Source of the DNA: a candidate division TM6 bacterium GW2011_GWF2_28_16
GTDB lineage: Bacteria; Patescibacteriota; Microgenomatia; UBA1400; PJMF01
NCBI GenBank assembly: GCA_001029715.1
Contig: CP011212.1
Coordinates: 67,407 to 131,406, forward strand
Direction: 5' to 3'
Length of the DNA stretch: 64,000 bases
Shown here: positions 1-64,000 of the stretch, piece by piece
How positions within the stretch are numbered: the stretch's first letter is position 1
Layout: each line of letters begins with the position of its first letter
Notes under the pieces: model-generated
What the model was told of the DNA's origin: nothing
What the model saw: only the letters and a program-made list of their open reading frames with translations
Database searches by the model: none
Translations under genes and position numbers: made by a program

Positions 1-1
1 T

Positions 2-2224
2 GAGCAAAAGCAACCACTTTTTCAAGAATTTAGTTTTGTAAATAACGCTAAGAGCCAAATTGAAAAACTAATTGATCAAAAAATCAGAGGTCTTATTGAT
101 CACGATGAAGAGCTAGATTCAATTGCTCCTACGGAGTTAGAGCTAAAGAAGGCTTTGGAAATAAGTAGATTGCAGAGAATTCGCCAAAATAAGAAAAATA
201 AGGTTCAAAAAAAGCTTCAGAAAGCTGAAGTAGACAATGCTTGGGAATTAATTAAAGAGACCGATAAAGAACCAACAGAAGGGCATGAGAGCCAGGCTTT
301 TGATTCGGAACTTGGCAATAGAATTGAAGAGATCTTCTCTACTCAAAGAGGTTTTGATAAATCTAAGCGCCAAGAAGAAAATATTGTTCAAGGTAAAAAA
401 ATTATTAAAAAAAGCAAAAAAAGAAAATTCCTTTTTTGGCTTGGCAGCATTGGTTTTAGCCTTAGTTTTATTTTTTTACTCCTATTCTCTCTTTTCAATT
501 TAAGTCAAAAAACCTTGCAAAACCAACTCTACAACGTAATTAAAAATGGCGGAAATAATATAGAAAAGATTGATAAATCAGTTATTTATGGTCTTTTTAA
601 GTTTCAGCTTGCTCAATATCAAAAAGTTTCATCTGAAGAAAGCCTTAGTGAGGCATTAGATATAAAAAAACTAGCAGATGTCCTCTCAGCTCTTTCAGAA
701 ACTCAGCTGAAATACGAAGAGTCTAGCTATGATTTATATAAAAAAACTCTTGATGGGGGAGTTAAGTTGGAACAATCTTATGAAGATTTAACCAACTCAA
801 TTGATAAAAAAATTGTCGCTCAAAAAGAATTTAACGCCTATTTAATGGCTCTAAATTTAGATCTATATCAAGGGGAAGAGAAAAAAGTCTGGCAAAATAT
901 TCTTGAGGGAAATAAGGCAGCTTTGAGGGATTCCATTCAGGTTCAGCGATTTTTAACTCCGTTTAAAGAATTCATTCTACAGGAGGGAAGAGTCAACGTA
1001 TTAGTTTTATTCCAGGACAGCAATGAACTAAGATCTACGGGCGGATTTTTAACTGAGCTTGCTATTCTGAGCTTTGAAAATGCTTCTTTAATAGACAAAC
1101 AAATTCTTGATGTAAATGATTTAGATATGAGAACCTACGGACATAAAGATTCGAGTCAGGAAATTAAAGATTTATTGGGAGAAAATATTCTTTATTTGCG
1201 CGACAGCAATTGGCAAGTAGATTTCTCAAAGAGTAGCCAAGAGATTAAGTGGTTTGCTGAGCAAGTTAGTGGTTCACAGGTGGATTTAGTTTTAGCAATA
1301 AACAGCAAAACAATTATTAAATTATTGGATTCTCTAAGTGGAGTAGAGTTGGCAAATAATGTTTCAGTTAATGGGGCTAATTATTTGGAGAATCAGGAAA
1401 AAACTGCTTCTTCAGATTATAAGTCTATTAGTGATAAAAAATTTAATTGGCAATTTGTTAGCGCTTTATTCGAAAAGGTTTTTAGTCTGAATAAAGAACA
1501 ATTAATGCTTTTTGAAAAGGTTGCTATTAGCCAACTAGGTGAGCGAGAAATTTTGATACAAAGCGCTGACCAAAACTTGCAGAAAGCCATTGAAGCCAAC
1601 TCGTGGAGTGGAAAAAAAGTGGAACTTGTTTGCCCAGCAGAGTTTAAACAGGATAATTGTTTATTGGACTTTATTTTTCAGGTGGAAAATAATGTGGGGA
1701 TAAACAAAGTGAATCCATATATTAAGGAAACAATTGAACATAATCTTGGAATCAGTGAGCAATTTATTCGTCATAAACGTAAAATCACTTTCGAAAATTT
1801 AGCCAAAAGTGATACTTGGCCTCTAGGGACTTATCGAGATTACTTAAAGTTTTATCTCAACTCTCAAGCTAGTTTGGAAAAAATTGAAATAAATGGTCAA
1901 AAAATAGATGGGTCACGCATTAAAATAATAGATGGAGAAGATGGTAGAGAAATCGCCATTCTTCTAGAAATTCCCAAAGAAAGCAAGTTGGAGTTCACGA
2001 TTATTTATTTAGTTCCCAATCAAGTAAAGGCTCCTTTTTCTTATGTTTTCTTTGATCAAAAACAAGCCGGACTTTTTGATAAAAAGACTAGCTATAATAT
2101 TGTTTTTGATGAAAAGTTCAAACCTCAATTAATTGCTCCTCAGGCTAGCTATCAAGATAAAGTTATTCATTTCAACAATGCCAACTTAGATCACTTTCTT
2201 TTTGCCATTAATTTTAGTGAGTAA
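2..2224 (+). CDS. hypothetical membrane-anchored protein, 5' end probably outside the window (possibly DUF4012-like)
   Basis: Reading frame is open from the window edge to the stop at 2224. First in-window start-type codon is TTG at 155. One TM segment (FLFWLGSIGFSLSFIFLLLFSLF) followed by a large soluble domain. Motif LVLFQDSNELRSTGGF is reminiscent of DUF4012; no catalytic motif recognised. Confidence 0.5.
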   Translation, partial: EQKQPLFQEFSFVNNAKSQIEKLIDQKIRGLIDHDEELDSIAPTELELKKALEISRLQRIRQNKKNKVQKKLQKAEVDNAWELIKETDKEPTEGHESQAFDSELGNRIEEIFSTQRGFDKSKRQEENIVQGKKIIKKSKKRKFLFWLGSIGFSLSFIFLLLFSLFNLSQKTLQNQLYNVIKNGGNNIEKIDKSVIYGLFKFQLAQYQKVSSEESLSEALDIKKLADVLSALSETQLKYEESSYDLYKKTLDGGVKLEQSYEDLTNSIDKKIVAQKEFNAYLMALNLDLYQGEEKKVWQNILEGNKAALRDSIQVQRFLTPFKEFILQEGRVNVLVLFQDSNELRSTGGFLTELAILSFENASLIDKQILDVNDLDMRTYGHKDSSQEIKDLLGENILYLRDSNWQVDFSKSSQEIKWFAEQVSGSQVDLVLAINSKTIIKLLDSLSGVELANNVSVNGANYLENQEKTASSDYKSISDKKFNWQFVSALFEKVFSLNKEQLMLFEKVAISQLGEREILIQSADQNLQKAIEANSWSGKKVELVCPAEFKQDNCLLDFIFQVENNVGINKVNPYIKETIEHNLGISEQFIRHKRKITFENLAKSDTWPLGTYRDYLKFYLNSQASLEKIEINGQKIDGSRIKIIDGEDGREIAILLEIPKESKLEFTIIYLVPNQVKAPFSYVFFDQKQAGLFDKKTSYNIVFDEKFKPQLIAPQASYQDKVIHFNNANLDHFLFAINFSE

Positions 2225-2410
2225 TTTCCACGTGTTTTATTTGATGCCTAAGATGTTTAGTTTATATCATCGGCATTTTTTATCTTTTCAAGGTTACAAA
2301 AAACTTTTTAGTTTGATACACTTTGTTATTAAAGTTGCCTTAAGCTTTTAAGTCGAGCAAGCGTATGATAGAATGATTGCCTGTAAAGCAGAAAGGCTCC
2401 AGATAAAAAT

Positions 2411-3091
2411 ATGGAAAAAATTAAATTAAACGCCTCAAAAAGGCAAAATAAAAAAACCAATCAATTGCGCAAAGAGGGCATTATCCCAGCTAATATGTAT
2501 CAGGCAGGGAAAGACTCTGTTGCTTTGGAATTAGATAATCTTACTTTTGTAAAATTAAGTCGTCATCTTAATGACAACGCAGTTATTTATTTACAAATTG
2601 CTGATGATAAAAAAGAACTTCCAGTCTTAATAGATGAAGTTCAACATGATGTTTATGGTAAGAATATTCTTCACGTGGTTTTTAGAAAAATTAATCTTGC
2701 CGAAAAAATTAGAGCTGATATTGCTATCGAGCTAGTTGGAGAATTTGATGTTGAAAATGGTGTTTTGGTTTTAGCCAAAGACAGCGTTGAAGTCGAAGCT
2801 CTTCCAACCGATTTGCCAGAGAAATTTGAGGTTGACCAGGGTCAACTCAAAGCTATTGGAGATAAAATTTCTCTAGATTCTTTGGAATTTGATTCAAGCA
2901 AAGTAACCATAATTTTAGGAGAAGACGAAGTAGCTGAAGATATCGCTATTGCCATCGTTCAAGAAAAAGCTGAGGAGATTATAGAAGAAGTGAGTGAAGA
3001 ATTAGTTGAGCCAGAATTAGCTGGTGAGAAGAAAGAGGAGGGAGAAGAGGATAAGGCCGAAACTCCAGCCGAAAAACCTTCAGAAGCTTAA
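2411..3091 (+). CDS. rplY: 50S ribosomal protein L25 / general stress protein Ctc
   Basis: N-terminal L25 fold signature (KLNASKRQNKKTNQLRKEGIIPANMY...) followed by an acidic Ctc-type C-terminal tail. 226 aa. Confidence 0.85.
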   Translation: MEKIKLNASKRQNKKTNQLRKEGIIPANMYQAGKDSVALELDNLTFVKLSRHLNDNAVIYLQIADDKKELPVLIDEVQHDVYGKNILHVVFRKINLAEKIRADIAIELVGEFDVENGVLVLAKDSVEVEALPTDLPEKFEVDQGQLKAIGDKISLDSLEFDSSKVTIILGEDEVAEDIAIAIVQEKAEEIIEEVSEELVEPELAGEKKEEGEEDKAETPAEKPSEA

Positions 3092-3573
3092 TTTTTTTCT
3101 AAGTAATTGATCTGAGGAGCAATTTGTTTAGCTTGCTTAAAATATTCTTTAGTGGGTTGATCTTGATCAAGGGCTTTATTTAATTGACTTAAATTAAGTA
3201 AAAGGCCCAGGCTTTTTATATTTAAGCTTTCCAGTTTTTGCAGTTGTTCTATCTCGATTAGAACTTCATTTTCAGTCATGGTCACAAGCTGGCTTTTTGG
3301 TAGCTCTAGTCCGGTTTTTTCGAAAATTTCTACATGCTGGATCTCAACTTGAGGGGTATTTTTTTGCTTAATTATTAAAAGATTTAAGCCAATGCTAAGA
3401 ATAATGAGAGAGAGCAGACTAATATTTAATAGTTTTTTTGCATTGATTTTTATGAGTAAAAAATTCAGGGCAAAAACAAATAAATTGAAGGCCAGCTTCA
3501 AACAAACCCAAGTCAATTTTAAATAAAATAGAAAGTTATCTAGCACGAGAAAATTATAGCCTATTCTGGCCAA
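3088..3573 (-). CDS. hypothetical small membrane protein
   Basis: 161-aa ORF with two or three hydrophobic helices. Lies between valS and rplY with 4-bp and 13-bp overlaps. No recognisable domain. Confidence 0.35.
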   Translation of the reverse strand: MARIGYNFLVLDNFLFYLKLTWVCLKLAFNLFVFALNFLLIKINAKKLLNISLLSLIILSIGLNLLIIKQKNTPQVEIQHVEIFEKTGLELPKSQLVTMTENEVLIEIEQLQKLESLNIKSLGLLLNLSQLNKALDQDQPTKEYFKQAKQIAPQINYLEKN

Positions 3574-5819
3574 GCACTGCTAGTTAGGATTTTATCTTCA
3601 ACTAAGTTTTCCTTAGCTAGCTCTTGCCAGATAGCTTCAGTAACAAAAGGAATAAATGGGTGAAGGAGTTTCAGGAAAGTTTTTAGTCCATCTAACATTA
3701 AATCTTGATTTATCAATCCTTTTTTTGATTCTTCTATGCATTGATCGCAAAACCAATGCCAAAATTCATTGTAAAGTGTATCAGCAGCTACACCGAGTTG
3801 AAATGATTCTAGATTTTTAGTGACGTCTTTAGTAATTTGTTTTAGTTTTTCTTTAAAAACTTGATCATGGGCACAGTTAATCGGCTGATTTACTTGATTT
3901 TCTTCTCTAGTAATTAGAATAAAGCGACTGGCATTCCAGAGCTTATTACTAAGATTTCTGCCAGCTTTAAAATCTGCATCGCCCACTGATTTGTCTAGTC
4001 CAGCGGAGGAACGAATCACAAGTGCCATTCTGAGCGCGTCAGTGCCATATTTTTCACTGATTTCCATAGGATTGACTACATTGCCCTTACTTTTACTCAT
4101 CTTTAGCCCTTTGGCGTCTCTAATCAGCCCGTGGAGGTAGATGTTTTTAAAAGGAGTTTGACCAGTTTTATAGATACCCATCATGAGCATTCTCATTACC
4201 CAAAACATCAAGATATCATAAGCAGTTTCCATGGTGTTAGTGGGGTAGAATCGTTCGAAATCGCCTGGTTTATTATTTATCAAAGTGACAAAAGGCCACT
4301 GGCTAGAAGAAAACCAAGTGTCAAAAGTGTCGGTTTCTTGAAGGTATCTTTCTCCAGGATTCTCTTGGCTAATCAAATAATTTGCTTCGATTCTGGCGCT
4401 AATGTTTTGCAGTCCAGCTCTAATTTCTTCAATTGAGTTTTCCTTGAGCAAATCTGCTAGTTTTCCAGAAACGCGATTCTTTTCTTGATCAATAAAAGTG
4501 ATTTGAGCATCTAGATTTTTGTCAATTTCATACCAGATGGGTAGGCGAATGCCCCAAACAATTTGTCGGCTAATATTCCAATCTTCGAGGGTTTCTAGCC
4601 AATGACGCAAAATTTTATCATGACCTGCGCCAAAAACTTTGATTTCTCCTTGATCGATTTTCTTAATTACCGAATTGGTTAGACTTTTTACTTTAATATA
4701 AAACTGAGGCAGAGGAAGCGGTTCAATAGGATTACCGCAGCGATAACAAACACTCAGATTATTGTGATAATTTTTATCTATTTTGACGAGTAAGCCTTTT
4801 TCCTCTAGATCTTTGATTACTTGTTCTCTAGCAATAGCAATTTTAAGCCCAGCATATTTGCCAGCGGTAGCCGTTAAGCGACCTTCAAAATCTACAATCT
4901 GTATTGGCTCTGGCAATTCATCTTTATGTCTTTGCCAGGCAGCAAAATCATTAAAGTCGTGATAAGGTGTAATTTTAACTACGCCTGTCCCGAATTTTGG
5001 ATCGACAAAATCGTCAGCGATTACTTTTAATTTGAAATTACCATTTAAGCCTTCAACTTCAATTTCTTGACCAATATATTTTTGGTAGCGCTTGTCGTCT
5101 GGATGAACAGCTAAGCCAGTGTCGCCAAATTTAGTTTCTGGTCTAGTGGTCGCCAAAGTGAAAGGGCCATACTTAATGTAATAAAGCGAAGTGTCTTGTT
5201 CTTTGTGATCAACTTCTAAATTACTAAAAGCAGTGCCACATTTTGGACAAAAATTTACCAAGCGATTGGCTCGATAAACTAAACCGTCTTGATTCATTTT
5301 AATAAAAGTTTCAGTTACAGTTTCGACAATGTCTTTATCGAGGGTAAATTTATAGCGACTCCAGTCAGCGCTGGCGCCTAATTGTTTGATTTGATCAACT
5401 GCAACGGCGGAATTTTCACTCACATAGTCCCAGATCATTTTAAAAAGAGTTTCGCGATCAAAATTAAAGCGACTTTTGCCTTCTTTTTTGAGTTTTTTCT
5501 CGAAAACAAATTGAGTTTCAATGCCTGCATGGTCAGTGCCAGGAATCCAAACAGTGTCCTTACCTTGCATGCGCGCAAAACGAATCATAATGTCCTCAAG
5601 AGTGACGAACATGGCGTGACCGACGTGTAGAGGGTCATTGGCATTAGGAGGAGGCATGATAATTGAAAAACTCTCGTTAGCTTTTTTTGATTTTTTGTTT
5701 AGATTTTGGCTAATTTCGCTGTCGGGGCTGAAGCAATCATGATCGAGCCACATCTTGTAGATTTTGGCTTCATGATCTTTGGCTTGGTATTGTTTATCTA
5801 GCATAGTTCGATCTGGCAA
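3561..5819 (-). CDS. valS: valyl-tRNA synthetase (short form)
   Basis: Class-I aaRS HIGH region PPPNANDPLHVGHA (ValRS-type PPPN..G.LH.GHA). KMSKS motif (LKMSKSKGNVV). TTRPETKFGDTGLAVHPDD editing-domain motif typical of ValRS. 752 aa, lacking the long C-terminal coiled coil. Confidence 0.88.
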   Translation of the reverse strand: MPDRTMLDKQYQAKDHEAKIYKMWLDHDCFSPDSEISQNLNKKSKKANESFSIIMPPPNANDPLHVGHAMFVTLEDIMIRFARMQGKDTVWIPGTDHAGIETQFVFEKKLKKEGKSRFNFDRETLFKMIWDYVSENSAVAVDQIKQLGASADWSRYKFTLDKDIVETVTETFIKMNQDGLVYRANRLVNFCPKCGTAFSNLEVDHKEQDTSLYYIKYGPFTLATTRPETKFGDTGLAVHPDDKRYQKYIGQEIEVEGLNGNFKLKVIADDFVDPKFGTGVVKITPYHDFNDFAAWQRHKDELPEPIQIVDFEGRLTATAGKYAGLKIAIAREQVIKDLEEKGLLVKIDKNYHNNLSVCYRCGNPIEPLPLPQFYIKVKSLTNSVIKKIDQGEIKVFGAGHDKILRHWLETLEDWNISRQIVWGIRLPIWYEIDKNLDAQITFIDQEKNRVSGKLADLLKENSIEEIRAGLQNISARIEANYLISQENPGERYLQETDTFDTWFSSSQWPFVTLINNKPGDFERFYPTNTMETAYDILMFWVMRMLMMGIYKTGQTPFKNIYLHGLIRDAKGLKMSKSKGNVVNPMEISEKYGTDALRMALVIRSSAGLDKSVGDADFKAGRNLSNKLWNASRFILITREENQVNQPINCAHDQVFKEKLKQITKDVTKNLESFQLGVAADTLYNEFWHWFCDQCIEESKKGLINQDLMLDGLKTFLKLLHPFIPFVTEAIWQELAKENLVEDKILTSSAWPE

Positions 5820-5862
5820 TTATAGCATTCCTCATGAGCCTAAGGTAGAATAGCTTCCAAAT

Positions 5863-6435
5863 ATGCGACAGGTTAATTTAGTTAATGATCAAGATGAAAT
5901 AATTGGGCAAACCGATCTCTTGGATGCTCATAGGGGAGAAGGAAAGAAGCATCAGGCTATTTCTTTATTTTTGTTTCATAAAAAAAGAAATGGCGAATTT
6001 GAACTATTAATTCAACAACGTAGCAATGAAAAAATTGTTGGTGCTTTAGAGTGGGCCAATACAATCTGTGCAAATTTATTACCAGGAGAAAATCATTTAA
6101 CTTGTTTGAAAAGAAGGGTTTTTGAAGAGCTTGGAATTAGATGGCAAGAGGAATGGCCACTAGAAAAAACAATGATTTTTGATTATCAAATTCCTTGCGA
6201 AAATGGTTTTTGTGAAAATGAAATTGATCATATTTTCGTTTCAGTTTTAGATGAAAAGCTGATTTCTAATTTGGAAATTTCACTAAATCCAAAAGAAGTG
6301 GTTGCCACTAGTTGGATTGATTGGAATGATCTCAAACTTAAAAAAGTAGGGGAGAAAAAAATAACTCCTTGGCTTAATCTATTTTTAGATAGCTCAGAAA
6401 TTATTAAAAAAATTGATCGGATGCTCATAAAATGA
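5863..6435 (+). CDS. idi: isopentenyl-diphosphate delta-isomerase, type 1 (Nudix family)
   Basis: Pattern HQAISLFLF..GEFELLIQQRS..K...ALEWANTICANLLPGENHLTCLKRRVFEELGI matches type-1 IDI (H.AFS.FLFN..G.LLLQRR...K...PG.WTN..C.HP..GE....A..RR..EELGI). Adjacent to uppS and other isoprenoid genes. Confidence 0.7.
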   Translation: MRQVNLVNDQDEIIGQTDLLDAHRGEGKKHQAISLFLFHKKRNGEFELLIQQRSNEKIVGALEWANTICANLLPGENHLTCLKRRVFEELGIRWQEEWPLEKTMIFDYQIPCENGFCENEIDHIFVSVLDEKLISNLEISLNPKEVVATSWIDWNDLKLKKVGEKKITPWLNLFLDSSEIIKKIDRMLIK

Positions 6436-7109
6436 CAGAAACAAAAAGCTTAGTTCCCAAACATGTAGCTATTATTATGGACGGTAATCGTCGCTGGGCT
6501 CGCCAACAGGGTTTGTCCATAATCAAAGGTCATCGCAAAGTTGCTGAGGAAATGATTGAGCGCCTGGCAGATTTTGCTATTGCCGAGGGAATAGAATATT
6601 TAACTCTTTGGGCTTTTAGTACAGAAAATTGGCAAAGACCAAAAGATGAATTAGATGGAATTATGGCTCTTTTTCGTGAAACCTTCTCTACTAGTGCCAA
6701 AAGACTACATAAAAAAGGAGTTAGAGTGGCTGTAATAGGGGATTTGAATCGTTTTCCAGATGATATTAGAAAAGGCGTGGAATTCTGGGTGGAAGAAACT
6801 AAAGAAAACAATAAGCTAATAGTGACTTTTGCCTTAAATTATGGTGGTAGAGATGATATTAAAAGAGCAGTTAAGCTTGGTGGTGAAGATTTCGAGAATT
6901 TTTTAGATACTAAAAGAGTAATTGATATTCCAGATCCAGATTTTTTGATTCGTCCCGGTGGGGAAAAAAGACTTTCTGGATTTTTAACTTGGCAGACGGT
7001 TTATACAGAATTGTATTTTACTGATGTTCTTATGCCGGACTTTGATGAAAAAGAATTTGCCAAAGCACTAGAAGACTATGCTCAGAGACAAAGAAGATTT
7101 GGGAAATAG
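6432..7109 (+). CDS. uppS: undecaprenyl-diphosphate synthase (cis-isoprenyl transferase)
   Basis: HVAIIMDGNRRWA and WAFSTENWQRP motifs. 225 aa. Confidence 0.92.
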   Translation: MTETKSLVPKHVAIIMDGNRRWARQQGLSIIKGHRKVAEEMIERLADFAIAEGIEYLTLWAFSTENWQRPKDELDGIMALFRETFSTSAKRLHKKGVRVAVIGDLNRFPDDIRKGVEFWVEETKENNKLIVTFALNYGGRDDIKRAVKLGGEDFENFLDTKRVIDIPDPDFLIRPGGEKRLSGFLTWQTVYTELYFTDVLMPDFDEKEFAKALEDYAQRQRRFGK

Positions 7110-7135
7110 TCAAGCAATTTATTCTTCAGAAATTA

Positions 7136-7498
7136 TTACCAGTTTTTAGCTGATCCAGGGATGGTGAAGTTTTTAATAACTTCAAGACCGGTAAAATCGG
7201 AAATCAAATTAACGATAATAAATGAGGACAGAGCTAAAATAATACCAACAACTGCCATGGTAATTGTATTTTTAGATTTTTCTGTAGCCTGACTATTGCC
7301 ACCCATGATCATCATGTTAAAGGCTGCGTAGATAATCATTATGAAGCCAGCAATACCGAGAGCAGTCAGTGCAATTGAAAAAACATTGGCCAACATACAT
7401 CCAATTCCCTGTATGGTTGCTGTGCCATTATTAACACATCCTTCACTAATGTCTGACCAGGCTTGGGTTTGTGCGTAGGCTTGTTTGACGATTTGCAT
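7136..7498 (-). CDS. TrbC/VirB2-like T4SS pilin family protein (paralogue 1 of 7)
   Basis: Small protein with two hydrophobic helices separated by the short loop GGNSQATEKSKNT. Same architecture as the six upstream paralogues. Confidence 0.55.
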   Translation of the reverse strand: MQIVKQAYAQTQAWSDISEGCVNNGTATIQGIGCMLANVFSIALTALGIAGFIMIIYAAFNMMIMGGNSQATEKSKNTITMAVVGIILALSSFIIVNLISDFTGLEVIKNFTIPGSAKNW

Positions 7499-7520
7499 TT
7501 ATTTCTAGATTATATATTTA

Positions 7521-7548
7521 AAAAACCCGCTTTAAAAGCGGGTTTTTT
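7521..7548. terminator. rho-independent terminator (bidirectional palindrome)
   Basis: AAAAA-CCCGCTTT-AA-AAGCGGG-TTTTTT between two minus-strand pilin genes. Confidence 0.7.
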
Positions 7549-7569
7549 ATATTTTCCATAAAATAATGA

Positions 7570-7977
7570 TTATTTATTTGGATTATTGATGTCGCCGACA
7601 TTATTGAAAACGTCATTGAAGTCACCAAATCCTAAGAATTGGACAACTAGAGTAACTATAGCGTAAGAAGCAGCTACAATTACCAAGCCAATTACAGCGG
7701 AAGTGAGTTTGTTTCTAGCGCTTTCTGCTTTGGTTTTATCTCCGCCTGAAGTAATCCATTCGATGCCTCCCCAAATCATGTAGGCGAAAACTAAGAGGGC
7801 TGCAACGAGCATAACTACATTCAAGATAGAACTGAACATAGTACCAAAATTATTTGCATATCCCTTACCAGTGGTAATTGGTTGGATGTCAACTTCAGCC
7901 ATGGCCATAGAGGCTGTACTCAACATGGTACCCATAGCGGCTCCGGTAGCGAGGACGATTTTCTTTAATGATTTCAT
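7570..7977 (-). CDS. TrbC/VirB2-like T4SS pilin family protein (paralogue 2)
   Basis: Signal peptide (…TASMAMA/EV), then helix1, IWGGIEWITSGGDKTKAESARNKLTSAVIGLVIV, helix2. Conserved core shared with paralogues 3-5. Confidence 0.65.
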   Translation of the reverse strand: MKSLKKIVLATGAAMGTMLSTASMAMAEVDIQPITTGKGYANNFGTMFSSILNVVMLVAALLVFAYMIWGGIEWITSGGDKTKAESARNKLTSAVIGLVIVAASYAIVTLVVQFLGFGDFNDVFNNVGDINNPNK

Positions 7978-8044
7978 AATTTTTTCCTTTTTAATTACTA
8001 AATTAATTTATTATAAATACGATTATATCAAGTTTAGTCAACTT

Positions 8045-8383
8045 TTAATTAAAAGTCAAAACATCTATCCCCAAAAATCCTTCTAAGAGTAAGAAAATTG
8101 CAGTCACGGCGGCTAAAATAATTAGGCCAATAACGGCATTGCCAATTCTACTTCTGGCTTTTTCTAACTTGCCTGAATCACCTGCAGAGGTAATCCACTC
8201 AATTGCTCCCCAGATCAAAAAACCAAAAACTAGCACTGCTGCTAAAGTCATTACTGCGCTCATGATATTGCCAAAAAATAATCCAAAGCCACCATCACTG
8301 GAGTTGGCATATTCAGCACCTTGCAAACCTTGGCTTTGAGCTTCTCCAGCAATGTCTAATGTTAGAGCTATTTGTCTTGTCAT
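8045..8383 (-). CDS. TrbC/VirB2-like T4SS pilin family protein (paralogue 3)
   Basis: Core IWGAIEWITSAGDSGKLEKARSRIGNAVIGLIIL with two TM helices. Confidence 0.65.
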   Translation of the reverse strand: MTRQIALTLDIAGEAQSQGLQGAEYANSSDGGFGLFFGNIMSAVMTLAAVLVFGFLIWGAIEWITSAGDSGKLEKARSRIGNAVIGLIILAAVTAIFLLLEGFLGIDVLTFN

Positions 8384-8395
8384 ATTTTTTCGTTT

Positions 8396-8824
8396 TTAGT
8401 TATAAGTAGGCAGAGTTAATTTTAGTAAATCGAAGTTGTCGCCAAAGAAAATCTTACTAATAAAGCTAAGAATAGTGAAGGAGGCAACTAAAATAATTAA
8501 GCCAATCACGGCATTGGTTATTCTTTTTCTAGCATCTTCGGCTTTTTTACTATCAGAACCAGAGCTAATCCACTCAATTGCTCCCCAGATAAAATAGGCA
8601 ATTACAGCTAGTGCTCCCAAGTTAATACTAACCTTCCATAAATAAACTACGTAGTTAATGAATTTGCTGCCATCGGCGGCGCCAGTGTTCGTGCCTAATT
8701 CTCCAACTACAGGGTTTTCTATGGCAGCGTAAGCATTTGTGGCAAAAAATGAGAACATTACCAAAGAAAATAAACTGACAAAGATGGTGTTTTTATTTAG
8801 TTTCATATTTAAATTAAATATCAT
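8396..8824 (-). CDS. TrbC/VirB2-like T4SS pilin family protein (paralogue 4)
   Basis: Signal peptide plus core IWGAIEWISSGSDSKKAEDARKRITNAVIGLIIL. Confidence 0.65.
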   Translation of the reverse strand: MIFNLNMKLNKNTIFVSLFSLVMFSFFATNAYAAIENPVVGELGTNTGAADGSKFINYVVYLWKVSINLGALAVIAYFIWGAIEWISSGSDSKKAEDARKRITNAVIGLIILVASFTILSFISKIFFGDNFDLLKLTLPTYN

Positions 8825-9180
8825 TTAGCTACGCCTGGAATAATATTTTGAATTAAATCTCCAGGATTTAGGATGTCAACTCCGACTAAACTACCGATCA
8901 GGCCAATAATAGCATAGCTAGCTACGATTAAAATTATGCCCAATGTTCCCCAAATAAATCTATTTTTAGCTTTTTCTACCTTACTACTGTCTCCTCCTGC
9001 AGTCGCCCATTCAAAAGCTGCTAAAAATGAGAAAACCACAAAAAATAAAATAGCTAAAACGGTAATCGCTCCAATAATATCGCTAAGATACAATTCCAAA
9101 GAAGAGACAAAACCCTCATTGGTTAAACTTTCTGGAGCTCTTGCTTCGCTAACTGGTTGTATTGATCCAATGTCTGCCAT
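8821..9180 (-). CDS. TrbC/VirB2-like T4SS pilin family protein (paralogue 5)
   Basis: Core AAFEWATAGGDSSKVEKAKNRFIWGTLGIILIV with two TM helices. 4-bp overlap with paralogue 4. Confidence 0.6.
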   Translation of the reverse strand: MADIGSIQPVSEARAPESLTNEGFVSSLELYLSDIIGAITVLAILFFVVFSFLAAFEWATAGGDSSKVEKAKNRFIWGTLGIILIVASYAIIGLIGSLVGVDILNPGDLIQNIIPGVAK

Positions 9181-9181
9181 A

Positions 9182-9649
9182 TTAAGTACCTATCACTGTT
9201 GGTATTTGCGGATTAATAATATACGTTGCATCTCCAAAAACGAGCAAACTAATTACGCCAATAATTGTATATGCTGCAACAATCAGAAGCAGTCCGGTTA
9301 CGCTGAGTGATAATTTTTCGCCAATCTTGGCATAAGCCCCACTATCACCATTGGAAGAAACATAAGTAAAGCCTGCAAAGACAAAATTAAACATCACCCA
9401 AATTCCAGCAATAATCGAGGCAAACTTGATCATGTTAGAGATGAAAATAAGTAGGCCAATGCTGTTTGTTCCGTTAGACGCACTTTCGGCCTGTGTATTT
9501 AATTCTGCAACTCCTGCTGGTGCGTCAATTTTACCAAAGACACCCTCTGTTAGATTAGGAGTAGGAGTTACTGTTTGAGCAACAGCTAATTGATTGCTTG
9601 AAAATAAGAGCGCAAGGGTAAAAAGTAGACTTAAAAGAATTTTTTTCAT
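9182..9649 (-). CDS. TrbC/VirB2-like T4SS pilin family protein (paralogue 6, divergent)
   Basis: Signal peptide (…NQLAVA/QT), two TM helices, loop SSNGDSGAYAKIGEKLSLSVTGLLLIV. Confidence 0.55.
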   Translation of the reverse strand: MKKILLSLLFTLALLFSSNQLAVAQTVTPTPNLTEGVFGKIDAPAGVAELNTQAESASNGTNSIGLLIFISNMIKFASIIAGIWVMFNFVFAGFTYVSSNGDSGAYAKIGEKLSLSVTGLLLIVAAYTIIGVISLLVFGDATYIINPQIPTVIGT

Positions 9650-9679
9650 TTTATATTTTGATTATAAACCATTTATCTA

Positions 9680-10099
9680 TTAAAAACCCATATTAATGCC
9701 GGTTAGAAGTTGAATGATTTGCATAATCCAGTAAGCTGCAAACATAATAATAAAGCCAAGTACAGCAGAAGTCATGGTGGTTTTGGCTTTTTCCGCATCT
9801 TTTCCACCTCCTTGAATCATTGCAAATCCAGCGCCGACAATCATGACAAATAGAACTAAGCCCGCGCCGACAAAGAGTACTTTGACAATTAAATTTAGCA
9901 TGTCATCGGTACTATTAAAAACATCCTTGACTGGCGTGCCGTCTTTGAGAATGAGTTTCTCTCCCAGAGAAATTTCAACTTCTTCTACTTGTGCTGAGCT
10001 AGTAGCCCCAACGGCTAAAGCTAGAGGCGTTTTTATAAAAGAAAAATTAAAGACAAAAGCCGAGAAAAGAAGTAAAAATAATAAAAATTTGTTCTTCAT
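9680..10099 (-). CDS. TrbC/VirB2-like T4SS pilin family protein (paralogue 7, divergent)
   Basis: Signal peptide, two TM helices, loop MIQGGGKDAEKAKTTMTSAVLGFIIMF. Confidence 0.55.
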   Translation of the reverse strand: MKNKFLLFLLLFSAFVFNFSFIKTPLALAVGATSSAQVEEVEISLGEKLILKDGTPVKDVFNSTDDMLNLIVKVLFVGAGLVLFVMIVGAGFAMIQGGGKDAEKAKTTMTSAVLGFIIMFAAYWIMQIIQLLTGINMGF

Positions 10100-10152
10100 T
10101 GAAAATTATTATATTAGCTATATCGATATGTTTCTAGTGTAAAATAGAGCTA
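10100..10152. promoter_or_regulatory. short divergent promoter region between the pilin array (-) and the ECF sigma factor (+)
   Basis: 53-bp AT-rich intergenic spacer between two divergently oriented starts. No specific boxes assigned. Confidence 0.3.
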
Positions 10153-10713
10153 ATGCAAGATTTAACTCGTTTTGTTGGTTTCGACAATGAAGCAATTTTA
10201 GTGGAAGCCTTAAAGAATGGTAATGAATTGGCTGTCGAGTATTGGTTTAAAAAATATCGTCTTAAACTGAAAAAAATTGCTATTTTAAAAGTTCCTAGTC
10301 AAACGCAAGCTGCGGAAATTGTTCAAGAAACTTTCATTAATTGTCTACAAACCCTTAATTTATTTAAAGGTAATTCTTCACTTTTAACTTGGATGCAAAG
10401 CGTTATGCGTCATGAAATTGCTGACTTTTATCGCAAACGTTACGCAAAGAAATTTATTCAAACCATTCCTCTGAGTGATTTTCTTCTTGAACAGAACTAT
10501 AAAGATGCGGCGTCATCTGCAGAATTAGTAAGTCTGGTGCTTAAGAAAATGCTAAAAGAAAATCGAGAATTATTATTAAAAAAATATGTGGATTGTAAAA
10601 AAGTTAAAGATATTGCTTTCGAGATGGGTAATACCAGCAAAGCAGTTGAATCAAATTTGTTTAGAGCAAGACAAGAATTCAAGGCTTTGTGGTTAGAATT
10701 AGAAACAAAATGA
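10153..10713 (+). CDS. RNA polymerase sigma-70 factor, ECF subfamily
   Basis: Region-2-like VQETFINCLQTLNLF....LLTWMQSVMRHEIADFYRKR. Region-4 HTH VKDIAFEMGNTSKAVESNLFRARQEF. 186 aa. Confidence 0.8.
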   Translation: MQDLTRFVGFDNEAILVEALKNGNELAVEYWFKKYRLKLKKIAILKVPSQTQAAEIVQETFINCLQTLNLFKGNSSLLTWMQSVMRHEIADFYRKRYAKKFIQTIPLSDFLLEQNYKDAASSAELVSLVLKKMLKENRELLLKKYVDCKKVKDIAFEMGNTSKAVESNLFRARQEFKALWLELETK

Positions 10714-10904
10714 TAGAAAATAATTTTTTAAAGTTACTTAAAGATACTGCCAAAGAACAGAGTTATTTGGGTCAGGAAAAGCTAATTCCAGATCAACTAA
10801 GTGATCTGGCTAATTTTGTTGCCAATCATTTATGGCAAACGGCTTTGTTTTTAGCCTTTTTATCGACGATTTTATTAAATTTTTTAGCCACAATTAGACC
10901 ATGA
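10689..10904 (+). CDS. putative anti-sigma factor (single-pass membrane protein)
   Basis: 71-aa ORF overlapping the 3' end of the ECF sigma gene. Cytoplasmic N-terminus plus one C-terminal TM helix (WQTALFLAFLSTILLNFLATI). Call rests on position and architecture only. Confidence 0.4.
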   Translation: MVRIRNKMIENNFLKLLKDTAKEQSYLGQEKLIPDQLSDLANFVANHLWQTALFLAFLSTILLNFLATIRP

Positions 10905-11221
10905 AACATAAACAAAATAAATTTCTAATGATTTTTGACTCAATCATTTATTCCAGCGGACAAATGTTCCTTGGTTTGCTTTTGCATCCTTACCGCAGTA
11001 CTCAGCTTTTAGTTAAGAACAAGCTTTTATTACCATTTATTTTTTATCCTTTTTTAATTGCTTCCTTTTTTTATTTATTTATGCGAATTGATTTGATTTT
11101 GGGTTTTTACCAGAGTAACTTTTTCTTTAAATTTGCTTATCAAACGTTTTTATTCTTTTGTTTTTATTGGCAGATAGCTCTTTTTTATCTATGGTTTCGT
11201 TTTAGCAGGGTTTTTAATTAA
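10901..11221 (+). CDS. hypothetical membrane protein
   Basis: 106 aa with 3 predicted TM helices. Translationally coupled to the upstream ORF. Confidence 0.35.
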   Translation: MKHKQNKFLMIFDSIIYSSGQMFLGLLLHPYRSTQLLVKNKLLLPFIFYPFLIASFFYLFMRIDLILGFYQSNFFFKFAYQTFLFFCFYWQIALFYLWFRFSRVFN

Positions 11222-11222
11222 A

Positions 11223-12305
11223 ATGTTAATTAAATCTTTAGCTCTCCAAAATTTTCGCAATTTTTCTTTGATTAATTTCAGTTTTGAAAAAACTAATCTA
11301 ATTTTTGGCGAGAATGGCATTGGCAAGACCTCAATTATCGAAGCAATTTATTTATTGGCGAGTGCCGATAGCTTTAGAGCTGGTAAAGTCGAAGAAATGA
11401 TTCGTTTGGAAGCAGATTTGGGAAGAGTTCAGGGCTTAATTGATTTAGAGGGTCTCGGTGATGAAGAAAGTGAAGAACTAAAATTAGAAGCAATGCTGAC
11501 AAGAGGGATGGTTCAAGGAAAAAAAACTCAATATCGTTTATTTTCTGTTAACGATATTAGGCGTAGAAAAAAAGATTTTTTAGCTTTTTTTAAAGCAGTG
11601 GTTTTTAGACCAGAAGACCTACGCTTAGTAGAAGGTTCACCATCAAGAAGACGTAGTTTTTTAGATACAGCTTTAATAATGATTTCTGATGAATATCGAT
11701 CCGCTTTATCTAGATACGAGCAAACTCTAAAACGTAGAAATAGATTGTTACAAAAAGTTAATGAAGGCAAAGAGGGCCGAGAGACTCTTAATTTTTGGAA
11801 TACAAATTTAGTTAAAAATGGTGAATTTCTCCAAGCTCAGAGATCGAACCTAATTGATTTTATTAGCGAAGTGGTTTTTCCTTTTGAACTCAACATTGAA
11901 TATATTCCCTCTATAATTTCTGAAAAAAAGTTGCTAGAGCACTTAGATAAAGAGATTTTTCTTGGACACACTTTAATCGGGCCACATAAAGATGATTTTT
12001 TACTTAAGTTTTCACAGGAAGAAAAAGGTATTGATGACCTTAGTCTTTTGGCTTATGGCTCTAGAGGACAGCAACGACTGGGTGTTTTATGGCTTAAAAT
12101 AGCTGAATTACAGTTTTTGACTGATAAAATTGGTTACCAACCAGTGCTTTTGCTTGATGATATTTTGTCAGAGCTTGATATACACAGCAAAGATATGGTA
12201 CTCGATTTATTATCAAATTATCAGACTATTTTGACGACAGCAGACGCTGATGTTCTAGCAGACCTGCGTAGTCGAGTAAAAGATTTGAATCTAATTATCT
12301 TGTAA
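11223..12305 (+). CDS. recF: DNA replication and repair protein RecF
   Basis: N-terminus LALQNFRNF...IFGENGIGKTSIIEAIYLLA..SFR (Walker A). Signature/Walker B region LLLDDILSELD. 360 aa. Confidence 0.9.
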   Translation: MLIKSLALQNFRNFSLINFSFEKTNLIFGENGIGKTSIIEAIYLLASADSFRAGKVEEMIRLEADLGRVQGLIDLEGLGDEESEELKLEAMLTRGMVQGKKTQYRLFSVNDIRRRKKDFLAFFKAVVFRPEDLRLVEGSPSRRRSFLDTALIMISDEYRSALSRYEQTLKRRNRLLQKVNEGKEGRETLNFWNTNLVKNGEFLQAQRSNLIDFISEVVFPFELNIEYIPSIISEKKLLEHLDKEIFLGHTLIGPHKDDFLLKFSQEEKGIDDLSLLAYGSRGQQRLGVLWLKIAELQFLTDKIGYQPVLLLDDILSELDIHSKDMVLDLLSNYQTILTTADADVLADLRSRVKDLNLIIL

Positions 12306-13122
12306 TTTGTTTGCGGGTTATTTCTAACTCTTGCCACAAAACTTCTGGAATTATTTCTACTAGATCACTACTATTGAAAAAAGTTCCCTGTTTTTTGTAA
12401 AGTTCTTCAGCTGATTTTTTATTAATGTAGCTGGCGACCAAGCAGCTCTCCAAGGCTTCACTTTTACAATAAAATGCGGCTAAAAGACCAGCTAAAACAT
12501 CCCCCGTGCCACCTTTAGTCATGCCGGCATTGCCACCCTCAACTTCAATTTCCTCTGGATTTTGAGGCTTAAAGATTTTATCAGTTTGTCCTTTGAGTAA
12601 ACAAAAACAATTAGCTTGATAATTTACCTCGTTAAATAAATTGTTTTTTTTTTGCAATAGCACCATCTCCTGATGATGTGGAGTAATGATATGATTTTTG
12701 TTTAGCAATTTTACGTCAAGCATTTGCAATGCTCCGGCGTCAATAACCCATTTTTTATTTGGATATTTTTTTAGCAAATTATTAATCAATCTCTTAGTAT
12801 AAAAAGACCGATCCATGCCTGGGCCAATCAAAACAGCATCAGCCTCGTCAATATAATTTTTGATTTGTTTGCGACTAATAACGATGCCATTCCAGAATTT
12901 TTCTTTTGCCTCATTGATCAATTTATTATTACTTGGAACTGAAGAGTAAAAAACCATGTCAACGATTTTACTTGCAATATCTAAGCTCCACTTACTGGCA
13001 GCATGAAATAATTCACTACCACCGATAATTAGCAATTTACCATTTTGGCCTTTATGAGAATTACTTTTTGGCAAAGAGAGTTGCGCAAGGGCAAGCTCTA
13101 GAGCTTGTATTTTTTTATTCAT
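12295..13122 (-). CDS. nnrD: ADP-dependent (S)-NAD(P)H-hydrate dehydratase (YjeF C-terminal/carbohydrate-kinase-like domain)
   Basis: KGQNGKLLIIGGS, IGPGM and GTGDVLAGLLAAF motifs. 275 aa. Confidence 0.85.
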   Translation of the reverse strand: MNKKIQALELALAQLSLPKSNSHKGQNGKLLIIGGSELFHAASKWSLDIASKIVDMVFYSSVPSNNKLINEAKEKFWNGIVISRKQIKNYIDEADAVLIGPGMDRSFYTKRLINNLLKKYPNKKWVIDAGALQMLDVKLLNKNHIITPHHQEMVLLQKKNNLFNEVNYQANCFCLLKGQTDKIFKPQNPEEIEVEGGNAGMTKGGTGDVLAGLLAAFYCKSEALESCLVASYINKKSAEELYKKQGTFFNSSDLVEIIPEVLWQELEITRKQITR

Positions 13123-13237
13123 CTATTTGATTCTAACTTATTCTTTAGTTTTTGAGGACTTAGCTTTTATTCTGCTTTTATTGTAGATTATGCAAGAATC
13201 TTCCCAAAACCAACAAACTAGTTTAAAATCACACTAA

Positions 13238-14329
13238 ATGTATCAACCGAAGTTTAAGATTACCAATCACTTACTTGCCTACATTTCTTCCATTGAATCC
13301 GCCAAAGCCCTAATCGATCATTCTGCTCTCGTTCCTTCTTGGGAAGCAAAGTTTCGTGATGAAGCAATGATGAGGAGTGTCCATTTTGGTACTCACATCG
13401 AGGGAAATGAACTTAGTGCTGATCAAGCTGGCAAAGTTGTTCAGTTAAAAAATACCAGCAATCCGCAAATAGTGGTTGATCAAACTGGGATTATTGCTAG
13501 AGATAGAGATATTCAAGAAGTAATTAATTATCGCAACGTAATTGCTTGGATTGATCAGCGCCCAATTAAAAAATCTGGCGAAGATCTTAATTTAGAAACT
13601 CTAATGAGTTTACATAAATTAACCATGCAAAAACTCTTACCAGAGGAACAAATTGCTGTTTTTCGTGAAAAACAAGTCATCGTCAGAGGAGCGGCTAGTG
13701 GAAGCGTGGTTTTTCGTCCACCGGTTTCAGTAGAAGTGCCATTCTTAATTGAAGATTTCTTCACTTGGTTAAATAGTCCAGAAGCTTTAGAACTGCATCC
13801 GGTTTTTAGAGCTGCTATTACTCATTACAGCTTGGTTTATATTCATCCTTTTGTTGAAGGCAATGGTCGAGTGGCCAGGGCTTTTGCTACTTTTGTGCTT
13901 TACAGCTCTGGTTACGATTTTAAGCGTTTTTTTTCAATTGAAGAATATTTTGACAGCGATGTTGAAGCTTATTATCAGGCTCTTTTATCAGCTCAACAGA
14001 GCAGTGATAAAGACCTAACATACTTTTTGGAATATTTTGCTTATGGTTTGGCTTTGGAAATCGACAAGGTTAAACAAAAAGTTTTAAAGCTTTCTCAAGA
14101 TCTGAAAATCCAGCGTGAACTTGGTCAACAAGTAGCTTTATCTGAACGTCAGATCATTATTTTAGAAATTCTACAGAATCAGGGGCAGATGACGTCTGAT
14201 GATGCTCAAAAAGCTTTGCCCAATGTTTCTGTCGATACGATTTTGCGCGACTTAAAAGATTTAATCAGTAAAGGTGTGGTACAAAAACGAGGTGTCACTA
14301 AGGGTGTGAGTTACACTTTAATTAACTAA
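13238..14329 (+). CDS. Fic/DOC family protein with C-terminal winged-helix domain
   Basis: Canonical Fic motif HPFVEGNGRVARAF. C-terminal wHTH-like segment. Confidence 0.85.
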   Translation: MYQPKFKITNHLLAYISSIESAKALIDHSALVPSWEAKFRDEAMMRSVHFGTHIEGNELSADQAGKVVQLKNTSNPQIVVDQTGIIARDRDIQEVINYRNVIAWIDQRPIKKSGEDLNLETLMSLHKLTMQKLLPEEQIAVFREKQVIVRGAASGSVVFRPPVSVEVPFLIEDFFTWLNSPEALELHPVFRAAITHYSLVYIHPFVEGNGRVARAFATFVLYSSGYDFKRFFSIEEYFDSDVEAYYQALLSAQQSSDKDLTYFLEYFAYGLALEIDKVKQKVLKLSQDLKIQRELGQQVALSERQIIILEILQNQGQMTSDDAQKALPNVSVDTILRDLKDLISKGVVQKRGVTKGVSYTLIN

Positions 14330-14346
14330 GCTGTTAAAATGGTCTT

Positions 14347-16206
14347 ATGTTTTTCAGAGATTTTTCTATTTATTTGCAGAAAATTGAGGCAGTTTCTGCT
14401 CGTTTGAGCATTACTGCTATTTTAGCTGATCTTTTTAAGGATCTATCAGTTGGCCAGCAAGATCCAGACGAAATTGTTTTAGCCACTTATCTAATGCAGG
14501 GGAGTTTAGTACCCTCTTATTTATCTTTAGAATTTCAAATGTCAGAAAAAATGTTGATTAAAACTTTGGCAAGAGTTCAGGGCAAAGATAATAATTTTAA
14601 ATCAAACAATTCAGATAATCTTTTTGCAGAAGTGGATCAAAATTTATTTGAGGATCATTCTGTTTTAGAGAAAAAGTTGAGTGTCGAATATAAAAAAATA
14701 GGTGACATTGGTGAACTTTTTGAAAAAGTTTTAACCGAATTTTCATCTGATAAAACTTTGAGTGAGCAGCTTTCAATCACTCAAGTCCATCAATTCTTAA
14801 GTGAACTGGCCACTACTTCTGGACTCGGCTCTCAGGACAAAAAAATTGAATTACTTGCCAATTTACTACAAAAATTAGATCCTCTTTCTGCTCGGTACAT
14901 CAGTCGTATTATTTTAAGCAAAATGCGTCTTGGTTTTTCGACTATGACTCTGATAGATTCACTTTCTTTCGTCAAAAATAATGATAAAAGTGATAGCGCC
15001 AACTTAGAAAGAGCTTTTTTTAAAAAAGCAGATTTAGGTAAGTTGGCTAAGGCTTATTTATTAGATCATAGAGACTTAAATAGTGATGAATTATTGAAAA
15101 CTTATCAAGTGGAACTGGGTGTTCCAGTTTTGCCTGTGCTTTGTCAACGTCTCAATAGCGCTCAAGAAATTATTGAAAAAATGGGTGAAGTGCTTGCAGA
15201 GCCAAAATATGATGGTTTGAGAGTGCAGATTCATATCAACAAGGAAAAATTTGCTGACAGTGGTTTGCTTTATAAAGCTTTTACTAGAAATTTAGAAGAT
15301 GTTACTCATATGTTTCCAGAGTTGGCGGAGGTGGCCTCGGCATTAAAGGTCAAAAATTGCATTTTAGACACTGAGGCAATTGGAATAGATAAAAAAACCG
15401 GCAAGTTTTTATCTTTTCAAGAAACAATTCAGCGTAAGCGTAAACACGACATCTCAGCCAAAGCTCTAGAGGTGCCAATTTGTTTTTATGCTTTTGATTT
15501 GCTTTTGTTAGATGATCAGGTTTTGATTGATCGAGATTTGCTGGCTAGAAAAGCCAAATTAAATGAAGTTTTGAAAGATTCGGAATTTATCAAAAAAACT
15601 GAATATTCTCTGATTAGTGATCCGAGTGAATTAAAATCTTTTCATGAGCAACAACTTAATTTGGGTTTAGAGGGTGCCGTCATGAAACAGGGGAGTTCAG
15701 CCTATATTTCTGGTAGAAAATCTTGGCGTTGGGTCAAAATTAAAGAAGAAGAAGGTAGTCAAGGTAAACTCTCTGATACCATTGATTGCTTGATGCTGGG
15801 TTATTACCTTGGCAAAGGTAAAAGACAAGTTTTTGGAATAGGCGCTTTATTAGTGGGAGTTCTGGATAAAGACAAAGATGGCAATTTAGTGGTTAGATCT
15901 CTTTCCAAAATTGGAACTGGTTTGACTGATGAGCAGTTTCGTGAAGTTAAAAACTTAGCGGATAAATATCCAAGTAAAGATAATCAAAAACCAACTTTGT
16001 ATGATGTCGATAAAAATTTATTTCCTGATGTTTGGCTTGAGCCGCGTTTGGTTTTAGAAATTGCTGCTGATGAAATTAGCAAATCGCCAATTCACTCTGC
16101 AGGAGTAGCTTTGCGTTTTCCAAGATTAGTTCAAATTCGTTACGATAAAAGTTTCGAAAATGCTACTACTCTTGAGGAGTTGTCTTCAATTCATATTGCT
16201 GGCTAA
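14347..16206 (+). CDS. lig: ATP-dependent DNA ligase (LigI-like, three-domain)
   Basis: Motif I AEPKYDGLRVQIH (KxDGxR). Downstream adenylation and OB-fold motifs (EGAVMK.., WVKIK). 619 aa with an N-terminal DNA-binding domain. Confidence 0.85.
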   Translation: MFFRDFSIYLQKIEAVSARLSITAILADLFKDLSVGQQDPDEIVLATYLMQGSLVPSYLSLEFQMSEKMLIKTLARVQGKDNNFKSNNSDNLFAEVDQNLFEDHSVLEKKLSVEYKKIGDIGELFEKVLTEFSSDKTLSEQLSITQVHQFLSELATTSGLGSQDKKIELLANLLQKLDPLSARYISRIILSKMRLGFSTMTLIDSLSFVKNNDKSDSANLERAFFKKADLGKLAKAYLLDHRDLNSDELLKTYQVELGVPVLPVLCQRLNSAQEIIEKMGEVLAEPKYDGLRVQIHINKEKFADSGLLYKAFTRNLEDVTHMFPELAEVASALKVKNCILDTEAIGIDKKTGKFLSFQETIQRKRKHDISAKALEVPICFYAFDLLLLDDQVLIDRDLLARKAKLNEVLKDSEFIKKTEYSLISDPSELKSFHEQQLNLGLEGAVMKQGSSAYISGRKSWRWVKIKEEEGSQGKLSDTIDCLMLGYYLGKGKRQVFGIGALLVGVLDKDKDGNLVVRSLSKIGTGLTDEQFREVKNLADKYPSKDNQKPTLYDVDKNLFPDVWLEPRLVLEIAADEISKSPIHSAGVALRFPRLVQIRYDKSFENATTLEELSSIHIAG

Positions 16207-16218
16207 TTCTGCCAACCA

Positions 16219-17325
16219 TTAGTTGAGAAGTCTGTCTATTTCTTTAAGCAAAATATTGATTGAATTTTGATTGTAAGCCTTAAGTTTTTTGATGTTTTTT
16301 GTAAAATCACTGATTTTCTCTGGATTCTCAATCAATTCTGCTAATTCTTTATTGGCTTTTTTGGCATTTTCTTCGACGATACCAATTTTAAAATCTCTAA
16401 TAATATCGAGATTACCATCTTCTTGACCATGGATGTGAGTAATAGCAAAAAACGGTTTTTCACAAGCCACGCTTTCAAATAAAGTATTTGGTCCAGCCTT
16501 ACCAACGATTAGATCGGCTGCCTGCATGTAGAGATGTAGCTCACTTGTATGATAAAGGGGAATAATTTCAGCCTTAGAAGAACTAAATTTGTCAAAACTC
16601 TGTTTGATACCAAGCATATTGTTATAAAGAAATTTATTTTTACCGCAGCTAATAATAAAGTTAACTTTTTGTTCACAGTTAATAATTGTTGGTAAAATTT
16701 TTAGAATAGCATTGGAACCCTCTGATCCAGAAACAATTAAAAAGGTCAAATCATTGCTAATTTTTAATTTTTTTCTAATTGTTTTTCGATCGTAATTATT
16801 TTCAAATTTACTTCTGATAAACCAGCCAGCCTTTTTCATATTTTTGTTTTTGTATTGTTTTACAAGATAATCATCAAAAACAAAATTGGAGTCAGCTTTT
16901 TCTGAAATTGTCAAAGAATGAACCGTTTTTGGATCAGTAACAATATTGATGAAAGGAATACCTTTTTGTTGAAATTTTTCTAGAATGGGATTACATTCAA
17001 AATAAGTACTTATACATAGGTTAATTTTATTTTTTTTGATAAAATCTGTTATTTCTTTATCGTAGTTCATTAAAAAATAAGCATCCGCCAATTTTCTAGC
17101 ACTCTTATCTTTTTGTGTTATTTTGGAGCTCCAATGAAAAGAAGAACCAATTGAAGTGGGGTTTATTTTAAATAAGTAGTCATAAGTTAAGTCCAACGCG
17201 CTTCGTTTGATAAAAAAGATTTTAATTGAATATTTATTTTTAGCATTTTCTTCAATTTTTTCTGCAATTGCCTTGGCTATGCTTTCGTGACCGTAGATGC
17301 TAGTAAAGATTCCAATGGTTTTCAT
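16219..17325 (-). CDS. glycosyltransferase family 28 (MurG/UgtP/MGDG-synthase-like)
   Basis: GT-B fold with C-terminal GKAGPNTLFESVACEKPFF....GQEDGN motif resembling the MurG/UgtP C-domain. No mur/fts neighbours, so the generic call is kept. Confidence 0.55.
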   Translation of the reverse strand: MKTIGIFTSIYGHESIAKAIAEKIEENAKNKYSIKIFFIKRSALDLTYDYLFKINPTSIGSSFHWSSKITQKDKSARKLADAYFLMNYDKEITDFIKKNKINLCISTYFECNPILEKFQQKGIPFINIVTDPKTVHSLTISEKADSNFVFDDYLVKQYKNKNMKKAGWFIRSKFENNYDRKTIRKKLKISNDLTFLIVSGSEGSNAILKILPTIINCEQKVNFIISCGKNKFLYNNMLGIKQSFDKFSSSKAEIIPLYHTSELHLYMQAADLIVGKAGPNTLFESVACEKPFFAITHIHGQEDGNLDIIRDFKIGIVEENAKKANKELAELIENPEKISDFTKNIKKLKAYNQNSINILLKEIDRLLN

Positions 17326-17347
17326 GATCTGGCTATTATATACTTTA

Positions 17348-17509
17348 TTAAAACTTCACGCTTTGACGAGTCACGGCAGACTAAAATTATTGGTGAAACA
17401 AATTAACAATCTTTGTCTGCCTCGGAGAAGTCGCTGTTTATAAACAATTATTTAGAGTTAAGCTGTTTCCCAGCTCCTTCTAGGGACTCTTTAAAGCGTG
17501 AAGTTTTAA
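17348..17509. repeat. ~160-bp intergenic element bounded by ~25-bp inverted repeats (MITE-like or structured RNA)
   Basis: Left arm TTAAAACTTCACGCTTTGACGAGTC (17348-17372). Right arm GACTCTTTAAAGCGTGAAGTTTTAA (17485-17509) is its near-perfect reverse complement. An inner hairpin GGCAGAC…GTCTGCC is present. Confidence 0.45.
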
Positions 17510-17526
17510 AATTTGGATAAATTGAT

Positions 17527-18081
17527 ATGAAAATAATCATGGGTCTTGGTAATCCGGGCAAAGAATATGAGCAGACTAGGCACAATGCTGGTTTTGCCCT
17601 GATTGATTATTTAGTAAAAAAATTCTCCCTCAGTCTTAAATTTGACAAGAAATTTAACGTGGAATACGTCAAAGCCGAAATTATTCAAAATGGAGTGGCT
17701 CAGGATATTTGCTTGATCAAGTCTATGACGTTTATGAATAGATCTGGTATAGCCTTAAGAGCTTTTTTAGATTATTTTTATCCAGAAATGCTTGAGGAAG
17801 ACGAGGGGAATCATTTGATCATTGCTCATGATGATCTCGATTTAGAATTAGGTCAATTTAAGCTTCAAAAAGGCAAGGGCCCAAAAATTCATAATGGCCT
17901 TGCTTCAATTTATGAAAATCTTAGACATAAGAATTTTTGGCATTTACGTCTCGGCGTAGATTCTAGAGCTGGCAATCGCAATATTGATCCGAGTAATTAT
18001 GTTTTGATGAAGCTAAATCAAGAAGAGAAAACCAGTTTAGAAAAGGTTATCATTGAGGTTTCAAGTTTACTTTTTAGTTGA
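17527..18081 (+). CDS. pth: peptidyl-tRNA hydrolase
   Basis: MGLGNPGKEY..TRHNAGF N-terminal signature. 184 aa. Confidence 0.9.
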   Translation: MKIIMGLGNPGKEYEQTRHNAGFALIDYLVKKFSLSLKFDKKFNVEYVKAEIIQNGVAQDICLIKSMTFMNRSGIALRAFLDYFYPEMLEEDEGNHLIIAHDDLDLELGQFKLQKGKGPKIHNGLASIYENLRHKNFWHLRLGVDSRAGNRNIDPSNYVLMKLNQEEKTSLEKVIIEVSSLLFS

Positions 18082-18100
18082 GTTTTTATATTAAAGTCCT

Positions 18101-19303
18101 ATGCCCATCCTTCATTTAAATTTTCAAAAAACCAAAAATCTTAAATATATTTATGCAATTCGTCTTGTTCGTGAATTTGCCAATCAACTAATGGTTTTCT
18201 TTTTACCACTTTATTTTTTTAACATTCGTTTTTCCTTCATGAGCCATTTCGACCTATCTCCCCTGCAAGAAGGAATTTTTAACGTAATGATTGTTTTGTT
18301 GTTAACTCGGTTAGTTGCTTTATTTTCTGCCATTCCAATCGCCAAAATACTTAATAAATACGGTATTCGTCATGGTTTTTTGATGGGACATTTGCTGTAT
18401 TCTTTGTTTGTTCTATGTCTTTATCTTTCCAAAGCCAATCCTTATTTAGTTTTAACGGCTGCGATAATTGATGGTTTCCAAATTAATTTCTTTTGGAACA
18501 GTTATTATTATTCTATTAGTCGTAACAGCGACCAAGCAAAAATGGGTGCAAATCTAGGTGCTGTGAATTTTTTACTTCACTTACTAGCAATGATCGCTCC
18601 TGCTTTAGGTGGTTTAATTATTGTGACCTTAGGATATCAGACTTTGTTTTTACTTGGTTTAGTGATTATTCTTAGTGGAGTAATTTTTTCAATTTTACTC
18701 AACAATGTTAAAGTAAAAGATAAAATCTCCTTCAAAGAATTTTTAACTTGGCTTAAAGAGCCTGGATTTAAACGCCTGGCAGTAAGTTTTGCTGGAAAAT
18801 ATTTTAATGATGCTTCTGTTAGTTTGTGGGCACTTTATATGTTCATTTTGCTTGGTAGTACTGAGGGAGTTGGTTATTTATATAGCTTGTCTTTGCTTTT
18901 AGCTTTGCTTGTGAGCTATACGGCTGGTTCTTTTATAGATAAGCACAAAAATCGCAAACAATTCTTTATTTCTGGTGGATTTTTATCGATTTTTTGGGCT
19001 TTGAGGGGCTTTGTTGTTGGCATTTGGTCAATTACTATTTTAAATGCAGTCGACAGACTAACCTCAAGTTTTCACTGGTTATTTTTTGATCGTAGCTGGA
19101 TTCTGCGAGGCAAAGGTCGTGAAGCCCTTTCCTATTTTGTTTATCGAGAAATGATCTATTCTTTTGCAGCCATAGTTTTTTGGCTTATAGTGGCAATTTT
19201 ATTTTATTTCTTTGTTTTTGCTTGGAAGAGTTTGTTTATTGTTGCCGGAATGGGTGTTCTTTTAACTTTGCTAGTCAAAGAGCATCAAGGAGAAAGCAAT
19301 TAA
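18101..19303 (+). CDS. polytopic membrane transporter (MFS-like)
   Basis: 400 aa with ~10-12 predicted TM helices in two halves. No specific substrate motif. Confidence 0.45.
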   Translation: MPILHLNFQKTKNLKYIYAIRLVREFANQLMVFFLPLYFFNIRFSFMSHFDLSPLQEGIFNVMIVLLLTRLVALFSAIPIAKILNKYGIRHGFLMGHLLYSLFVLCLYLSKANPYLVLTAAIIDGFQINFFWNSYYYSISRNSDQAKMGANLGAVNFLLHLLAMIAPALGGLIIVTLGYQTLFLLGLVIILSGVIFSILLNNVKVKDKISFKEFLTWLKEPGFKRLAVSFAGKYFNDASVSLWALYMFILLGSTEGVGYLYSLSLLLALLVSYTAGSFIDKHKNRKQFFISGGFLSIFWALRGFVVGIWSITILNAVDRLTSSFHWLFFDRSWILRGKGREALSYFVYREMIYSFAAIVFWLIVAILFYFFVFAWKSLFIVAGMGVLLTLLVKEHQGESN

Positions 19304-20337
19304 AATTTCCTGGAAAAATTATATTCAAGAATTTCTTTTAAAAGGAGATTCATCTCTTTAGGCTCTATTTCTGCGATTTCAACTTGAGCTTTTTTCTTAA
19401 ATTGATTAAGTAATTTTTCAATTTTTGTTTGGGCGAATTGTCTAAAAAGATTTTGAATTTTGATGATTTCTTCTTTGCTAAGATTTTTTTGTCCATATTT
19501 TGCCATTAAAAACTCTTTTTCTGATGGAGGAATTTCCTCTAGTAGAGTTAAATAGAAAAGTGTCTTCTTACCCTCTCTAATATCAGAGGCAAAACTTTTG
19601 CCAGAAAGCTCTTCCGGAGTAAAAATGCTGATAGAATCATCCACTATTTGGAAGATTAAGCCGAGCTTTTCACCGATTTTTTCAAGTTGTGTGATTTCCT
19701 CATCTTTTAATTCATTGATTAGTCCAGCTAATTTCAATGGAAGAGAAAAAGTATAGCGAGCTGTTTTGAAAAGATACATTTCTAAGACTTCATCAAAACT
19801 TGGAAGTTCTTTTTGCGAGGTAATTTTGCTATCTAACATTTCTGCAAAATTAGTTTTAATGATTTCTTCTGAAATAGTTGGAAGAATATTTGTTTCTCTT
19901 AATAAAGAAATAGCTAGGAAATTTGCAATGTTGGCAAGGCAAATCGCTTGGTTTTGCCCATATTCTTTAGGATTCTGATAGTTTTCTCTTTCAGCATCCA
20001 ATTCATATTGATACCAAATTGAATTTTGACCACGGCGCTTCTTATCTTGGTCAATAATATCGTCATGGATGAGTAGGCTTGAGTGAATTAATTCTAATGC
20101 GGCGGCAATCTTTAGAAGTTTTTTTTGTTCTGTTTGATATTTTTTTTCATCAAGAGATTTGACGGCAAGTAAAAAAAGTCCGCCGCGCACAGTTTTACCA
20201 CTGATTACAAAATCTTTAATTTTGCTAAAAGCATCTTTCACCAAGCTTTGTTTTTCAAATTTCTTTTCTTCCTCAGAAAGAAAAGAGAGTAGAAAATTAT
20301 CAATGAGTTGTTTTTCTTCTTGTAATTTTTCTATCAT
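19300..20337 (-). CDS. polyprenyl diphosphate synthase (trans-isoprenyl diphosphate synthase, IspA/GGPPS family)
   Basis: First aspartate-rich motif LIHDDIID and second motif FQIVDD. 345 aa. Confidence 0.85.
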   Translation of the reverse strand: MIEKLQEEKQLIDNFLLSFLSEEEKKFEKQSLVKDAFSKIKDFVISGKTVRGGLFLLAVKSLDEKKYQTEQKKLLKIAAALELIHSSLLIHDDIIDQDKKRRGQNSIWYQYELDAERENYQNPKEYGQNQAICLANIANFLAISLLRETNILPTISEEIIKTNFAEMLDSKITSQKELPSFDEVLEMYLFKTARYTFSLPLKLAGLINELKDEEITQLEKIGEKLGLIFQIVDDSISIFTPEELSGKSFASDIREGKKTLFYLTLLEEIPPSEKEFLMAKYGQKNLSKEEIIKIQNLFRQFAQTKIEKLLNQFKKKAQVEIAEIEPKEMNLLLKEILEYNFSRKF

Positions 20338-21011
20338 TTTAAGATTTTTTCTATTGTTGCTTCTGCCAAAATAGCCATGGAATCAAAAATTTCTGTTCCA
20401 GCATATATTGGAGTTAATAGTTGCAGATCAGTGCAAGCTAAAACAACATGTTTAATATCTTTCTTTGCAAATTTCTGAATAATTTTAATTAACTCAGTCT
20501 GATCTTTTTCACTGTATCTACTGCGAACTAAATTGTTAATTAGTTGGCCAATTTTCTCCTGATCTTTTTCTATGGGTAAATGAATTTTAATATCTTTTAA
20601 ATTGTACAAATTTGTCTTGATGGTTGGATTTGTTGCCAATAAAGCGATCTCTTTAATATCTCTTTTTTTAAGAAATTTCTCTGTTTCTTCAACAATGCTT
20701 AAAACTGGGATTTTAACAACTTGACGCACAGCATCAATGGCTAAGTGTACGGAATTGCAGGGAATCACAATAAAGTCTGCGCCGCCATTCTCCAATCTTT
20801 TAGCTGCATCTTGGAGATATGGAATATATTTTTCAAATCCCTGAGCTTTAGTAATAAAATCTTGTTCAAGCTGATATTCTAGAGGAATGCTCCAGATCAG
20901 CACAGGTGGTCTCTTTTTTTTATTTTTTTCAAAACTAGAAAAAATCAGTTTTAAATAAAATTCAGCCGTAGTTTCTGGTCCCAATCCACCAATGATTCCC
21001 GTAGTCTGCAT
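20334..21011 (-). CDS. aspartate/glutamate racemase family protein
   Basis: N-terminus MQTTGIIGGLGPETTAEFY typical of Asp racemase. 225 aa. Confidence 0.7.
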   Translation of the reverse strand: MQTTGIIGGLGPETTAEFYLKLIFSSFEKNKKKRPPVLIWSIPLEYQLEQDFITKAQGFEKYIPYLQDAAKRLENGGADFIVIPCNSVHLAIDAVRQVVKIPVLSIVEETEKFLKKRDIKEIALLATNPTIKTNLYNLKDIKIHLPIEKDQEKIGQLINNLVRSRYSEKDQTELIKIIQKFAKKDIKHVVLACTDLQLLTPIYAGTEIFDSMAILAEATIEKILK

Positions 21012-21099
21012 AGCTTGTCTATTTTATAACTAAAAAATCCAGATTGCCATGTAAATTCTTTGCATGATTTTTTTTGTTTTTTACGACTATTAGAGTGTA

Positions 21100-22278
21100 A
21101 TGTCATTTTTTAAGAAAAATATTCAAATGCAAAATGATGAGCAAGCAATTGCTTCTCGTCAAGAAGACTTGCTAAAGAATTGGAAAAAGGCTGATTTTAA
21201 GCAGCTTTTTTCTATCAACAAAGCACTGAGCAAAGCCAACCAATGCAATTGTGAAAATATGATTGGCGCAGTTACTTTACCGGTTGGTTTGGCTGGTCCA
21301 GTTAAAGTTATTTTAGAAGACAGCGAAACTGAATATTTTGTGCCCCTAGCAACTAGTGAGGGCGCTTTAGTTGCTAGCGTAAATAGGGGTTTAAAAGCAA
21401 TTAATCAAGCTGGCGGAGCTCAAGTTTTTGTCAAAAATGTTGGCATGACTAGAGCTCCAGTTTTTGCTTTTGAAAATGGCAAAGAAGCTTTTGCTTTTGC
21501 TACTTATTTGGAAGAAGCCAAAACTTTGGCGGAAATAAAAAAGATTACTGAACTAAGCAGCGATCACCTCCATTTTAAAAATCTCCAGAGTTTTGTCAGA
21601 GGTCGTAATGTCTATGTACGTTTTAGTTTCTTCACTGATCAAGCCATGGGCATGAACATGGTTACCCTTGCCCTTCAGAAATTGTGGGAAGAATTTTTGA
21701 GTAATTATCAGGGTATAAAAATGTTGGCTTTATCTAGTAATGTTTGTACTGATAAAAAATCTTCATTTATCAATCAATTACTTGGTAGAGGCTATAGTGC
21801 TCAGGCTGAGGTTTTTTTAAGTGAAGCAATTTTGGAAAATATTCTAAAAACTAGTTCTAAGGCTTTGTTTAAAACCCATCAAAGCAAAAATCAAATTGGT
21901 TCAAATCTAGCCGGGACTTTTTCTAACAATATGCAATTTGCCAATGTGGTGGCAGCTTTTTATATGGCTACTGGTCAAGATTTGGCTCATATCACTGAGG
22001 CAAGTCAAGGTAATACAATCGTCGAGGAAACTGAAGAAAAAGGCCTTTATTTTGCAGTTAACTTACCAGATTTGCCGCTTGGCAGTGTTGGTGGTGGAAC
22101 TAACTTGCCCGCTCAAAAAGAGTTGCGCAACTTAATTCATCAAAGTAACGAAGACCTAGGCTCAGTGCAACTAGTTAGTATTTTAGCGACTGGCGTTTTG
22201 GCAGCGGAAATTTCTGGTTTGGCAGCTCTTAGTAGTAATAGCCTAGCCCAGGCCCACCAAAGATTGGCAAGAAAATGA
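21100..22278 (+). CDS. hmgA: hydroxymethylglutaryl-CoA reductase, class I
   Basis: ENMIGAVTLPVGLAGPV, LATSEGALVASVNRG, DQAMGMNMV and GSVGGGT motifs of the class-I catalytic domain. Confidence 0.85.
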   Translation: MSFFKKNIQMQNDEQAIASRQEDLLKNWKKADFKQLFSINKALSKANQCNCENMIGAVTLPVGLAGPVKVILEDSETEYFVPLATSEGALVASVNRGLKAINQAGGAQVFVKNVGMTRAPVFAFENGKEAFAFATYLEEAKTLAEIKKITELSSDHLHFKNLQSFVRGRNVYVRFSFFTDQAMGMNMVTLALQKLWEEFLSNYQGIKMLALSSNVCTDKKSSFINQLLGRGYSAQAEVFLSEAILENILKTSSKALFKTHQSKNQIGSNLAGTFSNNMQFANVVAAFYMATGQDLAHITEASQGNTIVEETEEKGLYFAVNLPDLPLGSVGGGTNLPAQKELRNLIHQSNEDLGSVQLVSILATGVLAAEISGLAALSSNSLAQAHQRLARK

Positions 22279-23345
22279 AAACAAATCAAGTCGGCATAGT
22301 TGCCTATGGTGCAGCTATTCCAAGACACAAGGTTTCCACTAATATTATTGCTCAAAGTCAGGGTAAAAATGCTGATGTGGCTAAATCTTTGGGTGTTTTT
22401 TCAAAAACTATTCCAAGTTTAGATGAAGATACAGTGACTCTTTCTACAGAAGCAGGCAAAATTGCTTTGGATAGATTTTTATTAAATAAGGGCGCAGTCA
22501 AAAATATCGAAACTCTTTTTATTGGTAGCGAAAGTCATCCTTATGCTGTCAAACCATCTGGCACAGTAGTCAAAGAAGCTCTTGGTTTAAGCAACTATTT
22601 AAGTATGGCTGATCTACAATTCGCTTGCAAAGCTGGTTCTCAGTCTCTGCAAATCGCTGCAGCTTATGTTCAGGCAAAAATGGTTAAAAATGCCATGGCA
22701 ATTGGTGCAGATACTGCCCAAGCTCGTCCTGGAGATGCTCTAGAATATACTGCGGCGGCGGGCGCCGCCGCCTTCATCCTTGGTCATGAAGCGAATAGCG
22801 ATCAATTATTAGCTCGCTTATCAGCCACTAAATCAGTAGCAACTGATACGCCAGATTTTTGGCGCAAACCAAAAGAATCTTATCCGCAACATTTTGGCAG
22901 ATTTACTGGCGAGCCGGCTTATTTCAAGCATGTTTTGATGGCCAGTAGTGCGCTTCTTGCAGAAACAAAGTTGAAGCCAGCAGAAATTGATTTCTGCGTT
23001 TTTCATACGCCAAATGCCAAGTTTCCAGAGCAAGCCGCTAAAATACTTGGATTTACCAAAGAGCAATTAGCTCCATCTCTAGTCGTTAAAGAAATTGGTA
23101 ACACTTATGCCGCTGCTTCACTTTTAGCTCTAACTGCAGTTCTTGATGTCGCTCATGCTAGTGCTAAAATTTTGGTTTGTTCTTATGGTTCTGGTTCGGG
23201 GGCTGATGCTTTTTTGTTTGAAACAACTAAGAATTTGGAAACACAGAGAGTAAAGTATAAAAAAACTCTAGCAGCCCAAATTGCTGCTTTGGAAGCAATT
23301 GATGCTGAAACTTATCAAAAAATGAGGACTGACAATGAACATTAA
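22275..23345 (+). CDS. hydroxymethylglutaryl-CoA synthase (archaeal-type)
   Basis: Thiolase-fold condensing enzyme of ~350 aa. N-terminus QVGIVAYGAAIPRHKV. Sits between HMGR and the thiolase/DUF35 pair as in archaea. Confidence 0.8.
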   Translation: MKTNQVGIVAYGAAIPRHKVSTNIIAQSQGKNADVAKSLGVFSKTIPSLDEDTVTLSTEAGKIALDRFLLNKGAVKNIETLFIGSESHPYAVKPSGTVVKEALGLSNYLSMADLQFACKAGSQSLQIAAAYVQAKMVKNAMAIGADTAQARPGDALEYTAAAGAAAFILGHEANSDQLLARLSATKSVATDTPDFWRKPKESYPQHFGRFTGEPAYFKHVLMASSALLAETKLKPAEIDFCVFHTPNAKFPEQAAKILGFTKEQLAPSLVVKEIGNTYAAASLLALTAVLDVAHASAKILVCSYGSGSGADAFLFETTKNLETQRVKYKKTLAAQIAALEAIDAETYQKMRTDNEH

Positions 23346-24444
23346 AGTAATTGGCAATTACATTGGTAAATTTGCTGAGCTTTGGGAACAGAGCTTAACT
23401 GATTTGATTAAAGAAGGAGTAGAGGGCGTTTTAGCTGATGCGCAAATTGATCCAAAATCAATTGATGCGATTTTTGTAGCCAATAAAGCTAGTGGTAGTT
23501 TTAATAATCAACGTCATTTAGGTGCTTTAGTGAGTGAGCAATTTGCTCATTTTCCTCCAGCAATGCGCATTGAGGGCGCTTGTGCTTCGGGTGGTTTAGC
23601 TATGCTAGCTGCGGAGCAAGCCTTACTCAGCGGTGTTTATAAAACAGTTTTAGTGCTCGGAGTAGAGAAAATGACTGATGTCTCTGGTTCGGAAACAGCA
23701 GCTATTTTAGCGACTGCAGCTAGTCGAGAGAAAGAATATGGCTCTACTTTCCCAGCCCTCTATGCGATTTTGGCCAATTATCACATGAATAAATACGGCA
23801 CTACCAGAGAGCAGTTATCTAGTGTAGTGGTTAAGAACCACTTACACGCCTTCGATAATCCTAAAGCCCAGTTTCATAAGAAATTTACTTTAGAAGATGT
23901 TGCCAATTCTGCCATGGTCGCTTCGCCTTTGCGCTTGTTAGATTGTTCACCAATTAGCGATGGAGTAGCTGCCGTCATTCTTAGCAGTAAACCTTCTTCT
24001 CGCAAAGCTAAAATTCTTGGTTTTGGACATGGCCAAGATACTTTGGCACTTGCCGATCGCCAAGATTTAGGCAGATTGGCTGCGACAGAAAAAGCAGCCA
24101 AACAAGCGTTCTTAATGGCCAAATTGAGTCAGACAGACATTCAAGTGGCAGAAGTTCATGATTGTTTCAGTATTGCTGAAATTTTGGCAGTGGAAGACTT
24201 AGGCTTCTTTGCCAAAGGAAAAGCCGCCGCCGCCATTGCTAAAGGCAAAGCTACTTACGGTGGGCAAATAGTTATCAATCCTTCCGGCGGCCTCAAAGCT
24301 TGTGGGCATCCAGTTGGAGCGACCGGAGTGAAGCAAATTGCTTTTTTGGCTAATTTAATTGAAAAAGGAAAATTTGAACGAGTTCTAGCTCATAATGTTG
24401 GCGGCAGTGGAGCAACCGCGGCTGTAAATATTTTAGGAATATAA
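23335..24444 (+). CDS. acetyl-CoA C-acetyltransferase (archaeal-type/SCP-x-like thiolase)
   Basis: Catalytic Cys context EGACASGGLAM. C-terminal GH.VGATG. 369 aa. Confidence 0.8.
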   Translation: MNIKVIGNYIGKFAELWEQSLTDLIKEGVEGVLADAQIDPKSIDAIFVANKASGSFNNQRHLGALVSEQFAHFPPAMRIEGACASGGLAMLAAEQALLSGVYKTVLVLGVEKMTDVSGSETAAILATAASREKEYGSTFPALYAILANYHMNKYGTTREQLSSVVVKNHLHAFDNPKAQFHKKFTLEDVANSAMVASPLRLLDCSPISDGVAAVILSSKPSSRKAKILGFGHGQDTLALADRQDLGRLAATEKAAKQAFLMAKLSQTDIQVAEVHDCFSIAEILAVEDLGFFAKGKAAAAIAKGKATYGGQIVINPSGGLKACGHPVGATGVKQIAFLANLIEKGKFERVLAHNVGGSGATAAVNILGI

Positions 24445-24446
24445 AT

Positions 24447-24740
24447 ATGAATATAACGGAGTATTGGCGCTCAAACAAACAATGGTCTAAATATCTTGGC
24501 AAAAAAGCCAAGGTTTTAGCTGTTTCATTGATGGAAGTGGCGGCTTCAGATCAAACTGCGCTTTTGCCTTATTCTTATTTGCTCCTAGATTTAGAGAAAA
24601 GTAAAATTTCTTTGATGGGTGCTGCTCATCAAGAATTTAAAATTGGTGATGAGGTAGAAATTGTTTTGCGCAAAATTAAAAAAGAGGCTCAGGAAGAGAT
24701 AATCGTTTATGGTCTCAAAGCGGAAAAAATTTATGTCTAG
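24447..24740 (+). CDS. DUF35 OB-fold protein (scaffold of the thiolase/HMG-CoA synthase complex)
   Basis: 97-aa OB-fold-like ORF immediately after the thiolase, as in archaeal mevalonate operons. No Zn-ribbon cysteines. Confidence 0.55.
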   Translation: MNITEYWRSNKQWSKYLGKKAKVLAVSLMEVAASDQTALLPYSYLLLDLEKSKISLMGAAHQEFKIGDEVEIVLRKIKKEAQEEIIVYGLKAEKIYV

Positions 24741-25599
24741 TTTTTACAGTGGCAAAGTTATTTTAAGTGGGGAACATAGCGTGGTTTATGGCTATCAGGC
24801 TGTTCTGGCGAGCTTGGATTTAGGAATTTCTTGTATTGCTAAAGAAGGCTCTTTGAGTCATGAGCAAAAAAGTGATCTATATCTACAGCACATTCTAGAG
24901 ATGTTTTCTAAGCTTGCACAAATTAAAGAAATTCAGTTAGCACTTAAAATTAAATCGAATTTGCCTCAAAAATCAGGTCTTGGTTCTTCAGCGGCTTTTG
25001 CAGCAGCAGTTTTTTCAGAGTTGGCAGATTTTTATAATTATTCACTCAACCAAGATCGCCTCTACAAATTGGTTTTAGAAGCAGAAAATTTTATTCATGG
25101 TCGTTCCAGCGGAGCTGATCCAGCGATTGTTGTTTATGGTGGCTTAATTGCTTTTAGTCAAGGTAAAGTAGAGCATTTGCCAGATTTAGCCTTGGCAAAG
25201 AAAAGTTTTTTCTTAATTGATTCTGGAATTGCTGATGAATCCACTGGTGAAATGGTGGCTAAAGTTGCTGCTAATAAGTCTAGCCGGCCATTTATAGATG
25301 AAATTGGCGGAATTAGTCAAAAAATGATAGTTGATTTAAAGAATAGTTTCTTCAATCCTCAACTTTTGAATGAAAATCAAGCACTTTTAGAAGAAATTGG
25401 CATAATTGCTGATTCAGTGAAAGACACTATTCGCCAATTACAAAAGTTAGGTGCTTTTTGTAAAATTACTGGAGCAGGCGGACTGAAGAGTGGCTCTGGT
25501 TTTATTTTAGCTTTTCACCAAAATGAAGCAAACTTTGAGCAAAATTTAAAAAATATGGGTTTGAGTTTTTTCAAAACCCAACTAGGAAATACGAAATGA
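24709..25599 (+). CDS. mvk: mevalonate kinase-like GHMP kinase (paralogue 1)
   Basis: N-terminus GKVILSGEHSVVYG and ATP-binding SGLGSSAAFAAAV (GHMP motif 2). Confidence 0.75.
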   Translation: MVSKRKKFMSSFYSGKVILSGEHSVVYGYQAVLASLDLGISCIAKEGSLSHEQKSDLYLQHILEMFSKLAQIKEIQLALKIKSNLPQKSGLGSSAAFAAAVFSELADFYNYSLNQDRLYKLVLEAENFIHGRSSGADPAIVVYGGLIAFSQGKVEHLPDLALAKKSFFLIDSGIADESTGEMVAKVAANKSSRPFIDEIGGISQKMIVDLKNSFFNPQLLNENQALLEEIGIIADSVKDTIRQLQKLGAFCKITGAGGLKSGSGFILAFHQNEANFEQNLKNMGLSFFKTQLGNTK

Positions 25600-26585
25600 A
25601 AAAAGTGAAGACTTCTGCCCCAGGAAAATTGATGCTTTTTGGTGAACATAGTGTGGTTTTTGGTCATCCTTGTATTGTGACTGCCGTTGATCGTCGTTTA
25701 TCAATTACTGTTGAGGAAAATGGCGAAGAAGTTTTTATTTTAGATGCGCCAGATTTGGGTTTACGAGCTTATTCTAAGCGAATTTGTGATCTTGGTAATA
25801 AAGATTTGCCAAAAGAAGTTAGCTTTATCGAAACTTGCTATAAGCTATTTTTGGAGAAATACCCACAACAAAAAACTATTCATGTTTATAGCAAGAATGA
25901 ATTCAAATCTTCTTATGGTCTTGGTTCAAGTAGTGCTAGCACAGTGGCTTTTGCTAAAGCTTTAAGTGAGTTTTATGAAGTGCCAATGAATAATGATCAG
26001 TTGTTCGATTTGGCTTATCAGACTGTTTTAGAAGTGCAGGGTGTGGCTTCTGGTTTTGACATTGCAGCTGCAATTTGGGGTGGAACGATTTATTACATCA
26101 CTCCTCATGGCAAACTTAGTAAACATAAAACTGTCGAACCAATCAAAATCAAAAACTTGCCTTTGTTAGTTGCCTATACTGGTATTAAAGCTGATACTGC
26201 CACCTTAATTCGAATGGTGCAAAATTTGCACAGTGAAAACAAAGGAACAGTTAATCACATTTTTACCGATATTACTCTTTTGGTAGAACAGGCTAAAAAG
26301 ACTCTTCAACAGCAAGACTGGCCACATCTTGGCTTATTAATGGATGAGAACCAAGCTTTACTACGTAAATTGCAAATTAGTAGCATTGAGCTAGAGAATC
26401 TCATCGCTGCTGGCAAAAGTGCCGGAGCAATGGGAGCCAAGCTCTCTGGAGCTGGAGGCGGTGATTGTATGTTAGCTTTAGTTGATGAAGCTGAGAAAAA
26501 AGCCGTTGCTCAAGAAATTACCAAGGCTGGTGGTAAAATTATTGAGGTGGAGATGAATGCGGAGGGCGTACGTTTGGAAAACTAA
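25596..26585 (+). CDS. mevalonate kinase-like GHMP kinase (paralogue 2; possible phosphomevalonate kinase substitute)
   Basis: APGKLMLFGEHSVVFG, YGLGSSSASTVAFAKAL and C-terminal KLSGAGGGDCMLAL (GHMP motif 3). Confidence 0.7.
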   Translation: MKKVKTSAPGKLMLFGEHSVVFGHPCIVTAVDRRLSITVEENGEEVFILDAPDLGLRAYSKRICDLGNKDLPKEVSFIETCYKLFLEKYPQQKTIHVYSKNEFKSSYGLGSSSASTVAFAKALSEFYEVPMNNDQLFDLAYQTVLEVQGVASGFDIAAAIWGGTIYYITPHGKLSKHKTVEPIKIKNLPLLVAYTGIKADTATLIRMVQNLHSENKGTVNHIFTDITLLVEQAKKTLQQQDWPHLGLLMDENQALLRKLQISSIELENLIAAGKSAGAMGAKLSGAGGGDCMLALVDEAEKKAVAQEITKAGGKIIEVEMNAEGVRLEN

Positions 26586-26694
26586 GTTTCGAGCCAGAGA
26601 TCGCTTGAATAAATACATTTTTTCACGCGCTCAAATGTCTCTAAACTTAGTTTTCCAAAACGTACTTTATTTAATTAAGCAAATTGAAAAAAAT

Positions 26695-27693
26695 ATGAAA
26701 AAAACAACGGTTCAAGCAGGTAGTGATATCGCTTTTGTTAAGTATTGGGGCAAAAAGGATAAAATCCTACGTTTACCAAGCAATGGTAGTATTTCCATGA
26801 TTTTAGATTCTTTGCAGAGCAAAACTACTGTCGAGTTTTTGCCAAATTTAGCTAAGGATGAGATCATAATAGGTGGCGAAGTTGAAGAGGGAGAGGCTTC
26901 TCGTGCCATTAAACATTTGGACAGAATTAGAACTTTAGCCAAAGAAAAAGGATTGATAGATAAAGATATTTTTGCTAAAGTCGTTTCGGAGAATAATTTT
27001 CCCAAGAGCACTGGTCTTTCTAGCTCTGGTTCTGGTTTTGCTGCTTTGACCATGGCTGCCACTAAGGCTATTGGTTTAGATCTTTCAGAAAAAGAATTGT
27101 CTATTTTAGCCAGGCAAGGATCTGGCTCTGCCTGTCGCTGTGTTTGTGGTGGTTTTGTTGAGTGGTTAGATGGTGAAACTTCTGAAGAATCTTATGCACA
27201 AAGCTTTGCTAAGTCAGAAGATTTTGATATTAGAGATTTAGTGGCGATTGTTTCAGAAGATAAAAAGAATTTAAGCTCAAGTGATGGACATGATTTAGCA
27301 GAAAGCAGTTTGTTTTTTAAGGCTCGTCAAGAAAAAATTGATACCAAGTTAGCAGCTGTCAAAAGAGCAATTTTACAAAAAGACTTTGAAACCCTAGGTG
27401 AAATAGTAGAAGCCGAGGCTTTAGAGTTTCACTCAATTTTATTAACCAGTCAGCCAACTATCTTGTTGTTTTATCCGGGAACGATTGAGGTGATGCAGGC
27501 TGTTCGTCAATTGCGTAAGACTGGTGTGCCAGTTTATTTCACTATTAATACCGGCTTCAATGTCCACATTTTGACTTTACCTCAATATGAGAAACAGGTA
27601 GCTGCTGTTTTGCAAAATTTACCAAGTGTGCAGAAAATTATTATCTCAGGAGCAGGTAATCAGCCAGAATATTTAGAAAAACATTTGTTTTAA
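26695..27693 (+). CDS. mvaD: diphosphomevalonate decarboxylase (or phosphomevalonate decarboxylase)
   Basis: SDIAFVKYWGKKD...LPSNGSISM N-terminal signature and GHMP fold. Start placed at the in-frame ATG 26695 (MKKTTVQAG) rather than the overlapping 26557 of the raw ORF. Confidence 0.8.
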   Translation: MKKTTVQAGSDIAFVKYWGKKDKILRLPSNGSISMILDSLQSKTTVEFLPNLAKDEIIIGGEVEEGEASRAIKHLDRIRTLAKEKGLIDKDIFAKVVSENNFPKSTGLSSSGSGFAALTMAATKAIGLDLSEKELSILARQGSGSACRCVCGGFVEWLDGETSEESYAQSFAKSEDFDIRDLVAIVSEDKKNLSSSDGHDLAESSLFFKARQEKIDTKLAAVKRAILQKDFETLGEIVEAEALEFHSILLTSQPTILLFYPGTIEVMQAVRQLRKTGVPVYFTINTGFNVHILTLPQYEKQVAAVLQNLPSVQKIIISGAGNQPEYLEKHLF

Positions 27694-28109
27694 AAACTTG
27701 GTGTCGAACTGCGACTGGCTTCGTATTGCTTAACTACTTCTTGGCAGTAAATATATTTGCCATATTCAAAAGCTTTTTCAGAAATATTTTGCTCGCCATT
27801 TTCGTCAACTCTGACGGCCTCTTGGACAAATTCTTGAGCAACTCCACCAGCCTCTTTGGCTTTTTCTGTCAAAATCTTAATTTGTGAAACACCATTTTCA
27901 CCTAAATTTTTAAAGTCTTCTTGCTTGAAATCAATTTGATCAAATTCAATTTCTTTATCTTTTTGCCAGGGAAGAGTGATACTTTTTGGGAGGCCTTCTT
28001 CTATTTTGGAAAAAATTTCATTATTAAGCCAACCTTTGTTTTTGGCAAATTTATAGGCAAAAACAACTAGAGCTATGGCGATAATAATGGTAAACAATTT
28101 GCGAAGCAT
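27690..28109 (-). CDS. hypothetical membrane-anchored protein
   Basis: 139 aa with an N-terminal TM helix and an acidic soluble domain. No recognisable domain. Confidence 0.4.
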   Translation of the reverse strand: MLRKLFTIIIAIALVVFAYKFAKNKGWLNNEIFSKIEEGLPKSITLPWQKDKEIEFDQIDFKQEDFKNLGENGVSQIKILTEKAKEAGGVAQEFVQEAVRVDENGEQNISEKAFEYGKYIYCQEVVKQYEASRSSTPSF

Positions 28110-28185
28110 GCTTTTATTTTAGCATGCTTTAAGGAGCGGCTGTGCACCCTGCGGGTACTACCCAGGTTTGCTTTGCAAACTTGGC

Positions 28186-28261
28186 GGTGCGTGTGCTAGG
28201 ACTCGAACCTAGAACCGCCAAGGTATAAGCTTGGAGCTCTAACCAATTGAGCTACACACGC
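28186..28261 (-). tRNA. tRNA-Ile, apparent anticodon UAU
   Basis: Manual cloverleaf from the reverse complement: acceptor GCGTGTG/CACACGC, D-arm GCTC-AATTGGTTA-GAGC, anticodon stem CCAAG/CTTGG with loop CTTATAC (U33-UAU-A37), T-arm CTAGG-TTCGAGT-CCTAG. Discriminator A then CC; terminal A not encoded. Confidence 0.75.
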
Positions 28262-28303
28262 GTTGATTTGTGTCAGGGGTAGATTTTACTAAATTTATTG
28301 ACT

Positions 28304-29287
28304 TTATAGAAGTAGTAGCAAGAGTGCGCCAACGCCTAGGGCTCCAAGGCCAGCTTTAATGTAGTTCATCCAATCAGCTGGGCCACTTTCAGTAGGAACG
28401 TTGATTGGGCGCACGATGGTGGTTTCACCATTTGCTAATTTGCATTGACTATCTGTAGGATTGACGTCGAGGCGACATTGACCGCTGTAACAAATATGAC
28501 TAATGTTGCTACAGTCAGCATTGGCATTACAAGTTTCGTTGCAGCCAACAGTGGTAATAACGGTGGTAACAGATGGAGTTGGAGTGCTGGTAGCGGTCAC
28601 AGTAGTAGTTGGAGTTACGGTTGTAGTTACAGTAGTGGTTGGAGTAACAGTTGTAGTAACGGTTGGAGTAACAGTTACGGTTGCTTCACAACAAGTTGTG
28701 CTACTAGGATCGGCGACACATTCATCGAGATAATCTTCATCTGCACAGTATTTAACAATGTTTCCATCGCCATCAGTATCTGAAGTAGAAATACAAACAT
28801 AACCATCTTCGCAGTCATCGCTGTTGGTACAGTCTTTTTCACCACAAGAAAGCAAGTTTTCTTCTGGAGCGGTGCAACAAGAGTCAGTGTTTGGATCATC
28901 TATACAGGCTGTTTTATAATCTTCATCTGCACAATATTTATTGCCATTGTCGGCCTCAATACAAATTAAATTACTGCTACAGTCATCGTCACTTTCGCAA
29001 CCACTCAAACCACAGGTAATTTTATCTGGTTCTGTAACTGTAAATTCAAGAGTACAAGTTTGAGTTTTTTCAATATAAGCAGCTGGCTGAGATTGAGGGG
29101 CAGTTGGGGCGACTGGAGTAGTGTCTTGTTTTTGCGTAATTAAGAAAACACTAACTGCGCCACCAACAAAAATTAGTAGACCCAGCAACATAGCGATCAC
29201 TTTAAAATCGCCTTTTTTCTTCAGAGCAGTTTGTCCTTGCTTTGATTTTACGTAGGTCGCTGGTGTTTCAATTTGTTCTATGTTCAT
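28304..29287 (-). CDS. Cys-rich, Thr-repeat cell-surface protein with N-terminal signal anchor and C-terminal hydrophobic tail
   Basis: N-terminal TM helix. Two copies of a Cys-rich module (C..SGCESDDDCSSNLICIE...KYCADEDY..C..DP....CC). Thr/Val/Pro repeat TVTPTTTVTTTVTPTTTV. C-terminal GLGALGVGALLLLLL. Confidence 0.6.
   Translation of the reverse strand: MNIEQIETPATYVKSKQGQTALKKKGDFKVIAMLLGLLIFVGGAVSVFLITQKQDTTPVAPTAPQSQPAAYIEKTQTCTLEFTVTEPDKITCGLSGCESDDDCSSNLICIEADNGNKYCADEDYKTACIDDPNTDSCCTAPEENLLSCGEKDCTNSDDCEDGYVCISTSDTDGDGNIVKYCADEDYLDECVADPSSTTCCEATVTVTPTVTTTVTPTTTVTTTVTPTTTVTATSTPTPSVTTVITTVGCNETCNANADCSNISHICYSGQCRLDVNPTDSQCKLANGETTIVRPINVPTESGPADWMNYIKAGLGALGVGALLLLLL
28560..28685. 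repeat. imperfect tandem ~24-30-bp coding repeats (Thr/Val/Pro linker)
   Basis: Direct repeats GTTGGAGTAACAGTTGTAGTAACG / GTTGGAGTTACGGTTGTAGTTACAGTAGTG inside the minus-strand surface-protein gene. Confidence 0.6.
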
Positions 29288-29291
29288 TATT

Positions 29292-30683
29292 TTAATTCAC
29301 ATTATCTATCATTGTGCTTGGTGAATTATCCACCATTTCCCAAACTTGGCATTCCGTTCCCCAGCAAATACGACCCTGGACAACGTAATCTCCAAAGCTT
29401 GAAATGGTGTAGGAATCAGATACATTTTTAGCAATTGCGCCACTAGTGTCAGTTAGATCTATCCAAGAGCTCATGCCTGGAGCCCAGATTCTAAATTCAT
29501 AATTAAAGTCAACTCCTTGGTTGCCGACAGCAGTGCAACGGAAGCGCACCTCATCTCCGTCCTTGAGACTATCATCATCGTTTGCTTCCATAGTATTGTT
29601 ATTAGCATCTAGCATATCTATGCTGGCACAAACTGGCATAGCCTGGCTTTCACAACAATTGGCAGTGCTTGGATCAGCTGCGCAAAACAATTGATTTTCT
29701 CCTTTGGCACAAATACCAGTCGATTGAGAGTCGACTGTTACTGTTTGACAAGTAAGACCATTTTGACAGTCAGAATTTTGAGTACAACCAATCACTCCGC
29801 AGGCTAAAAGTTCTGGAGGTGTAGTAGGAGTTGGAGTAGGTGTTCTATTTGGAGGATTAGTTGGAGTAGGGGTTGGTGTGGCGCAATCTGAACAATCAGC
29901 TCCAGCATCACCGCATAAAGCATCACAACTTGAGGCACTGCCTATCACCCACCAGCCAGCGCTACATTGGCAACGCATTAAGCCAGATTCTTCACAGTTT
30001 TCGATTACTGAAGTATTTGGATTGTCGCACCAATCTCCGCCCATGGATTGTTCTGTGCACGGATCTTGATCGGTAACGTAACCGCACATGGTATCGCCAT
30101 TGGCGATTATTCTACAGGTAGTACTAACACATGGTCCACCAGCTACGAGTCTATGCAGATTTGGACCGCAGGCCGCCACAGTTGTGGTTGGAGTAACGGT
30201 CGAACCACCCGTGGGTGTACAGGCACCATCAATTACACGATAGCCAGTAATACATCTTCCACTAGTACCATTACAATATGGATCTCCTTCCATACACATC
30301 TCACTGGCTTGTTGGCGGTTGTCTTGATTTTGTCTGCTAAGTATATAACTAGAAAAAACCCCAACTACCAAGAAAAAAACTATAAGTAAGCCAGCCAATT
30401 TATTATTTGATTTCTTTTTCACTTGAAAAGATGGTTTTTGATCAGTTGAAAGTGGATTTTGAATAGAAACAGTTTCAGCACCTGACTTAACTGCCTCTTT
30501 GAGAGGTTCATTATCTGTAATTGTATTACCGCGATATTCTGGTATTTCTGGTTCTTTAGCAAGATCATTCCAAGGGGAATCAATTTTTTCTGGTTCTTTA
30601 ACAAAGTTATCGGAAGAATCCTCTGCCTTGTCTATCTGGCTTTTTTTATATTTAGCTGGTATAAAATCTCTAGGATTATTCAT
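29292..30683 (-). CDS. Cys-rich secreted/surface protein with PT-rich linker
   Basis: N-terminal signal anchor (LAGLLIVFFLVVGVFSSYIL), numerous Cys, PTPTPTNPPNRTPTPTPTTP linker. 463 aa. Confidence 0.6.
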   Translation of the reverse strand: MNNPRDFIPAKYKKSQIDKAEDSSDNFVKEPEKIDSPWNDLAKEPEIPEYRGNTITDNEPLKEAVKSGAETVSIQNPLSTDQKPSFQVKKKSNNKLAGLLIVFFLVVGVFSSYILSRQNQDNRQQASEMCMEGDPYCNGTSGRCITGYRVIDGACTPTGGSTVTPTTTVAACGPNLHRLVAGGPCVSTTCRIIANGDTMCGYVTDQDPCTEQSMGGDWCDNPNTSVIENCEESGLMRCQCSAGWWVIGSASSCDALCGDAGADCSDCATPTPTPTNPPNRTPTPTPTTPPELLACGVIGCTQNSDCQNGLTCQTVTVDSQSTGICAKGENQLFCAADPSTANCCESQAMPVCASIDMLDANNNTMEANDDDSLKDGDEVRFRCTAVGNQGVDFNYEFRIWAPGMSSWIDLTDTSGAIAKNVSDSYTISSFGDYVVQGRICWGTECQVWEMVDNSPSTMIDNVN

Positions 30684-30787
30684 TATTAGACAAAGAAAAT
30701 ACTTCTTCTTTTAAGAATAACCTATTTATAATTGTCTTTGCAAGAGGATATTAGTGTGTTATCTTGCGATTTTAGAGATCATCAACA

Positions 30788-31588
30788 ATGAAATTTTTAA
30801 AATTAAATACAAAACAAAGATATTGGCTAGATTTTATTCTTGTGATGACGCAAAAGGAGATAAAGGCAAGGTATAAGAGAACTTTTTTAGGTCTTTTGTG
30901 GGTAATTTTTAATCCATTCTTGCAGATGCTAATAATTGGTTTGATTTTTCAATTTTTTGTTCCTATGCAAATTGAGAATTATTTTCTTTATCTTTTTGCT
31001 GGTCTTTTACCTTGGAATTTCTTTTCAATGGCGCTTTTGCGCGCGACACCTCTTTTAGTGCAGGAAAGATCTTTGATTCAAAAAGCTGCTTTTCCTAGAG
31101 AATTAATGGTTGTGGCAGTGGTCATGGCAAATTTATTTCATACTTTAGTGGCTAGTTCAGTATTTTTGCTATTTTTAGCTTTTCTAAAGACGAGTTTTTT
31201 TGCTGGTGTCCTATTTTTTATATCTAGCTTTTTCTTAATCTTTTTAATACTTATCTTTTTATTATTTTTTACTTTGGCGACTTGTTTAGTTATTTCTGCA
31301 TTATATGTAAAGATAAGAGATTTAATTTTCATTATCCAACTTTCAATTCAATTGCTATTTTATGCTGTGCCAGTTATCTATAGTCTAGAGATGTTACCGG
31401 AATTTTTTAGAAATCTACTTTATCTAAATCCATTGGTTAGCTATATTGAGGTTTTTAGAGCGGCTGCTTTAAATAGTGTTTTCAATTATAAAATGGCAAT
31501 TTATGCCGGTCTTTTTTCCATTTTTTTTCTATTTTTTGCTCTGCAATTTTTTCGAAAAGAAAGCAAAAATTTTGATGATTGGTTTTAA
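30788..31588 (+). CDS. ABC-2 type transporter permease (Wzm/TagG-like)
   Basis: N-terminal KEIKARYKRTFLGLLWVIFNPFLQMLIIGLIF motif and six TM helices. Translationally coupled to the following ATPase. Confidence 0.85.
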   Translation: MKFLKLNTKQRYWLDFILVMTQKEIKARYKRTFLGLLWVIFNPFLQMLIIGLIFQFFVPMQIENYFLYLFAGLLPWNFFSMALLRATPLLVQERSLIQKAAFPRELMVVAVVMANLFHTLVASSVFLLFLAFLKTSFFAGVLFFISSFFLIFLILIFLLFFTLATCLVISALYVKIRDLIFIIQLSIQLLFYAVPVIYSLEMLPEFFRNLLYLNPLVSYIEVFRAAALNSVFNYKMAIYAGLFSIFFLFFALQFFRKESKNFDDWF

Positions 31589-32649
31589 ATTTTAAAATGA
31601 AAAACAGTAAAAATAAAAAAATAGCTATAAATATAGAAAACGCTAGTAAACGCTATTTCTTGCGATCTGCAAAAGCTAAGAAAAAAGAAACTTTTTTTGC
31701 CTTAAAAGATATAAATATAAAAATATTTAAGGGAGAAAAAGTAGCTATTCTTGGTGACAATGGGGCTGGCAAGACTACTTTGCTCAAAGTAATGACTGGA
31801 ATAGCAGAACCAACTTGTGGGAAAGTGAATAGTATTGGTAAGCTTGTTTCCTTAATTGATATCACGGCTGGTTTTCATCCTGAGTTTTCAGGTCGTGAAA
31901 ATATTTATTTCAATGGCATTCTTTTAGGAATGAATCTTTCTTCAATTAAAAAATTAGAGCAAGAAATAATTAATTTTTCAGGTATAGAAAAATTTATAGA
32001 TCAAGCTCTTTATACCTATTCTTCAGGTATGGTTTTGCGGCTTGGTTTTTCTATTGCTATTCACAGCGATCCAGATATTTTAATTTTGGATGAGGAGGTG
32101 GTGGTGGGAGATCAGGATTTTCAGAAAAAGGCCTATGATGAAATTGAGAAGATTTTTGCTGAAGGTAAAACCATTGTTGTTTGTAGTCATGTTTTACCTT
32201 TACTGAGTAGACTTTGTGAGCGCTTCATCTGGCTAGATAAAGGCAAAGTAAAAATGGATGGAGGTAAAGAGGTTGTTATTGAATATAAAAAGAATCGAAG
32301 TAAATTGGATATAGAAAAAATTGGCAAGATTAAAAATGAAAAAAAATTTTTTCAATTTCTGCAATCTTTGCCAATCGGAGAGAGGTTTATTGTAGAAGCA
32401 GTCAGTGGCAGTATGGAGCCACTTATCTTAAAGGGCGATGAGGTAAGAGTTGAAAGGTGTTCACTTAAAAATATAAGAGTTGGCAACATAATTGCTTATT
32501 GGAGCGATGAATTTAAAAATATCATTGTTCATAGAATTTATAAGAAAAGCTCTAAGGGGATTTTCTTGACTAGAGGAGATAGTAACTATATTGTAGATGA
32601 GATGCCAGTCACAGAAGATATTTTTTTAGGTAAAGTTATTAATTTTTAA
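31579..32649 (+). CDS. ABC transporter ATP-binding protein (Wzt/TagH-like) with C-terminal Sec11/SipW-type signal-peptidase-like domain
   Basis: Walker A GDNGAGKTTLLK, signature YSSGMVLRLGF, Walker B ILILDEEVVVGD. C-terminal ~100 aa carry EAVSGSMEPLILKGDEV, IVHRIYK and LTRGDSNYIVDE, the three boxes of Sec11/SPC18/SipW (S26B) peptidases. Confidence 0.8.
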   Translation: MVLNFKMKNSKNKKIAINIENASKRYFLRSAKAKKKETFFALKDINIKIFKGEKVAILGDNGAGKTTLLKVMTGIAEPTCGKVNSIGKLVSLIDITAGFHPEFSGRENIYFNGILLGMNLSSIKKLEQEIINFSGIEKFIDQALYTYSSGMVLRLGFSIAIHSDPDILILDEEVVVGDQDFQKKAYDEIEKIFAEGKTIVVCSHVLPLLSRLCERFIWLDKGKVKMDGGKEVVIEYKKNRSKLDIEKIGKIKNEKKFFQFLQSLPIGERFIVEAVSGSMEPLILKGDEVRVERCSLKNIRVGNIIAYWSDEFKNIIVHRIYKKSSKGIFLTRGDSNYIVDEMPVTEDIFLGKVINF

Positions 32650-32934
32650 ATGAGGATAAATATGAAAATATTATATATTCGAGACAATGATCTTTATTTT
32701 AAGGAGGAAGACGGCAAAATATTGGTTTTAAAAAAGAACAAAAAAGAAATTGTGGAATTAAATGAGGTTGGCTCTTTGATTTGGAAAGCTTTGAAGACGA
32801 AGAAGTCTATTGATGCTTTGGTGAAAAAAATAAATTCAGCTTTTGAGGGGGCAGATTCTAAGGAGGTAAAAAAAGATGTTGAGGAGTTTATTCTCAAGTG
32901 TTTAAAAGATTCAATAATAGAAAAAATAAATTAG
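32650..32934 (+). CDS. PqqD-like protein (RiPP recognition element family)
   Basis: 94 aa. Pattern LYF.EEDGKILVL....EIVELNEVGSLIWKAL.TKKSIDALVKKINSAF....KEVKKDVEEFILKCLKDSII follows the PqqD/PF05402 consensus. Confidence 0.65.
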   Translation: MRINMKILYIRDNDLYFKEEDGKILVLKKNKKEIVELNEVGSLIWKALKTKKSIDALVKKINSAFEGADSKEVKKDVEEFILKCLKDSIIEKIN

Positions 32935-32938
32935 AGTT

Positions 32939-33922
32939 ATGAAAAAAATTAGCAGACAAGAGTTTGATTATTTAATTAAAAAAAGAAAGCTTGAAGATCC
33001 AAAGAAAATTAAAGCTTTTGAAAAAATACTAAAAGATGAGCGCGGTTATGTTTTCAAAATGCCTAAAAGAGGTTCGAATGTTATTTTAATGGCTTCTGGT
33101 GGACTTGATTCAATGGTTGTTTGGGGAATTTTAATGAAAGAATATGGCTTGAATGTTTATCCGATTACTTTTGACAGAGGTGAAAAAAAAAGAAACAGGG
33201 AATTTGCTGCTTTTAAATATTTTGATAAATTTTATCAGAAAAAATTTCCTAAAAATTATAGAAAATTTTTAGATTTAGACGTAGGACAAGATCAGATTTC
33301 AATAAAAATTGAAGACGGTGTCAAAGATCTACGAGAAGAAACATTATTAAATAATTTTAGAGATGACTTAATGTTTTTTAACCCCTCTTTAGGTGTTTTT
33401 ACTATCTTGCCACTTTTTGCACGTAGTTATGCCATGTATCTAAATGCAATTAAAGGTCTAAAAATTAATACTATTTTTTGTGCCGTCACAGCCAATGATG
33501 GGGAATTAATTGCTCATCAAACCTTAACTTCATTGAGGTCTATTATGTGCAACATGTGTGTTTCAATCAAAGATTATTCTTGGCAGTTTTTGTCAATTTG
33601 TTTAGAGCCAGAAATTAATTCTTTTATAAAGAAATCAGATCTTGTTAAGTGGGGAGAAGATAATAGTTTACCACTAGAAAAATCTTGGAGTTGTTACCAT
33701 GCGAAAAAGTATCAATGTGGTGGAGATAACTGTATTGCTTGTGAAGCGAGAAGAAAAGCATATTTAGAGGCAAAAATAGAAGATAGAACTATTTATAAAA
33801 GCCTTGCAGATCAGGAGATCCTAATTAAAAAAGCGAAAAAAACTTTAAGAAAGTATCTTTCTAGAACAAAAAAGAACTTAATAAACACAGTTAAACGTTT
33901 TTTTGAAGATACGATAAGATAG
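32939..33922 (+). CDS. QueC-family PP-loop ATPase (7-cyano-7-deazaguanine synthase-like) with N-terminal extension
   Basis: PP-loop ILMASGGLDSMVV. ITFDRGEKKRNRE (cf. QueC VTFDYGQRHRAE). C-terminal Zn motif SCYHAKKYQCGGDNCIACEARRKAY (QueC SCY..x..CGxCxxCxxR). ~45 extra N-terminal residues. Confidence 0.7.
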   Translation: MKKISRQEFDYLIKKRKLEDPKKIKAFEKILKDERGYVFKMPKRGSNVILMASGGLDSMVVWGILMKEYGLNVYPITFDRGEKKRNREFAAFKYFDKFYQKKFPKNYRKFLDLDVGQDQISIKIEDGVKDLREETLLNNFRDDLMFFNPSLGVFTILPLFARSYAMYLNAIKGLKINTIFCAVTANDGELIAHQTLTSLRSIMCNMCVSIKDYSWQFLSICLEPEINSFIKKSDLVKWGEDNSLPLEKSWSCYHAKKYQCGGDNCIACEARRKAYLEAKIEDRTIYKSLADQEILIKKAKKTLRKYLSRTKKNLINTVKRFFEDTIR

Positions 33923-34067
33923 AACTATCAAGGGGAAATCTAAGAATGCTGTTTAGAACTAAATTTATTCAGCTACTACTAAGATAGCTTTTAGATCAAT
34001 AATTCTAAGTTGAGGTTTTTTATATTTTTGCATTGTAATTTAATGTTAGATAATTTTTAAGTTGTTG

Positions 34068-34784
34068 TCAACGATTAGATTGCTTTTGAATTATGCCCAG
34101 TCCAGAGCCTAAATAATTTACTTCAATCTTATTTTTGTTTGTTTTTTCTTCCCAAAGTTTCCAGACTCCGTATTTTCCTTCTGGCAAAGTTTCTTTTATA
34201 GAAATATCGTGCAGAAGCATAAGACCTCCTTCATGGAGCATCGGCCAGAAGAGTTTAAAATCTGTTTTTATTCCTTCATAGGAATGGTCTCCGTCTATAT
34301 AGATATATTCATAGCTCATGTTTTTATATTTTTTGGCAAATTTTTGCGTAGTTGTTACAAATAGTTGGATATTATTTTCTAAGCCAAAATTTTTGAAATG
34401 ATCTTTGCCTTCTTGAGTTTTCCAAAAACCTTTTCCGGTCCATGAGCTTTTACCTTCTTTTTTTATTTCATCGCCAAATCCCGCATCAACAAAGTCGACT
34501 TTGCCAAAACCATTGTCATGACAAGCTTGAGCTAGAACAGCTGGTATATATCCATATCGGGATCCAATGCAAAGAATTTTCTTTGCTTTTATTTGTCTGA
34601 GTAGGCCATAGTGAATCCAACCATATCCTAGGTCAGCATTTTTGATATTGGATTCGTGTCCAAATTCATCTGCTTCAAAAAAATTCATTAATTCGGTAAT
34701 TCTTAAATCATTGGAGAGCTTTTTACTTTTTTCTTGCTGATGGAATATTAAATATTTTAAGATTTTTGTTTTGATTCCAAACAT
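34068..34784 (-). CDS. class I SAM-dependent O-methyltransferase (TylF/MycF/CmcI-like)
   Basis: YIDGDHSYEGIKTDFKLFWPMLHEGGLMLLHDI motif typical of Methyltransf_24-type sugar/macrolide O-MTs. 238 aa. Confidence 0.6.
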   Translation of the reverse strand: MFGIKTKILKYLIFHQQEKSKKLSNDLRITELMNFFEADEFGHESNIKNADLGYGWIHYGLLRQIKAKKILCIGSRYGYIPAVLAQACHDNGFGKVDFVDAGFGDEIKKEGKSSWTGKGFWKTQEGKDHFKNFGLENNIQLFVTTTQKFAKKYKNMSYEYIYIDGDHSYEGIKTDFKLFWPMLHEGGLMLLHDISIKETLPEGKYGVWKLWEEKTNKNKIEVNYLGSGLGIIQKQSNR

Positions 34785-34789
34785 AGGTT

Positions 34790-35917
34790 TTAATTCTTTA
34801 AAATTTCGCTAATTTTTTTAATTTTATTATACCAACTATTTTCAATGGCTAATTGTCTAGCCTCTTTTCCATTTTTTTCAATCCAGCTATTTTTTTCAAT
34901 TGTTTCTATATGCTTTTTCCATTCTTGAGCATTTTTTCCTATTTTAATGAATTTTTTGAATTTATTATCAGTTAGTTCTTTTATTTCTGTAGAAATTATT
35001 GGTTTTTCAAAATAAAGATACTCAAAAGTTTTCATTGGATAGCAATTAGCATTAAATGGATAACTGACGTCATAGGGTATTATGCAGAGGTCAAATTGAG
35101 ATATTAATTGAGGAATTTTATCTTTTTTTTGAGATTCAATTTTTTTTACATTGGAGAAAGATAAAAATTTTTTAATTCGTTTTCTTTTATTTTCTTTTAT
35201 TTTTAAGTCTCTTTTAATTGGTCCAATAAAAGTGAAATTAGTTTCTGGCATTAACTTGACTAAATTTATCATTAGATCGTAGTCAATGCGGTCGCTTATG
35301 GCTCCAATAAAACCAACGTTTATTTTCTTCTTCTTTGAGAATTTTATGGGCGATTTTTCAAACATTTGCAAATCAAAGCCCTGAGACACTAAATGAAGCT
35401 TTTTTTTATTATATTTTGCCACTTCTTTTTTTAGGGTCTTTGAATTAACAAAAATATAGTTTGCTTTATCTAAATTTGTTTTATATTTTTTGAAATCAAA
35501 CCAATCAACTATATCTAAGATCAGCTCTCTTTTTTTCAAGTTATGCTTTTCTATTTCCACTGTAAGATCAAAGATCCACTCATATGTTTTTTTATTTATC
35601 GATAGAAAGAAAATAATAAACTCAGTAATAAAATAATTAATTTTGTTATTTAGTTTTGAAAATAAATCTTTTGTAAAGAGAAATTTAATTTTCTTTGGAA
35701 AAAAGTAAAAATATTTATAATAAAAAATGTCATTTTTTTTACTTAATAAAAAGAATTCTTGTTGAAAAAGCTTTTTCCAACTCAAGGAGAAATTTTTTTC
35801 AATAACTAAGACTTTATTATTATTTTGTGTTAAGATCCGAATAGTTTGTAATATGAAATCGCAAATTTCTTGAGGATTTTCATGAGTGGGAACAATAATA
35901 AAACTATTTCTAAGCAT
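34790..35917 (-). CDS. putative glycosyltransferase (GT-B, GT4-like C-terminal domain)
   Basis: C-terminal half (INVGFIGAISDRIDYDLMINLV...FIGP..) resembles the Glycos_transf_1 domain. N-terminal half is divergent. Confidence 0.4.
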   Translation of the reverse strand: MLRNSFIIVPTHENPQEICDFILQTIRILTQNNNKVLVIEKNFSLSWKKLFQQEFFLLSKKNDIFYYKYFYFFPKKIKFLFTKDLFSKLNNKINYFITEFIIFFLSINKKTYEWIFDLTVEIEKHNLKKRELILDIVDWFDFKKYKTNLDKANYIFVNSKTLKKEVAKYNKKKLHLVSQGFDLQMFEKSPIKFSKKKKINVGFIGAISDRIDYDLMINLVKLMPETNFTFIGPIKRDLKIKENKRKRIKKFLSFSNVKKIESQKKDKIPQLISQFDLCIIPYDVSYPFNANCYPMKTFEYLYFEKPIISTEIKELTDNKFKKFIKIGKNAQEWKKHIETIEKNSWIEKNGKEARQLAIENSWYNKIKKISEILKN

Positions 35918-37435
35918 CGACTATATATTAGCAAAGTTTTTGATTTATTTTTTATCAAAAAAAATGCTTTTTCTAAACAAGAAAAAATTTCTATACTTAT
36001 ATCTATTTTGTTTTTAGTTTCAGTTTTCTTCATTCCAAACAATAAATTTTTATTCATGGTTACTGCAACTTACATACTTTCTTTATTTATCGTGAACAAG
36101 TCAATTTATGAAACCGTCTTTTATGCTTTTTTACCACTGAGTTTAGTTTTAGTTGGTCAAGGTTATTCTTATATTGCTATTCCTGGTGAAGCAATAAAAT
36201 CAGAGGGCTATGAAGAGGGAAAAATTTTAAATTATTTTTTTTCTCCATTTATTGTTTTGTTGATTTTAATTAGTTTTTTATTTTTTGTTAATTTAACTCA
36301 AAAACTTTTTAGAAAAAAATCTTTTATTAAATTTAAGCCATTTATTATTTCTTTTTTATTCTTTTTTCTTTTTTCTTTTTTTTCTGCAATTAGCAATGAT
36401 TCTTTTCCAAAATTGTCCTTTCTTTACTTTTTAAATGATTTTCTATTTTTTATTTCTTGTTTTTTTATTGCGCTGTTTATTTCAGATAGCAAGGAAAAAA
36501 CAAATAAAATGAATTTGATTCTATTAAATTTGATAATTTTATCTGTTTTTTTAGGGATGGTTGTGATTTTTCAATTTATAAACAAATCACCCTTAGGAAT
36601 AATAGCTGAAATGAGCCACGAAGTCCCATTTTTTGGAGGTGGAGCAGATGAAGACAGTTCTTTATTTAGACCGATAGGAATTTTTACTCACGCTAATATT
36701 CTGGCTAACTATTTAAGCAATTTATTTTTTTCTATATTTTTATTGAAAGCTTATTTAATAGAAAAAAAAGAATTACTCATTAATAAAAAGTTTATCAATA
36801 TTGGATTGCTTCTCATTTTTATTTCTATATTCTCAACTCTCTCAAGAGCAGTTTATTTAGCTTTGTTTTTATCAGCATTGATTTATGTGTTTATTTTTAG
36901 AAAAGAAATATCCGCAAGCGGTAAGAAAATAGTTAAAAAAATATTGAAAGTTAAATATTTAATTTTTCTTTTACCTTTGATGTGGAATGTAGCTGTAAGA
37001 ATAATTTACAGTTTCAATAGCTTTTATCAAGAGGGAGGGGTTGGAGTTCGGGAAAAACTAACTATAGAGAGCTTAGCTCTTTTAAGAAGAAATTTTTTTT
37101 ATGGAGTGGGAACTGGCATGTTTATCCCATCTTTGTTTAGGGAAAATCCCATTGGAATCATAAGCGAATTTCCGGAGTCAGTTCATAATGGTATTTTATT
37201 AAATTTAATTGAAAATGGGTTTCTTTCTTTTTTCTTCTTTTTGATGGTTTATTTTTTATTTTTCAAAGCTTTAATAGCTTTAAAAGCTAATAAGAAAATC
37301 ATCGTAATTTCTTTTCTAGCAATTTTTTCCCAATTAGTAATAAGTTTCTTTCATCCATTCACAAACACCGTTACTCTATATACTTTTATTATGATTTTGA
37401 TAATATATGATCTATATGCAATTGAAAAAAAATAA
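35870..37435 (+). CDS. O-antigen polymerase/ligase family membrane protein (Wzy_C-like)
   Basis: ~12 TM helices and a periplasmic loop with HNGILLNLIENGFLSFFFF (Wzy_C H....E.G motif). The true start may be an internal Met. Confidence 0.55.
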   Translation: MRIFMSGNNNKTISKHRLYISKVFDLFFIKKNAFSKQEKISILISILFLVSVFFIPNNKFLFMVTATYILSLFIVNKSIYETVFYAFLPLSLVLVGQGYSYIAIPGEAIKSEGYEEGKILNYFFSPFIVLLILISFLFFVNLTQKLFRKKSFIKFKPFIISFLFFFLFSFFSAISNDSFPKLSFLYFLNDFLFFISCFFIALFISDSKEKTNKMNLILLNLIILSVFLGMVVIFQFINKSPLGIIAEMSHEVPFFGGGADEDSSLFRPIGIFTHANILANYLSNLFFSIFLLKAYLIEKKELLINKKFINIGLLLIFISIFSTLSRAVYLALFLSALIYVFIFRKEISASGKKIVKKILKVKYLIFLLPLMWNVAVRIIYSFNSFYQEGGVGVREKLTIESLALLRRNFFYGVGTGMFIPSLFRENPIGIISEFPESVHNGILLNLIENGFLSFFFFLMVYFLFFKALIALKANKKIIVISFLAIFSQLVISFFHPFTNTVTLYTFIMILIIYDLYAIEKK

Positions 37436-38294
37436 AATTTTAAAGTGGCTAAAGTCTTTTGACAAGATAGATATTATTGGCATTGTTTTCTTTTTTTTGA
37501 TTCTATTTAGTTCTGCATTATTTCTTTTAAGAAGGTCTGAATATGTGTACATTACCATAAGAGTTACCAAAGAAGACAGCCTTCATAATCAATGGTGGGT
37601 TCAGCCGTCTAATTGGTATTTGAAAAATTTAACTGATGGCCTGGAAGATAAAGACCTAATGGGGAAAGTTAATGCGAGATTAGAAAATATGTATTTTTAT
37701 CCAAGAAATGAATCGGTTCAAGATATATTTATAGTTTTAAAATTAGAGGCAACATACAATAAGAGATCAAATCAATATTCATATAAGGGCTTACCTCTTT
37801 TAATGGGCAGCTATCAAAAAATTGAACTAGGAGGAAATTCAATAAGAGGAATGGTTCAAGATCTTAGCTTAGACCCTCCGGTTAGAAAGATGAAATCTTT
37901 TAGGGTTAAAGTCGAGTTAGAGGCTGAAAATAATAGATCTGCTTTTACCAATGCAAATATCGAATATCGTGGAATTGATAATTTTTTGGCAGATCCGATC
38001 AAAGTAGGACTAGTTTCTTATGACAGCGAAAAAGAAGAAATTGTTAAAGTAATTGATGTAAAAAAATCTCCTTCTTATAAAATTTTTATTTCTCCTTTGA
38101 CCAATAAATTAGTCAGTGCCTATGATCCAGATAGACAAAAAGTAGAAATGGAGATGATAGTTAAGCAAGCTGAGGTTTTTGATGGCACTTATTTATACAG
38201 AGAAGATTTGGTAATTGCTTTGGGAGAGGTAATTCCTCTTTATTTTGATTCTCTAACCTTAAACGCAACTGTCACAGGTATAGAGGAGCTCTAG
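37407..38294 (+). CDS. hypothetical membrane-anchored protein
   Basis: N-terminal TM helix plus a ~250-aa soluble domain of unknown function. Confidence 0.35.
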   Translation: MIYMQLKKNKILKWLKSFDKIDIIGIVFFFLILFSSALFLLRRSEYVYITIRVTKEDSLHNQWWVQPSNWYLKNLTDGLEDKDLMGKVNARLENMYFYPRNESVQDIFIVLKLEATYNKRSNQYSYKGLPLLMGSYQKIELGGNSIRGMVQDLSLDPPVRKMKSFRVKVELEAENNRSAFTNANIEYRGIDNFLADPIKVGLVSYDSEKEEIVKVIDVKKSPSYKIFISPLTNKLVSAYDPDRQKVEMEMIVKQAEVFDGTYLYREDLVIALGEVIPLYFDSLTLNATVTGIEEL

Positions 38295-38301
38295 AGTTTT
38301 T

Positions 38302-39828
38302 TTATTGGCAATTCCATTTTTCTATTGTTTGTAGCTCGTGCTCCAAAAAACAATTTTCATTTAAAATTTTTCGAACTTCTTCTTTGTTTTTTAAATTATC
38401 TTGATATTCTTTTTCTAGATAAAGTTTTTTTGATTTCAATAGGCTCTCTAAACTACTGAGATTGTTGAGATAAATTCTATTGGTAACTTCGCTATTTTTA
38501 TTTTCATTAGACTTAATATATGTTGAATCATTTTCCATAGTATTAATGCTTAGAGTGTCTAGAAGAATACTTTCTGGAAAATATAAACTTAGCTCATTTC
38601 TTTCTTTGGTGAGATATTCAATTTTTTCTAATCTTTGTTTTGAATAAATACTTTTTAAGTTTGATAAGTTTTGAGGAATCCAAATAATAAACATCAGGAG
38701 AATTATCAAAAAAATATTGTTTTTTTTGATAAATATTTTTTTCACATAAAAAACAAAAAATATGATGTAAAGAATATGCGCTCTTGGAATCAAAACTGAT
38801 ACGTTTGGAAAAATTGTTCCAATTTTATAAATAGATGACAATATTGGAGATAGCAATGAGTAGCTCAAGGTAATTATAAATGGAGTGCTTACTAGCAACG
38901 CTATTTCTTTATTTTTTTTGAGGGTTTTGCTTTTTATGATTTTGGAAGTTATAAAAATTGTTATTAATATGAATATTAAAATTGTTAAAAATTTATTTTT
39001 AAAAATATTAATTCCAATGTTTTCTAAATAAAAACTGCTCAAATTTAAAAGAGTGGGCTTTTTTATCCAATCAATATTATTAAACTGCTGATAATTTTTA
39101 TAAGCACTGATAAGTAAAAATTCAAAAAAATAAATAAGTAGAAAACTTAGATATTGGATTATCTTTTTATTTTTATATAGTAGATAAGAAATTAATGTGA
39201 CCGCTAATACTATAAAACTATAGTCAACATAAATTCCCAGAACTGTTGATAAAATTAGCAAGAATAATGTTTTTTTATTTTTATTATTTAGATAGAGGTC
39301 AAATAAGATAATACTGGTACTACCAATAAAAATTAATAAGCTATACATTCTCAGTTGCCATGATTGTTGAATTATAAGAGGATGAAAACTTATTAAAGTC
39401 GCAAGCAAAACAGCAGAAAAAAAGTCTTTTCTAGTTTTTAATTTATAAAAAGATAAAAATATTATTGCTAGAACTTGAAAAACTAGAGAAGATAAAATTC
39501 TTAAAAATGTTAAATCTCTAGTAAAGAAAAGCAAAAATTTTAGATACAAATAATATCCCCCAGGATGTACATCCTGATTGAAATTAATAGCCATTTCTTT
39601 GAAATTGTATCTTTGAGTAAAAAACAAGGAATATTTTTCATCCAGCCACAGCGGTTGTGTTTTGATCGTGTATAATTTGATTATTATTCCAGACAGAATT
39701 ATAAGAAAAAGAATTATCTTTTCCTTTTTCTGAGGAATGCTATTTATATAAGTTTTAATAGATTTAAGTTTCATGGATAAAAAAGTTTCAGTAGTCATTG
39801 TAACAAAAAATAGACAGAATGATCTCAC
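38302..39828 (-). CDS. putative GT-C type membrane glycosyltransferase (ArnT/PMT-like)
   Basis: ~11 TM helices. First extracytoplasmic loop has QPLWLDEKYSLFF (DE motif). C-terminal coiled-coil soluble domain. Confidence 0.4.
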   Translation of the reverse strand: MRSFCLFFVTMTTETFLSMKLKSIKTYINSIPQKKEKIILFLIILSGIIIKLYTIKTQPLWLDEKYSLFFTQRYNFKEMAINFNQDVHPGGYYLYLKFLLFFTRDLTFLRILSSLVFQVLAIIFLSFYKLKTRKDFFSAVLLATLISFHPLIIQQSWQLRMYSLLIFIGSTSIILFDLYLNNKNKKTLFLLILSTVLGIYVDYSFIVLAVTLISYLLYKNKKIIQYLSFLLIYFFEFLLISAYKNYQQFNNIDWIKKPTLLNLSSFYLENIGINIFKNKFLTILIFILITIFITSKIIKSKTLKKNKEIALLVSTPFIITLSYSLLSPILSSIYKIGTIFPNVSVLIPRAHILYIIFFVFYVKKIFIKKNNIFLIILLMFIIWIPQNLSNLKSIYSKQRLEKIEYLTKERNELSLYFPESILLDTLSINTMENDSTYIKSNENKNSEVTNRIYLNNLSSLESLLKSKKLYLEKEYQDNLKNKEEVRKILNENCFLEHELQTIEKWNCQ

Positions 39829-40678
39829 TCATTGCCTCGGTTCACTCCTATCTCAATCCATTGTTTTAGACCAGTTGATTTTAATCGATAATAACTCAAC
39901 TGATAAAACAAAAGAAATTTTCTCTAACTTTGCTAAGAATAGCCAGATACCATGTAAATATGTTTTAGAAAAAAGAAAAGGATATCCTACCGTCTACAAT
40001 CGAGGTTTAAAAGAAGCTAAAAACACTTGGGTGGCATTTATTGATGATGATTGCGTAGCAGATGTTGATTGGTACATGAATATTAAAAAAAGAGTAAATA
40101 AAGAACGCGATGTTAATTTAGCTGCTATTCTTGGTTTTTCAGACACTTATTATCAAACAGATATTTTTTCTTTAGCCACCAATTTCTTTGATTTAATCTG
40201 GAAAAAATCAGGAAGCATTGGAGGAAAAGTAAGAGATTTCGAAATCCTTGATAACAAAAACATTGTTTACAATAAAAACTTTTTAATTAAAAACAAGTTA
40301 AGCTTTGATGAATCTAGAGTAAGGTTTTTCAATGGAGCTAGTGAAGATTGTGATTTAGGTAGACAAATATTTGAAACTAAAAAAGCTGTGGCTATTTATG
40401 ATAGATCAATCAAAATTTGGCATAAAGATCCGGTGAATTTTTCTTGGTTTGTAAAAAAATATTTATCTTCCATTAGTGCTTACTCTTATTATCTAAGTAA
40501 GTGGGGAAATGAATCCCACAATTTAGTTAAAAATAAAATTAACTTTAAAAAAGAACTCATTCTTTTTATTAAGCACCACAGAATTAAATCTTTTAAAAAA
40601 ATAGCTTTATATATTTTGATATATTTTCATGTGGTGCTAGATTATTTCTTTCTCTTGTTTTATAAATCTAAACACTGA
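39773..40678 (+). CDS. glycosyltransferase family 2 (copy A)
   Basis: VSVVIVTKNRQNDL..., IDNNSTDKT and FIDDDCV (DxD) motifs. N-terminal ~95 aa and a central 42-aa block are identical to copy B at 41844. Confidence 0.8.
   Translation: MDKKVSVVIVTKNRQNDLTHCLGSLLSQSIVLDQLILIDNNSTDKTKEIFSNFAKNSQIPCKYVLEKRKGYPTVYNRGLKEAKNTWVAFIDDDCVADVDWYMNIKKRVNKERDVNLAAILGFSDTYYQTDIFSLATNFFDLIWKKSGSIGGKVRDFEILDNKNIVYNKNFLIKNKLSFDESRVRFFNGASEDCDLGRQIFETKKAVAIYDRSIKIWHKDPVNFSWFVKKYLSSISAYSYYLSKWGNESHNLVKNKINFKKELILFIKHHRIKSFKKIALYILIYFHVVLDYFFLLFYKSKH
39818..40361. repeat. segmental duplication copy A (two identical blocks, ~257 bp and ~127 bp) shared with 41883-42429
   Basis: Blocks 39818-40074 and 40235-40361 are nucleotide-identical to 41883-42139 and 42303-42429 respectively. 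Confidence 0.8.
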
Positions 40679-40680
40679 TT

Positions 40681-41841
40681 ATGAAAAAATTTCTATTTAT
40701 TTCAGAAACATATCCGTCTGGATTGACTGGCACCAGTGTTAAGACGAGAAACACTATCCAGCATTTGCTGAAATTAGGTCATAAGGTTGATGTAGCCTGT
40801 ATAAGTTTTGACACCTTGGTTAAAAAAGAACTCAAGCATAAAAATTTTAGAGCATTTGCTATCCGTGAAAAAGGAATAAGACGTTTTCGTATAGGTTGGT
40901 TTTGGCGTGTTTTTGAAATTATTTTTACCTATAAACCCTTTATTGTGAGTTCTATTTTTAATAAAAAAGTGCAAATGGTTTTTGATGCGCTCGGAGAAGA
41001 GTACGACAGAGTCTTTTTTGATGGTTTTGCTACTCTTCAATATGCTAGAAAGAAAGATGCTAGATATATTTACATAGATGATGAAGATATAACCTACTTG
41101 ATGAAAAGAAGAGTTGATCAGGAATCAAATATTTTTCTAAAAATATTTTTATATACAGAGTTCCTGAGATCCTTGTTTTTTGAAAAAATAAAGCTCTCTT
41201 ATATGGATCAGGTTTGGGCGATCGCTAAAGAAGATCAGAAACGTTTAAAAACTCTTAGTCCTTCAAAAACTTTATTGATGCCAACTTTAATTGAAGAACA
41301 AAAAAACTGTTTTTCTAAAAAATCTAAAGACTTTATTTTTGTGGGAACTTTAAGTTGGAGGGAAAATTATTTGGGTTTAAGGTGGTTTATTAAAAACTGT
41401 TGGTCTGAAATTTCAAATGATTTTCCAGATTCAAAATTATTAATAGTTGGTCAACAAGGAGATGATAGCTGGGAAAAACTGATTAAAAATTATAAAAACA
41501 TCAAGTTGCTTGGGTTCGTAGACGAGCTAGATTCTGTTTTCAAAAAATCCGCCATCGCTATTTCACCTGTTTTTGTAAATGTTGGGATTAAAATTAAGGT
41601 TTTAACTTATTTGTCTTATGGAATTCCAACAATCTCTACAAAGATATCAACCGGAGGAATGGCAAGTACAAACGGTATTTATTTAGCAAATAAAAATAAT
41701 TTTGCTAAAAAAACTAAAGAACTTTTTAAAAAATCAGATCTGAGATTAAAACTATCCAAAGAAGGTTGGGAAAATATCAAAAAGAACCATTCAAACTCTG
41801 CTTTAGATTTGTTTTTTTCAAAAAGTAAGATTTTTGATTAA
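40681..41841 (+). CDS. glycosyltransferase family 4 (GT-B, Glycos_transf_1)
   Basis: C-terminal domain with FIFVGTLSWREN....LLIVGQQGD and conserved E..K region. 386 aa. Confidence 0.7.
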   Translation: MKKFLFISETYPSGLTGTSVKTRNTIQHLLKLGHKVDVACISFDTLVKKELKHKNFRAFAIREKGIRRFRIGWFWRVFEIIFTYKPFIVSSIFNKKVQMVFDALGEEYDRVFFDGFATLQYARKKDARYIYIDDEDITYLMKRRVDQESNIFLKIFLYTEFLRSLFFEKIKLSYMDQVWAIAKEDQKRLKTLSPSKTLLMPTLIEEQKNCFSKKSKDFIFVGTLSWRENYLGLRWFIKNCWSEISNDFPDSKLLIVGQQGDDSWEKLIKNYKNIKLLGFVDELDSVFKKSAIAISPVFVNVGIKIKVLTYLSYGIPTISTKISTGGMASTNGIYLANKNNFAKKTKELFKKSDLRLKLSKEGWENIKKNHSNSALDLFFSKSKIFD

Positions 41842-41843
41842 TT

Positions 41844-42746
41844 ATGAAAATTTCTGTTGTTATAGTTAGTAAAAATAGGAGTAATGATCTCACTCATTGC
41901 CTCGGTTCACTCCTATCTCAATCCATTGTTTTAGACCAGTTGATTTTAATCGATAATAACTCAACTGATAAAACAAAAGAAATTTTCTCTAACTTTGCTA
42001 AGAATAGCCAGATACCATGTAAATATGTTTTAGAAAAAAGAAAAGGATATCCTACCGTCTACAATCGAGGTTTAAAAGAAGCTAAAAACACTTGGGTGGC
42101 ATTTATTGATGATGATTGCGTAGCAGATGTTGATTGGTATGAGAGTATTAAAAAAGAACTTTTATCTCTAGATATAAATACTGAAATAGTAGCAATTTTA
42201 GGAAATTCTCAAACTTATTATAAAAATAATCTCTTTTCTCTTTTAACCCTCTTCAAAGATAAAATTTGGAAAGGATCTAAAATTAAGAAAAATAAGGTTT
42301 TAGATTTCGAAATCCTTGATAACAAAAACATTGTTTACAATAAAAACTTTTTAATTAAAAACAAGTTAAGCTTTGATGAATCTAGAGTAAGGTTTTTCAA
42401 TGGAGCTAGTGAAGATTGTGATTTAGGTATGCAAATATTTGAGAAAAAAGGCAAAGCAAAATATTTACCGGAAATGTTAGTTTTTCATAAGGATCCTCAT
42501 AGCTCTTTTCAGTTTTATAGAAAAATATATTTTTCAACTCTTGGTCATATCAAATATGAGGAAAAGTGGAGCAATTTTAGAAAAAACAACTTAGCAATTA
42601 ATCATGATTTTAATTTTTTTCGCTTCACAATGAGTTTTATGAATGAAAATAAGCTTTCATTTTTACAGAAAGTACTTTTTGCTGTTAACTTATTATTGAT
42701 GGCTTTTTTATTAAAAGGAATTAAATTTTATGTCAAAAGTTTTTAA
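41844..42746 (+). CDS. glycosyltransferase family 2 (copy B)
   Basis: Same GT2 motifs as copy A. The C-terminal third differs. Confidence 0.8.
   Translation: MKISVVIVSKNRSNDLTHCLGSLLSQSIVLDQLILIDNNSTDKTKEIFSNFAKNSQIPCKYVLEKRKGYPTVYNRGLKEAKNTWVAFIDDDCVADVDWYESIKKELLSLDINTEIVAILGNSQTYYKNNLFSLLTLFKDKIWKGSKIKKNKVLDFEILDNKNIVYNKNFLIKNKLSFDESRVRFFNGASEDCDLGMQIFEKKGKAKYLPEMLVFHKDPHSSFQFYRKIYFSTLGHIKYEEKWSNFRKNNLAINHDFNFFRFTMSFMNENKLSFLQKVLFAVNLLLMAFLLKGIKFYVKSF
41883..42429. repeat. segmental duplication copy B
   Basis: See copy A (39818-40361). Confidence 0.8.
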
Positions 42747-43713
42747 TAAAATTTTAGTAACAGGAGGAGCTGGTTTTATAGGTTCTCATCTTGTTACTCG
42801 TTTATTAAAAGATGGATATGAAGTTACATTAATAGATGACCTATCTAGGGGTAATATTAAATTTTTAGATTTTTTAAAAGAAAAACCAAAATTTTTAAAA
42901 ATGGATTTAAGCAAAGAGGAGGGTTTACTTAAAGTTTTTGAAGGGCATGATCTAGTTTTTAACTTAGCAGCTCTTAATACTGGGGTAGATTATGATGAAG
43001 GTAGAACTCAGCTCATGTTTGAAAATAATATGCTTTTACAAATGATTCCTCTTCGTGTGGCTGCCAAAACTAAATCAATAAAAAAGTTTATTCAAATTAG
43101 CTCAGCCTCAGTTTATTCTAGAGAAGTTATGAACAAGGTTCCATGTATCAAAGAAGAGTCAGACACTAATAATCCAGAGCCTTCAAAGCTGGGTTATGCC
43201 CTCGCCAAAAAAATGGGAGAAAATTTGGCTTCTTGGTATGCGTCTAACAGTAAGCTAGAAACAATTTCTGCAAGATTTATTAATGTTTTTGGAGAGAATG
43301 ACCACTATGATCAACTTGGGCATTTCATTCCTATGATGATTAGAAAAATTATTGAAGCAGAAAAAAAAGTTGAGGTTTTTGGTAGTGGTAATCAAAGCAG
43401 ATCTTTTGTTTACGTAGAAGACGTAGCTGATGCTCTTTTATTGCTTGCAAAAAAGGGCAAGAACGGAGAAATCTATAACGTAGATGCCAACCAGGAGAAA
43501 ACAGTTAAAGAAGTTGTTTCGATGATCAAAAAATATCTAAAAAAAGATTTACAAGTAAATTTTGATCTTAGCAAGCCAGAGGGTTCAAAAAGAAGAATGC
43601 TGGATAGTAGTAAGCTGAGAAGCTTGGGTTGGAAACCAAAGACATCTTTTGCTCTGGCTCTTAAAAAAACAATTAAAGATATTAATGAAAGAATAAAAAG
43701 TGAAAACTCTTAA
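42730..43713 (+). CDS. NAD-dependent sugar epimerase/dehydratase (SDR family)
   Basis: Rossmann motif VTGGAGFIGSHL and catalytic YxxxK (YALAKK). 327 aa. Confidence 0.85.
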   Translation: MSKVFNKILVTGGAGFIGSHLVTRLLKDGYEVTLIDDLSRGNIKFLDFLKEKPKFLKMDLSKEEGLLKVFEGHDLVFNLAALNTGVDYDEGRTQLMFENNMLLQMIPLRVAAKTKSIKKFIQISSASVYSREVMNKVPCIKEESDTNNPEPSKLGYALAKKMGENLASWYASNSKLETISARFINVFGENDHYDQLGHFIPMMIRKIIEAEKKVEVFGSGNQSRSFVYVEDVADALLLLAKKGKNGEIYNVDANQEKTVKEVVSMIKKYLKKDLQVNFDLSKPEGSKRRMLDSSKLRSLGWKPKTSFALALKKTIKDINERIKSENS

Positions 43714-44422
43714 AATCTTTGACCAGAGAGTTGATTCTTTGTCTTTTAAAGAATGTTTTAAGCTAACTAAACTAGCGGTTTCTTCTAAAGAGAAGAAGCT
43801 GTTTTTTGCATTGAACATTCATATCTTAAATTTGCTTTCAAAAGACAAAACTTTTAAAAACAAACATAAAAAAATAGCAAGCGTTATATTTTCAGATGGT
43901 TTGCCACTCGTCATTTTGTCGAGATTAAAATCTGTCAGTAAGGAAAAAATTATAGAAAGAATTAGTGGAACAGATCTTGTTGAAAAAATTTTAGAGGATA
44001 AGTCATTAAAAGTTTTTATTTTGGGAAGTGATGAAAAAACCTTGGAAGTTTTACAGAAAAAGTATAAGAATATAACTGGTTTTTATTCTCCGCCTTACAG
44101 TAATAATTGGTCTAATAAAGAAAATTTAAAAATTATTGAAAAAATAAAAACTTCTAAAGCCAATGTTTTATTAATTGGAGTTGGCCCATTAAAACAAGAG
44201 AAATGGCTGTTAAAATATTTTGATCAAATAGAAAATTTATATGTTGGAATAGGTGTAGGGTCAGCTTTTGATATTCTTTCTGGAAAAACACCTCGAGCTC
44301 CAAAATTGTTTAGAAATTTTTCTTTAGAATGGTTGTGGAGATTGATTCTTGAACCAAGGCGCTTATTTAGACGTTATTTTGATGATTCTAAATTTTTATT
44401 CAAGCTTTTTTTCCATTATTAA
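43700..44422 (+). CDS. WecB/TagA/CpsF family glycosyltransferase (GT26)
   Basis: Central SDGLPLV...LGS.E and C-terminal EWLWRL motifs. 240 aa. Confidence 0.8.
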   Translation: MKTLKIFDQRVDSLSFKECFKLTKLAVSSKEKKLFFALNIHILNLLSKDKTFKNKHKKIASVIFSDGLPLVILSRLKSVSKEKIIERISGTDLVEKILEDKSLKVFILGSDEKTLEVLQKKYKNITGFYSPPYSNNWSNKENLKIIEKIKTSKANVLLIGVGPLKQEKWLLKYFDQIENLYVGIGVGSAFDILSGKTPRAPKLFRNFSLEWLWRLILEPRRLFRRYFDDSKFLFKLFFHY

Positions 44423-45868
44423 AAAGTTATCGTTTTCATATAAAAAATTAAAATTATTCTCTAGATCCAAATAGAAATCATCTTTGCTCTTTTGCCAAAC
44501 GATAATTCCAAACTGAAGATTGGGATTTAAAGCAACTTTTTCATAGTAATGATGAGAGCTTGTTTTTTCATCAGAAAAATTATTGTCTGTAAAATAAAAA
44601 AATGGTTGATCGAGCCAGAGATTATTTTTAGATGAATAAAAATATGAGGTTTTCTTATCAACTTTGTTTTGTTTGATTTTATTGAAATGATCAAGCAAGT
44701 CATACAAATCTTTTTTATTTAAGACAACATCTCTATTCATGTCTTTATAAATGATGGACATTTGTTGAAAGTTGAAAATAAAAATTGACCCTAAAGAAAA
44801 TAAAATAAAAATTAGGTAAATTCTTATCTTATATTCATTTTTCAACCAAGAAAAAATTGAGATGATGGAAGAAGAAACAAGTGGAAGAGAGAGAGCTATT
44901 GGAAGCAGTAAGTATCGATTTGCTTCCCACTCCATAGTTCCAAAATACACTTGTGCAACTAAAATAATGAAAAAATAGATTGCCAATCCCCAGGCTATTA
45001 TTTGGTTTTTTTTGTTTTGTTTTTTGCTTATGAGTAAATTAATAAGAAGGCTAACTATAAAAACATTGTTAACGTTTTGTTTTAGTTTTCTCCACCAAGC
45101 CATAAAGCTACTTGAGATATTGTAATAATTTCTGTTTGCGTATTTTTGTGCGGTGTCATTTTTTTCATTAAAGAAAAAGAGACTTTCTCCATAAATTAAA
45201 TAATTATTTATCATCCAGTAAATTGGAAAAGAAGTACTTAGTAGCAAATAAATAATTTTTTCTACAGAACTTATTTTTTTGTCCAGAACAATAAGAAGAT
45301 AAATAAATGGTAATACAAGCCAAGCTTCAAATCTGATTCCTTGAGAAATGTTTAGAAATAAAATCCCCAGTAGATAATTTGGCTTTTTTTTCAAAAAAAA
45401 GCAGAGAGCAGTGATAAAGAAAAAAATAAAAACAGGCTCTGAAAGAGTTTGAGCCGCCATGATAATTCTCATTGGCAACAATAAATAGAGAAGACTAGCT
45501 AAAATTGCAGTTTTTTTATCTTTATTGATTAAATAACTGTAGATAAATATAACTACGATACTGAGTAAATTTATTATAAGAGTAATTACTCTAGGAGAGA
45601 TATATGCTGTTTTTAAGTAAAAAGAACTGCTTAGAATGACGAAGTGTAGTGGCAACCATGTTCCAATGTATTTTTGATAAAGAACACCATCTTTATAGTT
45701 TGCAAAAGCAATGTTAAATCTTGCGTATGCATCTGGTTCAGCAATCATTGGATTTCTTAGATCTTCTAGTGATATAAAGAAAGCAATAATTATCAAAATA
45801 ACTAATGCAAAATAATATTTATCAGTCTTGTTTAGAACTTGTTTAATTTTTATGAAAAATTTACTCAT
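44396..45868 (-). CDS. putative GT-C-like polytopic membrane protein (possible glycosyltransferase)
   Basis: ~12 TM helices, first loop EDLRNPMIAEPDAYARF, C-terminal ~110-aa soluble domain. No firm family assignment. Confidence 0.35.
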   Translation of the reverse strand: MSKFFIKIKQVLNKTDKYYFALVILIIIAFFISLEDLRNPMIAEPDAYARFNIAFANYKDGVLYQKYIGTWLPLHFVILSSSFYLKTAYISPRVITLIINLLSIVVIFIYSYLINKDKKTAILASLLYLLLPMRIIMAAQTLSEPVFIFFFITALCFFLKKKPNYLLGILFLNISQGIRFEAWLVLPFIYLLIVLDKKISSVEKIIYLLLSTSFPIYWMINNYLIYGESLFFFNEKNDTAQKYANRNYYNISSSFMAWWRKLKQNVNNVFIVSLLINLLISKKQNKKNQIIAWGLAIYFFIILVAQVYFGTMEWEANRYLLLPIALSLPLVSSSIISIFSWLKNEYKIRIYLIFILFSLGSIFIFNFQQMSIIYKDMNRDVVLNKKDLYDLLDHFNKIKQNKVDKKTSYFYSSKNNLWLDQPFFYFTDNNFSDEKTSSHHYYEKVALNPNLQFGIIVWQKSKDDFYLDLENNFNFLYENDNFLIMEKKLE

Positions 45869-46730
45869 AGGATATGGATATTGGGGTAAAAAGATTGAAT
45901 CAGTGTTACTTAATTATGGTGAATTATGCATCTTTGACAAGAATAACAAAATTTCTCCATGCCTGTCTACAGCACTAGAAGACTTACTAGATGACAAACT
46001 AATTGAAAATTGTTTCATTGCTACTCCTGAAGATACCCATTTTGAATTAGTGAAAGAATGTCTTTTGAAAAATAAAAATGTTTTTGTAGAAAAACCATTA
46101 ACTTTAAAAGAATCTGAAGCTAAAAAATTGATTGATTTGGCAAAGAAAAAAAAGAAACTTCTTTTTATAGATTCTATTTTTTTATATGATCCATTTTTCA
46201 ATGAATTGAAAAAAATGGTACAGCTAGGAAAAATTGGAAATATAAATAAAATAGAATCAATTAGATTTAGTGTTGGATTTGATAAAAAAAATATCTCAGT
46301 CACCGATGACCTAGCAACGCATGATTTTTACATTTTTGAAAAACTTTTATCTCAAAAAATAAATCTGAAATCAATTAAAACAGATCTAAAAAATAATTTT
46401 CAGGAGGCTTTTGCTAATTATGAATCCGAAAATGGAGTTCAAATGGAATCCATTTATAGTTGGATCAGAAAAAATCCGCAAAGAAAAATGACTGTTTACG
46501 GAACAGAAGGAAAAATTATTTGGGACAAGAACTTTGATTATTTAAAAATAGAAAAAGCAACAGGTCTAGAAAAAAAATATATTAAGGAAGAGCTCAAGTC
46601 TCCTTTGGAAAAAATGATTGATGATTATTTTTCTTTACGCAGTAGCAAAGAAAAATTTCCAGATCTTCTTAGTCACCAAAGGTATGTTTGCATGCTAGAA
46701 TGTTTAAGAAATGAATGTACCCCTTTTTGA
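45828..46730 (+). CDS. Gfo/Idh/MocA family NAD(P)-dependent oxidoreductase (WbpB-like)
   Basis: N-terminal Rossmann LLIGYGYWGKK. EKPL motif (FVEKPLTLKESEAKKL). Paired with the DegT aminotransferase. Confidence 0.6.
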   Translation: MFRTCLIFMKNLLIGYGYWGKKIESVLLNYGELCIFDKNNKISPCLSTALEDLLDDKLIENCFIATPEDTHFELVKECLLKNKNVFVEKPLTLKESEAKKLIDLAKKKKKLLFIDSIFLYDPFFNELKKMVQLGKIGNINKIESIRFSVGFDKKNISVTDDLATHDFYIFEKLLSQKINLKSIKTDLKNNFQEAFANYESENGVQMESIYSWIRKNPQRKMTVYGTEGKIIWDKNFDYLKIEKATGLEKKYIKEELKSPLEKMIDDYFSLRSSKEKFPDLLSHQRYVCMLECLRNECTPF

Positions 46731-47835
46731 TCTTAAAAGACAAAACCAAAAATTAAAAAAAGAATTTCTCAAATCAATATCCATAGCAATTGATGAGAGT
46801 GAATTTGTCCACGGTGAAGCTATAAAAGAATTTGAAAAAAATTTTGCAAATTATTGCAATAGTAAATATTGTTTGGCTGTAAATTCTGGAACGACGGCTT
46901 TAATTCTCGCTCTTAAAGCAATAGGGGTTAGCAGTGGTGATGAGATTATTACCACTCCATGTACCTTTTCAGCAACATCAGATGCGGTCGTTTGGCTTAA
47001 TGCCAAACCAGTTTTTGTGGATGTTGATGAAAAAACAGGCAATATAGATCCCTCAAAAATAGAAGCTAGAGTTAACAAGAAAACAAAAGCAATCTTAGTT
47101 GTTCATTTGTATGGCATTCCTTGTGAGATGGATGAAATAAATAGAATAGCAAAAAAACATAAACTTAAAGTGGTAGAAGATGCTTCTCATGCTCATGGAT
47201 CTGAATATAAAGGTAGGAAGGTGGGAGGCTTAGCGGATATTTCTTGTTTTTCTGCTTATCCATCAAAAACATTAGGTTCTTTTGGTAATGCAGGGATGAT
47301 TGTTTCCAATAATAAAAAATTTATGGAAAAAGCTAGAGAGTTTGCTGACAATGGTGTTTTTGATCCGAAGAAAAAATATTTTCACAACCTTTGTGGAATT
47401 AATGGCTTAATCAATAATTTTCAGGCCATTTCATTGATATTAAAGTTAAAAGAAATTGATTCAGTTATAAATAAAAGGTTAAAAATAGCAAAAACTTATA
47501 ATCAGCAATTACAAGAGTTAGGTCTTAAGGGAATGTTCTGGGACGATAAAAAGATTAAGCCGTCTTTGTATGTTTATAGTTTTCAATATAAAGATAGAGA
47601 TAAATTAAGAGAATTTTTAACGAGCAGGGGTGTAGGCAACTCAGTTTACTATCCAATTCCTTTACATTTACAAAAATCGTTTTTACCTTTGTCTTATAAA
47701 AAAGGCGATTTTCCGATAGCAGAAAGATTTTTTAAACAAACAATTAGCCTGCCTTTGTATTCTGGTTTGTCAAAGAAAGAGGTAGACTATGTTCTCAGCT
47801 CTCTTGTAACTTTTTTTAAAAAACAATATCATTAA
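46711..47835 (+). CDS. DegT/DnrJ/EryC1/StrS family PLP-dependent sugar aminotransferase (WbpE-like)
   Basis: Fold-type-I aminotransferase with Lys-containing SAYPSKTLGSFGNAGM region and typical N-terminus (PLFDLKRQNQKLKKEF). 374 aa. Confidence 0.85.
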   Translation: MNVPLFDLKRQNQKLKKEFLKSISIAIDESEFVHGEAIKEFEKNFANYCNSKYCLAVNSGTTALILALKAIGVSSGDEIITTPCTFSATSDAVVWLNAKPVFVDVDEKTGNIDPSKIEARVNKKTKAILVVHLYGIPCEMDEINRIAKKHKLKVVEDASHAHGSEYKGRKVGGLADISCFSAYPSKTLGSFGNAGMIVSNNKKFMEKAREFADNGVFDPKKKYFHNLCGINGLINNFQAISLILKLKEIDSVINKRLKIAKTYNQQLQELGLKGMFWDDKKIKPSLYVYSFQYKDRDKLREFLTSRGVGNSVYYPIPLHLQKSFLPLSYKKGDFPIAERFFKQTISLPLYSGLSKKEVDYVLSSLVTFFKKQYH

Positions 47836-47838
47836 CTT

Positions 47839-50139
47839 ATGATATTGGCTCTCGTTATTAGCCTGCTTTTCTTATTTTTAATTTTGCTTGGTGATAACCA
47901 ATTTGGAGCTTATGTTATTTTTATTGCATCTGGATTGTTGTTATTTCTCTCTCCAAAGCTCTTATCTAGGAAAAAAATAAGTATTTTTTTCTCTAGAAAA
48001 GATCTTGTATTTTTATTTTTATTAATTCTTATATTTTTAACGATTTCCAGCCTTAGCTTGATTTATACGATTAGTTTGCCACATTCAATCAATCGTTTAA
48101 TAACTTTAATTTTTTCATTTTTAATTTTCTTCTTCTTTCTATTTATAAAAGATAAGTATATTGAAAAAGAAAATCTTCTTTTAATGTTTAATTTGTTAAT
48201 TGTTTCACTTGGTTTGCTAGTTCTAATATTAACTATTTTCCCTGGAATTGGTGAATTTTTACCAGGGATGAATTTAATCTTTCTCAGTTATGGGCATAAT
48301 CATTTTGCAGCATTTTTATTATTGATTTTACCGCTATTTTATTGGCAATTATTAAGTCGCAAGAGCGGGTTTCATCTTTTTATTTTTATTTTTTCTTATT
48401 TTTTAATACTTATCAGTTTCGCTAGAGTAGTTATTCTATTAGCAGTAGTGGAATTTCTTCTTCTTTTGTTTGTTTCTAAAGATTCATTTATATCTTTAAA
48501 AGCTAGCTTTAAGAAAATAATTACTATTACAATTACTTTTCTTTCTTTCTTTCTATTATTAATGGCTATTTTTAGTTTTTCTAATTTGTTTAAGTTGAAT
48601 TCCGTGTGCAACTCCGATTTAAAAGTAATTTGTAAAGATATTTCTAACGAAGGTAGAAAAACATATTGGACGAATTCTATTCTTATATTTAAAGAAAACA
48701 TTATAAATGGAACTGGATTGAATACTTACTCTTTAGAAAATCAGAAATATATACACTATGGAGATACTGCGACGAGTTATCCTCATAATGAGTTTTTACA
48801 AATGTTTTCAGATCTTGGAATTGTAGGCGGGTTTTCTTTTTTGATCCTAATGTATTATCTTTTATATTTATCTTTTAAGATTATTAAAAAAACAGAAAAA
48901 AAATCAATAAATAGATTTTTATTTGTAGGATTAATTTTTACTTATCTAAATTCTTTTTTTGATTTCGATTGGCAATTTGTTTCAATATATTCATTAACAC
49001 TAATCTTTTTTTCTCTTATTTTAAGACAAGCTTTAAAAGATGATCTTTTGAGTAAAGAGAAGGTTAGCTTCAGTTACCTTTTTTCTAGTTTTTACTATTT
49101 TTTAAATATACCTTTATTTTTAGTTACTTTGCTTATAGTGAGCAGTAATCTTTTGGGTTTTTTTGGAAAAGATGATTTAGCTTTTAGAGTTTATCCTTAT
49201 TCTTTTTATCAAAAATTTGTGTTTTTAAAGAGTGAGCTTTTGTCTGGTAACGACAGAAAAAAACTGGAGAATCTTTACAGAAATGATCCATTTTTTTTGA
49301 TTCAAAGTTCTAGGTCGAAAACTTTTGAAGAAAAATTAAATTCTTATACAAAAGCATTTGAGAAATATCCTTTGTCTATTTCCACTAAAGATTTTTCATT
49401 ATTTATTGAAAACGAATGTTTGAATGAAGATAATTACATAAAATCAAAAGAACTTTTGTTTAGAATGGTTAATTTTATTGTTGAAGAACAGAATAAAGGA
49501 TTTCCAGTGTCCGACGATATAAAAAATGATGTGGGAAATTATTTAGTATCTTTAGGCAACATTGCTTATAAAGAAAGGAACTTGATTTATTTAGGAGAAA
49601 TATATCATGAATATTCTAGGATTTTTATCCAGTTCCCAAAAGGATATAATCCTTCGTTTTTATCCGATGAAGTTGAGTTGACACATGCATCTTTTTTATT
49701 TTCTATGGGAGAATTCAATCCTTTTTTGTTTAGAGATCAAACTGAGAAATTCATTGAATTTTACAGAAATACTGCGGAAGAACTTTTAGTTTATGGAAGG
49801 TCTGAAGAAGCATATGAACTATATTCAAGAATGTTGCCGATTTTTAGGAGAGAAGGTACCTGGTTTGGAGATATTTCAGATTTTGTCTTAAAAGAGACTT
49901 CATCAAAAGTAAAAAAGAAAAATGCTGATTTAGATCTCTATTTATCTAATTTTATGAATTTTTATTTTCAAAATGAAGATCTTTATTGGAATTATTTTTT
50001 TAAAAAAGAATTGTCTTTTGATCTTGTAAATTTAGCTAATGATGTTTATTTAGAAAATGAACCTTTAGCTCTTAAATATTATTCTTTTGCCCATACTTTA
50101 GATGAGTGGAGCCTTTTAGATAATGGAATCAACATTTAA
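47839..50139 (+). CDS. O-antigen ligase/polymerase family protein with large C-terminal extracytoplasmic domain
   Basis: ~12 TM helices. Wzy_C motif YPHNEFLQMFSDLGIVGG. ~350-aa C-terminal soluble domain. 766 aa. Confidence 0.65.
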   Translation: MILALVISLLFLFLILLGDNQFGAYVIFIASGLLLFLSPKLLSRKKISIFFSRKDLVFLFLLILIFLTISSLSLIYTISLPHSINRLITLIFSFLIFFFFLFIKDKYIEKENLLLMFNLLIVSLGLLVLILTIFPGIGEFLPGMNLIFLSYGHNHFAAFLLLILPLFYWQLLSRKSGFHLFIFIFSYFLILISFARVVILLAVVEFLLLLFVSKDSFISLKASFKKIITITITFLSFFLLLMAIFSFSNLFKLNSVCNSDLKVICKDISNEGRKTYWTNSILIFKENIINGTGLNTYSLENQKYIHYGDTATSYPHNEFLQMFSDLGIVGGFSFLILMYYLLYLSFKIIKKTEKKSINRFLFVGLIFTYLNSFFDFDWQFVSIYSLTLIFFSLILRQALKDDLLSKEKVSFSYLFSSFYYFLNIPLFLVTLLIVSSNLLGFFGKDDLAFRVYPYSFYQKFVFLKSELLSGNDRKKLENLYRNDPFFLIQSSRSKTFEEKLNSYTKAFEKYPLSISTKDFSLFIENECLNEDNYIKSKELLFRMVNFIVEEQNKGFPVSDDIKNDVGNYLVSLGNIAYKERNLIYLGEIYHEYSRIFIQFPKGYNPSFLSDEVELTHASFLFSMGEFNPFLFRDQTEKFIEFYRNTAEELLVYGRSEEAYELYSRMLPIFRREGTWFGDISDFVLKETSSKVKKKNADLDLYLSNFMNFYFQNEDLYWNYFFKKELSFDLVNLANDVYLENEPLALKYYSFAHTLDEWSLLDNGINI

Positions 50140-51446
50140 TTTTTTAATACCTCCACCCCAGGTAACTTCTCTCCACCCAAGAACTCCAAAGCAGCTCCTC
50201 CAGCAGTTGAGACATGGGTAAAACGGTCTCTCAGCCCACAAGCATTAATTAGAGCATTGGTTTCACCTCCACCGCAAACTGTGGTAGCTGGTGAGTCAGT
50301 AGTATTGTTAGCGATATTTTTAGCAAGAGCGCGACTGCCTTTGGCAAAAAGAGGATTTTCAAAAACACCCATTGGGCCATTAAAGAAAATCGTTCTAGCC
50401 TTAGAAAGTAAAAGTTTATATAAATCGGTAGTTTTTCTACCGATGTCTAAGTATTGCAAGTCTAAGTCATTTTCAGTGTCGGCGACATCTTTTAATAATT
50501 CCAGGTTTACAACTTCTTTTTCATTGCTGATATCTTGATTTTTAGCAGCCAGCACATCGATTGGCATAATCACTTTTGGTAGTGGCAAATTTTTACCATT
50601 TTCTTCGACGTTGATCATGGTTCTTTCTGTCTTGTGTTCATCAAGAATTTCTTTGGCAATTCTGACGTTTGCCTCAGCATTTTTACCCATAAAAGATTTG
50701 TGAACCTCAATACCATTAGCTTTTAAGAAAGCGTTGGCGATGCCACCACCTACCAAAACTAGGTCTGCCAGAGCAGAAAGATTTTTTACAGCTGAGACTT
50801 TATCATCAATTTTGGCTCCACCGAGTACAACGATGAAAGGGCGCTGAGCTTTTTCTAGAATTTTACTTAGGATTTTTATTTCTGCAGAAAGATCAAAGCC
50901 GGCAAAACTAGGTAATAACTTAGCCAAGCCAACTACAGAAGCATGGGCTCTGTGCGAAGCAGAAAAAGCTTCATTAATGAAAACTTCAGCACCAGTGTCT
51001 TTGATAATATTTTTAGCAAAATCAGGCTCATTGGCTTCTTCTTCTGGATGGAAACGTAAGTTTTCGAGTAGCAAGACTTCGCCTTTTTGTAATGAGAGAG
51101 TTTTTTGAGCAACTTCTTCACCAATGCAGTCATGGGCAAAAGTTGTATTCAAGCCTAAATTTTTATTTAAATAGCTAGCTACTGGACTAAGACTAAATTC
51201 TTTGCTTACTTTTCCATCTGGTCGGCCTAAGTGAGAAATTAAGATAATTTTGGCGCCATGCTCCTTCAAAAAAAGAATTGTCTCTAAAGCACTTCTAATG
51301 CGTTGATCGTCAGAGACTAGATACTTAAAATCTTCACCCTGAGCGACTTTTTTAAGAGGAACATTAAAGTCCACTCTAACTAATACTGTTTTGTCTTGGA
51401 TGTCTGAGACTTTAGGAGTGTGAATGATCATATTGTTATGATACAA
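50136..51446 (-). CDS. pgk: phosphoglycerate kinase
   Basis: VLVRVDFNVPL N-terminal motif, GGGA and full-length PGK fold. 436 aa. Confidence 0.92.
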   Translation of the reverse strand: MYHNNMIIHTPKVSDIQDKTVLVRVDFNVPLKKVAQGEDFKYLVSDDQRIRSALETILFLKEHGAKIILISHLGRPDGKVSKEFSLSPVASYLNKNLGLNTTFAHDCIGEEVAQKTLSLQKGEVLLLENLRFHPEEEANEPDFAKNIIKDTGAEVFINEAFSASHRAHASVVGLAKLLPSFAGFDLSAEIKILSKILEKAQRPFIVVLGGAKIDDKVSAVKNLSALADLVLVGGGIANAFLKANGIEVHKSFMGKNAEANVRIAKEILDEHKTERTMINVEENGKNLPLPKVIMPIDVLAAKNQDISNEKEVVNLELLKDVADTENDLDLQYLDIGRKTTDLYKLLLSKARTIFFNGPMGVFENPLFAKGSRALAKNIANNTTDSPATTVCGGGETNALINACGLRDRFTHVSTAGGAALEFLGGEKLPGVEVLKN

Positions 51447-51481
51447 TCTCGCAATCCAAAAAGAAAGGAAATATTTTTGCT

Positions 51482-52594
51482 ATGACTGATAAAACGGTCA
51501 AGAAATTACAAACTATGGAGGAACTCTTAACTGCTAACGCAGGTAAGCTAGTGATCCCAAAAAAAGGTGACACCATTTCTGGAGTCATTGTTGAAAAAAA
51601 TAAAAAGAGTTTAATCATTGATTTAGGCTCTAAAACTGAAGGCATTGTTGCCGAAAAAGAATTCGAATTTGCCGTCGATTTTGTCAAAGAACTCAAAGAA
51701 GGTGACGAGGTTAAAGCAATTGTTATCTCAACTGATAATGATAAGGGTCAAGTCGTTCTATCTCTCAAAGGCGCTGCTTCGGATGCCAAATGGGAATATT
51801 TCGAAGAGGCTATGGAGAAGGATCAAGAAATTAAGGCTACCGGTATCGAAATGAATCGTGGTGGCTTAATTATCTTAGTCAATGGCATTCGTGCTTTTGT
51901 ACCTTCCAGCCAATTTAGTCGTAAATACATGGGTAAAATCCAAAATCTTAAAGGTGTTGATTTTCCAGTCAAAGCTATCGAAGTCGATCGCGAGAAAAAT
52001 CGTTTGATTTTCTCAGAGAGACACGTTAGTGAAGCTAAAGAATTAGCCCAAAAAGATTTGGCAGTTGCTAGTGTTGAAGAAGGCAAAATCTACGATGGCG
52101 TCGTTTCCGGAGTAATGCATTTTGGTTTATTTGTCACTGTTGAAGTTCCTGTCAAAGATTCAGAAAAAAAAGATAGTATTGGCTATGTTGAAGGTTTGAT
52201 TCATATCTCAGAAATTTCTTGGGAAAAAGTCAATCATCCAAAGGATTATCACAAAGTTGGTGATCGCATTAAGGTTAAAGTTTTGGGGATTGATGAAAAA
52301 ACCAATAAACTTAATCTTTCTATCAAGCAATTAGATGCTGATCCATGGGAGAGTATTGAAGAGCGCTATGGTGTTGGCACCACCTTTACTGGTGAAGTCA
52401 CTCGTGTAGAAGCTTTCGGTGCTTTTATCAATGTTGAAAAAGGTGTCGATGCTTTAATCCATGCCTCCAAACTTGAGGGACATGATCTCCAAGTTGGTGA
52501 AAAAGTTACGGTTAACGTTGAAAACGTTGTGCCAGAACAGCGTCGTATGAGTTTATCTATTATTGATACTTCTACACCAATTGCTTACAAGTAA
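51482..52594 (+). CDS. rpsA: 30S ribosomal protein S1 (four S1 domains)
   Basis: Repeated S1 OB-fold modules (G..V.G.V......G.FV....). 370 aa. Confidence 0.85.
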   Translation: MTDKTVKKLQTMEELLTANAGKLVIPKKGDTISGVIVEKNKKSLIIDLGSKTEGIVAEKEFEFAVDFVKELKEGDEVKAIVISTDNDKGQVVLSLKGAASDAKWEYFEEAMEKDQEIKATGIEMNRGGLIILVNGIRAFVPSSQFSRKYMGKIQNLKGVDFPVKAIEVDREKNRLIFSERHVSEAKELAQKDLAVASVEEGKIYDGVVSGVMHFGLFVTVEVPVKDSEKKDSIGYVEGLIHISEISWEKVNHPKDYHKVGDRIKVKVLGIDEKTNKLNLSIKQLDADPWESIEERYGVGTTFTGEVTRVEAFGAFINVEKGVDALIHASKLEGHDLQVGEKVTVNVENVVPEQRRMSLSIIDTSTPIAYK

Positions 52595-52612
52595 AATCTT
52601 TTAAGAAATAAT

Positions 52613-52647
52613 GAAGAGCGCCTTTTTAAGGCGCTCTTTTATTTTTG
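52613..52647. terminator. rho-independent terminator shared by convergent rpsA (+) and sugar transferase (-)
   Basis: GAAGAGCGCC-TTTTTAA-GGCGCTCTT hairpin followed by TTATTTTT. Confidence 0.75.
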
Positions 52648-53310
52648 TTAACTAAATAAATTATTAATCTGTTTCAAGATTATTTTAAGAATGATCAAAG
52701 CTTGATCTTTAGTGTTCATTCTTAAACTTTCTTTTTCAAGTTTCTTCCAATAAGCAAAAGATCTATTGTGTGCTGAATCAGCTGCCCAAAGCGAAAAGAC
52801 TCCTGGTTTGACGCTATGTCTCCATTCGTACCAATTAGGATCAATTTTTTTAAGCGCCGTAGCCTCTATAGTGGGGAGAGGTCTTGGTCCAATGAGGCTC
52901 ATCTCACCTTTTAGAATATTAAGCAGTTGAGGAATTTCATCTAGACCAGAGCGAGATAAGAACTTTCCAACTTTGACTATAAGCGGCTTTTTAAAGCCGA
53001 ATATTCTGATTTCTTTTTTAAGAAAACGGGGGTCTTCTGCAATTTTAAACATTGGATTTGGAGCCTCATTTTTGCTTAGATATTTTTTTCTATTTGATTG
53101 AGCGTTTTTTTTCATGCTACGCAATTTATATAAGATAAATTTTTGTCCGTTTTTGCCGATTCTTTCTTGCTTGAAGATAATAGGCTGGCCAATAAAAAAC
53201 ATTAAAAAAGGATAAGCTAAAATTGTGAATGGAACAGCTACAAGCAGTGCTAAAACAGCAGTAATAAGGTCAAAAGCTCTTTTTTTATTAAACATAAAAG
53301 TGTCTCCCAT
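52648..53310 (-). CDS. polyprenyl-phosphate hexose-1-phosphate transferase (bacterial sugar transferase, WbaP/CpsE C-domain type)
   Basis: KRAFDLITAVLALL...P, IIFKQERIGKNGQ.F..YKLRSM and P.PGVFSLW motifs. 220 aa (small PGT). Confidence 0.85.
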   Translation of the reverse strand: MGDTFMFNKKRAFDLITAVLALLVAVPFTILAYPFLMFFIGQPIIFKQERIGKNGQKFILYKLRSMKKNAQSNRKKYLSKNEAPNPMFKIAEDPRFLKKEIRIFGFKKPLIVKVGKFLSRSGLDEIPQLLNILKGEMSLIGPRPLPTIEATALKKIDPNWYEWRHSVKPGVFSLWAADSAHNRSFAYWKKLEKESLRMNTKDQALIILKIILKQINNLFS

Positions 53311-53361
53311 TCTAACCGCAAAAAACTAAAAAACCAGACGTTAAACTGTCTTTTTTCTATA

Positions 53362-53522
53362 GCCTTTTCGAGTGGTAAAAATCACAATTTCTTCACATCT
53401 ATTTATTCATTTTTGTATGTTAGAGCTTCACTCAAGTAGGCAAAGCTACTATCGTAAATCTCTGCCTTCAAAAATAAATAAATATATGCGAAGTTATCAG
53501 TAATTTTTACCACCCGAAAAGG
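53362..53522. repeat. ~160-bp intergenic element bounded by ~21-bp inverted repeats (MITE-like or structured RNA)
   Basis: GCCTTTTCGAGTGGTAAAAAT (53362-53382) versus ATTTTTACCACCCGAAAAGGC (53502-53522). Confidence 0.4.
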
Positions 53523-53528
53523 CTACTG

Positions 53529-53539
53529 CAAGTGATATA
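53529..53539 (+). promoter_or_regulatory. extended -10 promoter element (TGATATAAT)
   Basis: TG-n-TATAAT 9 bp upstream of the ATG of the small ORF at 53548. Confidence 0.35.
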
Positions 53540-53547
53540 ATACGCCT

Positions 53548-53715
53548 ATGGCAAAACAAAGAATGATTGTTACAGACGACCAACTATTAATCGACATGGA
53601 TCTATTATTTAATGCGATTCGCGAAGCCAAAGGTAATTGGCAGCAAGTCGAACAAGAAATGAAGCAATATTTAGCTGCTGTTCAAGGCATGACCAACGAA
53701 GCTAACGAAGAATAA
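53548..53715 (+). CDS. small hypothetical protein (55 aa, not in ORF track)
   Basis: ATG…TAA ORF encoding MAKQRMIVTDDQLLIDMDLLFNAIREAKGNWQQVEQEMKQYLAAVQGMTNEANEE. Preceded by an extended -10. Helical, soluble. Confidence 0.3.
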   Translation: MAKQRMIVTDDQLLIDMDLLFNAIREAKGNWQQVEQEMKQYLAAVQGMTNEANEE

Positions 53716-53768
53716 GCTCGCCTCATTTTTTATAATCTGTTTTCTGCCCTAAACAAGAAGGTAGTTTA

Positions 53769-54452
53769 ATGTCAGACAAAAATAATCAAGAAAATCTCAC
53801 TCCAGAAGTTGTCAAAGTTCCTTTGGTAATTGCCTGCGGTGATGAGGGTGTACAAATCAACGTCGGTCGTCGCTTGGCTTTTTTAGGCGCAGGCTTGAAA
53901 TTAGAGGGTTTTGATAAGGTTTTAGTAGCTGTGCGTAAAATGCTTGAATCCTACAGCGATCAATCAGATCGTCAATTGCGTTTAGTTGCCAGTGAAGAAA
54001 ATTCTTATGTCAAGGAAGTTTTAGGTCTCAATGATTTTGATGAAGCTAATGCTAGCATGCAACAGCATTTACAGGCTTTATCAGATAAAGAAAACTTGCT
54101 TTATGTCGGAATTTTGCCTTTTGCCGATCCTTTAGAACTAAAACATGGGATCAAAGGTCACATGGTTCGTCCTCGCAATATTCATATTGCTAATAAAATT
54201 TGCTTTACCTTGTCAGGTGGTGAAACTACTTACAACCTTGGTCAATATTTGATCTCAGCTGATTGGTTGGCTTTTGCCGATAAAGATTTAGTCAAGTCAG
54301 TCATAGATACTCAGGTTAAATTTTACGAAAAATTAGCCAAGAGACCTTTGAAGTTTGTGATTGAAGAAGCAGGAGATCTGCCAAGCGAGATAGTTGCGAA
54401 GAATAAAACCATTCTATTTAGCTTAGGTTATAATTTCTCTTTAGATGTCTAA
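53769..54452 (+). CDS. hypothetical protein
   Basis: 227-aa soluble ORF with no recognised motif. Confidence 0.4.
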   Translation: MSDKNNQENLTPEVVKVPLVIACGDEGVQINVGRRLAFLGAGLKLEGFDKVLVAVRKMLESYSDQSDRQLRLVASEENSYVKEVLGLNDFDEANASMQQHLQALSDKENLLYVGILPFADPLELKHGIKGHMVRPRNIHIANKICFTLSGGETTYNLGQYLISADWLAFADKDLVKSVIDTQVKFYEKLAKRPLKFVIEEAGDLPSEIVAKNKTILFSLGYNFSLDV

Positions 54453-54807
54453 ATCTAAATCATCAAATCAAGCCATTTCTTTATTTAGTGAATTTGAAGA
54501 TGCTAAACCAGCCCAGGAGAGAAAACGTCAACAAACAGAATTTACCTCGACTAAAGATTTGCTTGTTAAATATCAAGTCAATGAAACAAATAAGCATATT
54601 TCTCACGAATTTCAAAGCTTTGGTTGCCATTTGGCAGAAGCCTTAGCAGACAAGCGTCACACCTCGTTGTATATTAAGTTAGCCAAAACAGTTTCGCGTG
54701 GTCTTTTAGAACGAGCTTTAAGTTTTGTAACTGATTCAACTGCAGATAATAAAGCCAAGCTTTTCATGTGGAAGTTGGAGCAATTAAAAAAAGCTAAATC
54801 GACTTAA
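54445..54807 (+). CDS. hypothetical protein
   Basis: 120-aa ORF overlapping the upstream ORF by 8 bp. Basic and helical. Confidence 0.35.
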   Translation: MSKSKSSNQAISLFSEFEDAKPAQERKRQQTEFTSTKDLLVKYQVNETNKHISHEFQSFGCHLAEALADKRHTSLYIKLAKTVSRGLLERALSFVTDSTADNKAKLFMWKLEQLKKAKST

Positions 54808-54809
54808 TT

Positions 54810-55970
54810 ATGAAACACTGGACAACTAAATTACTAATTTTTTTCCTTTTTCTTCTAGTTTTAGTTTCTGCTTATAATTATTTTAAGAAACCTTTCTTTA
54901 AAAGTTCAGATGTTGTTTCTGAAGATTTGAGTCCTACTCCGACACCAACTCCGAGTAAAGCTCCTAAGAAAGAATTAAATAGTAAAGAGAAAGTTTCTCA
55001 ACTATTAGCAATTCCAGTCGACATTAATGAACTAGATGAAGATAGTAGTGCTAGTGCCAAAATCTTGCGTTTTATTGAGGACAATGATCCTGGCTTTGTC
55101 TTATATTTTGGTGAAAAAATTTCTACAGAGTCAGCTGCTTTAGCCACGATTAAGATTAATGGTCTTTTTACTGAAAAAGATTATTTGCCACTTATTGCAG
55201 TTGACCACGAAGGTGGTCTAGTCCAGCGTTTAAGTGGAGAAGGTTTCACCAAGCTAGATTCTTGGCAAAAAATAGTTAGTACTTACTCAGTAACTCAGCA
55301 AAAAGCTATTTTTAATCAATCAGCTCGAGAACTGGAGTCAGCTGGAATCAACATTGTTTTTGCTCCGGTAGTTGACTTAGCTTCAAACAGTGCAGTTCTT
55401 AAAACAAGAGCTGCCAGCGATTCTGAAGAGACTTACTTTGCTACCAGTAATTTTATTTATGCTTTTTCTCAAAATGGAGTTATGCCAGTCATTAAACACT
55501 TTCCTGGTATAGGTTCTATAAGCAAAGATCCTCACAATGCAGTCTCCACAATTAGTTTGAGTAAAGACGATACGGCAATTTTTAGTAAGATTTTAGATAA
55601 ATTCAACAACATCGGAGTAATGACCACTCACGTGCGTTTGGAAAATAAATTGTCTGGAGAGATTTGTAGTTTAAGTGAAGAGTGCTTGGCTCAGTTTAAG
55701 CAGTCTTATCCAAAAGTTTTGCTTTTCACTGACGATCTAACAATGAAAGCAGCCAGAGCTCAAGAATCTGGAGAAGGAGAAAGGGATATTTCTGAAGTAG
55801 CAATTGAAGCAGTCAAAGCAGGGAATAATGTTTTAGTTTTTGGCAGAGGAATTGATTCCTCCGTACTTGAAAAAATTATTTATGCTTTACAACAAGAATA
55901 TGATGACTCAGAAAGCTTTAGAGCAAAGGTAGATAATTCAGTAGAGAAGATTTTAAGCCTAAAGAAATGA
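54810..55970 (+). CDS. glycoside hydrolase family 3 beta-N-acetylhexosaminidase (NagZ-like), membrane-anchored
   Basis: GH3 N-domain motifs IAVDHEGG.V.R and KHFPGIGS...DPH (cf. KHFPGHG..DSH). N-terminal TM helix plus PTPTPT linker. Confidence 0.75.
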   Translation: MKHWTTKLLIFFLFLLVLVSAYNYFKKPFFKSSDVVSEDLSPTPTPTPSKAPKKELNSKEKVSQLLAIPVDINELDEDSSASAKILRFIEDNDPGFVLYFGEKISTESAALATIKINGLFTEKDYLPLIAVDHEGGLVQRLSGEGFTKLDSWQKIVSTYSVTQQKAIFNQSARELESAGINIVFAPVVDLASNSAVLKTRAASDSEETYFATSNFIYAFSQNGVMPVIKHFPGIGSISKDPHNAVSTISLSKDDTAIFSKILDKFNNIGVMTTHVRLENKLSGEICSLSEECLAQFKQSYPKVLLFTDDLTMKAARAQESGEGERDISEVAIEAVKAGNNVLVFGRGIDSSVLEKIIYALQQEYDDSESFRAKVDNSVEKILSLKK

Positions 55971-56473
55971 AGCAAATTTTTACCAAGAAACAAATCGTTT
56001 TTAAACTCATTTTTTCTTTTTTATTTTTGATTTCTTTAGTAATTTTTTATAAAGCTTGGCAAAATGTTAGTACCTTAATTGCTTTTGTTCTAGCTTATTC
56101 AGTTGCTGTTTTTTTACTCTATTTAGATGAACAATTTTTGTATAAGTTTTATGTAGAAAAGATTGATAATGGAGAGGAAAGATCTTCGCATTTTCCAGCA
56201 CTCGCTAGCCGAAACTTCTTCTTTATTTTAATGTTACCTTTTCTAAGTATTTTTGTTTTAACTTCATCAGGAAGTGTTTTAGGGATTGCTTTGATTTTGG
56301 CAATTAACTTTTATTTATTAATTGAAGTGTGGCAATTACGTGATGAATTTTTACTTTTCAAAGATCGTTTTCTAGCACTTTCAAAAATAAAAACTAACAG
56401 CAGAATGGTTCGTAAAATTTCTTGGATTGCTTTATTTTACTTTGTTTTTTTGCTAATCATTTTATATTTTTAA
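55967..56473 (+). CDS. hypothetical polytopic membrane protein
   Basis: 168 aa with 4-5 TM helices. Confidence 0.4.
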   Translation: MKQIFTKKQIVFKLIFSFLFLISLVIFYKAWQNVSTLIAFVLAYSVAVFLLYLDEQFLYKFYVEKIDNGEERSSHFPALASRNFFFILMLPFLSIFVLTSSGSVLGIALILAINFYLLIEVWQLRDEFLLFKDRFLALSKIKTNSRMVRKISWIALFYFVFLLIILYF

Positions 56474-56474
56474 T

Positions 56475-56972
56475 ATGAAAAAGGTTTTTTTTATTTTTGC
56501 TCTATTTAGTCTTTTTATTTTTTCCATTTATTTTTTCTATCGAAGCTATGCTTTTATTTTTTTTGTAAAAGATAGACAAGTAATTAAGCTAGTTTTAAAA
56601 GAGAATTTTTTTGCTAGTAAAGAAAAGGAACTTTTAGTTGAAGTAGTTAGAACCAAACAGAGTACCACGGAGGGTCTTTCTAATCGTAAAAGTTTAGAAA
56701 GTGTAAACGGTCAAAAGATCGACGGTCTTCTTTTTATTTTTCCAGAGAAAACAGTTCGTCGATTTTGGATGAAAGAAATGCTATTTAATATTGACATCTG
56801 TTGGCTAAACAACTTGGATTTTCTTTCCTGTCAGAGATCAGCTCAGCTTCCTTCACCAGGTGAAGACTTAAAAATTTATAGCTCCAATTCAGACTCTAAT
56901 GTAGTTCTAGAAACCAACCCAAATCGATTGAGCGATGATGATCTCAAACTAAAGCTCTTCTTCCAGTGGTAA
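56475..56972 (+). CDS. DUF192 family protein
   Basis: N-terminal signal/TM, then LLVEVVRT..STTEGLSNRKSL...GLLFIFPEKTVRRFWMKEMLFNIDICWL......VLE pattern typical of DUF192 (COG1430). Confidence 0.5.
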   Translation: MKKVFFIFALFSLFIFSIYFFYRSYAFIFFVKDRQVIKLVLKENFFASKEKELLVEVVRTKQSTTEGLSNRKSLESVNGQKIDGLLFIFPEKTVRRFWMKEMLFNIDICWLNNLDFLSCQRSAQLPSPGEDLKIYSSNSDSNVVLETNPNRLSDDDLKLKLFFQW

Positions 56973-57685
56973 AGAAAAAACGTTATGATAAATGCGTGAC
57001 AAATAATCACTCCTTACAGAGGATGTTTTCTAGTTCTGATCCAGGCAAATATCCAACTATTGGTAGGTTTTTGCCGTCGGCCACCAAGCAACAGGCTGTT
57101 TTTCCTGCAGCAAGCAAGAAGGCAGATGATCAAAAGGAAGATAAAAATGATTTAGATTTACTTGATCAATTAGTAAGTCAGACTATTTTAAGTCGTGTTG
57201 ATACTTCGTCAGTTGCTCAAGCTCCTCAGGTTTCAAGCCAGACAACTGCTCGCGCCAAAGAGTTTTTAGCTAATCAGGTAGTTACAGAGTCGCCTATTGT
57301 AAACGCAGAAATTAATACCGAGGCAACTGCTGAATCTACTTCTGAGTCCGCTATCGAGTCTGCTCCTGAAGTTACAGTGACTCCAGAAATGGCAGAACTT
57401 TCCAAAGAATTAAAAGAAGTTTCTAGTGAAACTAAAGAGCAACGTGAGCAAGCGGCGATTAAAGAAAAACAACAAGAGATCAATAATTTAGCTGCAACAG
57501 TCACTACTCCCGTGGCAGTTTCAGATAAACCAGTGGTGGTTTTGCCAATTACAGCAAAAAGTAAAGAAGAGGCAAAATTTAAGAGTACTAAATATAGTGT
57601 AAAGTGGTTGGTGGAATGGTGTGTAAAAGTTGCTAAAATGTTTTCTGGAGCAGTAATTTATAAAGAAGAAATAGCAGATGAATGA
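56966..57685 (+). CDS. hypothetical low-complexity (Ser/Thr/Glu/Ala-rich) protein
   Basis: 239-aa ORF, largely disordered-looking. 3' end overlaps the start of the ATPase gene. Confidence 0.35.
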   Translation: MVKKKRYDKCVTNNHSLQRMFSSSDPGKYPTIGRFLPSATKQQAVFPAASKKADDQKEDKNDLDLLDQLVSQTILSRVDTSSVAQAPQVSSQTTARAKEFLANQVVTESPIVNAEINTEATAESTSESAIESAPEVTVTPEMAELSKELKEVSSETKEQREQAAIKEKQQEINNLAATVTTPVAVSDKPVVVLPITAKSKEEAKFKSTKYSVKWLVEWCVKVAKMFSGAVIYKEEIADE

Positions 57686-60020
57686 ACAAAGCCAAAATCT
57701 ACTATCAAATTTAAATAGTTTTTTTATTACCTTTTTTTTATGGATTGGTTTGCTGGTTTTAATAGTTCTAATAGTTTTATTAATTGCTTCTTTGATTAAG
57801 AACCAGCGTCGAGAAAATTACGTACTGAATTTCGTTACTCTCCTTGTAAAGTTGCCAAAGGGTAATGAGATTAAAATTGATGCTGCAGAGCAAATGTTTG
57901 CCGGACTTTATTCGCTTAAGAAAGAAGGTTTTTTCTCTTTTCTTAAACCAGAAGACACCATCAGTTTTGAAATAGTAGGTATGAAAGAAGATATTGCTTT
58001 TTATGTGACTTGTCACAAAGCAATTCGCGATTTTGTAGAAAAACAAGTTAATGGTGCTTATCCATTGGCTGAAATTAGTGAAATGGATGAGGTCAATATT
58101 TTTAATGAAAAAGGTCGAGTAGCTTTTGCCCCGATTAAACTAGAAAAAGCTAATTTTTATCCAATTAAAACTTACAAAGATCTCCCAACTGATGGCTTAT
58201 CTTTGATTACTTCTGCTATGTCAAAAATGAGTGATGGTGAGGGCGCAACCTTGCAAATTTTAATGAGACCAGAGGGGAAACGTTGGCAAACGAGCGGTCA
58301 GAAATACAATCAAAAAGAAAAAAAGCGCGAATCAGATCCAGATAAAGCTAACTACACTCACGATCCAAAAGAAGTTGAAGCAGTTAATAACAAAGTTGGT
58401 AAATCAGGTTTTAGAGTTTCAATTCGAGCGGTAGTGTCAGCACAAAATGCAACTACAGCGCAATCCAATCTCAATAATATCGTTGGTGCTTTTTCGCAGT
58501 TCAGTTCTACTTATAACAAATTCAAAAAACCTAATTTTTTACTTTTCAAACATTTATTCATGATTGATTTTATTTATCGCTACATGCCGATTTTTAATGC
58601 CAATACAATGATTCTGAATACTGAGGAATTAGCCACAGTCATGCATTTTCCAAATAAAACTGTCGAGACGCATCACATTCGCAAGTTGACTGCTAAAAAT
58701 GCTCCAGCTCCAAACAAGATTCCTACTTCTGGCTTGTTTATGGGTAAATCGATCTATCGTGGCGAAGAAAGAGATATTTATGCAGGTCTCAATGATCGCC
58801 GTCGTCACACCTACATCATTGGTAAAACTGGTACTGGTAAGTCAGAATTTCTTAAGGACATGGTTTTACAAGATATAGAGGCTGGGCATGGTGTAGCAGT
58901 CATCGATCCTCACGGTGATTTAGTTGATGATGTTTTGCAATTAATGCCTCCAGAAAGAGCTGAGGATGTGATCTATTTCAATCCTTCTGATTTGACTAGA
59001 CCGCTTGGACTCAACATTATGGAAGCCGAGACAGAAGAGCAAATGCACTTTGTAGCGAGTTCCATTATTGGCTTAATGTATAAGCTCTATGATCCTCACC
59101 ACACTGGTATCGTCGGTCCTCGTTTTGAGCACGCTATTCGTAATGCCATGTTAACCATTATGTGCAAGCCTGGTAGTACCTTTATTGAAATGGTGCGTGT
59201 TTTAACCGATGCAAAATTTGTTGAAGAATATTTGCCATTAATTAAAGATGGTATGGTTAAGCGTTATTGGACCGATCAGATTGCCAATACCAGTGATTTC
59301 CATAAGTCAGAGGTAATGGATTACATTGTTTCTAAGTTTGGCAAATTCGTGACCAATAAAACCATGCGCAATATCATTGGTCAGCCTGTTAGTTCTTTTG
59401 ATTTTCGCAAAGCCATGGATGAAAAGAAAATTGTGCTTTGTAATTTATCTAAAGGTATTTTAGGCGAAGAAGATGCTAAATTTCTTGGTTTGATTTTGGT
59501 ACCAAAAATTCTGGCTGCCGCCATGAGTCGTCAGAATGTTCCCATGGAGCAACGTCCTGACTTCTTTCTCTATGTTGATGAGTTTCAGAACTTTGCTACT
59601 GAAGATTTTGCAGCTATTCTTTCTGAGGCTCGTAAATATCGCTTAAATTTAATTGTTGCTAACCAGTTTATTGGTCAGATTGATGAAGAAATCAAAAATG
59701 CTGTTTTTGGTAACGTTGGCACAATGGTTTCTTTCCGCGTTGGTGTAACTGACGCTAACTTCTTACAACATGAGTTTGCCCCAACTTTCTCTGAAAATGA
59801 TTTAACCAACGTAGAAAAATACCATGCTTATATTAAGACAATCGTTGATAATGAGCCAGTTTCAGCTTTCAGCATGTCTCTCTATAAGGATATTAAAGCT
59901 CAGGAAGCCAGAATGAATCCTAAATTAGCTGAAATGATTAAGCAGCTTTCACGTCTTAAATATGGCAAAGATAAAGAATTGGTGGAGGCAGAAATTAATC
60001 AAAGAGCGAGGTTACTCTGA
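57678..60020 (+). CDS. membrane-anchored T4SS-type P-loop ATPase (TrwB/TraD/VirD4 coupling-protein-like or VirB4-like, AAA_10/TraG-D_C type)
   Basis: N-terminal TM helix. Walker A HTYIIGKTGTGKSEFL....GHGVAVIDPHGDL (cf. TrwB H.LV.GATGTGKS…VIVDPNGD). Walker B FLYVDEFQNF. ARKYRLNLIVANQ. 780 aa. Confidence 0.6.
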   Translation: MNEQSQNLLSNLNSFFITFFLWIGLLVLIVLIVLLIASLIKNQRRENYVLNFVTLLVKLPKGNEIKIDAAEQMFAGLYSLKKEGFFSFLKPEDTISFEIVGMKEDIAFYVTCHKAIRDFVEKQVNGAYPLAEISEMDEVNIFNEKGRVAFAPIKLEKANFYPIKTYKDLPTDGLSLITSAMSKMSDGEGATLQILMRPEGKRWQTSGQKYNQKEKKRESDPDKANYTHDPKEVEAVNNKVGKSGFRVSIRAVVSAQNATTAQSNLNNIVGAFSQFSSTYNKFKKPNFLLFKHLFMIDFIYRYMPIFNANTMILNTEELATVMHFPNKTVETHHIRKLTAKNAPAPNKIPTSGLFMGKSIYRGEERDIYAGLNDRRRHTYIIGKTGTGKSEFLKDMVLQDIEAGHGVAVIDPHGDLVDDVLQLMPPERAEDVIYFNPSDLTRPLGLNIMEAETEEQMHFVASSIIGLMYKLYDPHHTGIVGPRFEHAIRNAMLTIMCKPGSTFIEMVRVLTDAKFVEEYLPLIKDGMVKRYWTDQIANTSDFHKSEVMDYIVSKFGKFVTNKTMRNIIGQPVSSFDFRKAMDEKKIVLCNLSKGILGEEDAKFLGLILVPKILAAAMSRQNVPMEQRPDFFLYVDEFQNFATEDFAAILSEARKYRLNLIVANQFIGQIDEEIKNAVFGNVGTMVSFRVGVTDANFLQHEFAPTFSENDLTNVEKYHAYIKTIVDNEPVSAFSMSLYKDIKAQEARMNPKLAEMIKQLSRLKYGKDKELVEAEINQRARLL

Positions 60021-60023
60021 GGT

Positions 60024-61094
60024 ATGGAATTTCCAGAAGAAATTACTAAAGAAAAATTATCAATTGGGTGTGGGAAAAAATACTTCAACCTATTATTAAT
60101 ATTTGTATCTTTGTTATTTTCTTTAATTTTATTTGAGTTTTACTTAAGAATAATAAAATATCCATATCAGGGTTGTGAAGAAGTTCAGTTAGCCAGCGAG
60201 TCTTGGTTGGGAGAATTTAATAAAGCAACTGGCTGGTCTTACAAGAAATCATTTTCTTATTATGAGGATAATGGTAAGTTTGAATATCATTTTGATAAAA
60301 ATGGCATTAGGGTTGAGAGTGAGAACTATGAAATAAATCATGATAAAAAAATAATAGCTTTCATTGGAGATTCTGTTACTTTTGGAGAAGAGTTGTCTTT
60401 TAAAGATACTTTTCCTGCCAAAATAGGAGAATTACTTGGTGAAGAATTTGAAATTGTAAATTTAGGAGTTCAGGGTTTTGGAACAAGCCAGTCAATGATT
60501 CATTTGAAAAATTTAATCTCTGAAATCAGGCCTGATTTCGTTGTTTATACTTTTATTCCAGATCATATTAATAGAGATATTAATTATGATAGGAGAATTC
60601 ACGTTAAATGTCTTGATTTTAATGGTACTAAGCCTGTTTTTAGAATTGTTGATGGGCAATTAAAGCAAATTAGAAAACCAAAGCTATATAAAACAGTTGA
60701 TAGATTTAAACTTGCTCTATTTTTAGATGATATTTATCAAATTAGTAAAGAAAGAGAACAAATTGAGAGTGGAGATGCAGAAAAAATAACAAAAGAGATT
60801 ATTAATCAGATATCTGAGCTTGTAAGAAATAATGGTGCACAAGATTATTACATATACTACGACAATGTATATGACACCAGCATTTATAGTTATAATGATT
60901 ATCTTGTTAAATATATTTTTGATGGTGATAAAGAAGATAAAGTTTTTAATTTTACTAATTGGGCAATAGATTCTCAAACAAAGGGAAAAAAATATTATGT
61001 TAACGATGAGGATGACTACCATCCTAATGCAAGTTTGTCAGCAGAAATAGCTAAGGGCTTTTTTAATAAATTTAAAGATCATTTTCTTGATTAA
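60024..61094 (+). CDS. SGNH/GDSL-like hydrolase family protein, membrane-anchored
   Basis: N-terminal TM helix. Block I IIAFIGDSVTFGEE (GDS motif). 356 aa. Confidence 0.5.
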   Translation: MEFPEEITKEKLSIGCGKKYFNLLLIFVSLLFSLILFEFYLRIIKYPYQGCEEVQLASESWLGEFNKATGWSYKKSFSYYEDNGKFEYHFDKNGIRVESENYEINHDKKIIAFIGDSVTFGEELSFKDTFPAKIGELLGEEFEIVNLGVQGFGTSQSMIHLKNLISEIRPDFVVYTFIPDHINRDINYDRRIHVKCLDFNGTKPVFRIVDGQLKQIRKPKLYKTVDRFKLALFLDDIYQISKEREQIESGDAEKITKEIINQISELVRNNGAQDYYIYYDNVYDTSIYSYNDYLVKYIFDGDKEDKVFNFTNWAIDSQTKGKKYYVNDEDDYHPNASLSAEIAKGFFNKFKDHFLD

Positions 61095-62637
61095 TGTTAA
61101 GTTTTTGAGTTAAGAAATCAAATATGTATTCTGCAAGCAATTGTTGTCCATAATTACTTAAATGAACAAAGTCCCACCAAAGTAATCCCGTAGAATCCTT
61201 TTCTTTTAGAAATTCGTTAGTATCTATAAGATAGACATCATTTTCTTTAGAAATTTTCTTCATTATTGAGTGAAATTGATTTTCAATTCCTTTTTCGTAT
61301 GAATTCGCCTCTAGCATTAAAATTGTTTTAATATTGTTTTTTTTATTTATTTCAATGAACTTTTCAATATTTTTTTTGAAAATTGCTTTGTCTATTTCAT
61401 ATGAAAAATCATTGCTAGATAGATTTATGAATACTATTTTAGGATTTAATTGAATCCACTTTTCTTGATAAAGATCAATTAGTTCTACACTGGTTAAACC
61501 AGATATCCCAGTGTTAACAATATTGATCTTTTTTTTAAAATTAATAATCATTGGTTCTGATTCGGTAGCTTCTTTGGGAGTTTCGATTAGGTTTTTATTA
61601 AGTCTTTCTTCTAGAATAGCCGTAAATGTTTTTTTATATTCAGAGGCACCAGTTCCCTCTGTTTGAGAAGAGCCAATAAACATGATCTTTTGTTCTTCAT
61701 CATGTACGTAAGCATTCATTATTTCGTTTGATATTTTTTCAGTGATATTTTCTATATATTCTTCTTCCTTATTTTTTAAATTATTCAAACCAAAATTTAT
61801 ACTTGGATAATTTCCAACAAAAAAGAAGACAAGATAAAAGTAGTAAATTATTAAGGATATATTAATAGAGATTAAAATTAAAATTAATTTGTCAAAATAA
61901 CTAATTAATATTATAGAGATTATAATTAATGAGAATAAGGATACGAAGAATGGCCAGCTCAGGTGATTTTTGTTTGAAAAATTTTCTTTAAAGATGATTT
62001 TGTTTCCTGTCCTCAATGAAACATTGTCTACTAAACTTTTATGATACGAACCTTTAAAGCCGATTTTAGAAGATTCTTTATCAACGGATACTTCACAGGT
62101 AAACAATTTTTTATTTATTTCTAAGTTTATAAAATTTTCCTTAAAAGTAATTTTGGCATGATTCCACTTACCTACATTTATTCTTAAATTTTCAATTGAA
62201 TTATTAGACAAAAATTTGCCATTTTCGTCAATTTTTAAACAAGAATTTTGTTTAGGATCATCAGCAATTTTTATACTATGCTTATAATTGTCTTTTATAA
62301 ATAAATGGACTATTAGATAGGCCTCTTTTTCAATAAAAAAATCAAACTCCATCTGCTCATAGTTATATTCTGTTTTTGTAATTACCTCTTGAAATCCGTG
62401 CCAAGCTGATAAATCTAAACGCTCAAAGTTAAGTGTTTGCGTTTGAGTGAGAAACTGTTCTGCACCCATTATATCTAACTCTAGTTTTGATTTTTCACTG
62501 TCCCAAGTGTTGCCTTTTTCTAGGGTATTATTGCTGAGTAGATGTATTTTATTAATAATTCCTGATATTAGAATAATTAAAATCAAAGTTGCCAATTTCC
62601 TCTTTATTTTCATTTTTTTTAAATAGTGCTCAAACAA
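61072..62637 (-). CDS. two-domain membrane protein with C-terminal SGNH hydrolase-like domain
   Basis: Signal/TM at N-terminus, central TM pair, C-terminal MFIGSSQTEG (block I-like) and DFVHLSNYG (block V DxxH). Confidence 0.45.
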   Translation of the reverse strand: MFEHYLKKMKIKRKLATLILIILISGIINKIHLLSNNTLEKGNTWDSEKSKLELDIMGAEQFLTQTQTLNFERLDLSAWHGFQEVITKTEYNYEQMEFDFFIEKEAYLIVHLFIKDNYKHSIKIADDPKQNSCLKIDENGKFLSNNSIENLRINVGKWNHAKITFKENFINLEINKKLFTCEVSVDKESSKIGFKGSYHKSLVDNVSLRTGNKIIFKENFSNKNHLSWPFFVSLFSLIIISIILISYFDKLILILISINISLIIYYFYLVFFFVGNYPSINFGLNNLKNKEEEYIENITEKISNEIMNAYVHDEEQKIMFIGSSQTEGTGASEYKKTFTAILEERLNKNLIETPKEATESEPMIINFKKKINIVNTGISGLTSVELIDLYQEKWIQLNPKIVFINLSSNDFSYEIDKAIFKKNIEKFIEINKKNNIKTILMLEANSYEKGIENQFHSIMKKISKENDVYLIDTNEFLKEKDSTGLLWWDFVHLSNYGQQLLAEYIFDFLTQKLNINQENDL

Positions 62638-62773
62638 GCATGTAAATAAATGGACTTATTGGAGAAGTTGTTGAAAAAGCAATTAATAGGGCAAAGATAA
62701 TAAATAAGATTATTGGAGGAATTAACCACCATTTTTTATTTTTCATCAAGTACTCTGCGATTTCTTTAAACAT
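62630..62773 (-). CDS. small membrane protein (47 aa, not in ORF track) between carbamoyltransferase and SGNH protein
   Basis: MFKEIAEYLMKNKKWWLIPPIILFIIFALLIAFSTTSPISPFIYMLV. Starts 5 bp after the carbamoyltransferase stop and overlaps the next gene start. Confidence 0.4.
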   Translation of the reverse strand: MFKEIAEYLMKNKKWWLIPPIILFIIFALLIAFSTTSPISPFIYMLV

Positions 62774-62777
62774 ATTT

Positions 62778-64000
62778 TTATTTTCCTTTTTTAACCATAT
62801 AGTTGTCTATAACTAGATAGTCAATATCTGTTGTTAAAAAGCAATTAATAGCATCTTTAGGAGTACAAACTATCGGTTCACCTTTTACATTGAAAGAGGT
62901 ATTAATAATAATTGGTATTTTAGTTTTTTTCTTGTAACTTTTAACTAAGTCATAGTATTTTGGATTATCTTCTCTAATTAGTGTTTCTAGTCTTCCACTA
63001 TTATCGACATGGACAACGGCTGGAACTTCTTTAATTCCTTTTTCTTTAAATGGATAAACCATAAGCATCCATCTTGCTGACGGTGATATGTATTCATCTG
63101 TTTTGAAATATTTTTTTGTTTCTTCTTCTAGAATCACTGGGGCAAAAGGTCTAAACATTTCTCTTTTTTTAACTTTTTCATTAATAATATCTCTCATTTT
63201 TGTAGTGGTAGCAGATGCAAGAATGCTTCTATTGCCTAAAGCTCTTGGGCCCCATTCCATTCTTCCTTGAAACCATCCAATTACTTTTTTATTTTTTATT
63301 AAAGCAGCTGTTTTATCGATCAACTCTTGATCATTTTCTATAAATTTATATTTTAATTTATATTTTTTAAGTTCTTTTTCAACTTGATACCACTTGTATT
63401 CTGGACCAAGATAAGGGTGAAATTTTTCTTTATTTGTGAGTTTGCCTGTTAATCTAGTGTAGCTGTAAAGAGCAGCCCCCATTGCTGCTCCAGCATCACT
63501 TGGATCTGGAGGAATGAATATTTTTTTAAAAGGAGTATTGCTTAATATCTTTCCATTTAAAACAGAATTAAGAGCAACGCCACCAGCTAAGCATAGATTT
63601 TTATTTTTATGATTTTTGTAAGTTTGATTTAAAATATTAAAGACTACCTCTTCTAGTTTTAATTGTAGAGCGGCAGCAATATCTTCGTGGTATTTTTTAA
63701 CAATTTCGTCTTTTTTTCTAGCTGGATGACCCAGGAGTTTAGACATTTTTTTAGAAGGCATTTCTTTTGACCAGTCAAAGTCAAAATAATCCATATTTAA
63801 CTGAAAACTACCGTCTGAAAAAACTTCAACAATTTGATCAAATTTTTCTTTATATATATCAGGGTTTCCGTAAGCAGCTAAACCCATAACCTTATATTCG
63901 CTATCATTAGCGCTAAAACCAAGATAAGTCGTAAGAGTACTATAGAGTAGTCCAAGGGAATGCGGAAAATTAATTTGTTTCTCTATTTTTATTTTTTTAC
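62778..64000 (-). CDS. carbamoyltransferase (NodU/CmcH family), 5' end outside the window
   Basis: Minus-strand frame stays open upstream of the listed Met to the window edge. …FPHSLGLLYSTLTTYLGF..NDSEYKVMGLAAYG and downstream motifs match NodU/CmcH O-carbamoyltransferases. Confidence 0.8.
   Translation of the reverse strand, partial: KKIKIEKQINFPHSLGLLYSTLTTYLGFSANDSEYKVMGLAAYGNPDIYKEKFDQIVEVFSDGSFQLNMDYFDFDWSKEMPSKKMSKLLGHPARKKDEIVKKYHEDIAAALQLKLEEVVFNILNQTYKNHKNKNLCLAGGVALNSVLNGKILSNTPFKKIFIPPDPSDAGAAMGAALYSYTRLTGKLTNKEKFHPYLGPEYKWYQVEKELKKYKLKYKFIENDQELIDKTAALIKNKKVIGWFQGRMEWGPRALGNRSILASATTTKMRDIINEKVKKREMFRPFAPVILEEETKKYFKTDEYISPSARWMLMVYPFKEKGIKEVPAVVHVDNSGRLETLIREDNPKYYDLVKSYKKKTKIPIIINTSFNVKGEPIVCTPKDAINCFLTTDIDYLVIDNYMVKKGK

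Follow-up and report, generated by a model that had tools for sequence, protein, structure and literature searches.

Tandem arrays of 2-11 pilin genes have been described in 383 Patescibacteria assemblies, with Microgenomatia singled out as array-rich (Quinonero-Coronel et al. 2025, PMC12102498). Paralogues within these arrays share 25 % identity on average and 54 % at most; the same study speculates on host-adaptive versatility and cites the VirB2 paralogue families of Bartonella and Anaplasma as precedents. Genes of the T4SS_pilin family (PF18895) lie beside virB4 in many other Patescibacteria. A relaxase is missing from most Patescibacteria type IV secretion system (T4SS) clusters (PMC12102498). 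Wang et al. (2023, PMC10633639) found a series of six pilins to be essential in Ca. Southlakia epibionticum ML1, where it forms part of the T4SS cluster. According to reviews, the essential array of Saccharibacteria could plausibly make a pilus, and a tube-like conduit 8.6 nm across, of uncharacterised composition, has been imaged between a Patescibacterium and its host.

In this work, we analysed a window of DNA (i.e. the whole stretch under study, 64,000 nucleotides) from a genome of the Microgenomatia, Ca. Pacebacteria GW2011_GWF1_36_5 (CPR/Patescibacteria). Seven consecutive minus-strand ORFs of 112-155 aa were confirmed at 7136-10099, and the exact coordinates given by the initial annotation were recovered. 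All encode pilin-like proteins: P1 (7136..7498, 120 aa), P2 (7570..7977, 135 aa), P3 (8045..8383, 112 aa), P4 (8396..8824, 142 aa), P5 (8821..9180, 119 aa), P6 (9182..9649, 155 aa) and P7 (9680..10099, 139 aa), the latter being the first gene of the array. The 4 bp overlap noticed between two paralogues is that of P5 and P4 (8821-8824); gaps along the P6-P5-P4-P3 stretch are 1, -4 and 12 nt, with tight translational coupling of P5-P4-P3. An HMM of the family retrieved these seven ORFs only from the 64-kb window, with E-values of 5e-32 to 6e-44, which places the array far beyond chance. The description of the locus as a striking expansion has to be tempered, since arrays of 2-11 genes had already been reported in 383 assemblies (PMC12102498).

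The proposed membership of the CPR T4SS pilin family was borne out by HMM search. All seven proteins match PF18895 (gathering cutoff 26.6 bits), five of them over the cutoff, i.e. P1 (28.5 bits), P2 (35.4 bits, the top score), P3 (34.2), P4 (34.8) and P5 (34.4). P6 (23.1 bits) and P7 (20.4 bits) score below it and join the family through alignment and the locus-derived HMM (E = 1.9e-34 and 5e-32, respectively). The TrbC/VirB2-like label that had also been attached to the array was rejected: with PF04956 (gathering cutoff 27.9 bits) P4 was the sole match among the seven, at 13.5 bits (E = 0.083), and hhalign comparison of array-family alignments with eight annotated MPF_T VirB2/TrbC proteins gave probabilities of 0.6 % and 0.9 %. 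Neither Pfam nor hhalign thus detects homology to bona fide VirB2/TrbC, and a profile search among PDB sequences found no pilin. With NF045849, which models a pilin-like conjugal transfer protein found in ICEs of Mycoplasma, six of the seven gave sub-threshold matches (E = 2e-7 to 5e-3); scores ranged from 16 to 30 bits (best P2, 30.3) and none reached the curated cutoff of 40 bits. The array proteins are relatives rather than equivalogs of this family.

The two-helix architecture held for the whole array, as each protein displays two long hydrophobic helices and a short loop with 2-5 K/R residues (net charge 0 to +2) in its hydropathy profile. The AF2 model, cited for P2, is a hairpin with helices at 43-75 and 80-113 (pLDDT ~84-93), and the predicted topology is N-out/C-out with the K/R-rich loop inside. 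N-terminal ectodomains span 30-65 aa and are longest in P6. The signal peptide that had been assigned to every copy was found, as a signal-peptide-like segment, in four of them only (P2, P4, P6 and P7), whose N-termini carry AxA motifs with predicted cleavage, e.g. AMA/EV after an Ala-rich segment in P2, AYA/AI in P4 and AVA/QT in P6. No such segment appears in P1, P3 or P5, even when their ORFs are extended to the maximum, and an N-terminal hydrophobic segment occurs in 0/21 P3 and 1/21 P5 orthologs; the N-terminus of P3 (MTRQIALTLDIAGEA) is conserved. P1, the most divergent paralogue, starts with MQIVKQAYAQT and lacks a signal peptide in this clade, a full one being present in distant orthologs; its N-terminal ectodomain harbours two conserved Cys, and orthologs at the same array position share 44-80 % identity with it. 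P2 is the most conserved (loop 85 % identical among orthologs, dN = 0 compared with strain L006), and its closest paralogue is P3 (55 % identity over 80 aa). The conserved core ascribed to four paralogues fits P2, P3 and P4 well and P5 loosely.

Expression signals single out P2. In the P3-P2 spacer, an extended -10 promoter, TGATATAAT (8022..8030, minus strand), matches a cTTGaTATAAT motif kept upstream of P2 in most loci; it is followed by a Shine-Dalgarno-like AAAGGA (7985..7990, minus strand), and a 6-nt AAGGAG is found in 19/20 P2 orthologs, the other six genes having none or a weak one. Downstream of P2, the intrinsic terminator placed by the initial annotation between paralogues 1 and 2 was located as a terminator-like hairpin with A-tract, GC stem and U-tract (7516..7552, minus strand, -18 kcal/mol), palindromic and potentially bidirectional. 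A hairpin plus T-run stands 3' of P2 in 27/37 loci with differing stem sequences, which indicates that the structure is conserved and not the sequence. P2 is the only gene of the array to have a conserved extended -10 promoter to itself, together with a strong Shine-Dalgarno and a terminator that is also conserved, which makes it the likely major subunit. P1 is a separate transcription unit, with a TATAAT box (7509..7514, minus strand) 10 nt upstream of its ATG, i.e. a short-leader or leaderless promoter; in 26/37 loci a similar box lies no more than 35 nt before P1 (coding control, 11 %). A further TATAAT -10 box (10108..10113, minus strand) precedes the ATG of P7 by 8 nt, in the 53-bp spacer between P7 and a divergent sigma factor gene, and the nearby TATTTTACACTAGA (10133-10146) is conserved.

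The T4SS context extends beyond the window. It had been stated that no VirB4 or VirB6 is adjacent and that the only T4SS-type ATPase lies at 57678. The former is true inside the window, none being found among its large ORFs, but a VirB4 ATPase (PF01935, PF19044, PF12846) ends ~6.4 kb before window position 1, i.e. 13.6 kb and 14 genes away from P1, across dnaA-dnaN. This linkage is kept in the same order in relatives whose VirB4 is 84 % and ~70 % identical; there, PrgI-like and TrsD-like genes stand before VirB4, with no other pilin genes present. The association of array and VirB4 is thus conserved, although not at the operon level. As for the ATPase at 57678..60020 (plus strand, 780 aa; TrwB_AAD_bind, DUF87, TraG-D_C), it exists but is of the VirD4/TraD coupling-protein type: its best NCBIfam matches are TraD/VirD4, and a VirB4 match covers the P-loop only (E = 0.003). 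According to the literature, nearly all Patescibacteria have T4CP homologues, seldom located near virB4; this protein is a possible partner of the array.

Fusions in other genomes offer hints of co-assembly. Two to 15 modules are naturally joined there in single chains with one signal peptide, one of these fusions linking P3 to P2 in the order of the array (P0248), and in distant loci giant pilins with ectodomains of ~830 aa directly follow P1. Cys-rich C-terminal extensions were also seen.

Our preferred reading, which we hold with a little more belief than doubt, is that the array is an ancient set of PF18895 subunits, fixed in order and non-redundant, which supplies one heteromeric pilus-like conduit of the T4SS. 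Each protein would sit in the membrane as a two-helix hairpin with both ends out and its K/R-rich loop in, P2, P4, P6 and P7 entering through Sec signal peptides and P1, P3 and P5 by N-tail insertion. P2 would be the abundant major subunit, and P7-P3 and P1 would be accessory (minor) subunits present in few copies, with roles set by their position, e.g. initiation, tip or adaptor. The seven would co-assemble into an extracellular filament built by the chromosomal, origin-proximal Patescibacteria T4SS and depending on its VirB4, which is encoded with the PrgI/VirB3-like and TrsD-like proteins 13.6 kb off on the other side of dnaA-dnaN. What the data establish are the family, the topological features, the constant order and orthology, the purifying selection, the regulatory signals and the link to VirB4; the co-assembly, the split into major and minor subunits, the reliance on VirB4 and the extracellular filament are inferred. 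The multi-subunit filament put forward by the initial annotation fits this evidence. More tentatively, and with rather more doubt than belief, we propose that the seven form an obligate heteromeric VirB2-like assembly of P2 and six dedicated minors, of unchanged composition throughout a broad clade of Microgenomatia and fused elsewhere into 'polypilins', which may form a membrane channel where VirB6 is undetectable. We know of no characterised T4SS with such a major/minor-pilin logic.

Whether the hairpins are displayed outside or stay within the membrane is the point on which the strongest alternative differs. The seven could form a membrane-embedded translocon or stalk, 14 TM helices being assembled in the cytoplasmic membrane as a heteromeric bundle of fixed composition that forms or lines the T4SS channel and possibly replaces the polytopic VirB6, which is hard to detect in Microgenomatia. 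We consider this reading unlikely though deserving of weight. Monoderm T4SSs are normally without pili according to the literature, in which VirB6 homologues are also described as 'scarce' in Microgenomatia. The surroundings of VirB4 in the relative showed no polytopic VirB6-like protein, the 1096-aa neighbour having two TM-like segments only. The multi-module chains with one signal peptide resemble polytopic membrane proteins, the nearest curated family comes from ICEs of wall-less Mycoplasma, and a fixed stoichiometric set under purifying selection would suit a defined complex. However, the expression signature specific to P2 suggests unequal stoichiometry, as is usual for polymers in which a single subunit predominates, and the ectodomains (30-65 aa, or ~830 aa in the giant pilins) together with the Cys-rich extensions point to external display. 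The pilus deemed plausible by reviews and the imaged 8.6 nm conduit may also favour an external structure.

The evolutionary record bears on the variation that had been suggested as the reason for the expansion. The P7-P1 order recurs with one-to-one orthology across ~40 species genomes, without recent or lineage-specific turnover of copies; it is monotone in 31/35 loci, and all seven orthogroups are present in 25/42. Mean identity is 50 % between orthologs and 24 % between paralogs of a genome (range 22-55 %), the best match occupies the same position at a rate of 0.9-1.0 (0.65-0.78 for P3), and the ortholog clades are fully pure for P7 (24/24) and nearly so for P6 (24/25 leaves). Pairwise dN/dS compared with strain L006 is 0-0.19 per gene; by region, it reaches 0.19 in the N-terminal part and at most 0.06 in TM helices, loop and C-tail (C-tail 0.05), i.e. 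selection is purifying throughout. Similarity between the DNA of paralogues, searched for long identity tracts, extends over 57-61 nt at most, at 69-79 % identity. Traits tied to position are conserved, such as whether a signal peptide is present and the Cys pair of P1. Each of the seven is thus an ancient lineage with one-to-one orthologs and a fixed place in the order, under purifying selection. Fixed orthology, low dN/dS and the lack of gene-conversion tracts argue against antigenic or receptor variation, which is disfavoured, and for the non-redundant co-assembling subunits of our preferred reading.

It is accordingly very improbable that the array stores interchangeable pilin variants (serving to vary antigens, evade phages or switch host range) of which one or a few would be expressed at once, as PMC12102498 also speculates. 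Low identity between paralogues, exposed N-/C-terminal regions less conserved among orthologs (43-48 %) than the core (59-64 %), several internal promoter-like sites that could permit differential expression, the Bartonella and Anaplasma precedents, uneven dS compared with L006 with a maximum at P6, and tandem duplication of P6 in L019 and L023 would all suit such a repertoire. Nevertheless, dN/dS stays low even in exposed regions, P3 and P5 consistently lack a signal peptide, P5-P4-P3 are tightly coupled in translation, and modules are covalently fused in other genomes.

The most constant neighbour of the array is the gene of an ECF-type sigma-70 factor, divergent from P7 (10153..10713, plus strand; Sigma70_r2/r4_2; TIGR02937, 58 bits), which adjoins it in 31/33 loci by gene order and in 27/33 under a strict distance rule. 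It stays beside the array even where other flanks are rearranged. Two small membrane-protein ORFs of 71 and 106 aa, identified from their translations 3' of the sigma gene (10689..11221, plus strand), are annotated as genes in every near-identical contig; the former has a C-terminal TM and may be anti-sigma-like, and the latter is polytopic. Although this neighbour, the separate operons of array and VirB4, a Pfam name that is an annotation and not a tested function, and undemonstrable VirB2 homology could suggest small two-TM envelope proteins (holin-like, bacteriocin/immunity or envelope-stress) under the ECF sigma and unrelated to type IV secretion, such an origin is hardly credible given the absence of an ECF-type promoter upstream of P7, where TATAAT boxes are of housekeeping type, the chromosomal, origin-proximal housekeeping context with conserved VirB4/TrsD/PrgI linkage, the PF18895 genes located beside virB4 in many other Patescibacteria, the matches to an ICE pilin-like family, and the homologous series essential within the S. 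epibionticum T4SS cluster (PMC10633639). Holins and phage small membrane proteins were also rejected, the neighbouring genes being housekeeping and a PHROGs search giving no holin or phage match (one family of unknown function, E = 0.009); the pilin assignment was retained over a holin-like one.

Compared with VirB2/TrbC/TraA pilins (Agrobacterium T-pilus, F-pilus), the array proteins are likewise small, with two hydrophobic helices, a short basic loop, predicted N-out/C-out topology, a leader peptide in some copies and association with a VirB4 ATPase. They differ in having no detectable homology, in comprising seven distinct subunits instead of one VirB2 plus VirB5, in the three copies without signal peptide, in their monoderm host and in not being adjacent to virB3/virB4. 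The VirB2 families of Bartonella and Anaplasma also count several tandem VirB2-type genes per genome, but the copies studied here are ancient, order-fixed, under purifying selection and devoid of recombination substrates. The alignment of six of the seven proteins over nearly the whole 80-position model of Mbov_0395 / ICE_MMCAP2_0565 (NF045849) links the family to genuine monoderm conjugation systems, although the ICE protein is single-copy and borne on a mobile element, unlike the seven chromosomal copies scoring under 40 bits. Type IV pilins have one N-terminal helix only, bear a class III signal peptide and rely on a PilB-type ATPase. The resemblance to type IV pili and type II secretion pseudopili would be one of functional analogy, i.e. 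one separately and strongly expressed subunit (P2) with several co-transcribed paralogues of low expression, each conserved and non-redundant; fold and assembly machinery are unrelated, and these helix, signal and PilB features are absent here.

The closest comparison is with the arrays of other Patescibacteria (PMC12102498, PMC10633639), with which the locus shares the PF18895 family, tandem divergent copies and the class Microgenomatia; its paralogue identities (mean 24 %, maximum 55 %) are close to the 25 % and 54 % of PMC12102498. The T4SS is similarly chromosomal, origin-proximal and MPF-FATA-like, with VirB4, TrsD and PrgI, but the array lies outside its operon, 14 housekeeping genes including dnaA-dnaN standing between. 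Owing to the fragmented state of the source assembly, no VirB2 row stands for this array in the part of Table S3 of PMC12102498 that was covered. The host-adaptive versatility discussed there is disfavoured for this clade. The locus is therefore of a kind already known, a well-resolved example of published arrays that is ordinary for CPR; conservation of order and orthology, selection analysis and the P2 expression signature do not feature in either publication, and these, together with the natural fusions, are what the present analysis adds.

Seven consecutive minus-strand ORFs encoding pilin-like proteins occupy window positions 7136-10099, exactly where the initial annotation had placed them: P1 (7136-7498, 120 aa), P2 (7570-7977, 135 aa), P3 (8045-8383, 112 aa), P4 (8396-8824, 142 aa), P5 (8821-9180, 119 aa), P6 (9182-9649, 155 aa) and P7 (9680-10099, 139 aa), P7 being the first in transcription order. 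The reported 4-bp overlap was found between P5 and P4, and the remaining intergenic gaps measure 1-71 nt. An HMM built from the family matched P1-P7 and no other ORF of the 64-kb window, with E-values of 5e-32 to 6e-44, so the cluster is not a chance pattern; the array is a real, cleanly delimited feature.

All seven proteins share one layout, i.e. an N-terminal region (27-65 aa), TM1 (about 32 aa), a loop (13-15 aa), TM2 (about 27 aa) and a C-tail (4-18 aa). Because the loop carries 2-5 K/R residues (net charge 0 to +2), the positive-inside rule would place it in the cytoplasm and both termini outside (N-out/C-out). The signal peptide previously attributed to all seven was recognised, as a signal-peptide-like N-terminus, in P2, P4, P6 and P7 only; P1, P3 and P5 lack it. 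Across orthologs it is essentially absent from P3 (0/21) and P5 (1/21). P1 has none in this clade, where it begins MQIVKQAYAQT, retains an AxA-Q motif and is immediately preceded by a stop codon, and more distant P1 orthologs possess a full signal peptide.

The TrbC/VirB2-like kinship suggested initially was not borne out at the sequence level, as hhalign detected no similarity to a reference profile built from eight VirB2/TrbC genes annotated on MPF_T plasmids and seeded with a VirB2 sequence that gave a 99 % match to real VirB2. The holin-like assignment, which had been named as the competing identity, found no counterpart either: a PHROGs search returned no holin or phage family. Among PDB structures, a sequence-profile search of all chains gave P1-P7 only a spurious GPCR match (E = 1.5).

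The reading we prefer, with little better than even confidence, is that P1-P7 would be seven non-redundant subunits assembling into a single heteromeric pilus-like conduit, that this conduit would belong to the origin-proximal T4SS, and that P2 would be its major subunit. Natural fusions bear on this assembly. Many top matches of an exhaustive search were single chains with 2-15 pilin modules. One pilin-family protein of the representative library, P0241, carries six TM1-loop-TM2 modules behind a single signal peptide; in another, P0248, the first module best matched the P3 orthogroup and the second P2, and these matches identify it as a P3-P2 fusion in array order. Additionally, in two distant Microgenomatia loci the gene immediately after P1 encodes a giant pilin (L042:10589-13543 and L044:11053-13797), which combines a signal peptide with an ectodomain of about 830 aa and has its pilin module at the C-terminus (family HMM E-values of 5e-18 and 3e-17). 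Fusions and giant pilins support a joint function and the predicted N-out topology. Both are also compatible with the main rival reading, a membrane bundle, in which the seven proteins would be embedded in the membrane as a translocon or stalk and might take the place of VirB6; we consider this rather unlikely. Chains with tandem modules behind one signal peptide ('polypilins': P0241, P0245, P0251, P0280 and P0248) found no mention in the literature examined. Other distant loci carry large secreted proteins after P1, some with an SLT-like (VirB1-type) region (E = 8.5e-4 in L037; motif in L038).

Returning to the heteromeric conduit, the non-redundancy of its putative subunits was assessed by comparison with other genomes. 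The source sequence belongs to a Microgenomatia genome, and identical arrays were found in GCA_000991725.1 (Ca. Pacebacteria bacterium GW2011_GWF1_36_5, 851 kb) and GCA_003543755.1. A comparative scan with one genome per species yielded 42 related loci, whose recurrent layout is a divergent sigma gene followed by P7, P6, P5, P4, P3, P2 and P1, with UppS-Nudix-ValRS usually next after P1. The order from P7 to P1 was monotone in 31 of the 35 loci with at least five pilin ORFs, and all seven orthogroups were present in 25 of the 42, most other loci being cut by contig ends. Mean identity was 50 % for the same position between genomes versus 24 % for different positions within one genome. The best match in another genome was at the same position at a rate of 0.9-1.0, except for P3, whose closeness to P2 lowers the rate to 0.65-0.78.

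Per gene, dN/dS ranged from 0 to 0.19 relative to L006, the nearest divergent strain; all usable values stem from this comparison, since dS had reached saturation with L007 and L012, which are relatives at the species level. The loop-versus-helix contrast proposed initially gave low values in every region against L006, i.e. 0.19 in the N-terminal part and 0.02-0.06 in TM1, loop, TM2 and C-tail. Ortholog identity was 43-48 % in exposed regions versus 59-64 % in the core, the exposed parts being less conserved but not hypervariable, and the longest DNA similarity between paralogues spanned about 60 nt at 69-79 % identity. One-to-one orthology, fixed order, low dN/dS and the lack of long inter-copy DNA tracts indicate seven old, individually maintained, non-redundant genes, and argue against recent duplication, gene conversion and antigenic variation. 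Antigenic or host-range variation, the kind of diversification envisaged in the initial annotation, thus appears very improbable. Along the array, dS against L006 was uneven (0.64 at P6, 9182-9649, vs 0.12 at P5), and the P6 peak may be a recombination footprint. The few deviations from the seven-gene plan are the 255-aa P1 ortholog of L008, whose C-terminus is extended by a Cys-rich stretch of about 135 aa, and tandem duplicates of P6 in L019 and L023.

The large ORFs of the 64-kb window encode Wzy-type ligases, PGK, HMG-CoA reductase, an MFS transporter, a DegT aminotransferase and a DUF4012 protein, and neither VirB4 nor VirB6 is among them. Leftward extension beyond the window, anchored on the L25 gene, gave the order VirB4 - dnaA - dnaN - rpmH - rnpA - yidD - yidC - jag - RNase H - DUF4012 - L25 - 152-aa gene - ValRS - Nudix - UppS - P1...P7. 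In L057 (window position = L057 position - 7590), VirB4 (1-1147), dnaA (1258-2814) and dnaN (3123-4232) all lie outside the window. The end of VirB4, a gene identified by PF01935, PF19044 and PF12846, lies some 6.4 kb to the left of window position 1, at 13.6 kb and 14 genes from P1; homologues of its product are named VirB4/TraC-type ATPases by several sources. The claim that no VirB4 or VirB6 is adjacent therefore holds inside the window but fails for VirB4 beyond it. The 780-aa protein at 57678-60020 is indeed an ATPase, with its best match to TraD/VirD4 coupling-protein families.

Genes upstream of VirB4 were viewed in relatives only, as the homologue search did not return the source genome's own VirB4. 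In a relative with an 84 % identical VirB4, they encode a 1096-aa protein, a 137-aa single-TM protein, a PrgI/VirB3-like and a TrsD-like protein, with no pilin-family protein among these four. The VirB4-oriC-array order was also seen next to L034, in a genome where P2 identity is down to about 49 %. Since this order is kept in relatives, the array is part of a split, origin-flanking T4SS gene set, and a function unrelated to the T4SS is the least credible reading of all.

Several observations concern these surroundings. The window starts about 4.8 kb to the right of dnaA; array and T4SS core flank the presumed replication origin, a layout kept in L060 and L061. In every relative examined, the DUF4012 protein (977 aa; window 155-2224, plus strand; full length L057:6881-9814) is kept in the stretch that separates the oriC block from the array. 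Just before the T4CP-like ATPase, and overlapping it by 8 nt, is the gene of an acidic low-complexity protein of 239 aa (56966-57685, plus strand) without family match, and this pair sits among cell-wall-related genes (GH3, DUF192, GDSL lipases). Of the immediate neighbours of the array, the divergently transcribed ECF-type sigma gene is the steadiest, being present in 31/33 loci when scored by gene order. An ECF-type promoter that would tie this factor to the array was sought upstream of P7, where only housekeeping-type TATAAT boxes are present. In the 53-bp sigma/P7 spacer, the motif TATTTTACACTAGA (10133-10146) is conserved among closer relatives; on the opposite strand it may be a TG-extended -10-like element for the sigma gene.

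Within the array, P2 stands out by its signals. A conserved putative extended -10 promoter lies in the P3-P2 spacer (cTTGaTATAAT, window 8022-8030). In 19 of 20 orthologs, P2 is preceded by a putative Shine-Dalgarno AAGGAG (AAAGGA at 7985-7990 in the window), that of the other six genes being weak or absent. The terminator described between paralogues 1 and 2 was recovered as a palindromic GC-stem/U-tract hairpin (7516-7552, about -18 kcal/mol), and a hairpin/U-tract follows P2 in 27 of 37 loci. It is conserved as a structure rather than a sequence, as stems differ between lineages (CCCGC/GCGGG, CCTCC/GGAGG, CCCCC/GGGGG, CCCTC/GAGGG). Moreover, no other paralogue is as conserved as P2 or as near to the family consensus. 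Promoter, Shine-Dalgarno, hairpin and conservation together make P2 the likely major subunit. Elsewhere, a TATAAT box 8-11 nt upstream of the ATG of P7, P6 and P1 suggests very short leaders, and P5-P4-P3 are tightly coupled.

Other features of the window include its only tRNA gene, a tRNA-Ile with anticodon TAT (UAU; 28186-28261, minus strand), an uncommon bacterial route for AUA; an HMG-CoA reductase gene (21100-22278, plus strand; Pfam E = 2e-102), i.e. a mevalonate-pathway enzyme in a reduced CPR genome; and an ATP-dependent (archaeal/eukaryal-type) DNA ligase with DNA_ligase_A_N/M/C domains (14347-16206, plus strand) adjoining a Fic-domain protein (13238-14329, plus strand). A low-GC island (about 32000-50200; 26-30 % vs about 35 % elsewhere) is probably a surface-glycan locus, as it contains two Wzy_C O-antigen-ligase-like membrane proteins (35870-37435 and 47839-50139) and a DegT aminotransferase (46711-47835).

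Patescibacteria, which account for much of bacterial diversity, seem to live at the expense of host cells. In S. epibionticum, the only species tested, the T4SS and the predicted-pilin series inside its cluster are essential (PMC10633639). Imaging has shown a tube-like conduit that links a Patescibacterium to its host, and the idea that these monoderms have a T4SS pilus is described as an 'intriguing possibility' in a review from 2025. Nearly all Patescibacteria have T4CP homologues, which seldom lie close to virB4. Furthermore, 441 'VirB2 arrays' of 2-11 genes have been described from 383 assemblies of Patescibacteria, above all from Microgenomatia and Saccharimonadia, with a mean within-array identity of 25 % and host-adaptive versatility proposed as speculation (PMC12102498). 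In the part of its Table S3 consulted, the source genome has VirB4, TrsD and T4CP rows among others and no VirB2 row was found, probably through a fragmented assembly separating array from VirB4; every PF18895 row in that part is flagged near virB4. No publication was found that settles what VirB2 arrays build.

If the paralogues are fixed and non-redundant, with one likely major, the issue is no longer why they vary so much but how an assembly of seven parts is organised. The heteromeric conduit predicts that P2 is dominant, that each gene is individually required and that the subunits co-purify with VirB4 and TrsD. The array itself is not a new kind of system but a member of a published kind, to which we add fixed orthologous order, purifying selection, the P2 signature, VirB4 linkage and natural fusions; drawn from sequence inference, these additions sharpen a testable hypothesis.

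Follow-up and report, generated by a model that had tools for sequence, protein, structure and literature searches.

An operon of a Candidatus Pacebacteria bacterium that pairs archaeal-type upper-half mevalonate genes with atypical candidates for a three-step lower half

The mevalonate genes of CPR bacteria form a gene cluster that is already known. Hoshino and Gaucher (2018; Mol Biol Evol 35:2185; PMC6107057) described a CPR set consisting of archaeal-type thiolase, HMGS, HMGR-I, MVK, PMVK, a DPMD homologue and IDI-I, found it syntenic with a cis-prenyltransferase, and, independently of the present work, classed the enzymes as MVK, PMVK and DPMD. Their work is phylogeny alone and does not discuss active-site residues, and we found no published biochemistry for CPR mevalonate-pathway enzymes in the literature. 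Here, we analyze a 64-kb stretch of DNA (the window) from the 853-kb genome of a bacterium within the CPR group covered by that study, with an operon whose gene content is identical to their cluster. PMC6107057 reports neither the Asn285/Asp11 pair nor the Lys plus His signature that we see in the decarboxylase, nor the mixture of MVK and PMK motifs in the second of two GHMP kinases. We established directly which genes are present, their synteny, the families to which they belong and the residues at key positions; the substrates of the two kinases and the decarboxylase we infer.

The operon spans positions 21100-27693 of the forward strand, on which all features below lie unless noted. ORFs for HMGR, HMGS, thiolase, a DUF35 protein, two GHMP kinases (K1 and K2) and a decarboxylase were verified at their coordinates, and profile scores bear out this inventory, which a first-pass annotation had drawn up. 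From HMGR to K2, the intergenic distances are -4, -11, +2, -8 and -4 bp, and the Candidatus Pacebacteria host may express the genes as one co-transcribed operon for isoprenoid precursors. Between K2 and the decarboxylase lies a 109-bp, AT-rich spacer (26586..26694) that is without counterpart in relatives, the gap being 3 bp in the related locus L001, and that has no second copy within the window. Orthologues place the start of K1 at 24733 (288 aa; the listed ORF starts at 24709) and shorten the decarboxylase from 378 to 332 aa, with its start at 26695. The K1-K2-decarboxylase trio is kept with Idi and UppS across Microgenomates; because the same cluster is found again in these other genomes, the arrangement is not due to chance.

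The upper half of the pathway is archaeal in type. HMG-CoA reductase (21100..22278; PF00368, 343 bits) belongs to class I, the NADPH type, scoring 336 bits on the class-I model TIGR00533 versus 34 on the class-II model TIGR00532. HMG-CoA synthase (22275..23345) passes two archaeal-type models (NF003274, 412 bits, cut-off 244; TIGR00748, 372 bits, cut-off 353) and reaches only 108 bits on the bacterial model TIGR01835. The acetoacetyl-CoA thiolase (23335..24444) scores 417 bits on NF004720 (cut-off 420) and 380 bits on NF053570, a Methanothermococcus acetyl-CoA acetyltransferase model. The next ORF (24447..24740), of 97 aa, has no match when searched directly against Pfam; its family profile matches chain E of 6ESQ ('Pfam DUF35') with E=1.7e-14, the match being confined to the OB fold (residues 48-128), PF01796 is matched by 52 of 65 family members, and the protein has no Cys at all. 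The first-pass description of a DUF35 protein without Zn-ribbon cysteines is correct on these grounds. The gene is kept in orthologous operons, and its product is a presumed scaffold: thiolase and HMGS would probably be complexed through the truncated OB-fold protein to yield HMG-CoA, and the class-I reductase would convert HMG-CoA to mevalonate.

The first-pass annotation had called the whole pathway archaeal in style. This holds for thiolase, HMGS, DUF35 and class-I HMGR, but not for the lower half, which has a bacterial/eukaryotic layout of two GHMP kinases and an ATP-dependent decarboxylase. Neither an IPK nor any MEP gene was found within the window. Genes for IPP use lie elsewhere in it, as first proposed: a type-1 (Nudix) IPP isomerase, Idi (5863..6435), UppS, the cis-prenyltransferase that consumes IPP (6432..7109; PF01255, 229 bits; TIGR00055, 228 bits, cut-off 110), and a trans-polyprenyl diphosphate synthase (19300..20337, reverse strand; PF00348, 170 bits), divergent and upstream of the operon and in the same place in the relatives L001 and L002. 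GenBank also names 5863..6435 IPP isomerase; its best NCBIfam models, NF002995 (103.5 bits, cut-off 127) and TIGR02150 (78 bits), are type-1 IPP isomerases, under cut-off. These three enzymes would use the IPP made by the pathway.

K1 (24733..25599) and K2 (25596..26585, 329 aa) each have a GHMP_N domain and the GEHSVV motif, and MVK models score highest for both, in agreement with the MVK N-terminal signature noted at first pass. Calling them two MVK-like paralogues is apt as far as motif I goes, but the two are not equivalent: K2 has PMK-type motifs and scores that lean towards PMK, and searches with K1 retrieve MVKs only. On TIGR00549, K1 falls just under the MVK cut-off (159 bits, range 153-159, versus 163), and on the PMK models TIGR01220 and Arch_PMK it reaches 52 and 24 bits; the 24-62 bits of its family on PMK models are the same as those of ordinary MVKs. 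Its annotated tblastn matches are MVKs only, its best profile-profile match is bacterial MVK (279, versus 170 for PMK), and MVKs take each of the first 20 places among its fold matches, PMK structures ranking under a galactokinase. Lys8, His15, Ser85 and Asp129 are all there. Alignment with references and the K1 family also reveals a family-specific insertion of four residues in motif III (GAGG-LKSG-SG; 25483..25494), and most family members have a Lys/Arg-containing insertion in this active-site glycine loop (GAGG-xKxG-SG). We propose that K1 behaves as a divergent bacterial-type MVK that would convert mevalonate to mevalonate 5-phosphate.

K2 is harder to place. It passes the MVK cut-off of TIGR00549 (198 bits, range 198-206) and remains under both curated PMK cut-offs, with 131 bits on TIGR01220 (cut-off 165.7) and 112 on Arch_PMK (cut-off 500); with K1 lower still, none of the proteins qualifies as a PMK by a curated model, and the first-pass statement that a canonical PMK is missing stands. 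Nevertheless, PMK models rate K2 above genuine MVKs, and of the two curated models just one shows an overlap, at its low end: the K2 range is 80-112 bits on Arch_PMK (six MVK controls, 21-53; a true Streptomyces PMK, 68), 104-140 on our own PMK HMM (MVKs, 24-99), and 94-131 on TIGR01220, where the low end overlaps the M. jannaschii MVK (97). Streptomyces PMKs are its best annotated matches (32% identity, 98% coverage), and over all sequences it is archaeal MVKs that come nearest (124 bits; Listeria PMK, 76). Profile-profile comparison gives 376 for archaeal MVK and 292 for PMK, the latter against 213 and 136 for MVK-clade controls. Among MVK/PMK-family matches to the K2 model, the top TM-score (0.88, rmsd 2.8 Å) is to 3K17, confirmed as a Listeria PMK orthologue; ranked by E-value, archaeal MVKs are the best fold matches.

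The motifs of K2 are similarly mixed. Motif I is of MVK type (GEH, not GEY) and the PMK-specific insertions are missing, but K2 has the PMK-type motifs (Y/F)G(L/F)GSS and DIAAAIWGG and a motif III, GAGGGDC, that recurs in 120/120 family members. Within it, Asp290 (26463..26465) is invariant across these K2-family proteins and shared by 5/5 reference PMKs. Ten of 12 reference MVKs have Gly at this position, the remaining two, from Legionella and Bernardetia, aligning differently. In a neighbor-joining tree, K2 lies between archaeal MVKs and PMKs and, at 22-50% support, is not resolved with the PMKs; the firm clustering with ERG8-type PMKs that would have spoken against the first-pass reading is not seen. 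Judged by its sequence, K2 looks like a half-way form from MVK to PMK, one that may have barely diverged from archaeal-type MVKs while gaining PMK-type motifs II and III, and that would convert mevalonate 5-phosphate to mevalonate 5-diphosphate.

An unlikely alternative, but one with points in its favor, is that the roles are reversed, with K2 the archaeal-type MVK and K1 the PMK. Consistent with this, K2 passes the curated MVK model that K1 misses, archaeal MVKs lead both its sequence matches and its fold matches ranked by E-value, the Lys/Arg insertion in the glycine loop of K1 could bind a phosphorylated substrate, and Hoshino and Gaucher note how near CPR MVKs stand to archaeal ones (PMC6107057). 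However, K1 is without any PMK-specific feature by model score, tblastn or fold, and the PMK-type Asp in motif III of K2 is invariant. The option of a mevalonate 3-kinase, raised at first pass for the second kinase, gains no support: the catalytic residues of MVKs are retained in both kinases, and the M3K model gives just 40 bits, on the decarboxylase.

The decarboxylase (26695..27693) is an ATP-dependent mevalonate (di)phosphate decarboxylase homologue of a CPR clade (TIGR01240, 255 bits, cut-off 171). Its best solved relative is the Anaerolinea PMD 6N0X (271 bits, 43% identity; classical MDDs, ~200), and in a tree the CPR clade joins Anaerolineae with 62% bootstrap. The first-pass idea of checking residues that separate MDD from PMD gives a divided answer, with a DMD-type Lys20 but a PMD-type His199. 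Lys20 (YWGK; 26752..26754) is Lys in 123/124 CPR sequences and all MDD references, in 0/81 Anaerolineae and in 0/2 haloarchaeal enzymes; Anaerolineae PMDs have Asn, Asp or Glu there, and haloarchaeal enzymes Leu. In the Ser196-His199 segment (S-D-G-H; 27280..27291), His199 is conserved in 124/124 CPR and 79/81 Anaerolineae sequences, where classical MDDs have Met. In the same segment, the equivalent of Arg192, which in E. faecalis MDD contacts the MVAPP pyrophosphate, is Ser/Thr in CPR decarboxylases, as in PMDs. Besides Lys20, the ATP/catalytic residues Ser110, Arg148, Lys190 and Ser195 are retained.

A real oddity of the locus, which the first-pass annotation did not mention, is an Asp-to-Asn change in this enzyme. 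At the catalytic-Asp position, TMDAGPN has become TINTGFN, and Asn285 (AAT; 27547..27549) is Asn in 124/124 CPR sequences and Asp in 89/90 others; the characterised relatives all have the Asp. Asp11 (GAT; 26725..26727), in a column that aligns with the catalytic Lys of MVK motif I, is Asp in 124/124 CPR sequences and Asn in 85/90 others. The catalytic Asp is thought to orient the 3'-OH through hydrogen bonding (PMC7414129). The decarboxylase may be active with Asn285: a hydrogen bond to the substrate 3'-OH could also come from Asn, and Asp11, elsewhere in the active site, may compensate. We picture a relative of Chloroflexi phosphomevalonate decarboxylases that, with its DMD-type Lys20, would convert mevalonate 5-diphosphate to IPP.

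The affinity to PMDs raises the prospect of a haloarchaeal/Chloroflexi route, in which the decarboxylase uses mevalonate 5-phosphate and either a GHMP kinase of the operon or an IPK from another part of the genome phosphorylates IP, or of a bifunctional PMD/DMD. The solved Anaerolinea relative, the tree, the invariant His and the loss of the pyrophosphate-contacting Arg all point this way; moreover, some CPR genomes have IPK homologues (PMC6107057), and a Chloroflexota enzyme is credited with dual activity (PMC11052028). We nonetheless consider it improbable. Lys20 separates the CPR enzymes from Anaerolineae and haloarchaeal ones, and Legionella and Bernardetia enzymes annotated DMD also pair Lys with His. 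We know of no GHMP-family IP kinase. No trace of an IPK turned up in four CPR loci or in any reading frame of the window, and none stands beside idi, where it often occurs according to Hoshino and Gaucher (PMC6107057). Finally, such a route needs no two conserved GHMP kinases: the Anaerolineae locus L081, which uses the PMD route, encodes MVK-IPK-PMD, has just one GHMP kinase, and carries Asn where the CPR enzymes have Lys20.

That the missing catalytic Asp, Asn in every CPR sequence, leaves a 3-kinase only, with IPP from another enzyme or a dead pathway, is very unlikely: although S. solfataricus DMD D281T/V is an MVAPP 3-kinase, natural M3K lacks the Asp, and D309N inactivates the homologous P. 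torridus MBD, D281N specifically keeps DMD activity (PMC9254496), the enzyme scores 40 bits on the M3K model versus 255 on the DMD model, neither another DMD homologue nor an MBD or a UbiD-type decarboxylase was found in the window or related loci, and strict conservation of the cluster beside Idi and UppS argues for a working IPP route. Most likely, to judge from the sequences, K1 is MVK, K2 is PMK and the decarboxylase is a DMD with a non-canonical active site. On balance, we regard as probable a hybrid mevalonate pathway, in which an archaeal-type upper half feeds a classical three-step lower half carried out by atypical enzymes.

Among known systems, the Thermoplasma-type pathway (mevalonate-3-kinase, M3P 5-kinase, MBD) resembles the CPR locus in that M3K, like the CPR decarboxylase, lacks the catalytic Asp. 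However, the CPR enzyme has Asn where M3K has Thr, it scores only 40 bits on the M3K model and 70 on the MBD model, no MBD, M3P5K or IPK was found in the window, and both CPR GHMP kinases have an MVK-type active site. The thiolase/HMGS/DUF35 complex of Methanothermococcus thermolithotrophicus (6ESQ/6ET9) has its three components side by side in the CPR operon too, and the OB-fold domain of its DUF35 subunit has a homologue in the small CPR protein; unlike that subunit, the CPR protein is only ~97 aa long, with neither Cys nor an N-terminal Zn-ribbon, and we infer the complex here from the genes. The Chloroflexi/haloarchaeal route (MVK, A. thermophila PMD 6N0X, IPK) has the decarboxylase most like the CPR one (39-51% identity), sharing the S-(S/T)-x-G-H motif, whereas the CPR enzyme has Lys for Asn/Asp/Leu and Asn for the catalytic Asp, and CPR loci encode two GHMP kinases and no IPK against one kinase plus IPK in Anaerolineae. 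The classical mvaK1-mvaD-mvaK2 operon of Enterococcus, Staphylococcus, Listeria and Streptomyces differs in gene order (K1-K2-decarboxylase in CPR) and in its upper pathway of thiolase II, bacterial HMGS and class-II HMGR. Compared with its enzymes, CPR K2, only ~30% identical to PMKs, lacks the PMK insertions and GEY, and in the CPR decarboxylase His replaces Met, Ser/Thr replaces Arg192 and Asn replaces the catalytic Asp. Nevertheless, both loci have three GHMP-superfamily folds and the DMD-type Lys (YWGK), and the three chemical steps that we propose for the CPR enzymes are alike.

The interval 21100-27693 contains seven ORFs, all on the + strand and all confirmed as real. They encode a class-I HMGR (PF00368, 343 bits; TIGR00533, 335.8 bits, which does not reach the cut-off of 441.8, versus 33.7 for the class-II model TIGR00532), an archaeal-type HMGS that exceeds the cut-offs of both NF003274 (411.8 bits, cut-off 244) and TIGR00748 (371.7 bits, cut-off 353), an archaeal-type thiolase (NF004720, 417 bits), a 97-aa DUF35-type protein, two GHMP kinases that we call K1 (24733-25599, 288 aa) and K2 (25596-26585, 329 aa), and a decarboxylase (26695-27693, 332 aa). 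Elsewhere in the window lie Idi (5863-6435), UppS (6432-7109) and a trans-polyprenyl synthase (19300-20337, - strand), and ORF calls, Pfam and NCBIfam bear out this inventory, which the first-pass annotation had proposed. Successive genes of the operon are spaced by -4, -11, +2, -8 and -4 bp, the exception being 109 bp preceding the decarboxylase. Judged from orthologous operons, K1 starts at 24733 and the decarboxylase at 26695; the 378-aa decarboxylase model in GenBank is an upstream extension whose ATG overlaps K2, and close orthologues are all 332 aa long. The AT-rich spacer (within 26557-26694, GC 0.30) is extra in the source genome, its relatives having a 3-bp gap, and it was rejected as a repeat element, with no repeats within the window. 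Promoter and terminator counts across 20200-28400 were at or under shuffled expectation, and the scan is thus uninformative on operon boundaries.

Searched alone, the 97-aa ORF gives no direct Pfam match. Its family, as recovered by an exhaustive search, comprises 69 cluster representatives, almost all of 95-105 aa, and a profile built from 65 members matched chain E of 6ESQ, the DUF35 subunit of the archaeal thiolase/HMGS complex, at E=1.7e-14; PF01796 was matched by 52 of these 65. The alignment to 6ESQ chain E spans only residues 48-128, the OB fold, of the 130-aa subunit. The ORF has no Cys at all and so lacks the N-terminal four-Cys Zn-ribbon (PF12172), which agrees with its earlier description as a DUF35 protein devoid of that element. 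Of a putative complex with thiolase and HMGS, what is shown is the adjacency of thiolase and DUF35 genes, which is kept in orthologous operons. The archaeal style claimed for the whole pathway holds for its upper half and stops there.

The gene arrangement is a type already published for the Candidate Phyla Radiation (CPR). Hoshino & Gaucher 2018 (PMC6107057) described the CPR cluster as syntenic with cis-prenyltransferase, isopentenyl phosphate kinase (IPK) as frequently next to IDI-I, and MEP genes as only sparse; their CPR assignments were phylogenetic, and active-site residues were not discussed. As the cluster is already in the literature, its presence is no news. Our literature search for a biochemical study of CPR enzymes of the mevalonate pathway found none. 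The window carries typical CPR genes (T4SS-pilin-like proteins, DUF4012, an ATP-dependent DNA ligase), and the K1-K2-decarboxylase trio, mostly together with Idi and UppS, also occurs in Woesebacteria, other Pacebacteria and further Microgenomates, with no AA-kinase (IPK) gene in those neighbourhoods. Searches for IPK and MEP genes took in the window (64 kb) together with four related loci: no window ORF of at least 100 aa matched AA_kinase or MEP enzyme families, and a validated haloarchaeal IPK (by tblastn) and a two-IPK HMM, run against all six-frame segments, returned noise only. The alternative that the operon is a recently transferred accessory island finds no support: the GC content of the operon (34-42%) is within the spread seen in the remainder of the window, and synteny of the flanking genes extends to other Microgenomates.

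Several features of this neighbourhood and of its relatives deserve mention. In a Pacebacteria locus (L013), a SAM-methyltransferase gene (8145-8936) is inserted between K1 and K2, and on an 834-kb JGI contig (P0064) the stretch from Idi to K2 lacks a K1 call and has just two ~71-aa ORFs, and a second Nudix-like ORF lies between K2 and the decarboxylase. Adjoining Idi-UppS in the window is a row of six small membrane proteins (7136-10099, - strand), several of the T4SS_pilin family; in L012, L013 and the JGI contig, all from other Microgenomates, the same row stands beside the mevalonate genes. The DNA ligase (14347-16206), of the ATP-dependent archaeal/eukaryotic type, has its three domains complete and adjoins the same neighbourhood in L013 and a further related locus, L001. 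Directly downstream of the operon region is a tRNA-Ile with anticodon TAT (UAU) (28186-28261, - strand; ARAGORN; Rfam 71.7 bits). In most bacteria AUA is decoded by a CAU tRNA carrying lysidine, so genome-encoded UAU isoacceptors are uncommon. Cys-rich repeats (C..SDDDC..C..C) and Thr/Pro-rich linkers mark a pair of proteins, secreted or membrane-anchored, of 327 and 463 aa (28304-30683, - strand); they match no family and are kept downstream of the operon in relatives (333 and 472 aa in L001). Farther on, two family-2 glycosyltransferase genes (39773-40678 and 41844-42746) share a near-identical stretch of ~100 aa (VSVVIV.KNR.NDLTHCLGSLLSQSIVLDQLILIDNNSTDKTKEIFSNFAKNSQIPCKYVLEKRKGYPTVYNRGLKEAKNTWVAFIDDDCVADVDWY), which indicates a recent internal duplication; both lie within a low-GC (26-30%) glycan-biosynthesis island at ~34-50 kb that includes Wzy-like ligases, an epimerase, WecG and a DegT aminotransferase. 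Finally, the same proteins (24447-26585 and 5863-6435) are deposited both as Candidatus Pacebacteria GW2011_GWF2_38_9 (UT13_C0001G0067) and as 'candidate division TM6 bacterium' (US01_C0001G0067). One genome seems to stand under two taxonomic labels, which might partly explain why AACT and HMGS of Dependentiae (TM6) have been reported to cluster with CPR homologues.

K1 and K2 share 27% identity, and each is annotated as 'mevalonate kinase' in GenBank and JGI. The catalytic set of the M. mazei mevalonate kinase (MVK; Lys9, His16, Ser135, Asp138; PMC6283576) is complete in K1 (Lys8, His15, Ser85, Asp129) and in K2 (Lys11, His18, Ser111, Asp155), and because these residues are kept, both kinases look active. 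As a discriminator, the set is of no use: Lys, Ser and Asp are kept by K1, K2 and phosphomevalonate kinases (PMKs) alike. On TIGR00549 (cut-off 163.05), K2 scores 197.7 bits, K1 158.7 and K1 orthologues 153, with genuine MVKs at 219-308 and a true PMK at 96 as controls. Consistent with the earlier view that no canonical PMK is encoded here, both kinases fall under every curated PMK cut-off, K2 with 130.8 bits on TIGR01220 (165.7), 23 on TIGR01219 (377) and 111.6 on Arch_PMK (500), and K1 with 52, no hit and 24, respectively. The suggestion that the second kinase might be a mevalonate-3-kinase (M3K) or M3P5K does not survive, as residues and fold are those of MVK-like 5-kinases and the M3K family sits in the decarboxylase branch.

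Beyond this set the two kinases are unlike throughout. K1 behaves as a divergent bacterial-type MVK. Against annotated replicons, tblastn with K1 returned MVKs only, and the motif AExxxHGxxSGxD is common to K1 and bacterial MVKs. In profile-profile comparison its family scored 279 with bacterial MVKs, 251 with archaeal MVKs and 170 with PMKs. The 20 best structural matches to its model (pLDDT 91.7) were all MVKs, with the first PMK at rank 22. Motif III of K1 has a family-specific 4-residue insertion.

K2 carries several PMK-like features. Among annotated sequences, Streptomyces PMKs match it best, at 32% identity across 98% of the length, and outrank MVKs. Motif III reads KLSGAGGGDCM, and its Asp is found in all 120 K2-family proteins and in 5/5 reference PMKs, versus Gly at this site in 10 of 12 reference MVKs. 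The aromatic residue before GLGSS (SYGLGSS in K2, within the pattern (Y/F)G(L/F)GSS), shared with the five reference PMKs, is likewise PMK-like, as is the segment DIAAAIWGG; K1 has neither the motif-III Asp nor the aromatic. On Arch_PMK the K2 family reaches 80-112 bits, above six genuine MVKs (21-53) and above a true Streptomyces PMK (68); on TIGR01220 it reaches 94-131, versus 34-97 for MVKs. Its profile scores 292 against PMKs, compared with 213 and 136 for the archaeal and bacterial MVK profiles. Among MVK/PMK-family matches to the K2 model (pLDDT 88.8), the top TM-score (0.88, rmsd 2.8 A) belongs to 3K17, which we confirmed to be the Listeria PMK orthologue; archaeal MVKs gave 0.79-0.82.

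Other features speak against a PMK. K2 lacks the PMK motif I GEYAV and has the MVK-type GEHSVV instead, it has neither of the PMK-specific insertions (~4 aa before motif II and ~18 aa after the SGxD strand), and overall it is closest to archaeal MVKs (124 bits versus 76; profile 376). In a bootstrapped neighbour-joining tree, built from a set that omitted Sulfolobales, Asgard and eukaryotic PMKs, PMKs, K2 and archaeal MVKs grouped at 70%, with K2's place inside the group supported at only 22-50%. Synteny with Chloroflexi was tried as a guide to orthology and set aside: only 1 of 80 Anaerolineae PMD loci (PMD, phosphomevalonate decarboxylase) has neighbouring kinases, and it did not tell which CPR kinase corresponds to the Chloroflexi MVK. 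The MVK of that locus (L081) scores 233 with the bacterial MVK model, 163 with K2 and 106 with K1.

On balance, K2 is best seen as intermediate between MVK and PMK, and we assign K1 as MVK and K2 as PMK with moderate confidence. The 'missing PMK' of the pathway is most likely K2, in a non-canonical form. Annotation of both genes as mevalonate kinases is probably wrong, as is the 378-aa decarboxylase model, and calls of pathway completeness in CPR that seek a canonical PMK would report a false gap.

The decarboxylase exceeds the cut-off of TIGR01240 (255.1 bits, cut-off 171.35) and misses that of the PMD model NF040704 MvaD (197.7 bits, cut-off 475); the M3K model and that of the Thermoplasma-type decarboxylase (MBD) gave 39.8 and 69.9 bits (cut-offs 440 and 560), and no Thermoplasma-type partner enzymes were found in the window. 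Its nearest solved structure is the Anaerolinea thermophila PMD 6N0X (271 bits; classical diphosphomevalonate decarboxylases, MDD or DMD, ~200), and the CPR clade joins Anaerolineae at 62% bootstrap (39-51% identity versus 34-38%). Two substitutions, YWG(N to K) and G(H to M), set the engineered 6N0Z apart from 6N0X; according to Aoki et al., Thomas et al. switched PMD specificity to DMD by mutagenesis, and PMC11052028 takes the same two positions as markers, under the names 'conserved lysine of DMD' and 'conserved histidine of PMD'. CPR decarboxylases combine the two states, with Lys (YWGK) in 123/124 and His in 124/124, compared with Asn/Asp/Glu plus His in 81 Anaerolineae enzymes and Lys plus Met in classical MDDs. 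Inspection of the residues that separate MDD from PMD, which the first-pass annotation had advised, gave a split answer: Lys20 of the window enzyme is in the DMD state, and His199, in place of Met, and the Ser at the Arg192 equivalent are in the PMD state. In E. faecalis MDD, R192 contacts the pyrophosphate of MVAPP (PMC7414129); the equivalent is Ser/Thr in CPR, likewise in PMDs. Lys and His are also paired in Legionella and Bernardetia enzymes annotated as DMD, so His alone is not diagnostic.

Gene content varies together with the Lys. In the Anaerolineae locus L081 a single GHMP kinase stands in line with an IPK and a PMD that lacks the Lys; in CPR loci a Lys-bearing decarboxylase goes with two GHMP kinases, and IPK is absent. 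This co-variation favours a diphosphate route in CPR, with which dual specificity would be compatible. L081 itself (2213-4963, Anaerolineae MAG H24_340) is a compact MVK-IPK-PMD operon, and none of the other 79 Anaerolineae loci has a gene of the mevalonate pathway within 10 kb of the PMD. In Natrinema thermotolerans (L014, 5975-6709), an 'acetylglutamate kinase' directly after mvk is an IPK (NF040647, 175 bits, cut-off 120), a misannotation in the database.

Another departure lies in the catalytic site. The Asp of T(M/L)DAGPN is Asn in 124/124 CPR sequences (TINTGFN; Asn285 in the window enzyme, codon AAT, 27547-27549) and Asp in 89 of 90 non-CPR sequences; its equivalents are the catalytic D283 of S. 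epidermidis, D282 of E. faecalis, D281 of S. solfataricus and D280 of A. thermophila. In S. solfataricus DMD, D281T/V yields a 3-kinase and D281N keeps DMD activity, and the equivalent D309N abolishes P. torridus MBD activity (Aoki et al., PMC9254496). Chen et al. 2020 (PMC7414129) placed the Asp 3.3 A from the 3'-oxygen of the substrate, with a metal adjacent, and favour the view that it orients the hydroxyl and acts again later, in elimination and decarboxylation. The hydrogen-bonding part of this role could be open to Asn. The remaining ATP-binding and catalytic residues (Ser110, Arg148, Lys190, Ser195) are intact.

A reciprocal change accompanies the loss. Where HTNIALIKYWGK has its conserved Asn, all 124 CPR sequences have Asp (Asp11 in the window enzyme), and this site aligns with the strictly conserved motif-I Lys of MVKs (profile-profile, 97.9% probability), which pairs with their catalytic Asp. 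We take the conserved Asn to be Asn17 of human MDD, which is reportedly 2.8 A from the carboxylate-binding Arg161. Together, Asn285 and the reciprocal Asp11 suggest that the pocket may retain a single carboxylate, relocated to another place.

Collectively, the first-pass interpretation was partly supported. A joint reading, which we consider possible but doubtful, is that enzymes of the lower pathway in CPR are relics of the PMD-to-DMD and MVK-to-PMK transitions to which the origin of the eukaryote-type mevalonate pathway is attributed. On this reading K2 would be a PMK that has hardly moved away from an archaeal-type MVK; the decarboxylase, with Lys20 and His199, would accept both mevalonate 5-phosphate and 5-diphosphate; and its carboxylate would have left motif III (Asn285) for motif I (Asp11). 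If active as proposed, these enzymes would offer natural tests of what the catalytic Asp does, which is debated between general base and promoter of phosphate elimination, and would bear on the origin of the classical pathway from the PMD/IPK route; on sequence grounds, the cluster may be a useful system for both mechanism and origin. If true, the transitional reading would contradict the published conservation of the motif-III Asp in all decarboxylases of the family. Compared with the literature searched, what appears to be new is the presence of invariant PMK-type motifs in one of two database 'mevalonate kinases', the combination of DMD and PMD marker residues in CPR decarboxylases, and a clade-wide Asn (124/124), with its reciprocal Asn-to-Asp change, at a residue that all DMD, PMD and MBD enzymes have been said to share.

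What the first reader, a model, noticed from the sequence alone, without database searches (positions are those of the whole stretch)
30788..33988. Four-gene cassette resembling a lasso-peptide-type maturation/export system built from non-canonical parts
Four co-directional, translationally coupled genes (gaps/overlaps of -10, 0 and 4 bp) encode an ABC-2 permease, a Wzt/TagH-type ATPase with an appended cytoplasmic Ser-peptidase domain, a 94-aa PqqD-like RRE protein and a QueC-family PP-loop ATPase. The parts map one-to-one onto lasso-peptide logic: D = ABC exporter, B2 = leader peptidase, B1 = RRE, C = ATP-dependent carboxylate-activating PP-loop enzyme. Each is a different protein family from the canonical one: a Sec11/SipW-type Ser/His peptidase instead of a transglutaminase-like Cys protease, and a QueC-like enzyme instead of an AsnB-like one. 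QueC chemistry (adenylation of a carboxylate, then amide/nitrile formation) could in principle amidate or macrolactamise a peptide. I could not find a convincing precursor ORF in the flanks (only a 13-aa ORF MLFRTKFIQLLLR at 33946-33987). An alternative reading is a novel modification/export step for a glycan or 7-deazapurine conjugate feeding the adjacent glycan locus. I am not aware of this gene combination being described.
Basis: partly seen in the sequence, partly recalled or inferred. Interest (0 to 1): 0.85.

Follow-up and report, generated by a model that had tools for sequence, protein, structure and literature searches.

The report
Peptide-modifying cassette fused to glycan exporter

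Summary

The missing precursor exists. It is a 22-aa ORF on the minus strand, 33965-34033 (MQKYKKPQLRIIDLKAILVVAE), with a YxxP leader motif. I found 47 distinct relatives in related loci.

Among 31 non-redundant related loci with good flanks, 22 have both PqqD and the peptidase (20 with a recognisable peptide), 9 have none of the three, and none is mixed. PqqD and QueC-like proteins cluster by peptide type, and natural QueC-like::PqqD fusions exist.

A methyltransferase, usually a PLP decarboxylase, and glycan-assembly genes are also conserved. QueC-like loci without PqqD exist too.

The module RRE + soluble SipW-like leader peptidase + YxxP leader was published in 2026 (LPP family). The QueC-like enzyme, the fusion to a TagGH/Wzm-Wzt exporter and the ultra-short precursors are not described.

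Most likely this is an RRE-guided, ATP-dependent modification of the peptide's C-terminal carboxylate, followed by leader cleavage at the exporter. The chemistry, and whether the product is free or glycan-linked, are unresolved. I rate it a new variant of a known kind.

The parts
30788..31588 (+). ABC-2 type permease (Wzm/TagG-like)
   Evidence: PF01061 scores 57.8 bits (cut-off 26.9). The best NCBIfam hit is galactan exporter Wzm/RfbD at 66 bits, below the equivalog cut-off. It is the only ABC-2 permease in the 64-kb window. It is conserved next to the QueC-like gene in most related loci.
31579..32649 (+). ABC ATPase (Wzt/TagH-type NBD) fused through a flexible linker to a soluble Sec11/SipW-type signal-peptidase core. 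The probable true start is the ATG at 31597.
   Evidence: ABC_tran scores 72.4 bits, Wzt/RfbE 172 bits and TagH 168 bits. P0030, the identical protein, is called from 31597. The AF2 model has pLDDT 84.4 with a low-confidence linker at residues 235-239. About 28 fusion clusters exist in public data, all from CPR or metagenomes.
32341..32646 (+). Peptidase domain of the fusion: an N-terminal helix followed by the S26B catalytic core. Catalytic Ser codon 32410-32412 (SGSMEP), His 32530-32532 (VHR), Asp 32578-32580 (RGDS).
   Evidence: TIGR02228 scores 69.3 bits (cut-off 51.85). The domain aligns to human SEC11A 7p2p through all three motifs. Ser, His and Asp are invariant in 16 distinct family domains and in 28 fusion proteins. 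No TM-grade hydrophobic segment is present. The motifs were translated directly.
32650..32934 (+). PqqD-family RiPP recognition element (RRE)
   Evidence: PF05402 scores 45.2 bits (cut-off 23.4). The nearest NCBIfam models are lasso-type PqqD chaperones, all below cut-off. It co-occurs strictly with the peptidase and the peptide and clusters by peptide type. It is naturally fused to the QueC-like enzyme in P0029/L024.
32939..33922 (+). QueC-fold PP-loop ATPase with a Zn(Cys4) site, without 7-deazaguanine-binding motifs. Proposed peptide carboxylate-activating enzyme.
   Evidence: PF06508 scores 53.6 bits, but TIGR00364 scores 35.3 against 150.3. SGGxDS and four Cys are invariant. YxQxHxxE, VPxRN and YPDC are absent (against PMC13329287). 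The AF2 model has pLDDT 88.8, and the top PDB folds are QueC 2pg3/3bl5 and Cap9 9nto.
33965..34033 (-). Precursor (substrate) peptide gene, 22 aa: MQKYKKPQLRIIDLKAILVVAE, with a YxxP leader motif. Coordinates include the stop codon.
   Evidence: Translated. The family profile finds 21 copies in 19 loci at E = 4e-10 to 2.5e-4, against a best background of E >= 0.34 in 1.39 Mb of six-frame sequence. The independent metagenome set adds more than 20 further copies, always 75-180 bp from the QueC-like gene. Substitutions against the 87%-identical relative are synonymous or conservative.
34068..34784 (-). Class I SAM methyltransferase (Methyltransf_24). A conserved companion, on the same strand as the peptide gene and 34 nt upstream of it.
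   Evidence: PF13578 scores 66.3 bits. It is present in 24 of 31 well-flanked non-redundant family loci, with or without PqqD. No NCBIfam equivalog was found.
34043..34071 (-). Promoter-like site directly upstream of the peptide ORF (weak evidence)
   Evidence: It is the best sigma-70-like match in 30.5-34.9 kb (10 of 12; TTGACA-17-TAACAT). The number of such matches in the region is not above the shuffled expectation.
28304..30683 (-). Two Cys-rich, Thr/Pro-rich membrane-anchored surface proteins, transcribed divergently. Conserved neighbours; possibly acceptors or partners of the exported product.
   Evidence: Homologues lie next to the ABC-2 gene in WIN, L001, L005, L008, L014, L015, L020, L022 and L025, including loci without PqqD. 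No Pfam or NCBIfam match was found.
34790..50139 (.). Adjacent glycan-assembly locus (context): GT4, two Wzy_C genes, GT2, an epimerase, WecG/TagA, GFO/IDH/MocA, DegT
   Evidence: Pfam hits. Glycan genes flank the module in related loci as well.

Best explanation
This is an RRE-dependent peptide-maturation module physically coupled to a glycan-type ABC exporter.

The steps I propose:
1. The 22-aa peptide (33965-34033, minus strand) binds the PqqD-type RRE through its N-terminal KK-YxxP-x(L/D)KK(I/V)K(I/L)K strand.
2. The RRE presents the peptide to the QueC-fold PP-loop enzyme. That enzyme uses ATP to adenylate a carboxylate on the short variable C-terminal end, most probably the C-terminal alpha-carboxylate.
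3. The enzyme converts the adenylate to an amide. The partner could be ammonia (possibly going on to a nitrile, as QueC does) or an amine. In most relatives an adjacent PLP decarboxylase could supply such an amine, and the Methyltransf_24 enzyme adds a further modification.
4. The soluble Sec11/SipW-type Ser/His/Asp peptidase then removes the leader in an RRE-dependent way, as LppS does in the LPP family. Because this peptidase is fused to the cytoplasmic ATPase of a TagGH/Wzm-Wzt-type ABC-2 exporter, cleavage would occur at the transporter, so processing is coupled to export.

Shown here: the genes, their domains and intact catalytic motifs; the existence and conservation of the peptide; strict co-occurrence and co-variation of peptide, RRE, peptidase and QueC-like enzyme; loss of the deazaguanine pocket.

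Inferred: every chemical step, the cleavage site, the identity of the exported species, and whether the product stays free or is attached to the glycopolymer made next door.
For: Domains and cut-offs.

Peptidase:
- It aligns to SEC11A through SGSMEP/VHR/GDxN.
- Ser/His/Asp are invariant in 16 family domains and 28 fusions.
- It has no membrane anchor.
- An N-terminal helix precedes the core, as in LppS (PMC13381572).

Peptide:
- The profile finds it only beside PqqD/QueC-like genes.
- It is confirmed in an independent metagenome set and in loci reached from the peptidase alone.
- Its substitution pattern is coding-like.

Co-occurrence: 22 loci have PqqD and peptidase (20 with a peptide), 9 have none, 0 are mixed, among 31 non-redundant well-flanked loci.

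Pairing:
- QueC-like and PqqD proteins cluster by the adjacent peptide type.
- L001 has two peptide+PqqD+QueC-like triplets of different type sharing one transporter/peptidase.
- QueC-like::PqqD fusions exist.

QueC-like enzyme: it keeps the PP-loop and Zn site but lacks YxQxHxxE/VPxRN/YPDC; the fold is confirmed.

C-terminal chemistry:
- The distance from the motif Tyr to the C-terminus is 17-23 residues in 42 of 44 peptides.
- No acidic side chain is universally conserved.
- PP-loop enzymes amidate or nitrilate RiPP C-termini (PMC13060819).
- QueC-family enzymes can use peptide substrates (PMC13279940 and 10.1101/2025.04.06.647259).
Against: No experiment, and no multimer modelling was possible.
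- Nine well-flanked QueC-like loci have the ABC-2 pair, methyltransferase and decarboxylase but no PqqD, peptidase or detectable peptide. The enzyme family can therefore work without a peptide, and the exporter's cargo may be something other than the peptide.
- The exporter is of the lipid-linked-glycan type rather than a known peptide exporter, and the module is always embedded in glycan operons.
- The window itself lacks the decarboxylase.
- The inferred cleavage site (offset 16 or 18 from the Tyr) would leave only about 1-7 residues, which is unusually small for a RiPP core, and the site rests on pattern alone.
- Two PqqD-positive loci (L117, L121) yielded no peptide.
- The loci are phylogenetically related, so the contingency count overstates independence.
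Confidence: 0.6

Rival explanations
1. Peptide-tagged glycan export. The QueC-like enzyme ligates the RRE-bound peptide, through its C-terminal carboxylate, to an amino group on the lipid-linked glycopolymer (an amino sugar or an amine substituent). The peptidase occupies the position of the Wzt C-terminal carbohydrate-binding module. It recognises this peptide cap and clips off the leader as the polymer is exported, leaving a 1-7-residue stub on the surface glycan.
For: - The NBD and permease are Wzt/TagH and Wzm type, and they are the only ABC pair in the window.
- The peptidase sits exactly where Wzt proteins carry their cap-binding domain (from my knowledge of Wzt).
- The module is translationally embedded among glycan genes. 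In L016 the order is Wzy_C, peptidase, QueC-like, peptide, PqqD, WecG/TagA.
- Orthologous ABC-2/NBD, methyltransferase and decarboxylase genes occur in PqqD-less loci, which suggests a common non-peptide cargo.
- A DegT aminotransferase and a GFO/IDH/MocA oxidoreductase in the window could make amino sugars.
- The LPP clusters are also embedded in capsule loci (PMC13381572).
Against: - No ribosomal peptide is known to be ligated to a glycan by a PP-loop enzyme.
- In 6 of 22 loci the peptidase is not fused to the NBD, and in L024 it is fused to an NTP_transf_5 domain with no ABC-2 pair nearby. The peptidase therefore follows the peptide, not the exporter.
- Adjacency to glycan genes may only reflect clustering of envelope genes in small CPR genomes.
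Confidence: 0.2
2. Lasso-like or head-to-tail macrolactam. The peptidase frees a new N-terminal amine, and the QueC-like enzyme adenylates a side-chain or C-terminal carboxylate and closes a ring.
For: - RRE + YxxP leader + leader peptidase + ATP-dependent carboxylate-activating PP-loop enzyme matches lasso logic one-to-one.
- The nearest NCBIfam hits for the RRE are lasso PqqD chaperones, below cut-off.
- The tight Tyr-to-C-terminus spacing would also suit intramolecular chemistry.
Against: - No Asp/Glu is conserved at a fixed position; only 22 of 44 peptides have D/E in the last five residues.
- The variable segment is far shorter than the 7-9-residue ring plus tail that lasso peptides need.
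- There is no AsnB-like cyclase and no transglutaminase-type B2 protease in or near the cassette.
- A small head-to-tail cyclic peptide cannot be excluded, but nothing specifically supports it.
Confidence: 0.07
3. A purely glycan- or small-molecule-modifying system. The QueC-like enzyme amidates a uronic acid or similar carboxylate with a decarboxylase-derived amine, in the manner of WbpG/PseA-type PP-loop amidotransferases or Campylobacter capsule amidation. PqqD, the peptidase domain and the small ORF would have no peptide-substrate role.
For: - The conserved core of QueC-like + methyltransferase + decarboxylase + Wzm/Wzt exists without PqqD/peptidase in 9 loci.
- WbpG-type sugar amidotransferases belong to the wider PF06508 superfamily (PMC13329287).
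- One locus carries a spermine-synthase-family gene and others carry Orn/DAP-type decarboxylases, pointing to amine metabolism.
Against: This does not explain several observations:
- the strict three-way co-occurrence of peptide, RRE and peptidase;
- the co-variation of QueC-like and PqqD proteins with peptide type;
- the QueC-like::PqqD fusions;
- the invariant catalytic triad.

It may well describe the PqqD-less relatives, but it does not fit the window's version.
Confidence: 0.08
4. A Cap9/QatC-like system. The QueC homologue conjugates a 7-deazaguanine (or another carboxylated base) to the N-terminus of the small peptide, possibly as part of an anti-phage defence.
For: The best sequence match in the PDB is Cap9 (E = 4.8e-10 over the Zn-ribbon region). 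Cap9 and QatC show that QueC-family enzymes can modify protein termini.
Against: - The substrate-pocket motifs for 7-carboxy-7-deazaguanine are absent.
- The QatC model scores 19 bits against a cut-off of 280.
- PADLOC gives only a generic QueC-fold hit.
- The peptides begin MK/MQ, whereas Cap9 and QatB substrates begin MG.
- No queD/queE/folE/tgt, CD-NTase, QatA/B/D or Cap10 was found in the annotated window.
Confidence: 0.03

Closest known systems
LPP (linear polyphosphorylated peptide) RiPP family of Bacillota: LppA precursor, LppB RRE, LppS SipW-like signal peptidase I (Popov et al., Nat Commun 2026, PMC13381572)
   Same: Both have a discrete PqqD-type RRE and a soluble archaeal/ER-type signal-peptidase core with a Ser/His/Asp triad, preceded by an N-terminal helix and lacking a membrane anchor. 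[quoted passage not shown] Both are embedded in polysaccharide loci. One relative here (L024) even carries NTP_transf_5 and kinase-like genes.
   Different: The window has no HprK-like kinase and no NTP transferase. Its modifying enzyme is a QueC-fold PP-loop ATPase plus a Methyltransf_24. Its transporter is ABC-2 (TagGH/Wzm-Wzt type) rather than MsbA-like, and the peptidase is fused to the transporter's ATPase. Its precursors are 20-31 aa rather than 35-200 aa. The host is a CPR bacterium rather than a member of the Bacillota.
Lasso peptide biosynthesis (A precursor, B1 RRE, B2 protease, C cyclase, D exporter)
   Same: Both have an RRE with a YxxP leader, a separate leader peptidase, an ATP-dependent PP-loop enzyme that activates a carboxylate, and an ABC exporter.
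   Different: The peptidase is a serine S26B type rather than a transglutaminase-like Cys protease. The PP-loop enzyme has a QueC fold and is not AsnB-like. The peptide has no ring-forming Asp/Glu at a fixed position, and the core is too short for a lasso.
C-terminal amidation or nitrilation of RiPPs by AsnB-like PP-loop enzymes (TsrC, ScdTA, PesC of nitrilobacillins; PMC13060819)
   Same: The proposed chemistry is the same: ATP-dependent activation of the peptide's C-terminal carboxylate, then amide (or nitrile) formation.
   Different: A different branch of the PP-loop superfamily is involved (QueC fold with a Zn ribbon, versus asparagine synthetase B). No glutaminase domain is present. Here the activity is inferred, not shown.
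Protein-modifying QueC homologues Cap9 (type IV CBASS) and QatC (QatABCD) (10.1101/2025.04.06.647259; PMC13279940; PMC13329287)
   Same: All have a QueC fold repurposed to act on a polypeptide held by a dedicated protein-protein interaction. The PP-loop and Zn site are retained.
   Different: Cap9 activates free 7-carboxy-7-deazaguanine and attacks it with a protein's N-terminal Gly. Here the deazaguanine pocket is lost, the peptides lack N-terminal Gly, the partner is an RRE, and the context is envelope biosynthesis rather than defence.
Peptidase-containing ABC transporters (PCATs) of bacteriocins and lanthipeptides (from my own knowledge)
   Same: A leader peptidase is fused to an ABC exporter, so that leader removal and export are coupled.
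   Different: PCATs have an N-terminal C39 Cys peptidase on a type-I exporter half-transporter and cleave after a double-Gly motif. Here a C-terminal S26B Ser peptidase sits on a stand-alone NBD of an ABC-2 (type V) exporter, and recognition is through an RRE.
Wzm/Wzt O-antigen and TagGH teichoic-acid exporters (from my own knowledge; NCBIfam hits)
   Same: The permease and NBD families match, the genomic context is glycan assembly, and a C-terminal accessory domain on the NBD sits where Wzt has its substrate-recognition module.
   Different: The accessory domain is an active-looking peptidase, not a carbohydrate-binding beta-sandwich. Scores are below the equivalog cut-offs.

Membership tests
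Canonical QueC (7-cyano-7-deazaguanine synthase) | PP-loop SGGxDS and a four-Cys zinc site | tested here: met
   SGG(L)DS, C252, C260, C265 and C268 are invariant in 29 family members, and these columns align with canonical QueCs.
Canonical QueC (7-cyano-7-deazaguanine synthase) | Substrate-pocket motifs YxQxHxxE, VPxRN and YPDC, shown to be essential in PMC13329287 | tested here: not met
   All three motifs are absent from the family but present in the canonical QueCs aligned with it (motifs).
Canonical QueC (7-cyano-7-deazaguanine synthase) | Score at or above the curated cut-off of the equivalog model TIGR00364 | tested here: not met
   35.3 bits against a cut-off of 150.3.
Canonical QueC (7-cyano-7-deazaguanine synthase) | Association with queD/queE/folE/tgt | tested here: inconclusive
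   None was found among the annotated ORFs of the 64-kb window or in the related loci. The rest of the genome could not be searched.
Cap9/QatC protein-modifying QueC homologues | Substrate protein with an exposed N-terminal Gly (MG...), and partner genes (CD-NTase/Cap10 or QatA/B/D) | tested here: not met
   The second residue of the peptides is K in 35 of 44 and never G. QatC NF041925 scores 19 bits against 280. PADLOC finds no system hit.
RiPP recognition element (PqqD family) | Pfam PF05402 at or above the gathering score | tested here: met
   45.2 bits against 23.4.
RiPP recognition element (PqqD family) | A cognate peptide with a recognition motif encoded nearby | tested here: met
   A YxxP-containing peptide lies within 6-230 bp of PqqD or 18-180 bp of the QueC-like gene in nearly all PqqD-bearing loci. 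Physical binding was not testable.
PQQ biosynthesis (PqqA-E) | PqqD equivalog score, and PqqE radical SAM and PqqB/C genes | tested here: not met
   TIGR03859 scores 29.1 bits against 46. The window contains no radical SAM gene.
Lasso peptide system | AsnB-like macrolactam synthetase and a transglutaminase-like B2 protease | tested here: not met
   Neither domain is present in the cassette or its flanks. The lasso PqqD models score below their cut-offs: 29.9 bits against 80 and 25.8 against 70.
Lasso peptide system | Core peptide with Asp/Glu at position 7-9 and a C-terminal tail | tested here: not met
   No acidic residue is conserved at a fixed position, and the variable region is about 1-7 residues.
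LPP family (PMC13381572) | SipW-like signal peptidase I with Ser/His/Asp and no membrane anchor, next to a discrete RRE | tested here: met
LPP family (PMC13381572) | Leader with a YxxP motif | tested here: met
   Y and P are invariant in 44 of 44 peptides, although the relaxed searches required this motif; the profile hits did not. The rest of the LPP consensus (VLxHQxIxFET) is not shared.
LPP family (PMC13381572) | [quoted passage not shown] | tested here: not met
   All are absent from the window cassette. The transporter is ABC-2 type. The peptides are 20-46 aa with a median of 23. Only the relative L024 has NTP_transf_5 and a kinase-like gene.
Type I signal peptidase, archaeal/ER type (S26B; Sec11/SipW) | Catalytic Ser (SxSMxP), His (HR) and Asp (GD) motifs, and TIGR02228 at or above its cut-off | tested here: met
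   69.3 bits against 51.85; motif alignment.
Type I signal peptidase, archaeal/ER type (S26B; Sec11/SipW) | N-terminal membrane anchor placing the active site outside the cytoplasm | tested here: not met
   The match covers model positions 30-119 of 158 only. Maximum KD(19) hydropathy is <= 1.6, against 3.17 for the permease. The domain is fused to a cytoplasmic NBD.
Wzm/Wzt or TagGH glycan exporters | ABC-2 permease plus a Wzt/TagH-type NBD | tested here: inconclusive
   These are the best-scoring families (172 and 168 bits for the NBD, 66 bits for the permease), but all are far below the equivalog cut-offs of 400, 320 and 380. The next-closest NBDs in the database are TagH proteins.
Wzm/Wzt or TagGH glycan exporters | Wzt C-terminal carbohydrate-binding domain | tested here: not met
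   The C-terminal domain is an S26B peptidase core.
PCAT (peptidase-containing ABC transporters) | N-terminal C39 Cys peptidase domain and a double-Gly leader | tested here: not met
   There is no C39 hit, and the peptides have no GG/GA motif.

The most novel reading that the evidence does not exclude
A ribosomally made peptide serves as a cleavable 'signal sequence' for a cell-surface glycopolymer. The RRE/QueC-like pair ligates the peptide's C-terminus to the finished lipid-linked glycan. The signal-peptidase domain, which replaces the Wzt cap-binding module, recognises this tag and cuts it off during ABC-2 export, leaving a short peptide stub on the polymer. This would be a new principle: a RiPP-type leader gating polysaccharide export, in the minimal envelopes of CPR bacteria.
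Probability: 0.15. Interest if true: 0.95.

Novelty: new variant of a known kind. Interest (0 to 1): 0.72.

Why it matters
If the model holds, it would matter in four ways.
1. It would add a third function to the QueC fold: after nucleobase biosynthesis and N-terminal protein deazaguanylation, RRE-guided modification of a ribosomal peptide. That would define a new RiPP class by its class-defining enzyme.
2. It would be the first peptidase-containing ABC transporter built on an ABC-2 (type V, glycan-type) exporter with a serine signal-peptidase domain. This extends the 2026 discovery of SipW-like leader peptidases beyond the Bacillota.
3. It would give candidate-phyla-radiation bacteria a conserved, testable peptide-maturation system wired into their cell-envelope glycan loci. 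These organisms have tiny genomes, few known secondary-metabolite pathways and poorly understood envelopes.
4. The very short, ruler-like precursors (Tyr-to-C-terminus distance of 17-23 residues) would make a compact system for studying how an RRE positions a peptide terminus in an enzyme active site, and possibly for enzymatic C-terminal derivatisation of peptides.

Tried and rejected
- The first locus search with the full 29-sequence alignment failed because it had no sufficiently conserved stretch. A tighter alignment worked.
- A word-indexed homology search with the 100-aa peptidase domain returned nothing. This is a limit of that tool; exhaustive HMMER then found 1770 relatives.
- I looked for a precursor on the plus strand and in the upstream intergenic region and found nothing convincing.
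- I searched the PqqD-less loci for any alternative conserved small ORF and found only chance 4-6-residue matches.
- I searched the whole window for a PLP decarboxylase, Orn/DAP decarboxylase, radical SAM enzyme, sulfotransferase, or a second ABC pair, and found none.
- NCBIfam gave no equivalog for the methyltransferase, the decarboxylases or the Cys-rich proteins.
- PADLOC gave no defence-system assignment.
- The cleavage-site inference by (-3, -1) pattern is ambiguous: offset 18 fits 20 of 38 peptides, offset 16 fits 18 of 44, and offset 13 fits 18 of 44. I do not commit to a site.
- I did not run a fold search on the NBD-peptidase model, because the NBD would dominate the hits and the sequence evidence for the peptidase was already above the curated cut-offs.
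- Multimer modelling of RRE plus peptide was not available.
- Literature searches for QueC-like + PqqD, QueC/RiPP/PP-loop and Patescibacteria/RiPP/PqqD found no description of this system. Neither did the RRE-Finder paper or the 2025 RRE survey.

Full report
**Observation**

Profile searches confirm each domain call.
- ABC2_membrane scores 57.8 bits (cut-off 26.9).
- ABC_tran scores 72.4 bits, with the best named relatives Wzt/RfbE (172 bits) and TagH (168 bits).
- TIGR02228, archaeal-type signal peptidase I, scores 69.3 bits (cut-off 51.85) on residues 268-354 of the ATPase.
- PqqD scores 45.2 bits (cut-off 23.4).
- QueC PF06508 scores 53.6 bits (cut-off 22).

The 0- and 4-bp gaps are correct. 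The 10-bp overlap depends on a TTG start. The identical database protein P0030 is called from the ATG at 31597. The window matches Candidatus Pacebacteria GW2011_GWF2_38_9, a CPR bacterium (P0001, 100% identity).

**The peptidase domain**

The domain aligns with human SEC11A (7p2p) through SGSMEP, VHR and GDxN..D. In 16 distinct family domains and in 28 fusion proteins the Ser, His and Asp are invariant. The motifs sit at window codons 32410-32412 (Ser), 32530-32532 (His) and 32578-32580 (Asp).

The match covers only the catalytic core, positions 30-119 of the 158-position model. No peptidase-bearing protein in the family has a transmembrane-grade hydrophobic stretch: maximum KD(19) is <= 1.6, against 3.17 for the permease. 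The AF2 model (pLDDT 84.4) shows a flexible linker, then a helix, then the beta-rich core.

**The QueC-like enzyme**

The family is small: 29 clusters at 90% identity. It keeps the SGGxDS PP-loop and four invariant Cys. It scores 35.3 bits against the QueC equivalog cut-off of 150.3.

It lacks all three motifs (YxQxHxxE, VPxRN, YPDC) that a 2026 survey of PF06508 showed by mutagenesis to be essential for converting 7-carboxy-7-deazaguanine (PMC13329287; alignment). Its predicted structure (pLDDT 88.8) is closest to QueC 2pg3/3bl5 and Cap9 9nto, at 14-18% identity.

No queD/queE/folE/tgt gene lies among the annotated ORFs of the window. It has a QueC fold, but it is not a queuosine enzyme.

**The missing precursor**

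Many related loci have a 100-300 bp gap next to the QueC-like gene, so I listed small ORFs there. A conserved peptide emerged. The window copy is on the minus strand, 33965-34033: MQKYKKPQLRIIDLKAILVVAE. It lies 34 nt downstream of the methyltransferase stop and converges on the QueC-like gene.

Evidence that it is a real gene:
- A profile built from the first copies finds 21 copies in 19 loci at E = 4e-10 to 2.5e-4. The best background hit in 1.39 Mb of six-frame sequence is E = 0.34. That background includes about 59 ordinary-QueC control loci and the PqqD-less family loci.
- An independent metagenome scan added more than 20 further copies, always 75-180 bp from the QueC-like gene.
- Three loci reached only through the peptidase domain also carry it.
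- Against the 87%-identical relative L087, the ORF differs by synonymous changes (Tyr, Lys, Gln, Leu codons) and conservative replacements.
It is an antisense shadow.

**Co-occurrence and co-variation**

I reduced 71 family loci to 61 groups at 95% identity and kept the 31 groups with at least 3 kb on both sides of the QueC-like gene.

| Pattern | Groups |
|---|---|
| PqqD and peptidase both present | 22 (20 with a recognisable peptide) |
| None of PqqD, peptidase, peptide | 9 |
| Only one of PqqD or peptidase | 0 |

The peptidase is fused to the NBD in 16 of the 22. In the rest it is a separate gene, often overlapping the NBD stop. In L024 it is fused to an NTP_transf_5 domain.

Two peptide subtypes exist. 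QueC-like and PqqD proteins cluster by the subtype beside them. L001 has one triplet of each subtype but only one transporter/peptidase, one decarboxylase and one methyltransferase. P0029/L024 is a natural QueC-like::PqqD fusion, with PqqD scoring 27.1 bits against a cut-off of 23.4.

Together these results argue that the RRE and the QueC-like enzyme act on the peptide, and that the peptidase belongs to the peptide system.

**Peptide anatomy**

The set analysed has 44 distinct peptides of 20-46 aa, with a median of 23. Loci L139-L141 add three more.
- The consensus is (M)KK-Y-x-K/A-P-x-L/D-K-K-I/V-K-I/L-K-A/V-x-L-A, followed by 1-6 variable residues.
- The distance from the Tyr to the C-terminus is 17-23 residues in 42 of 44.
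- The C-terminal residue varies: E in 13, T in 6, K in 5, Y in 4, and others.
- Only half of the peptides have an acidic residue in the last five positions.

The only universal carboxylate is therefore the C-terminal alpha-carboxylate. The ruler-like spacing suggests that this terminus must reach an active site at a fixed distance from the RRE.

A signal-peptidase-type (-3, -1) pattern fits best 18 residues from the Tyr (20 of 38; ...VVA|E in the window). It also fits at 16 residues, the spacing reported for LPP leaders (18 of 44). I do not regard the site as settled.

**Wider conserved context**

- A Methyltransf_24 gene (window 34068-34784, minus strand) is present in 24 of the 31 well-flanked loci.
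- A PLP-dependent decarboxylase is present in 20 of 31. It is either Pyridoxal_deC type, nearest to His/Tyr decarboxylases, or Orn/DAP type. The window has none.
- Glycan genes always flank the module. In the window these are GT4, two Wzy_C genes, GT2, an epimerase, WecG/TagA, GFO/IDH/MocA and DegT. In L016 the module is translationally embedded between a Wzy_C gene and a WecG/TagA gene.
- Two Cys-rich, Thr/Pro-rich surface-protein genes (28304-30683) recur next to the permease, even in PqqD-less loci.
- The cassette's ABC pair is the only one in the window.

**Comparison with what is known**

- Popov et al. (Nat Commun, May 2026, PMC13381572) described the LPP family. It has a discrete RRE, a SipW-like signal peptidase I (LppS, catalytic S29/H68/D93, so no anchor) that cleaves the leader only when the RRE presents it, and a YxxP leader. 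Its clusters are embedded in capsule loci. [quoted passage not shown] The recognition/cleavage module is therefore no longer novel.
- The same paper states that such peptidases had not been described in RiPP pathways before.
- The QueC-family survey (PMC13329287), the RRE surveys and my literature searches contain no QueC-type enzyme partnered with an RRE, and no fusion of this peptidase to an ABC-2 ATPase.
- Precedents for the proposed chemistry exist in another PP-loop branch. AsnB-like TsrC and ScdTA amidate RiPP C-termini, and PesC nitrilates them (PMC13060819).
- Cap9 and QatC show that QueC folds can take polypeptide substrates. They use an N-terminal Gly and 7-carboxy-7-deazaguanine. 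The peptides here (MK/MQ starts) and the enzyme here (lost pocket) do not match either feature.

**Mechanism, and how sure I am**

My estimates for the individual steps:

| Claim | Estimated probability |
|---|---|
| The small ORF is a real, RRE-bound substrate | about 0.9 |
| The peptidase domain cleaves it | about 0.75 |
| The QueC-like enzyme modifies it | about 0.7 |
| The modification is at the C-terminal carboxylate | about 0.45 |

The nature of the nucleophile (ammonia, a decarboxylase-derived amine, or an amino sugar on the glycopolymer) is open.

The main constraint against a simple 'free RiPP' reading is that the orthologous exporter, methyltransferase, decarboxylase and QueC-like genes also occur without any peptide system, and that the exporter is of the lipid-linked-glycan type. 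I therefore keep a glycan-linked variant as a serious rival (0.2). In that variant the peptide acts as a cleavable tag or stub on the exported polymer, with the peptidase standing in for the Wzt cap-binding domain.

**Verdict**

It is also partly overtaken by 2026 literature. What remains undescribed:
- a QueC-fold enzyme as an RRE-guided peptide-modifying enzyme;
- a signal-peptidase-containing ABC-2 exporter;
- ultra-short, ruler-like precursors;
- all of this conserved in CPR envelope loci.

I rate it a new variant of a known kind, interest 0.72.

Noticed in passing
window 28304-29287 (-) and 29292-30683 (-): Two Cys-rich proteins with an N-terminal membrane anchor and long Thr/Pro-rich runs (TTTVTPTTTV...), without any Pfam or NCBIfam match. 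Homologues sit next to the ABC-2 permease in at least nine related loci, including PqqD-less ones. With two Wzy_C (O-antigen-ligase/PglL-like) genes nearby, they could be surface glycoprotein acceptors.
   Followed up: partly
window 19300-27693, and 6432-7109: A complete mevalonate pathway (thiolase, HMG-CoA synthase and reductase, three GHMP-family kinase/decarboxylase genes) and a polyprenyl synthase lie directly upstream of the cassette, with an undecaprenyl-diphosphate synthase further up. Together these would supply lipid carrier next to the glycan locus. The same synteny is seen in L001 and L087.
   Followed up: no
window about 33941-33964: The roughly 24 nt just downstream of the peptide stop codon (minus strand ...AAATTTAGTTCTAAACAGCATTCT...) are 100% identical between the window and the 87%-identical relative L087. 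That is more conserved than the peptide ORF itself. The block lies between two convergent genes and could be a shared terminator or regulatory element.
   Followed up: no
L113:308-418 (-) approx.: One relative has a longer precursor with the same leader but a Cys-rich C-terminal part: MKKYKKPELEKSLLQITVLLYECPAGCTKQGGHCAC. This suggests that some members of the family make a larger, possibly disulfide- or thioether-containing product.
   Followed up: no
L024:694-6836 (Roizmanbacteria UBA6242): A hybrid cluster with a peptidase core fused to NTP_transf_5 (PF14907, 73 bits), a PEPCK_ATP/HprK-like 266-aa protein, a discrete PqqD, a FAD_binding_4 oxidase, a YxxP peptide and a QueC-like::PqqD fusion. 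It bridges the window's system and the published LPP gene set.
   Followed up: partly
L123:3191-6679: This locus has three PqqD-family genes, one peptidase and a 46-aa YxxP peptide (MANLRKNNSKYKAPTAKKKKIIISSTNRGKDYYPILLVAEPDPVPW).
   Followed up: no
L140:5735-6613; L002:6926-7855; L003:5906-6989 and 11023-12018: Variable accessory enzymes sit next to the QueC-like gene in relatives: a spermine-synthase-family protein (L140), a sulfotransferase (L002) and radical SAM/SPASM proteins (L003, L026, L028, L139). The amine-related ones fit a role for amine donors.
   Followed up: no
window 34001-50000: The glycan locus downstream of the cassette has a markedly lower G+C content (0.26-0.30) than the region upstream (0.38-0.43 at 22-30 kb). 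This is typical of variable surface-polysaccharide islands.
   Followed up: no
window 31579 versus 31597: The start codon of the ATPase-peptidase gene is ambiguous. The longest ORF starts at a TTG that overlaps the permease gene by 10 bp. Public gene calls use the ATG 18 nt downstream.
   Followed up: yes
one search hit list (P0150-P0297): Exhaustive HMMER finds 1770 relatives of the soluble peptidase domain. Many are 100-170-aa proteins whose catalytic core starts within about 15 residues of the N-terminus, so they have no anchor. Some 375-440-aa proteins carry the domain at residues 270-370, with an unidentified N-terminal part. The class of cytoplasmic signal-peptidase-like enzymes may be much larger than the LPP and QueC-like systems.
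   Followed up: partly
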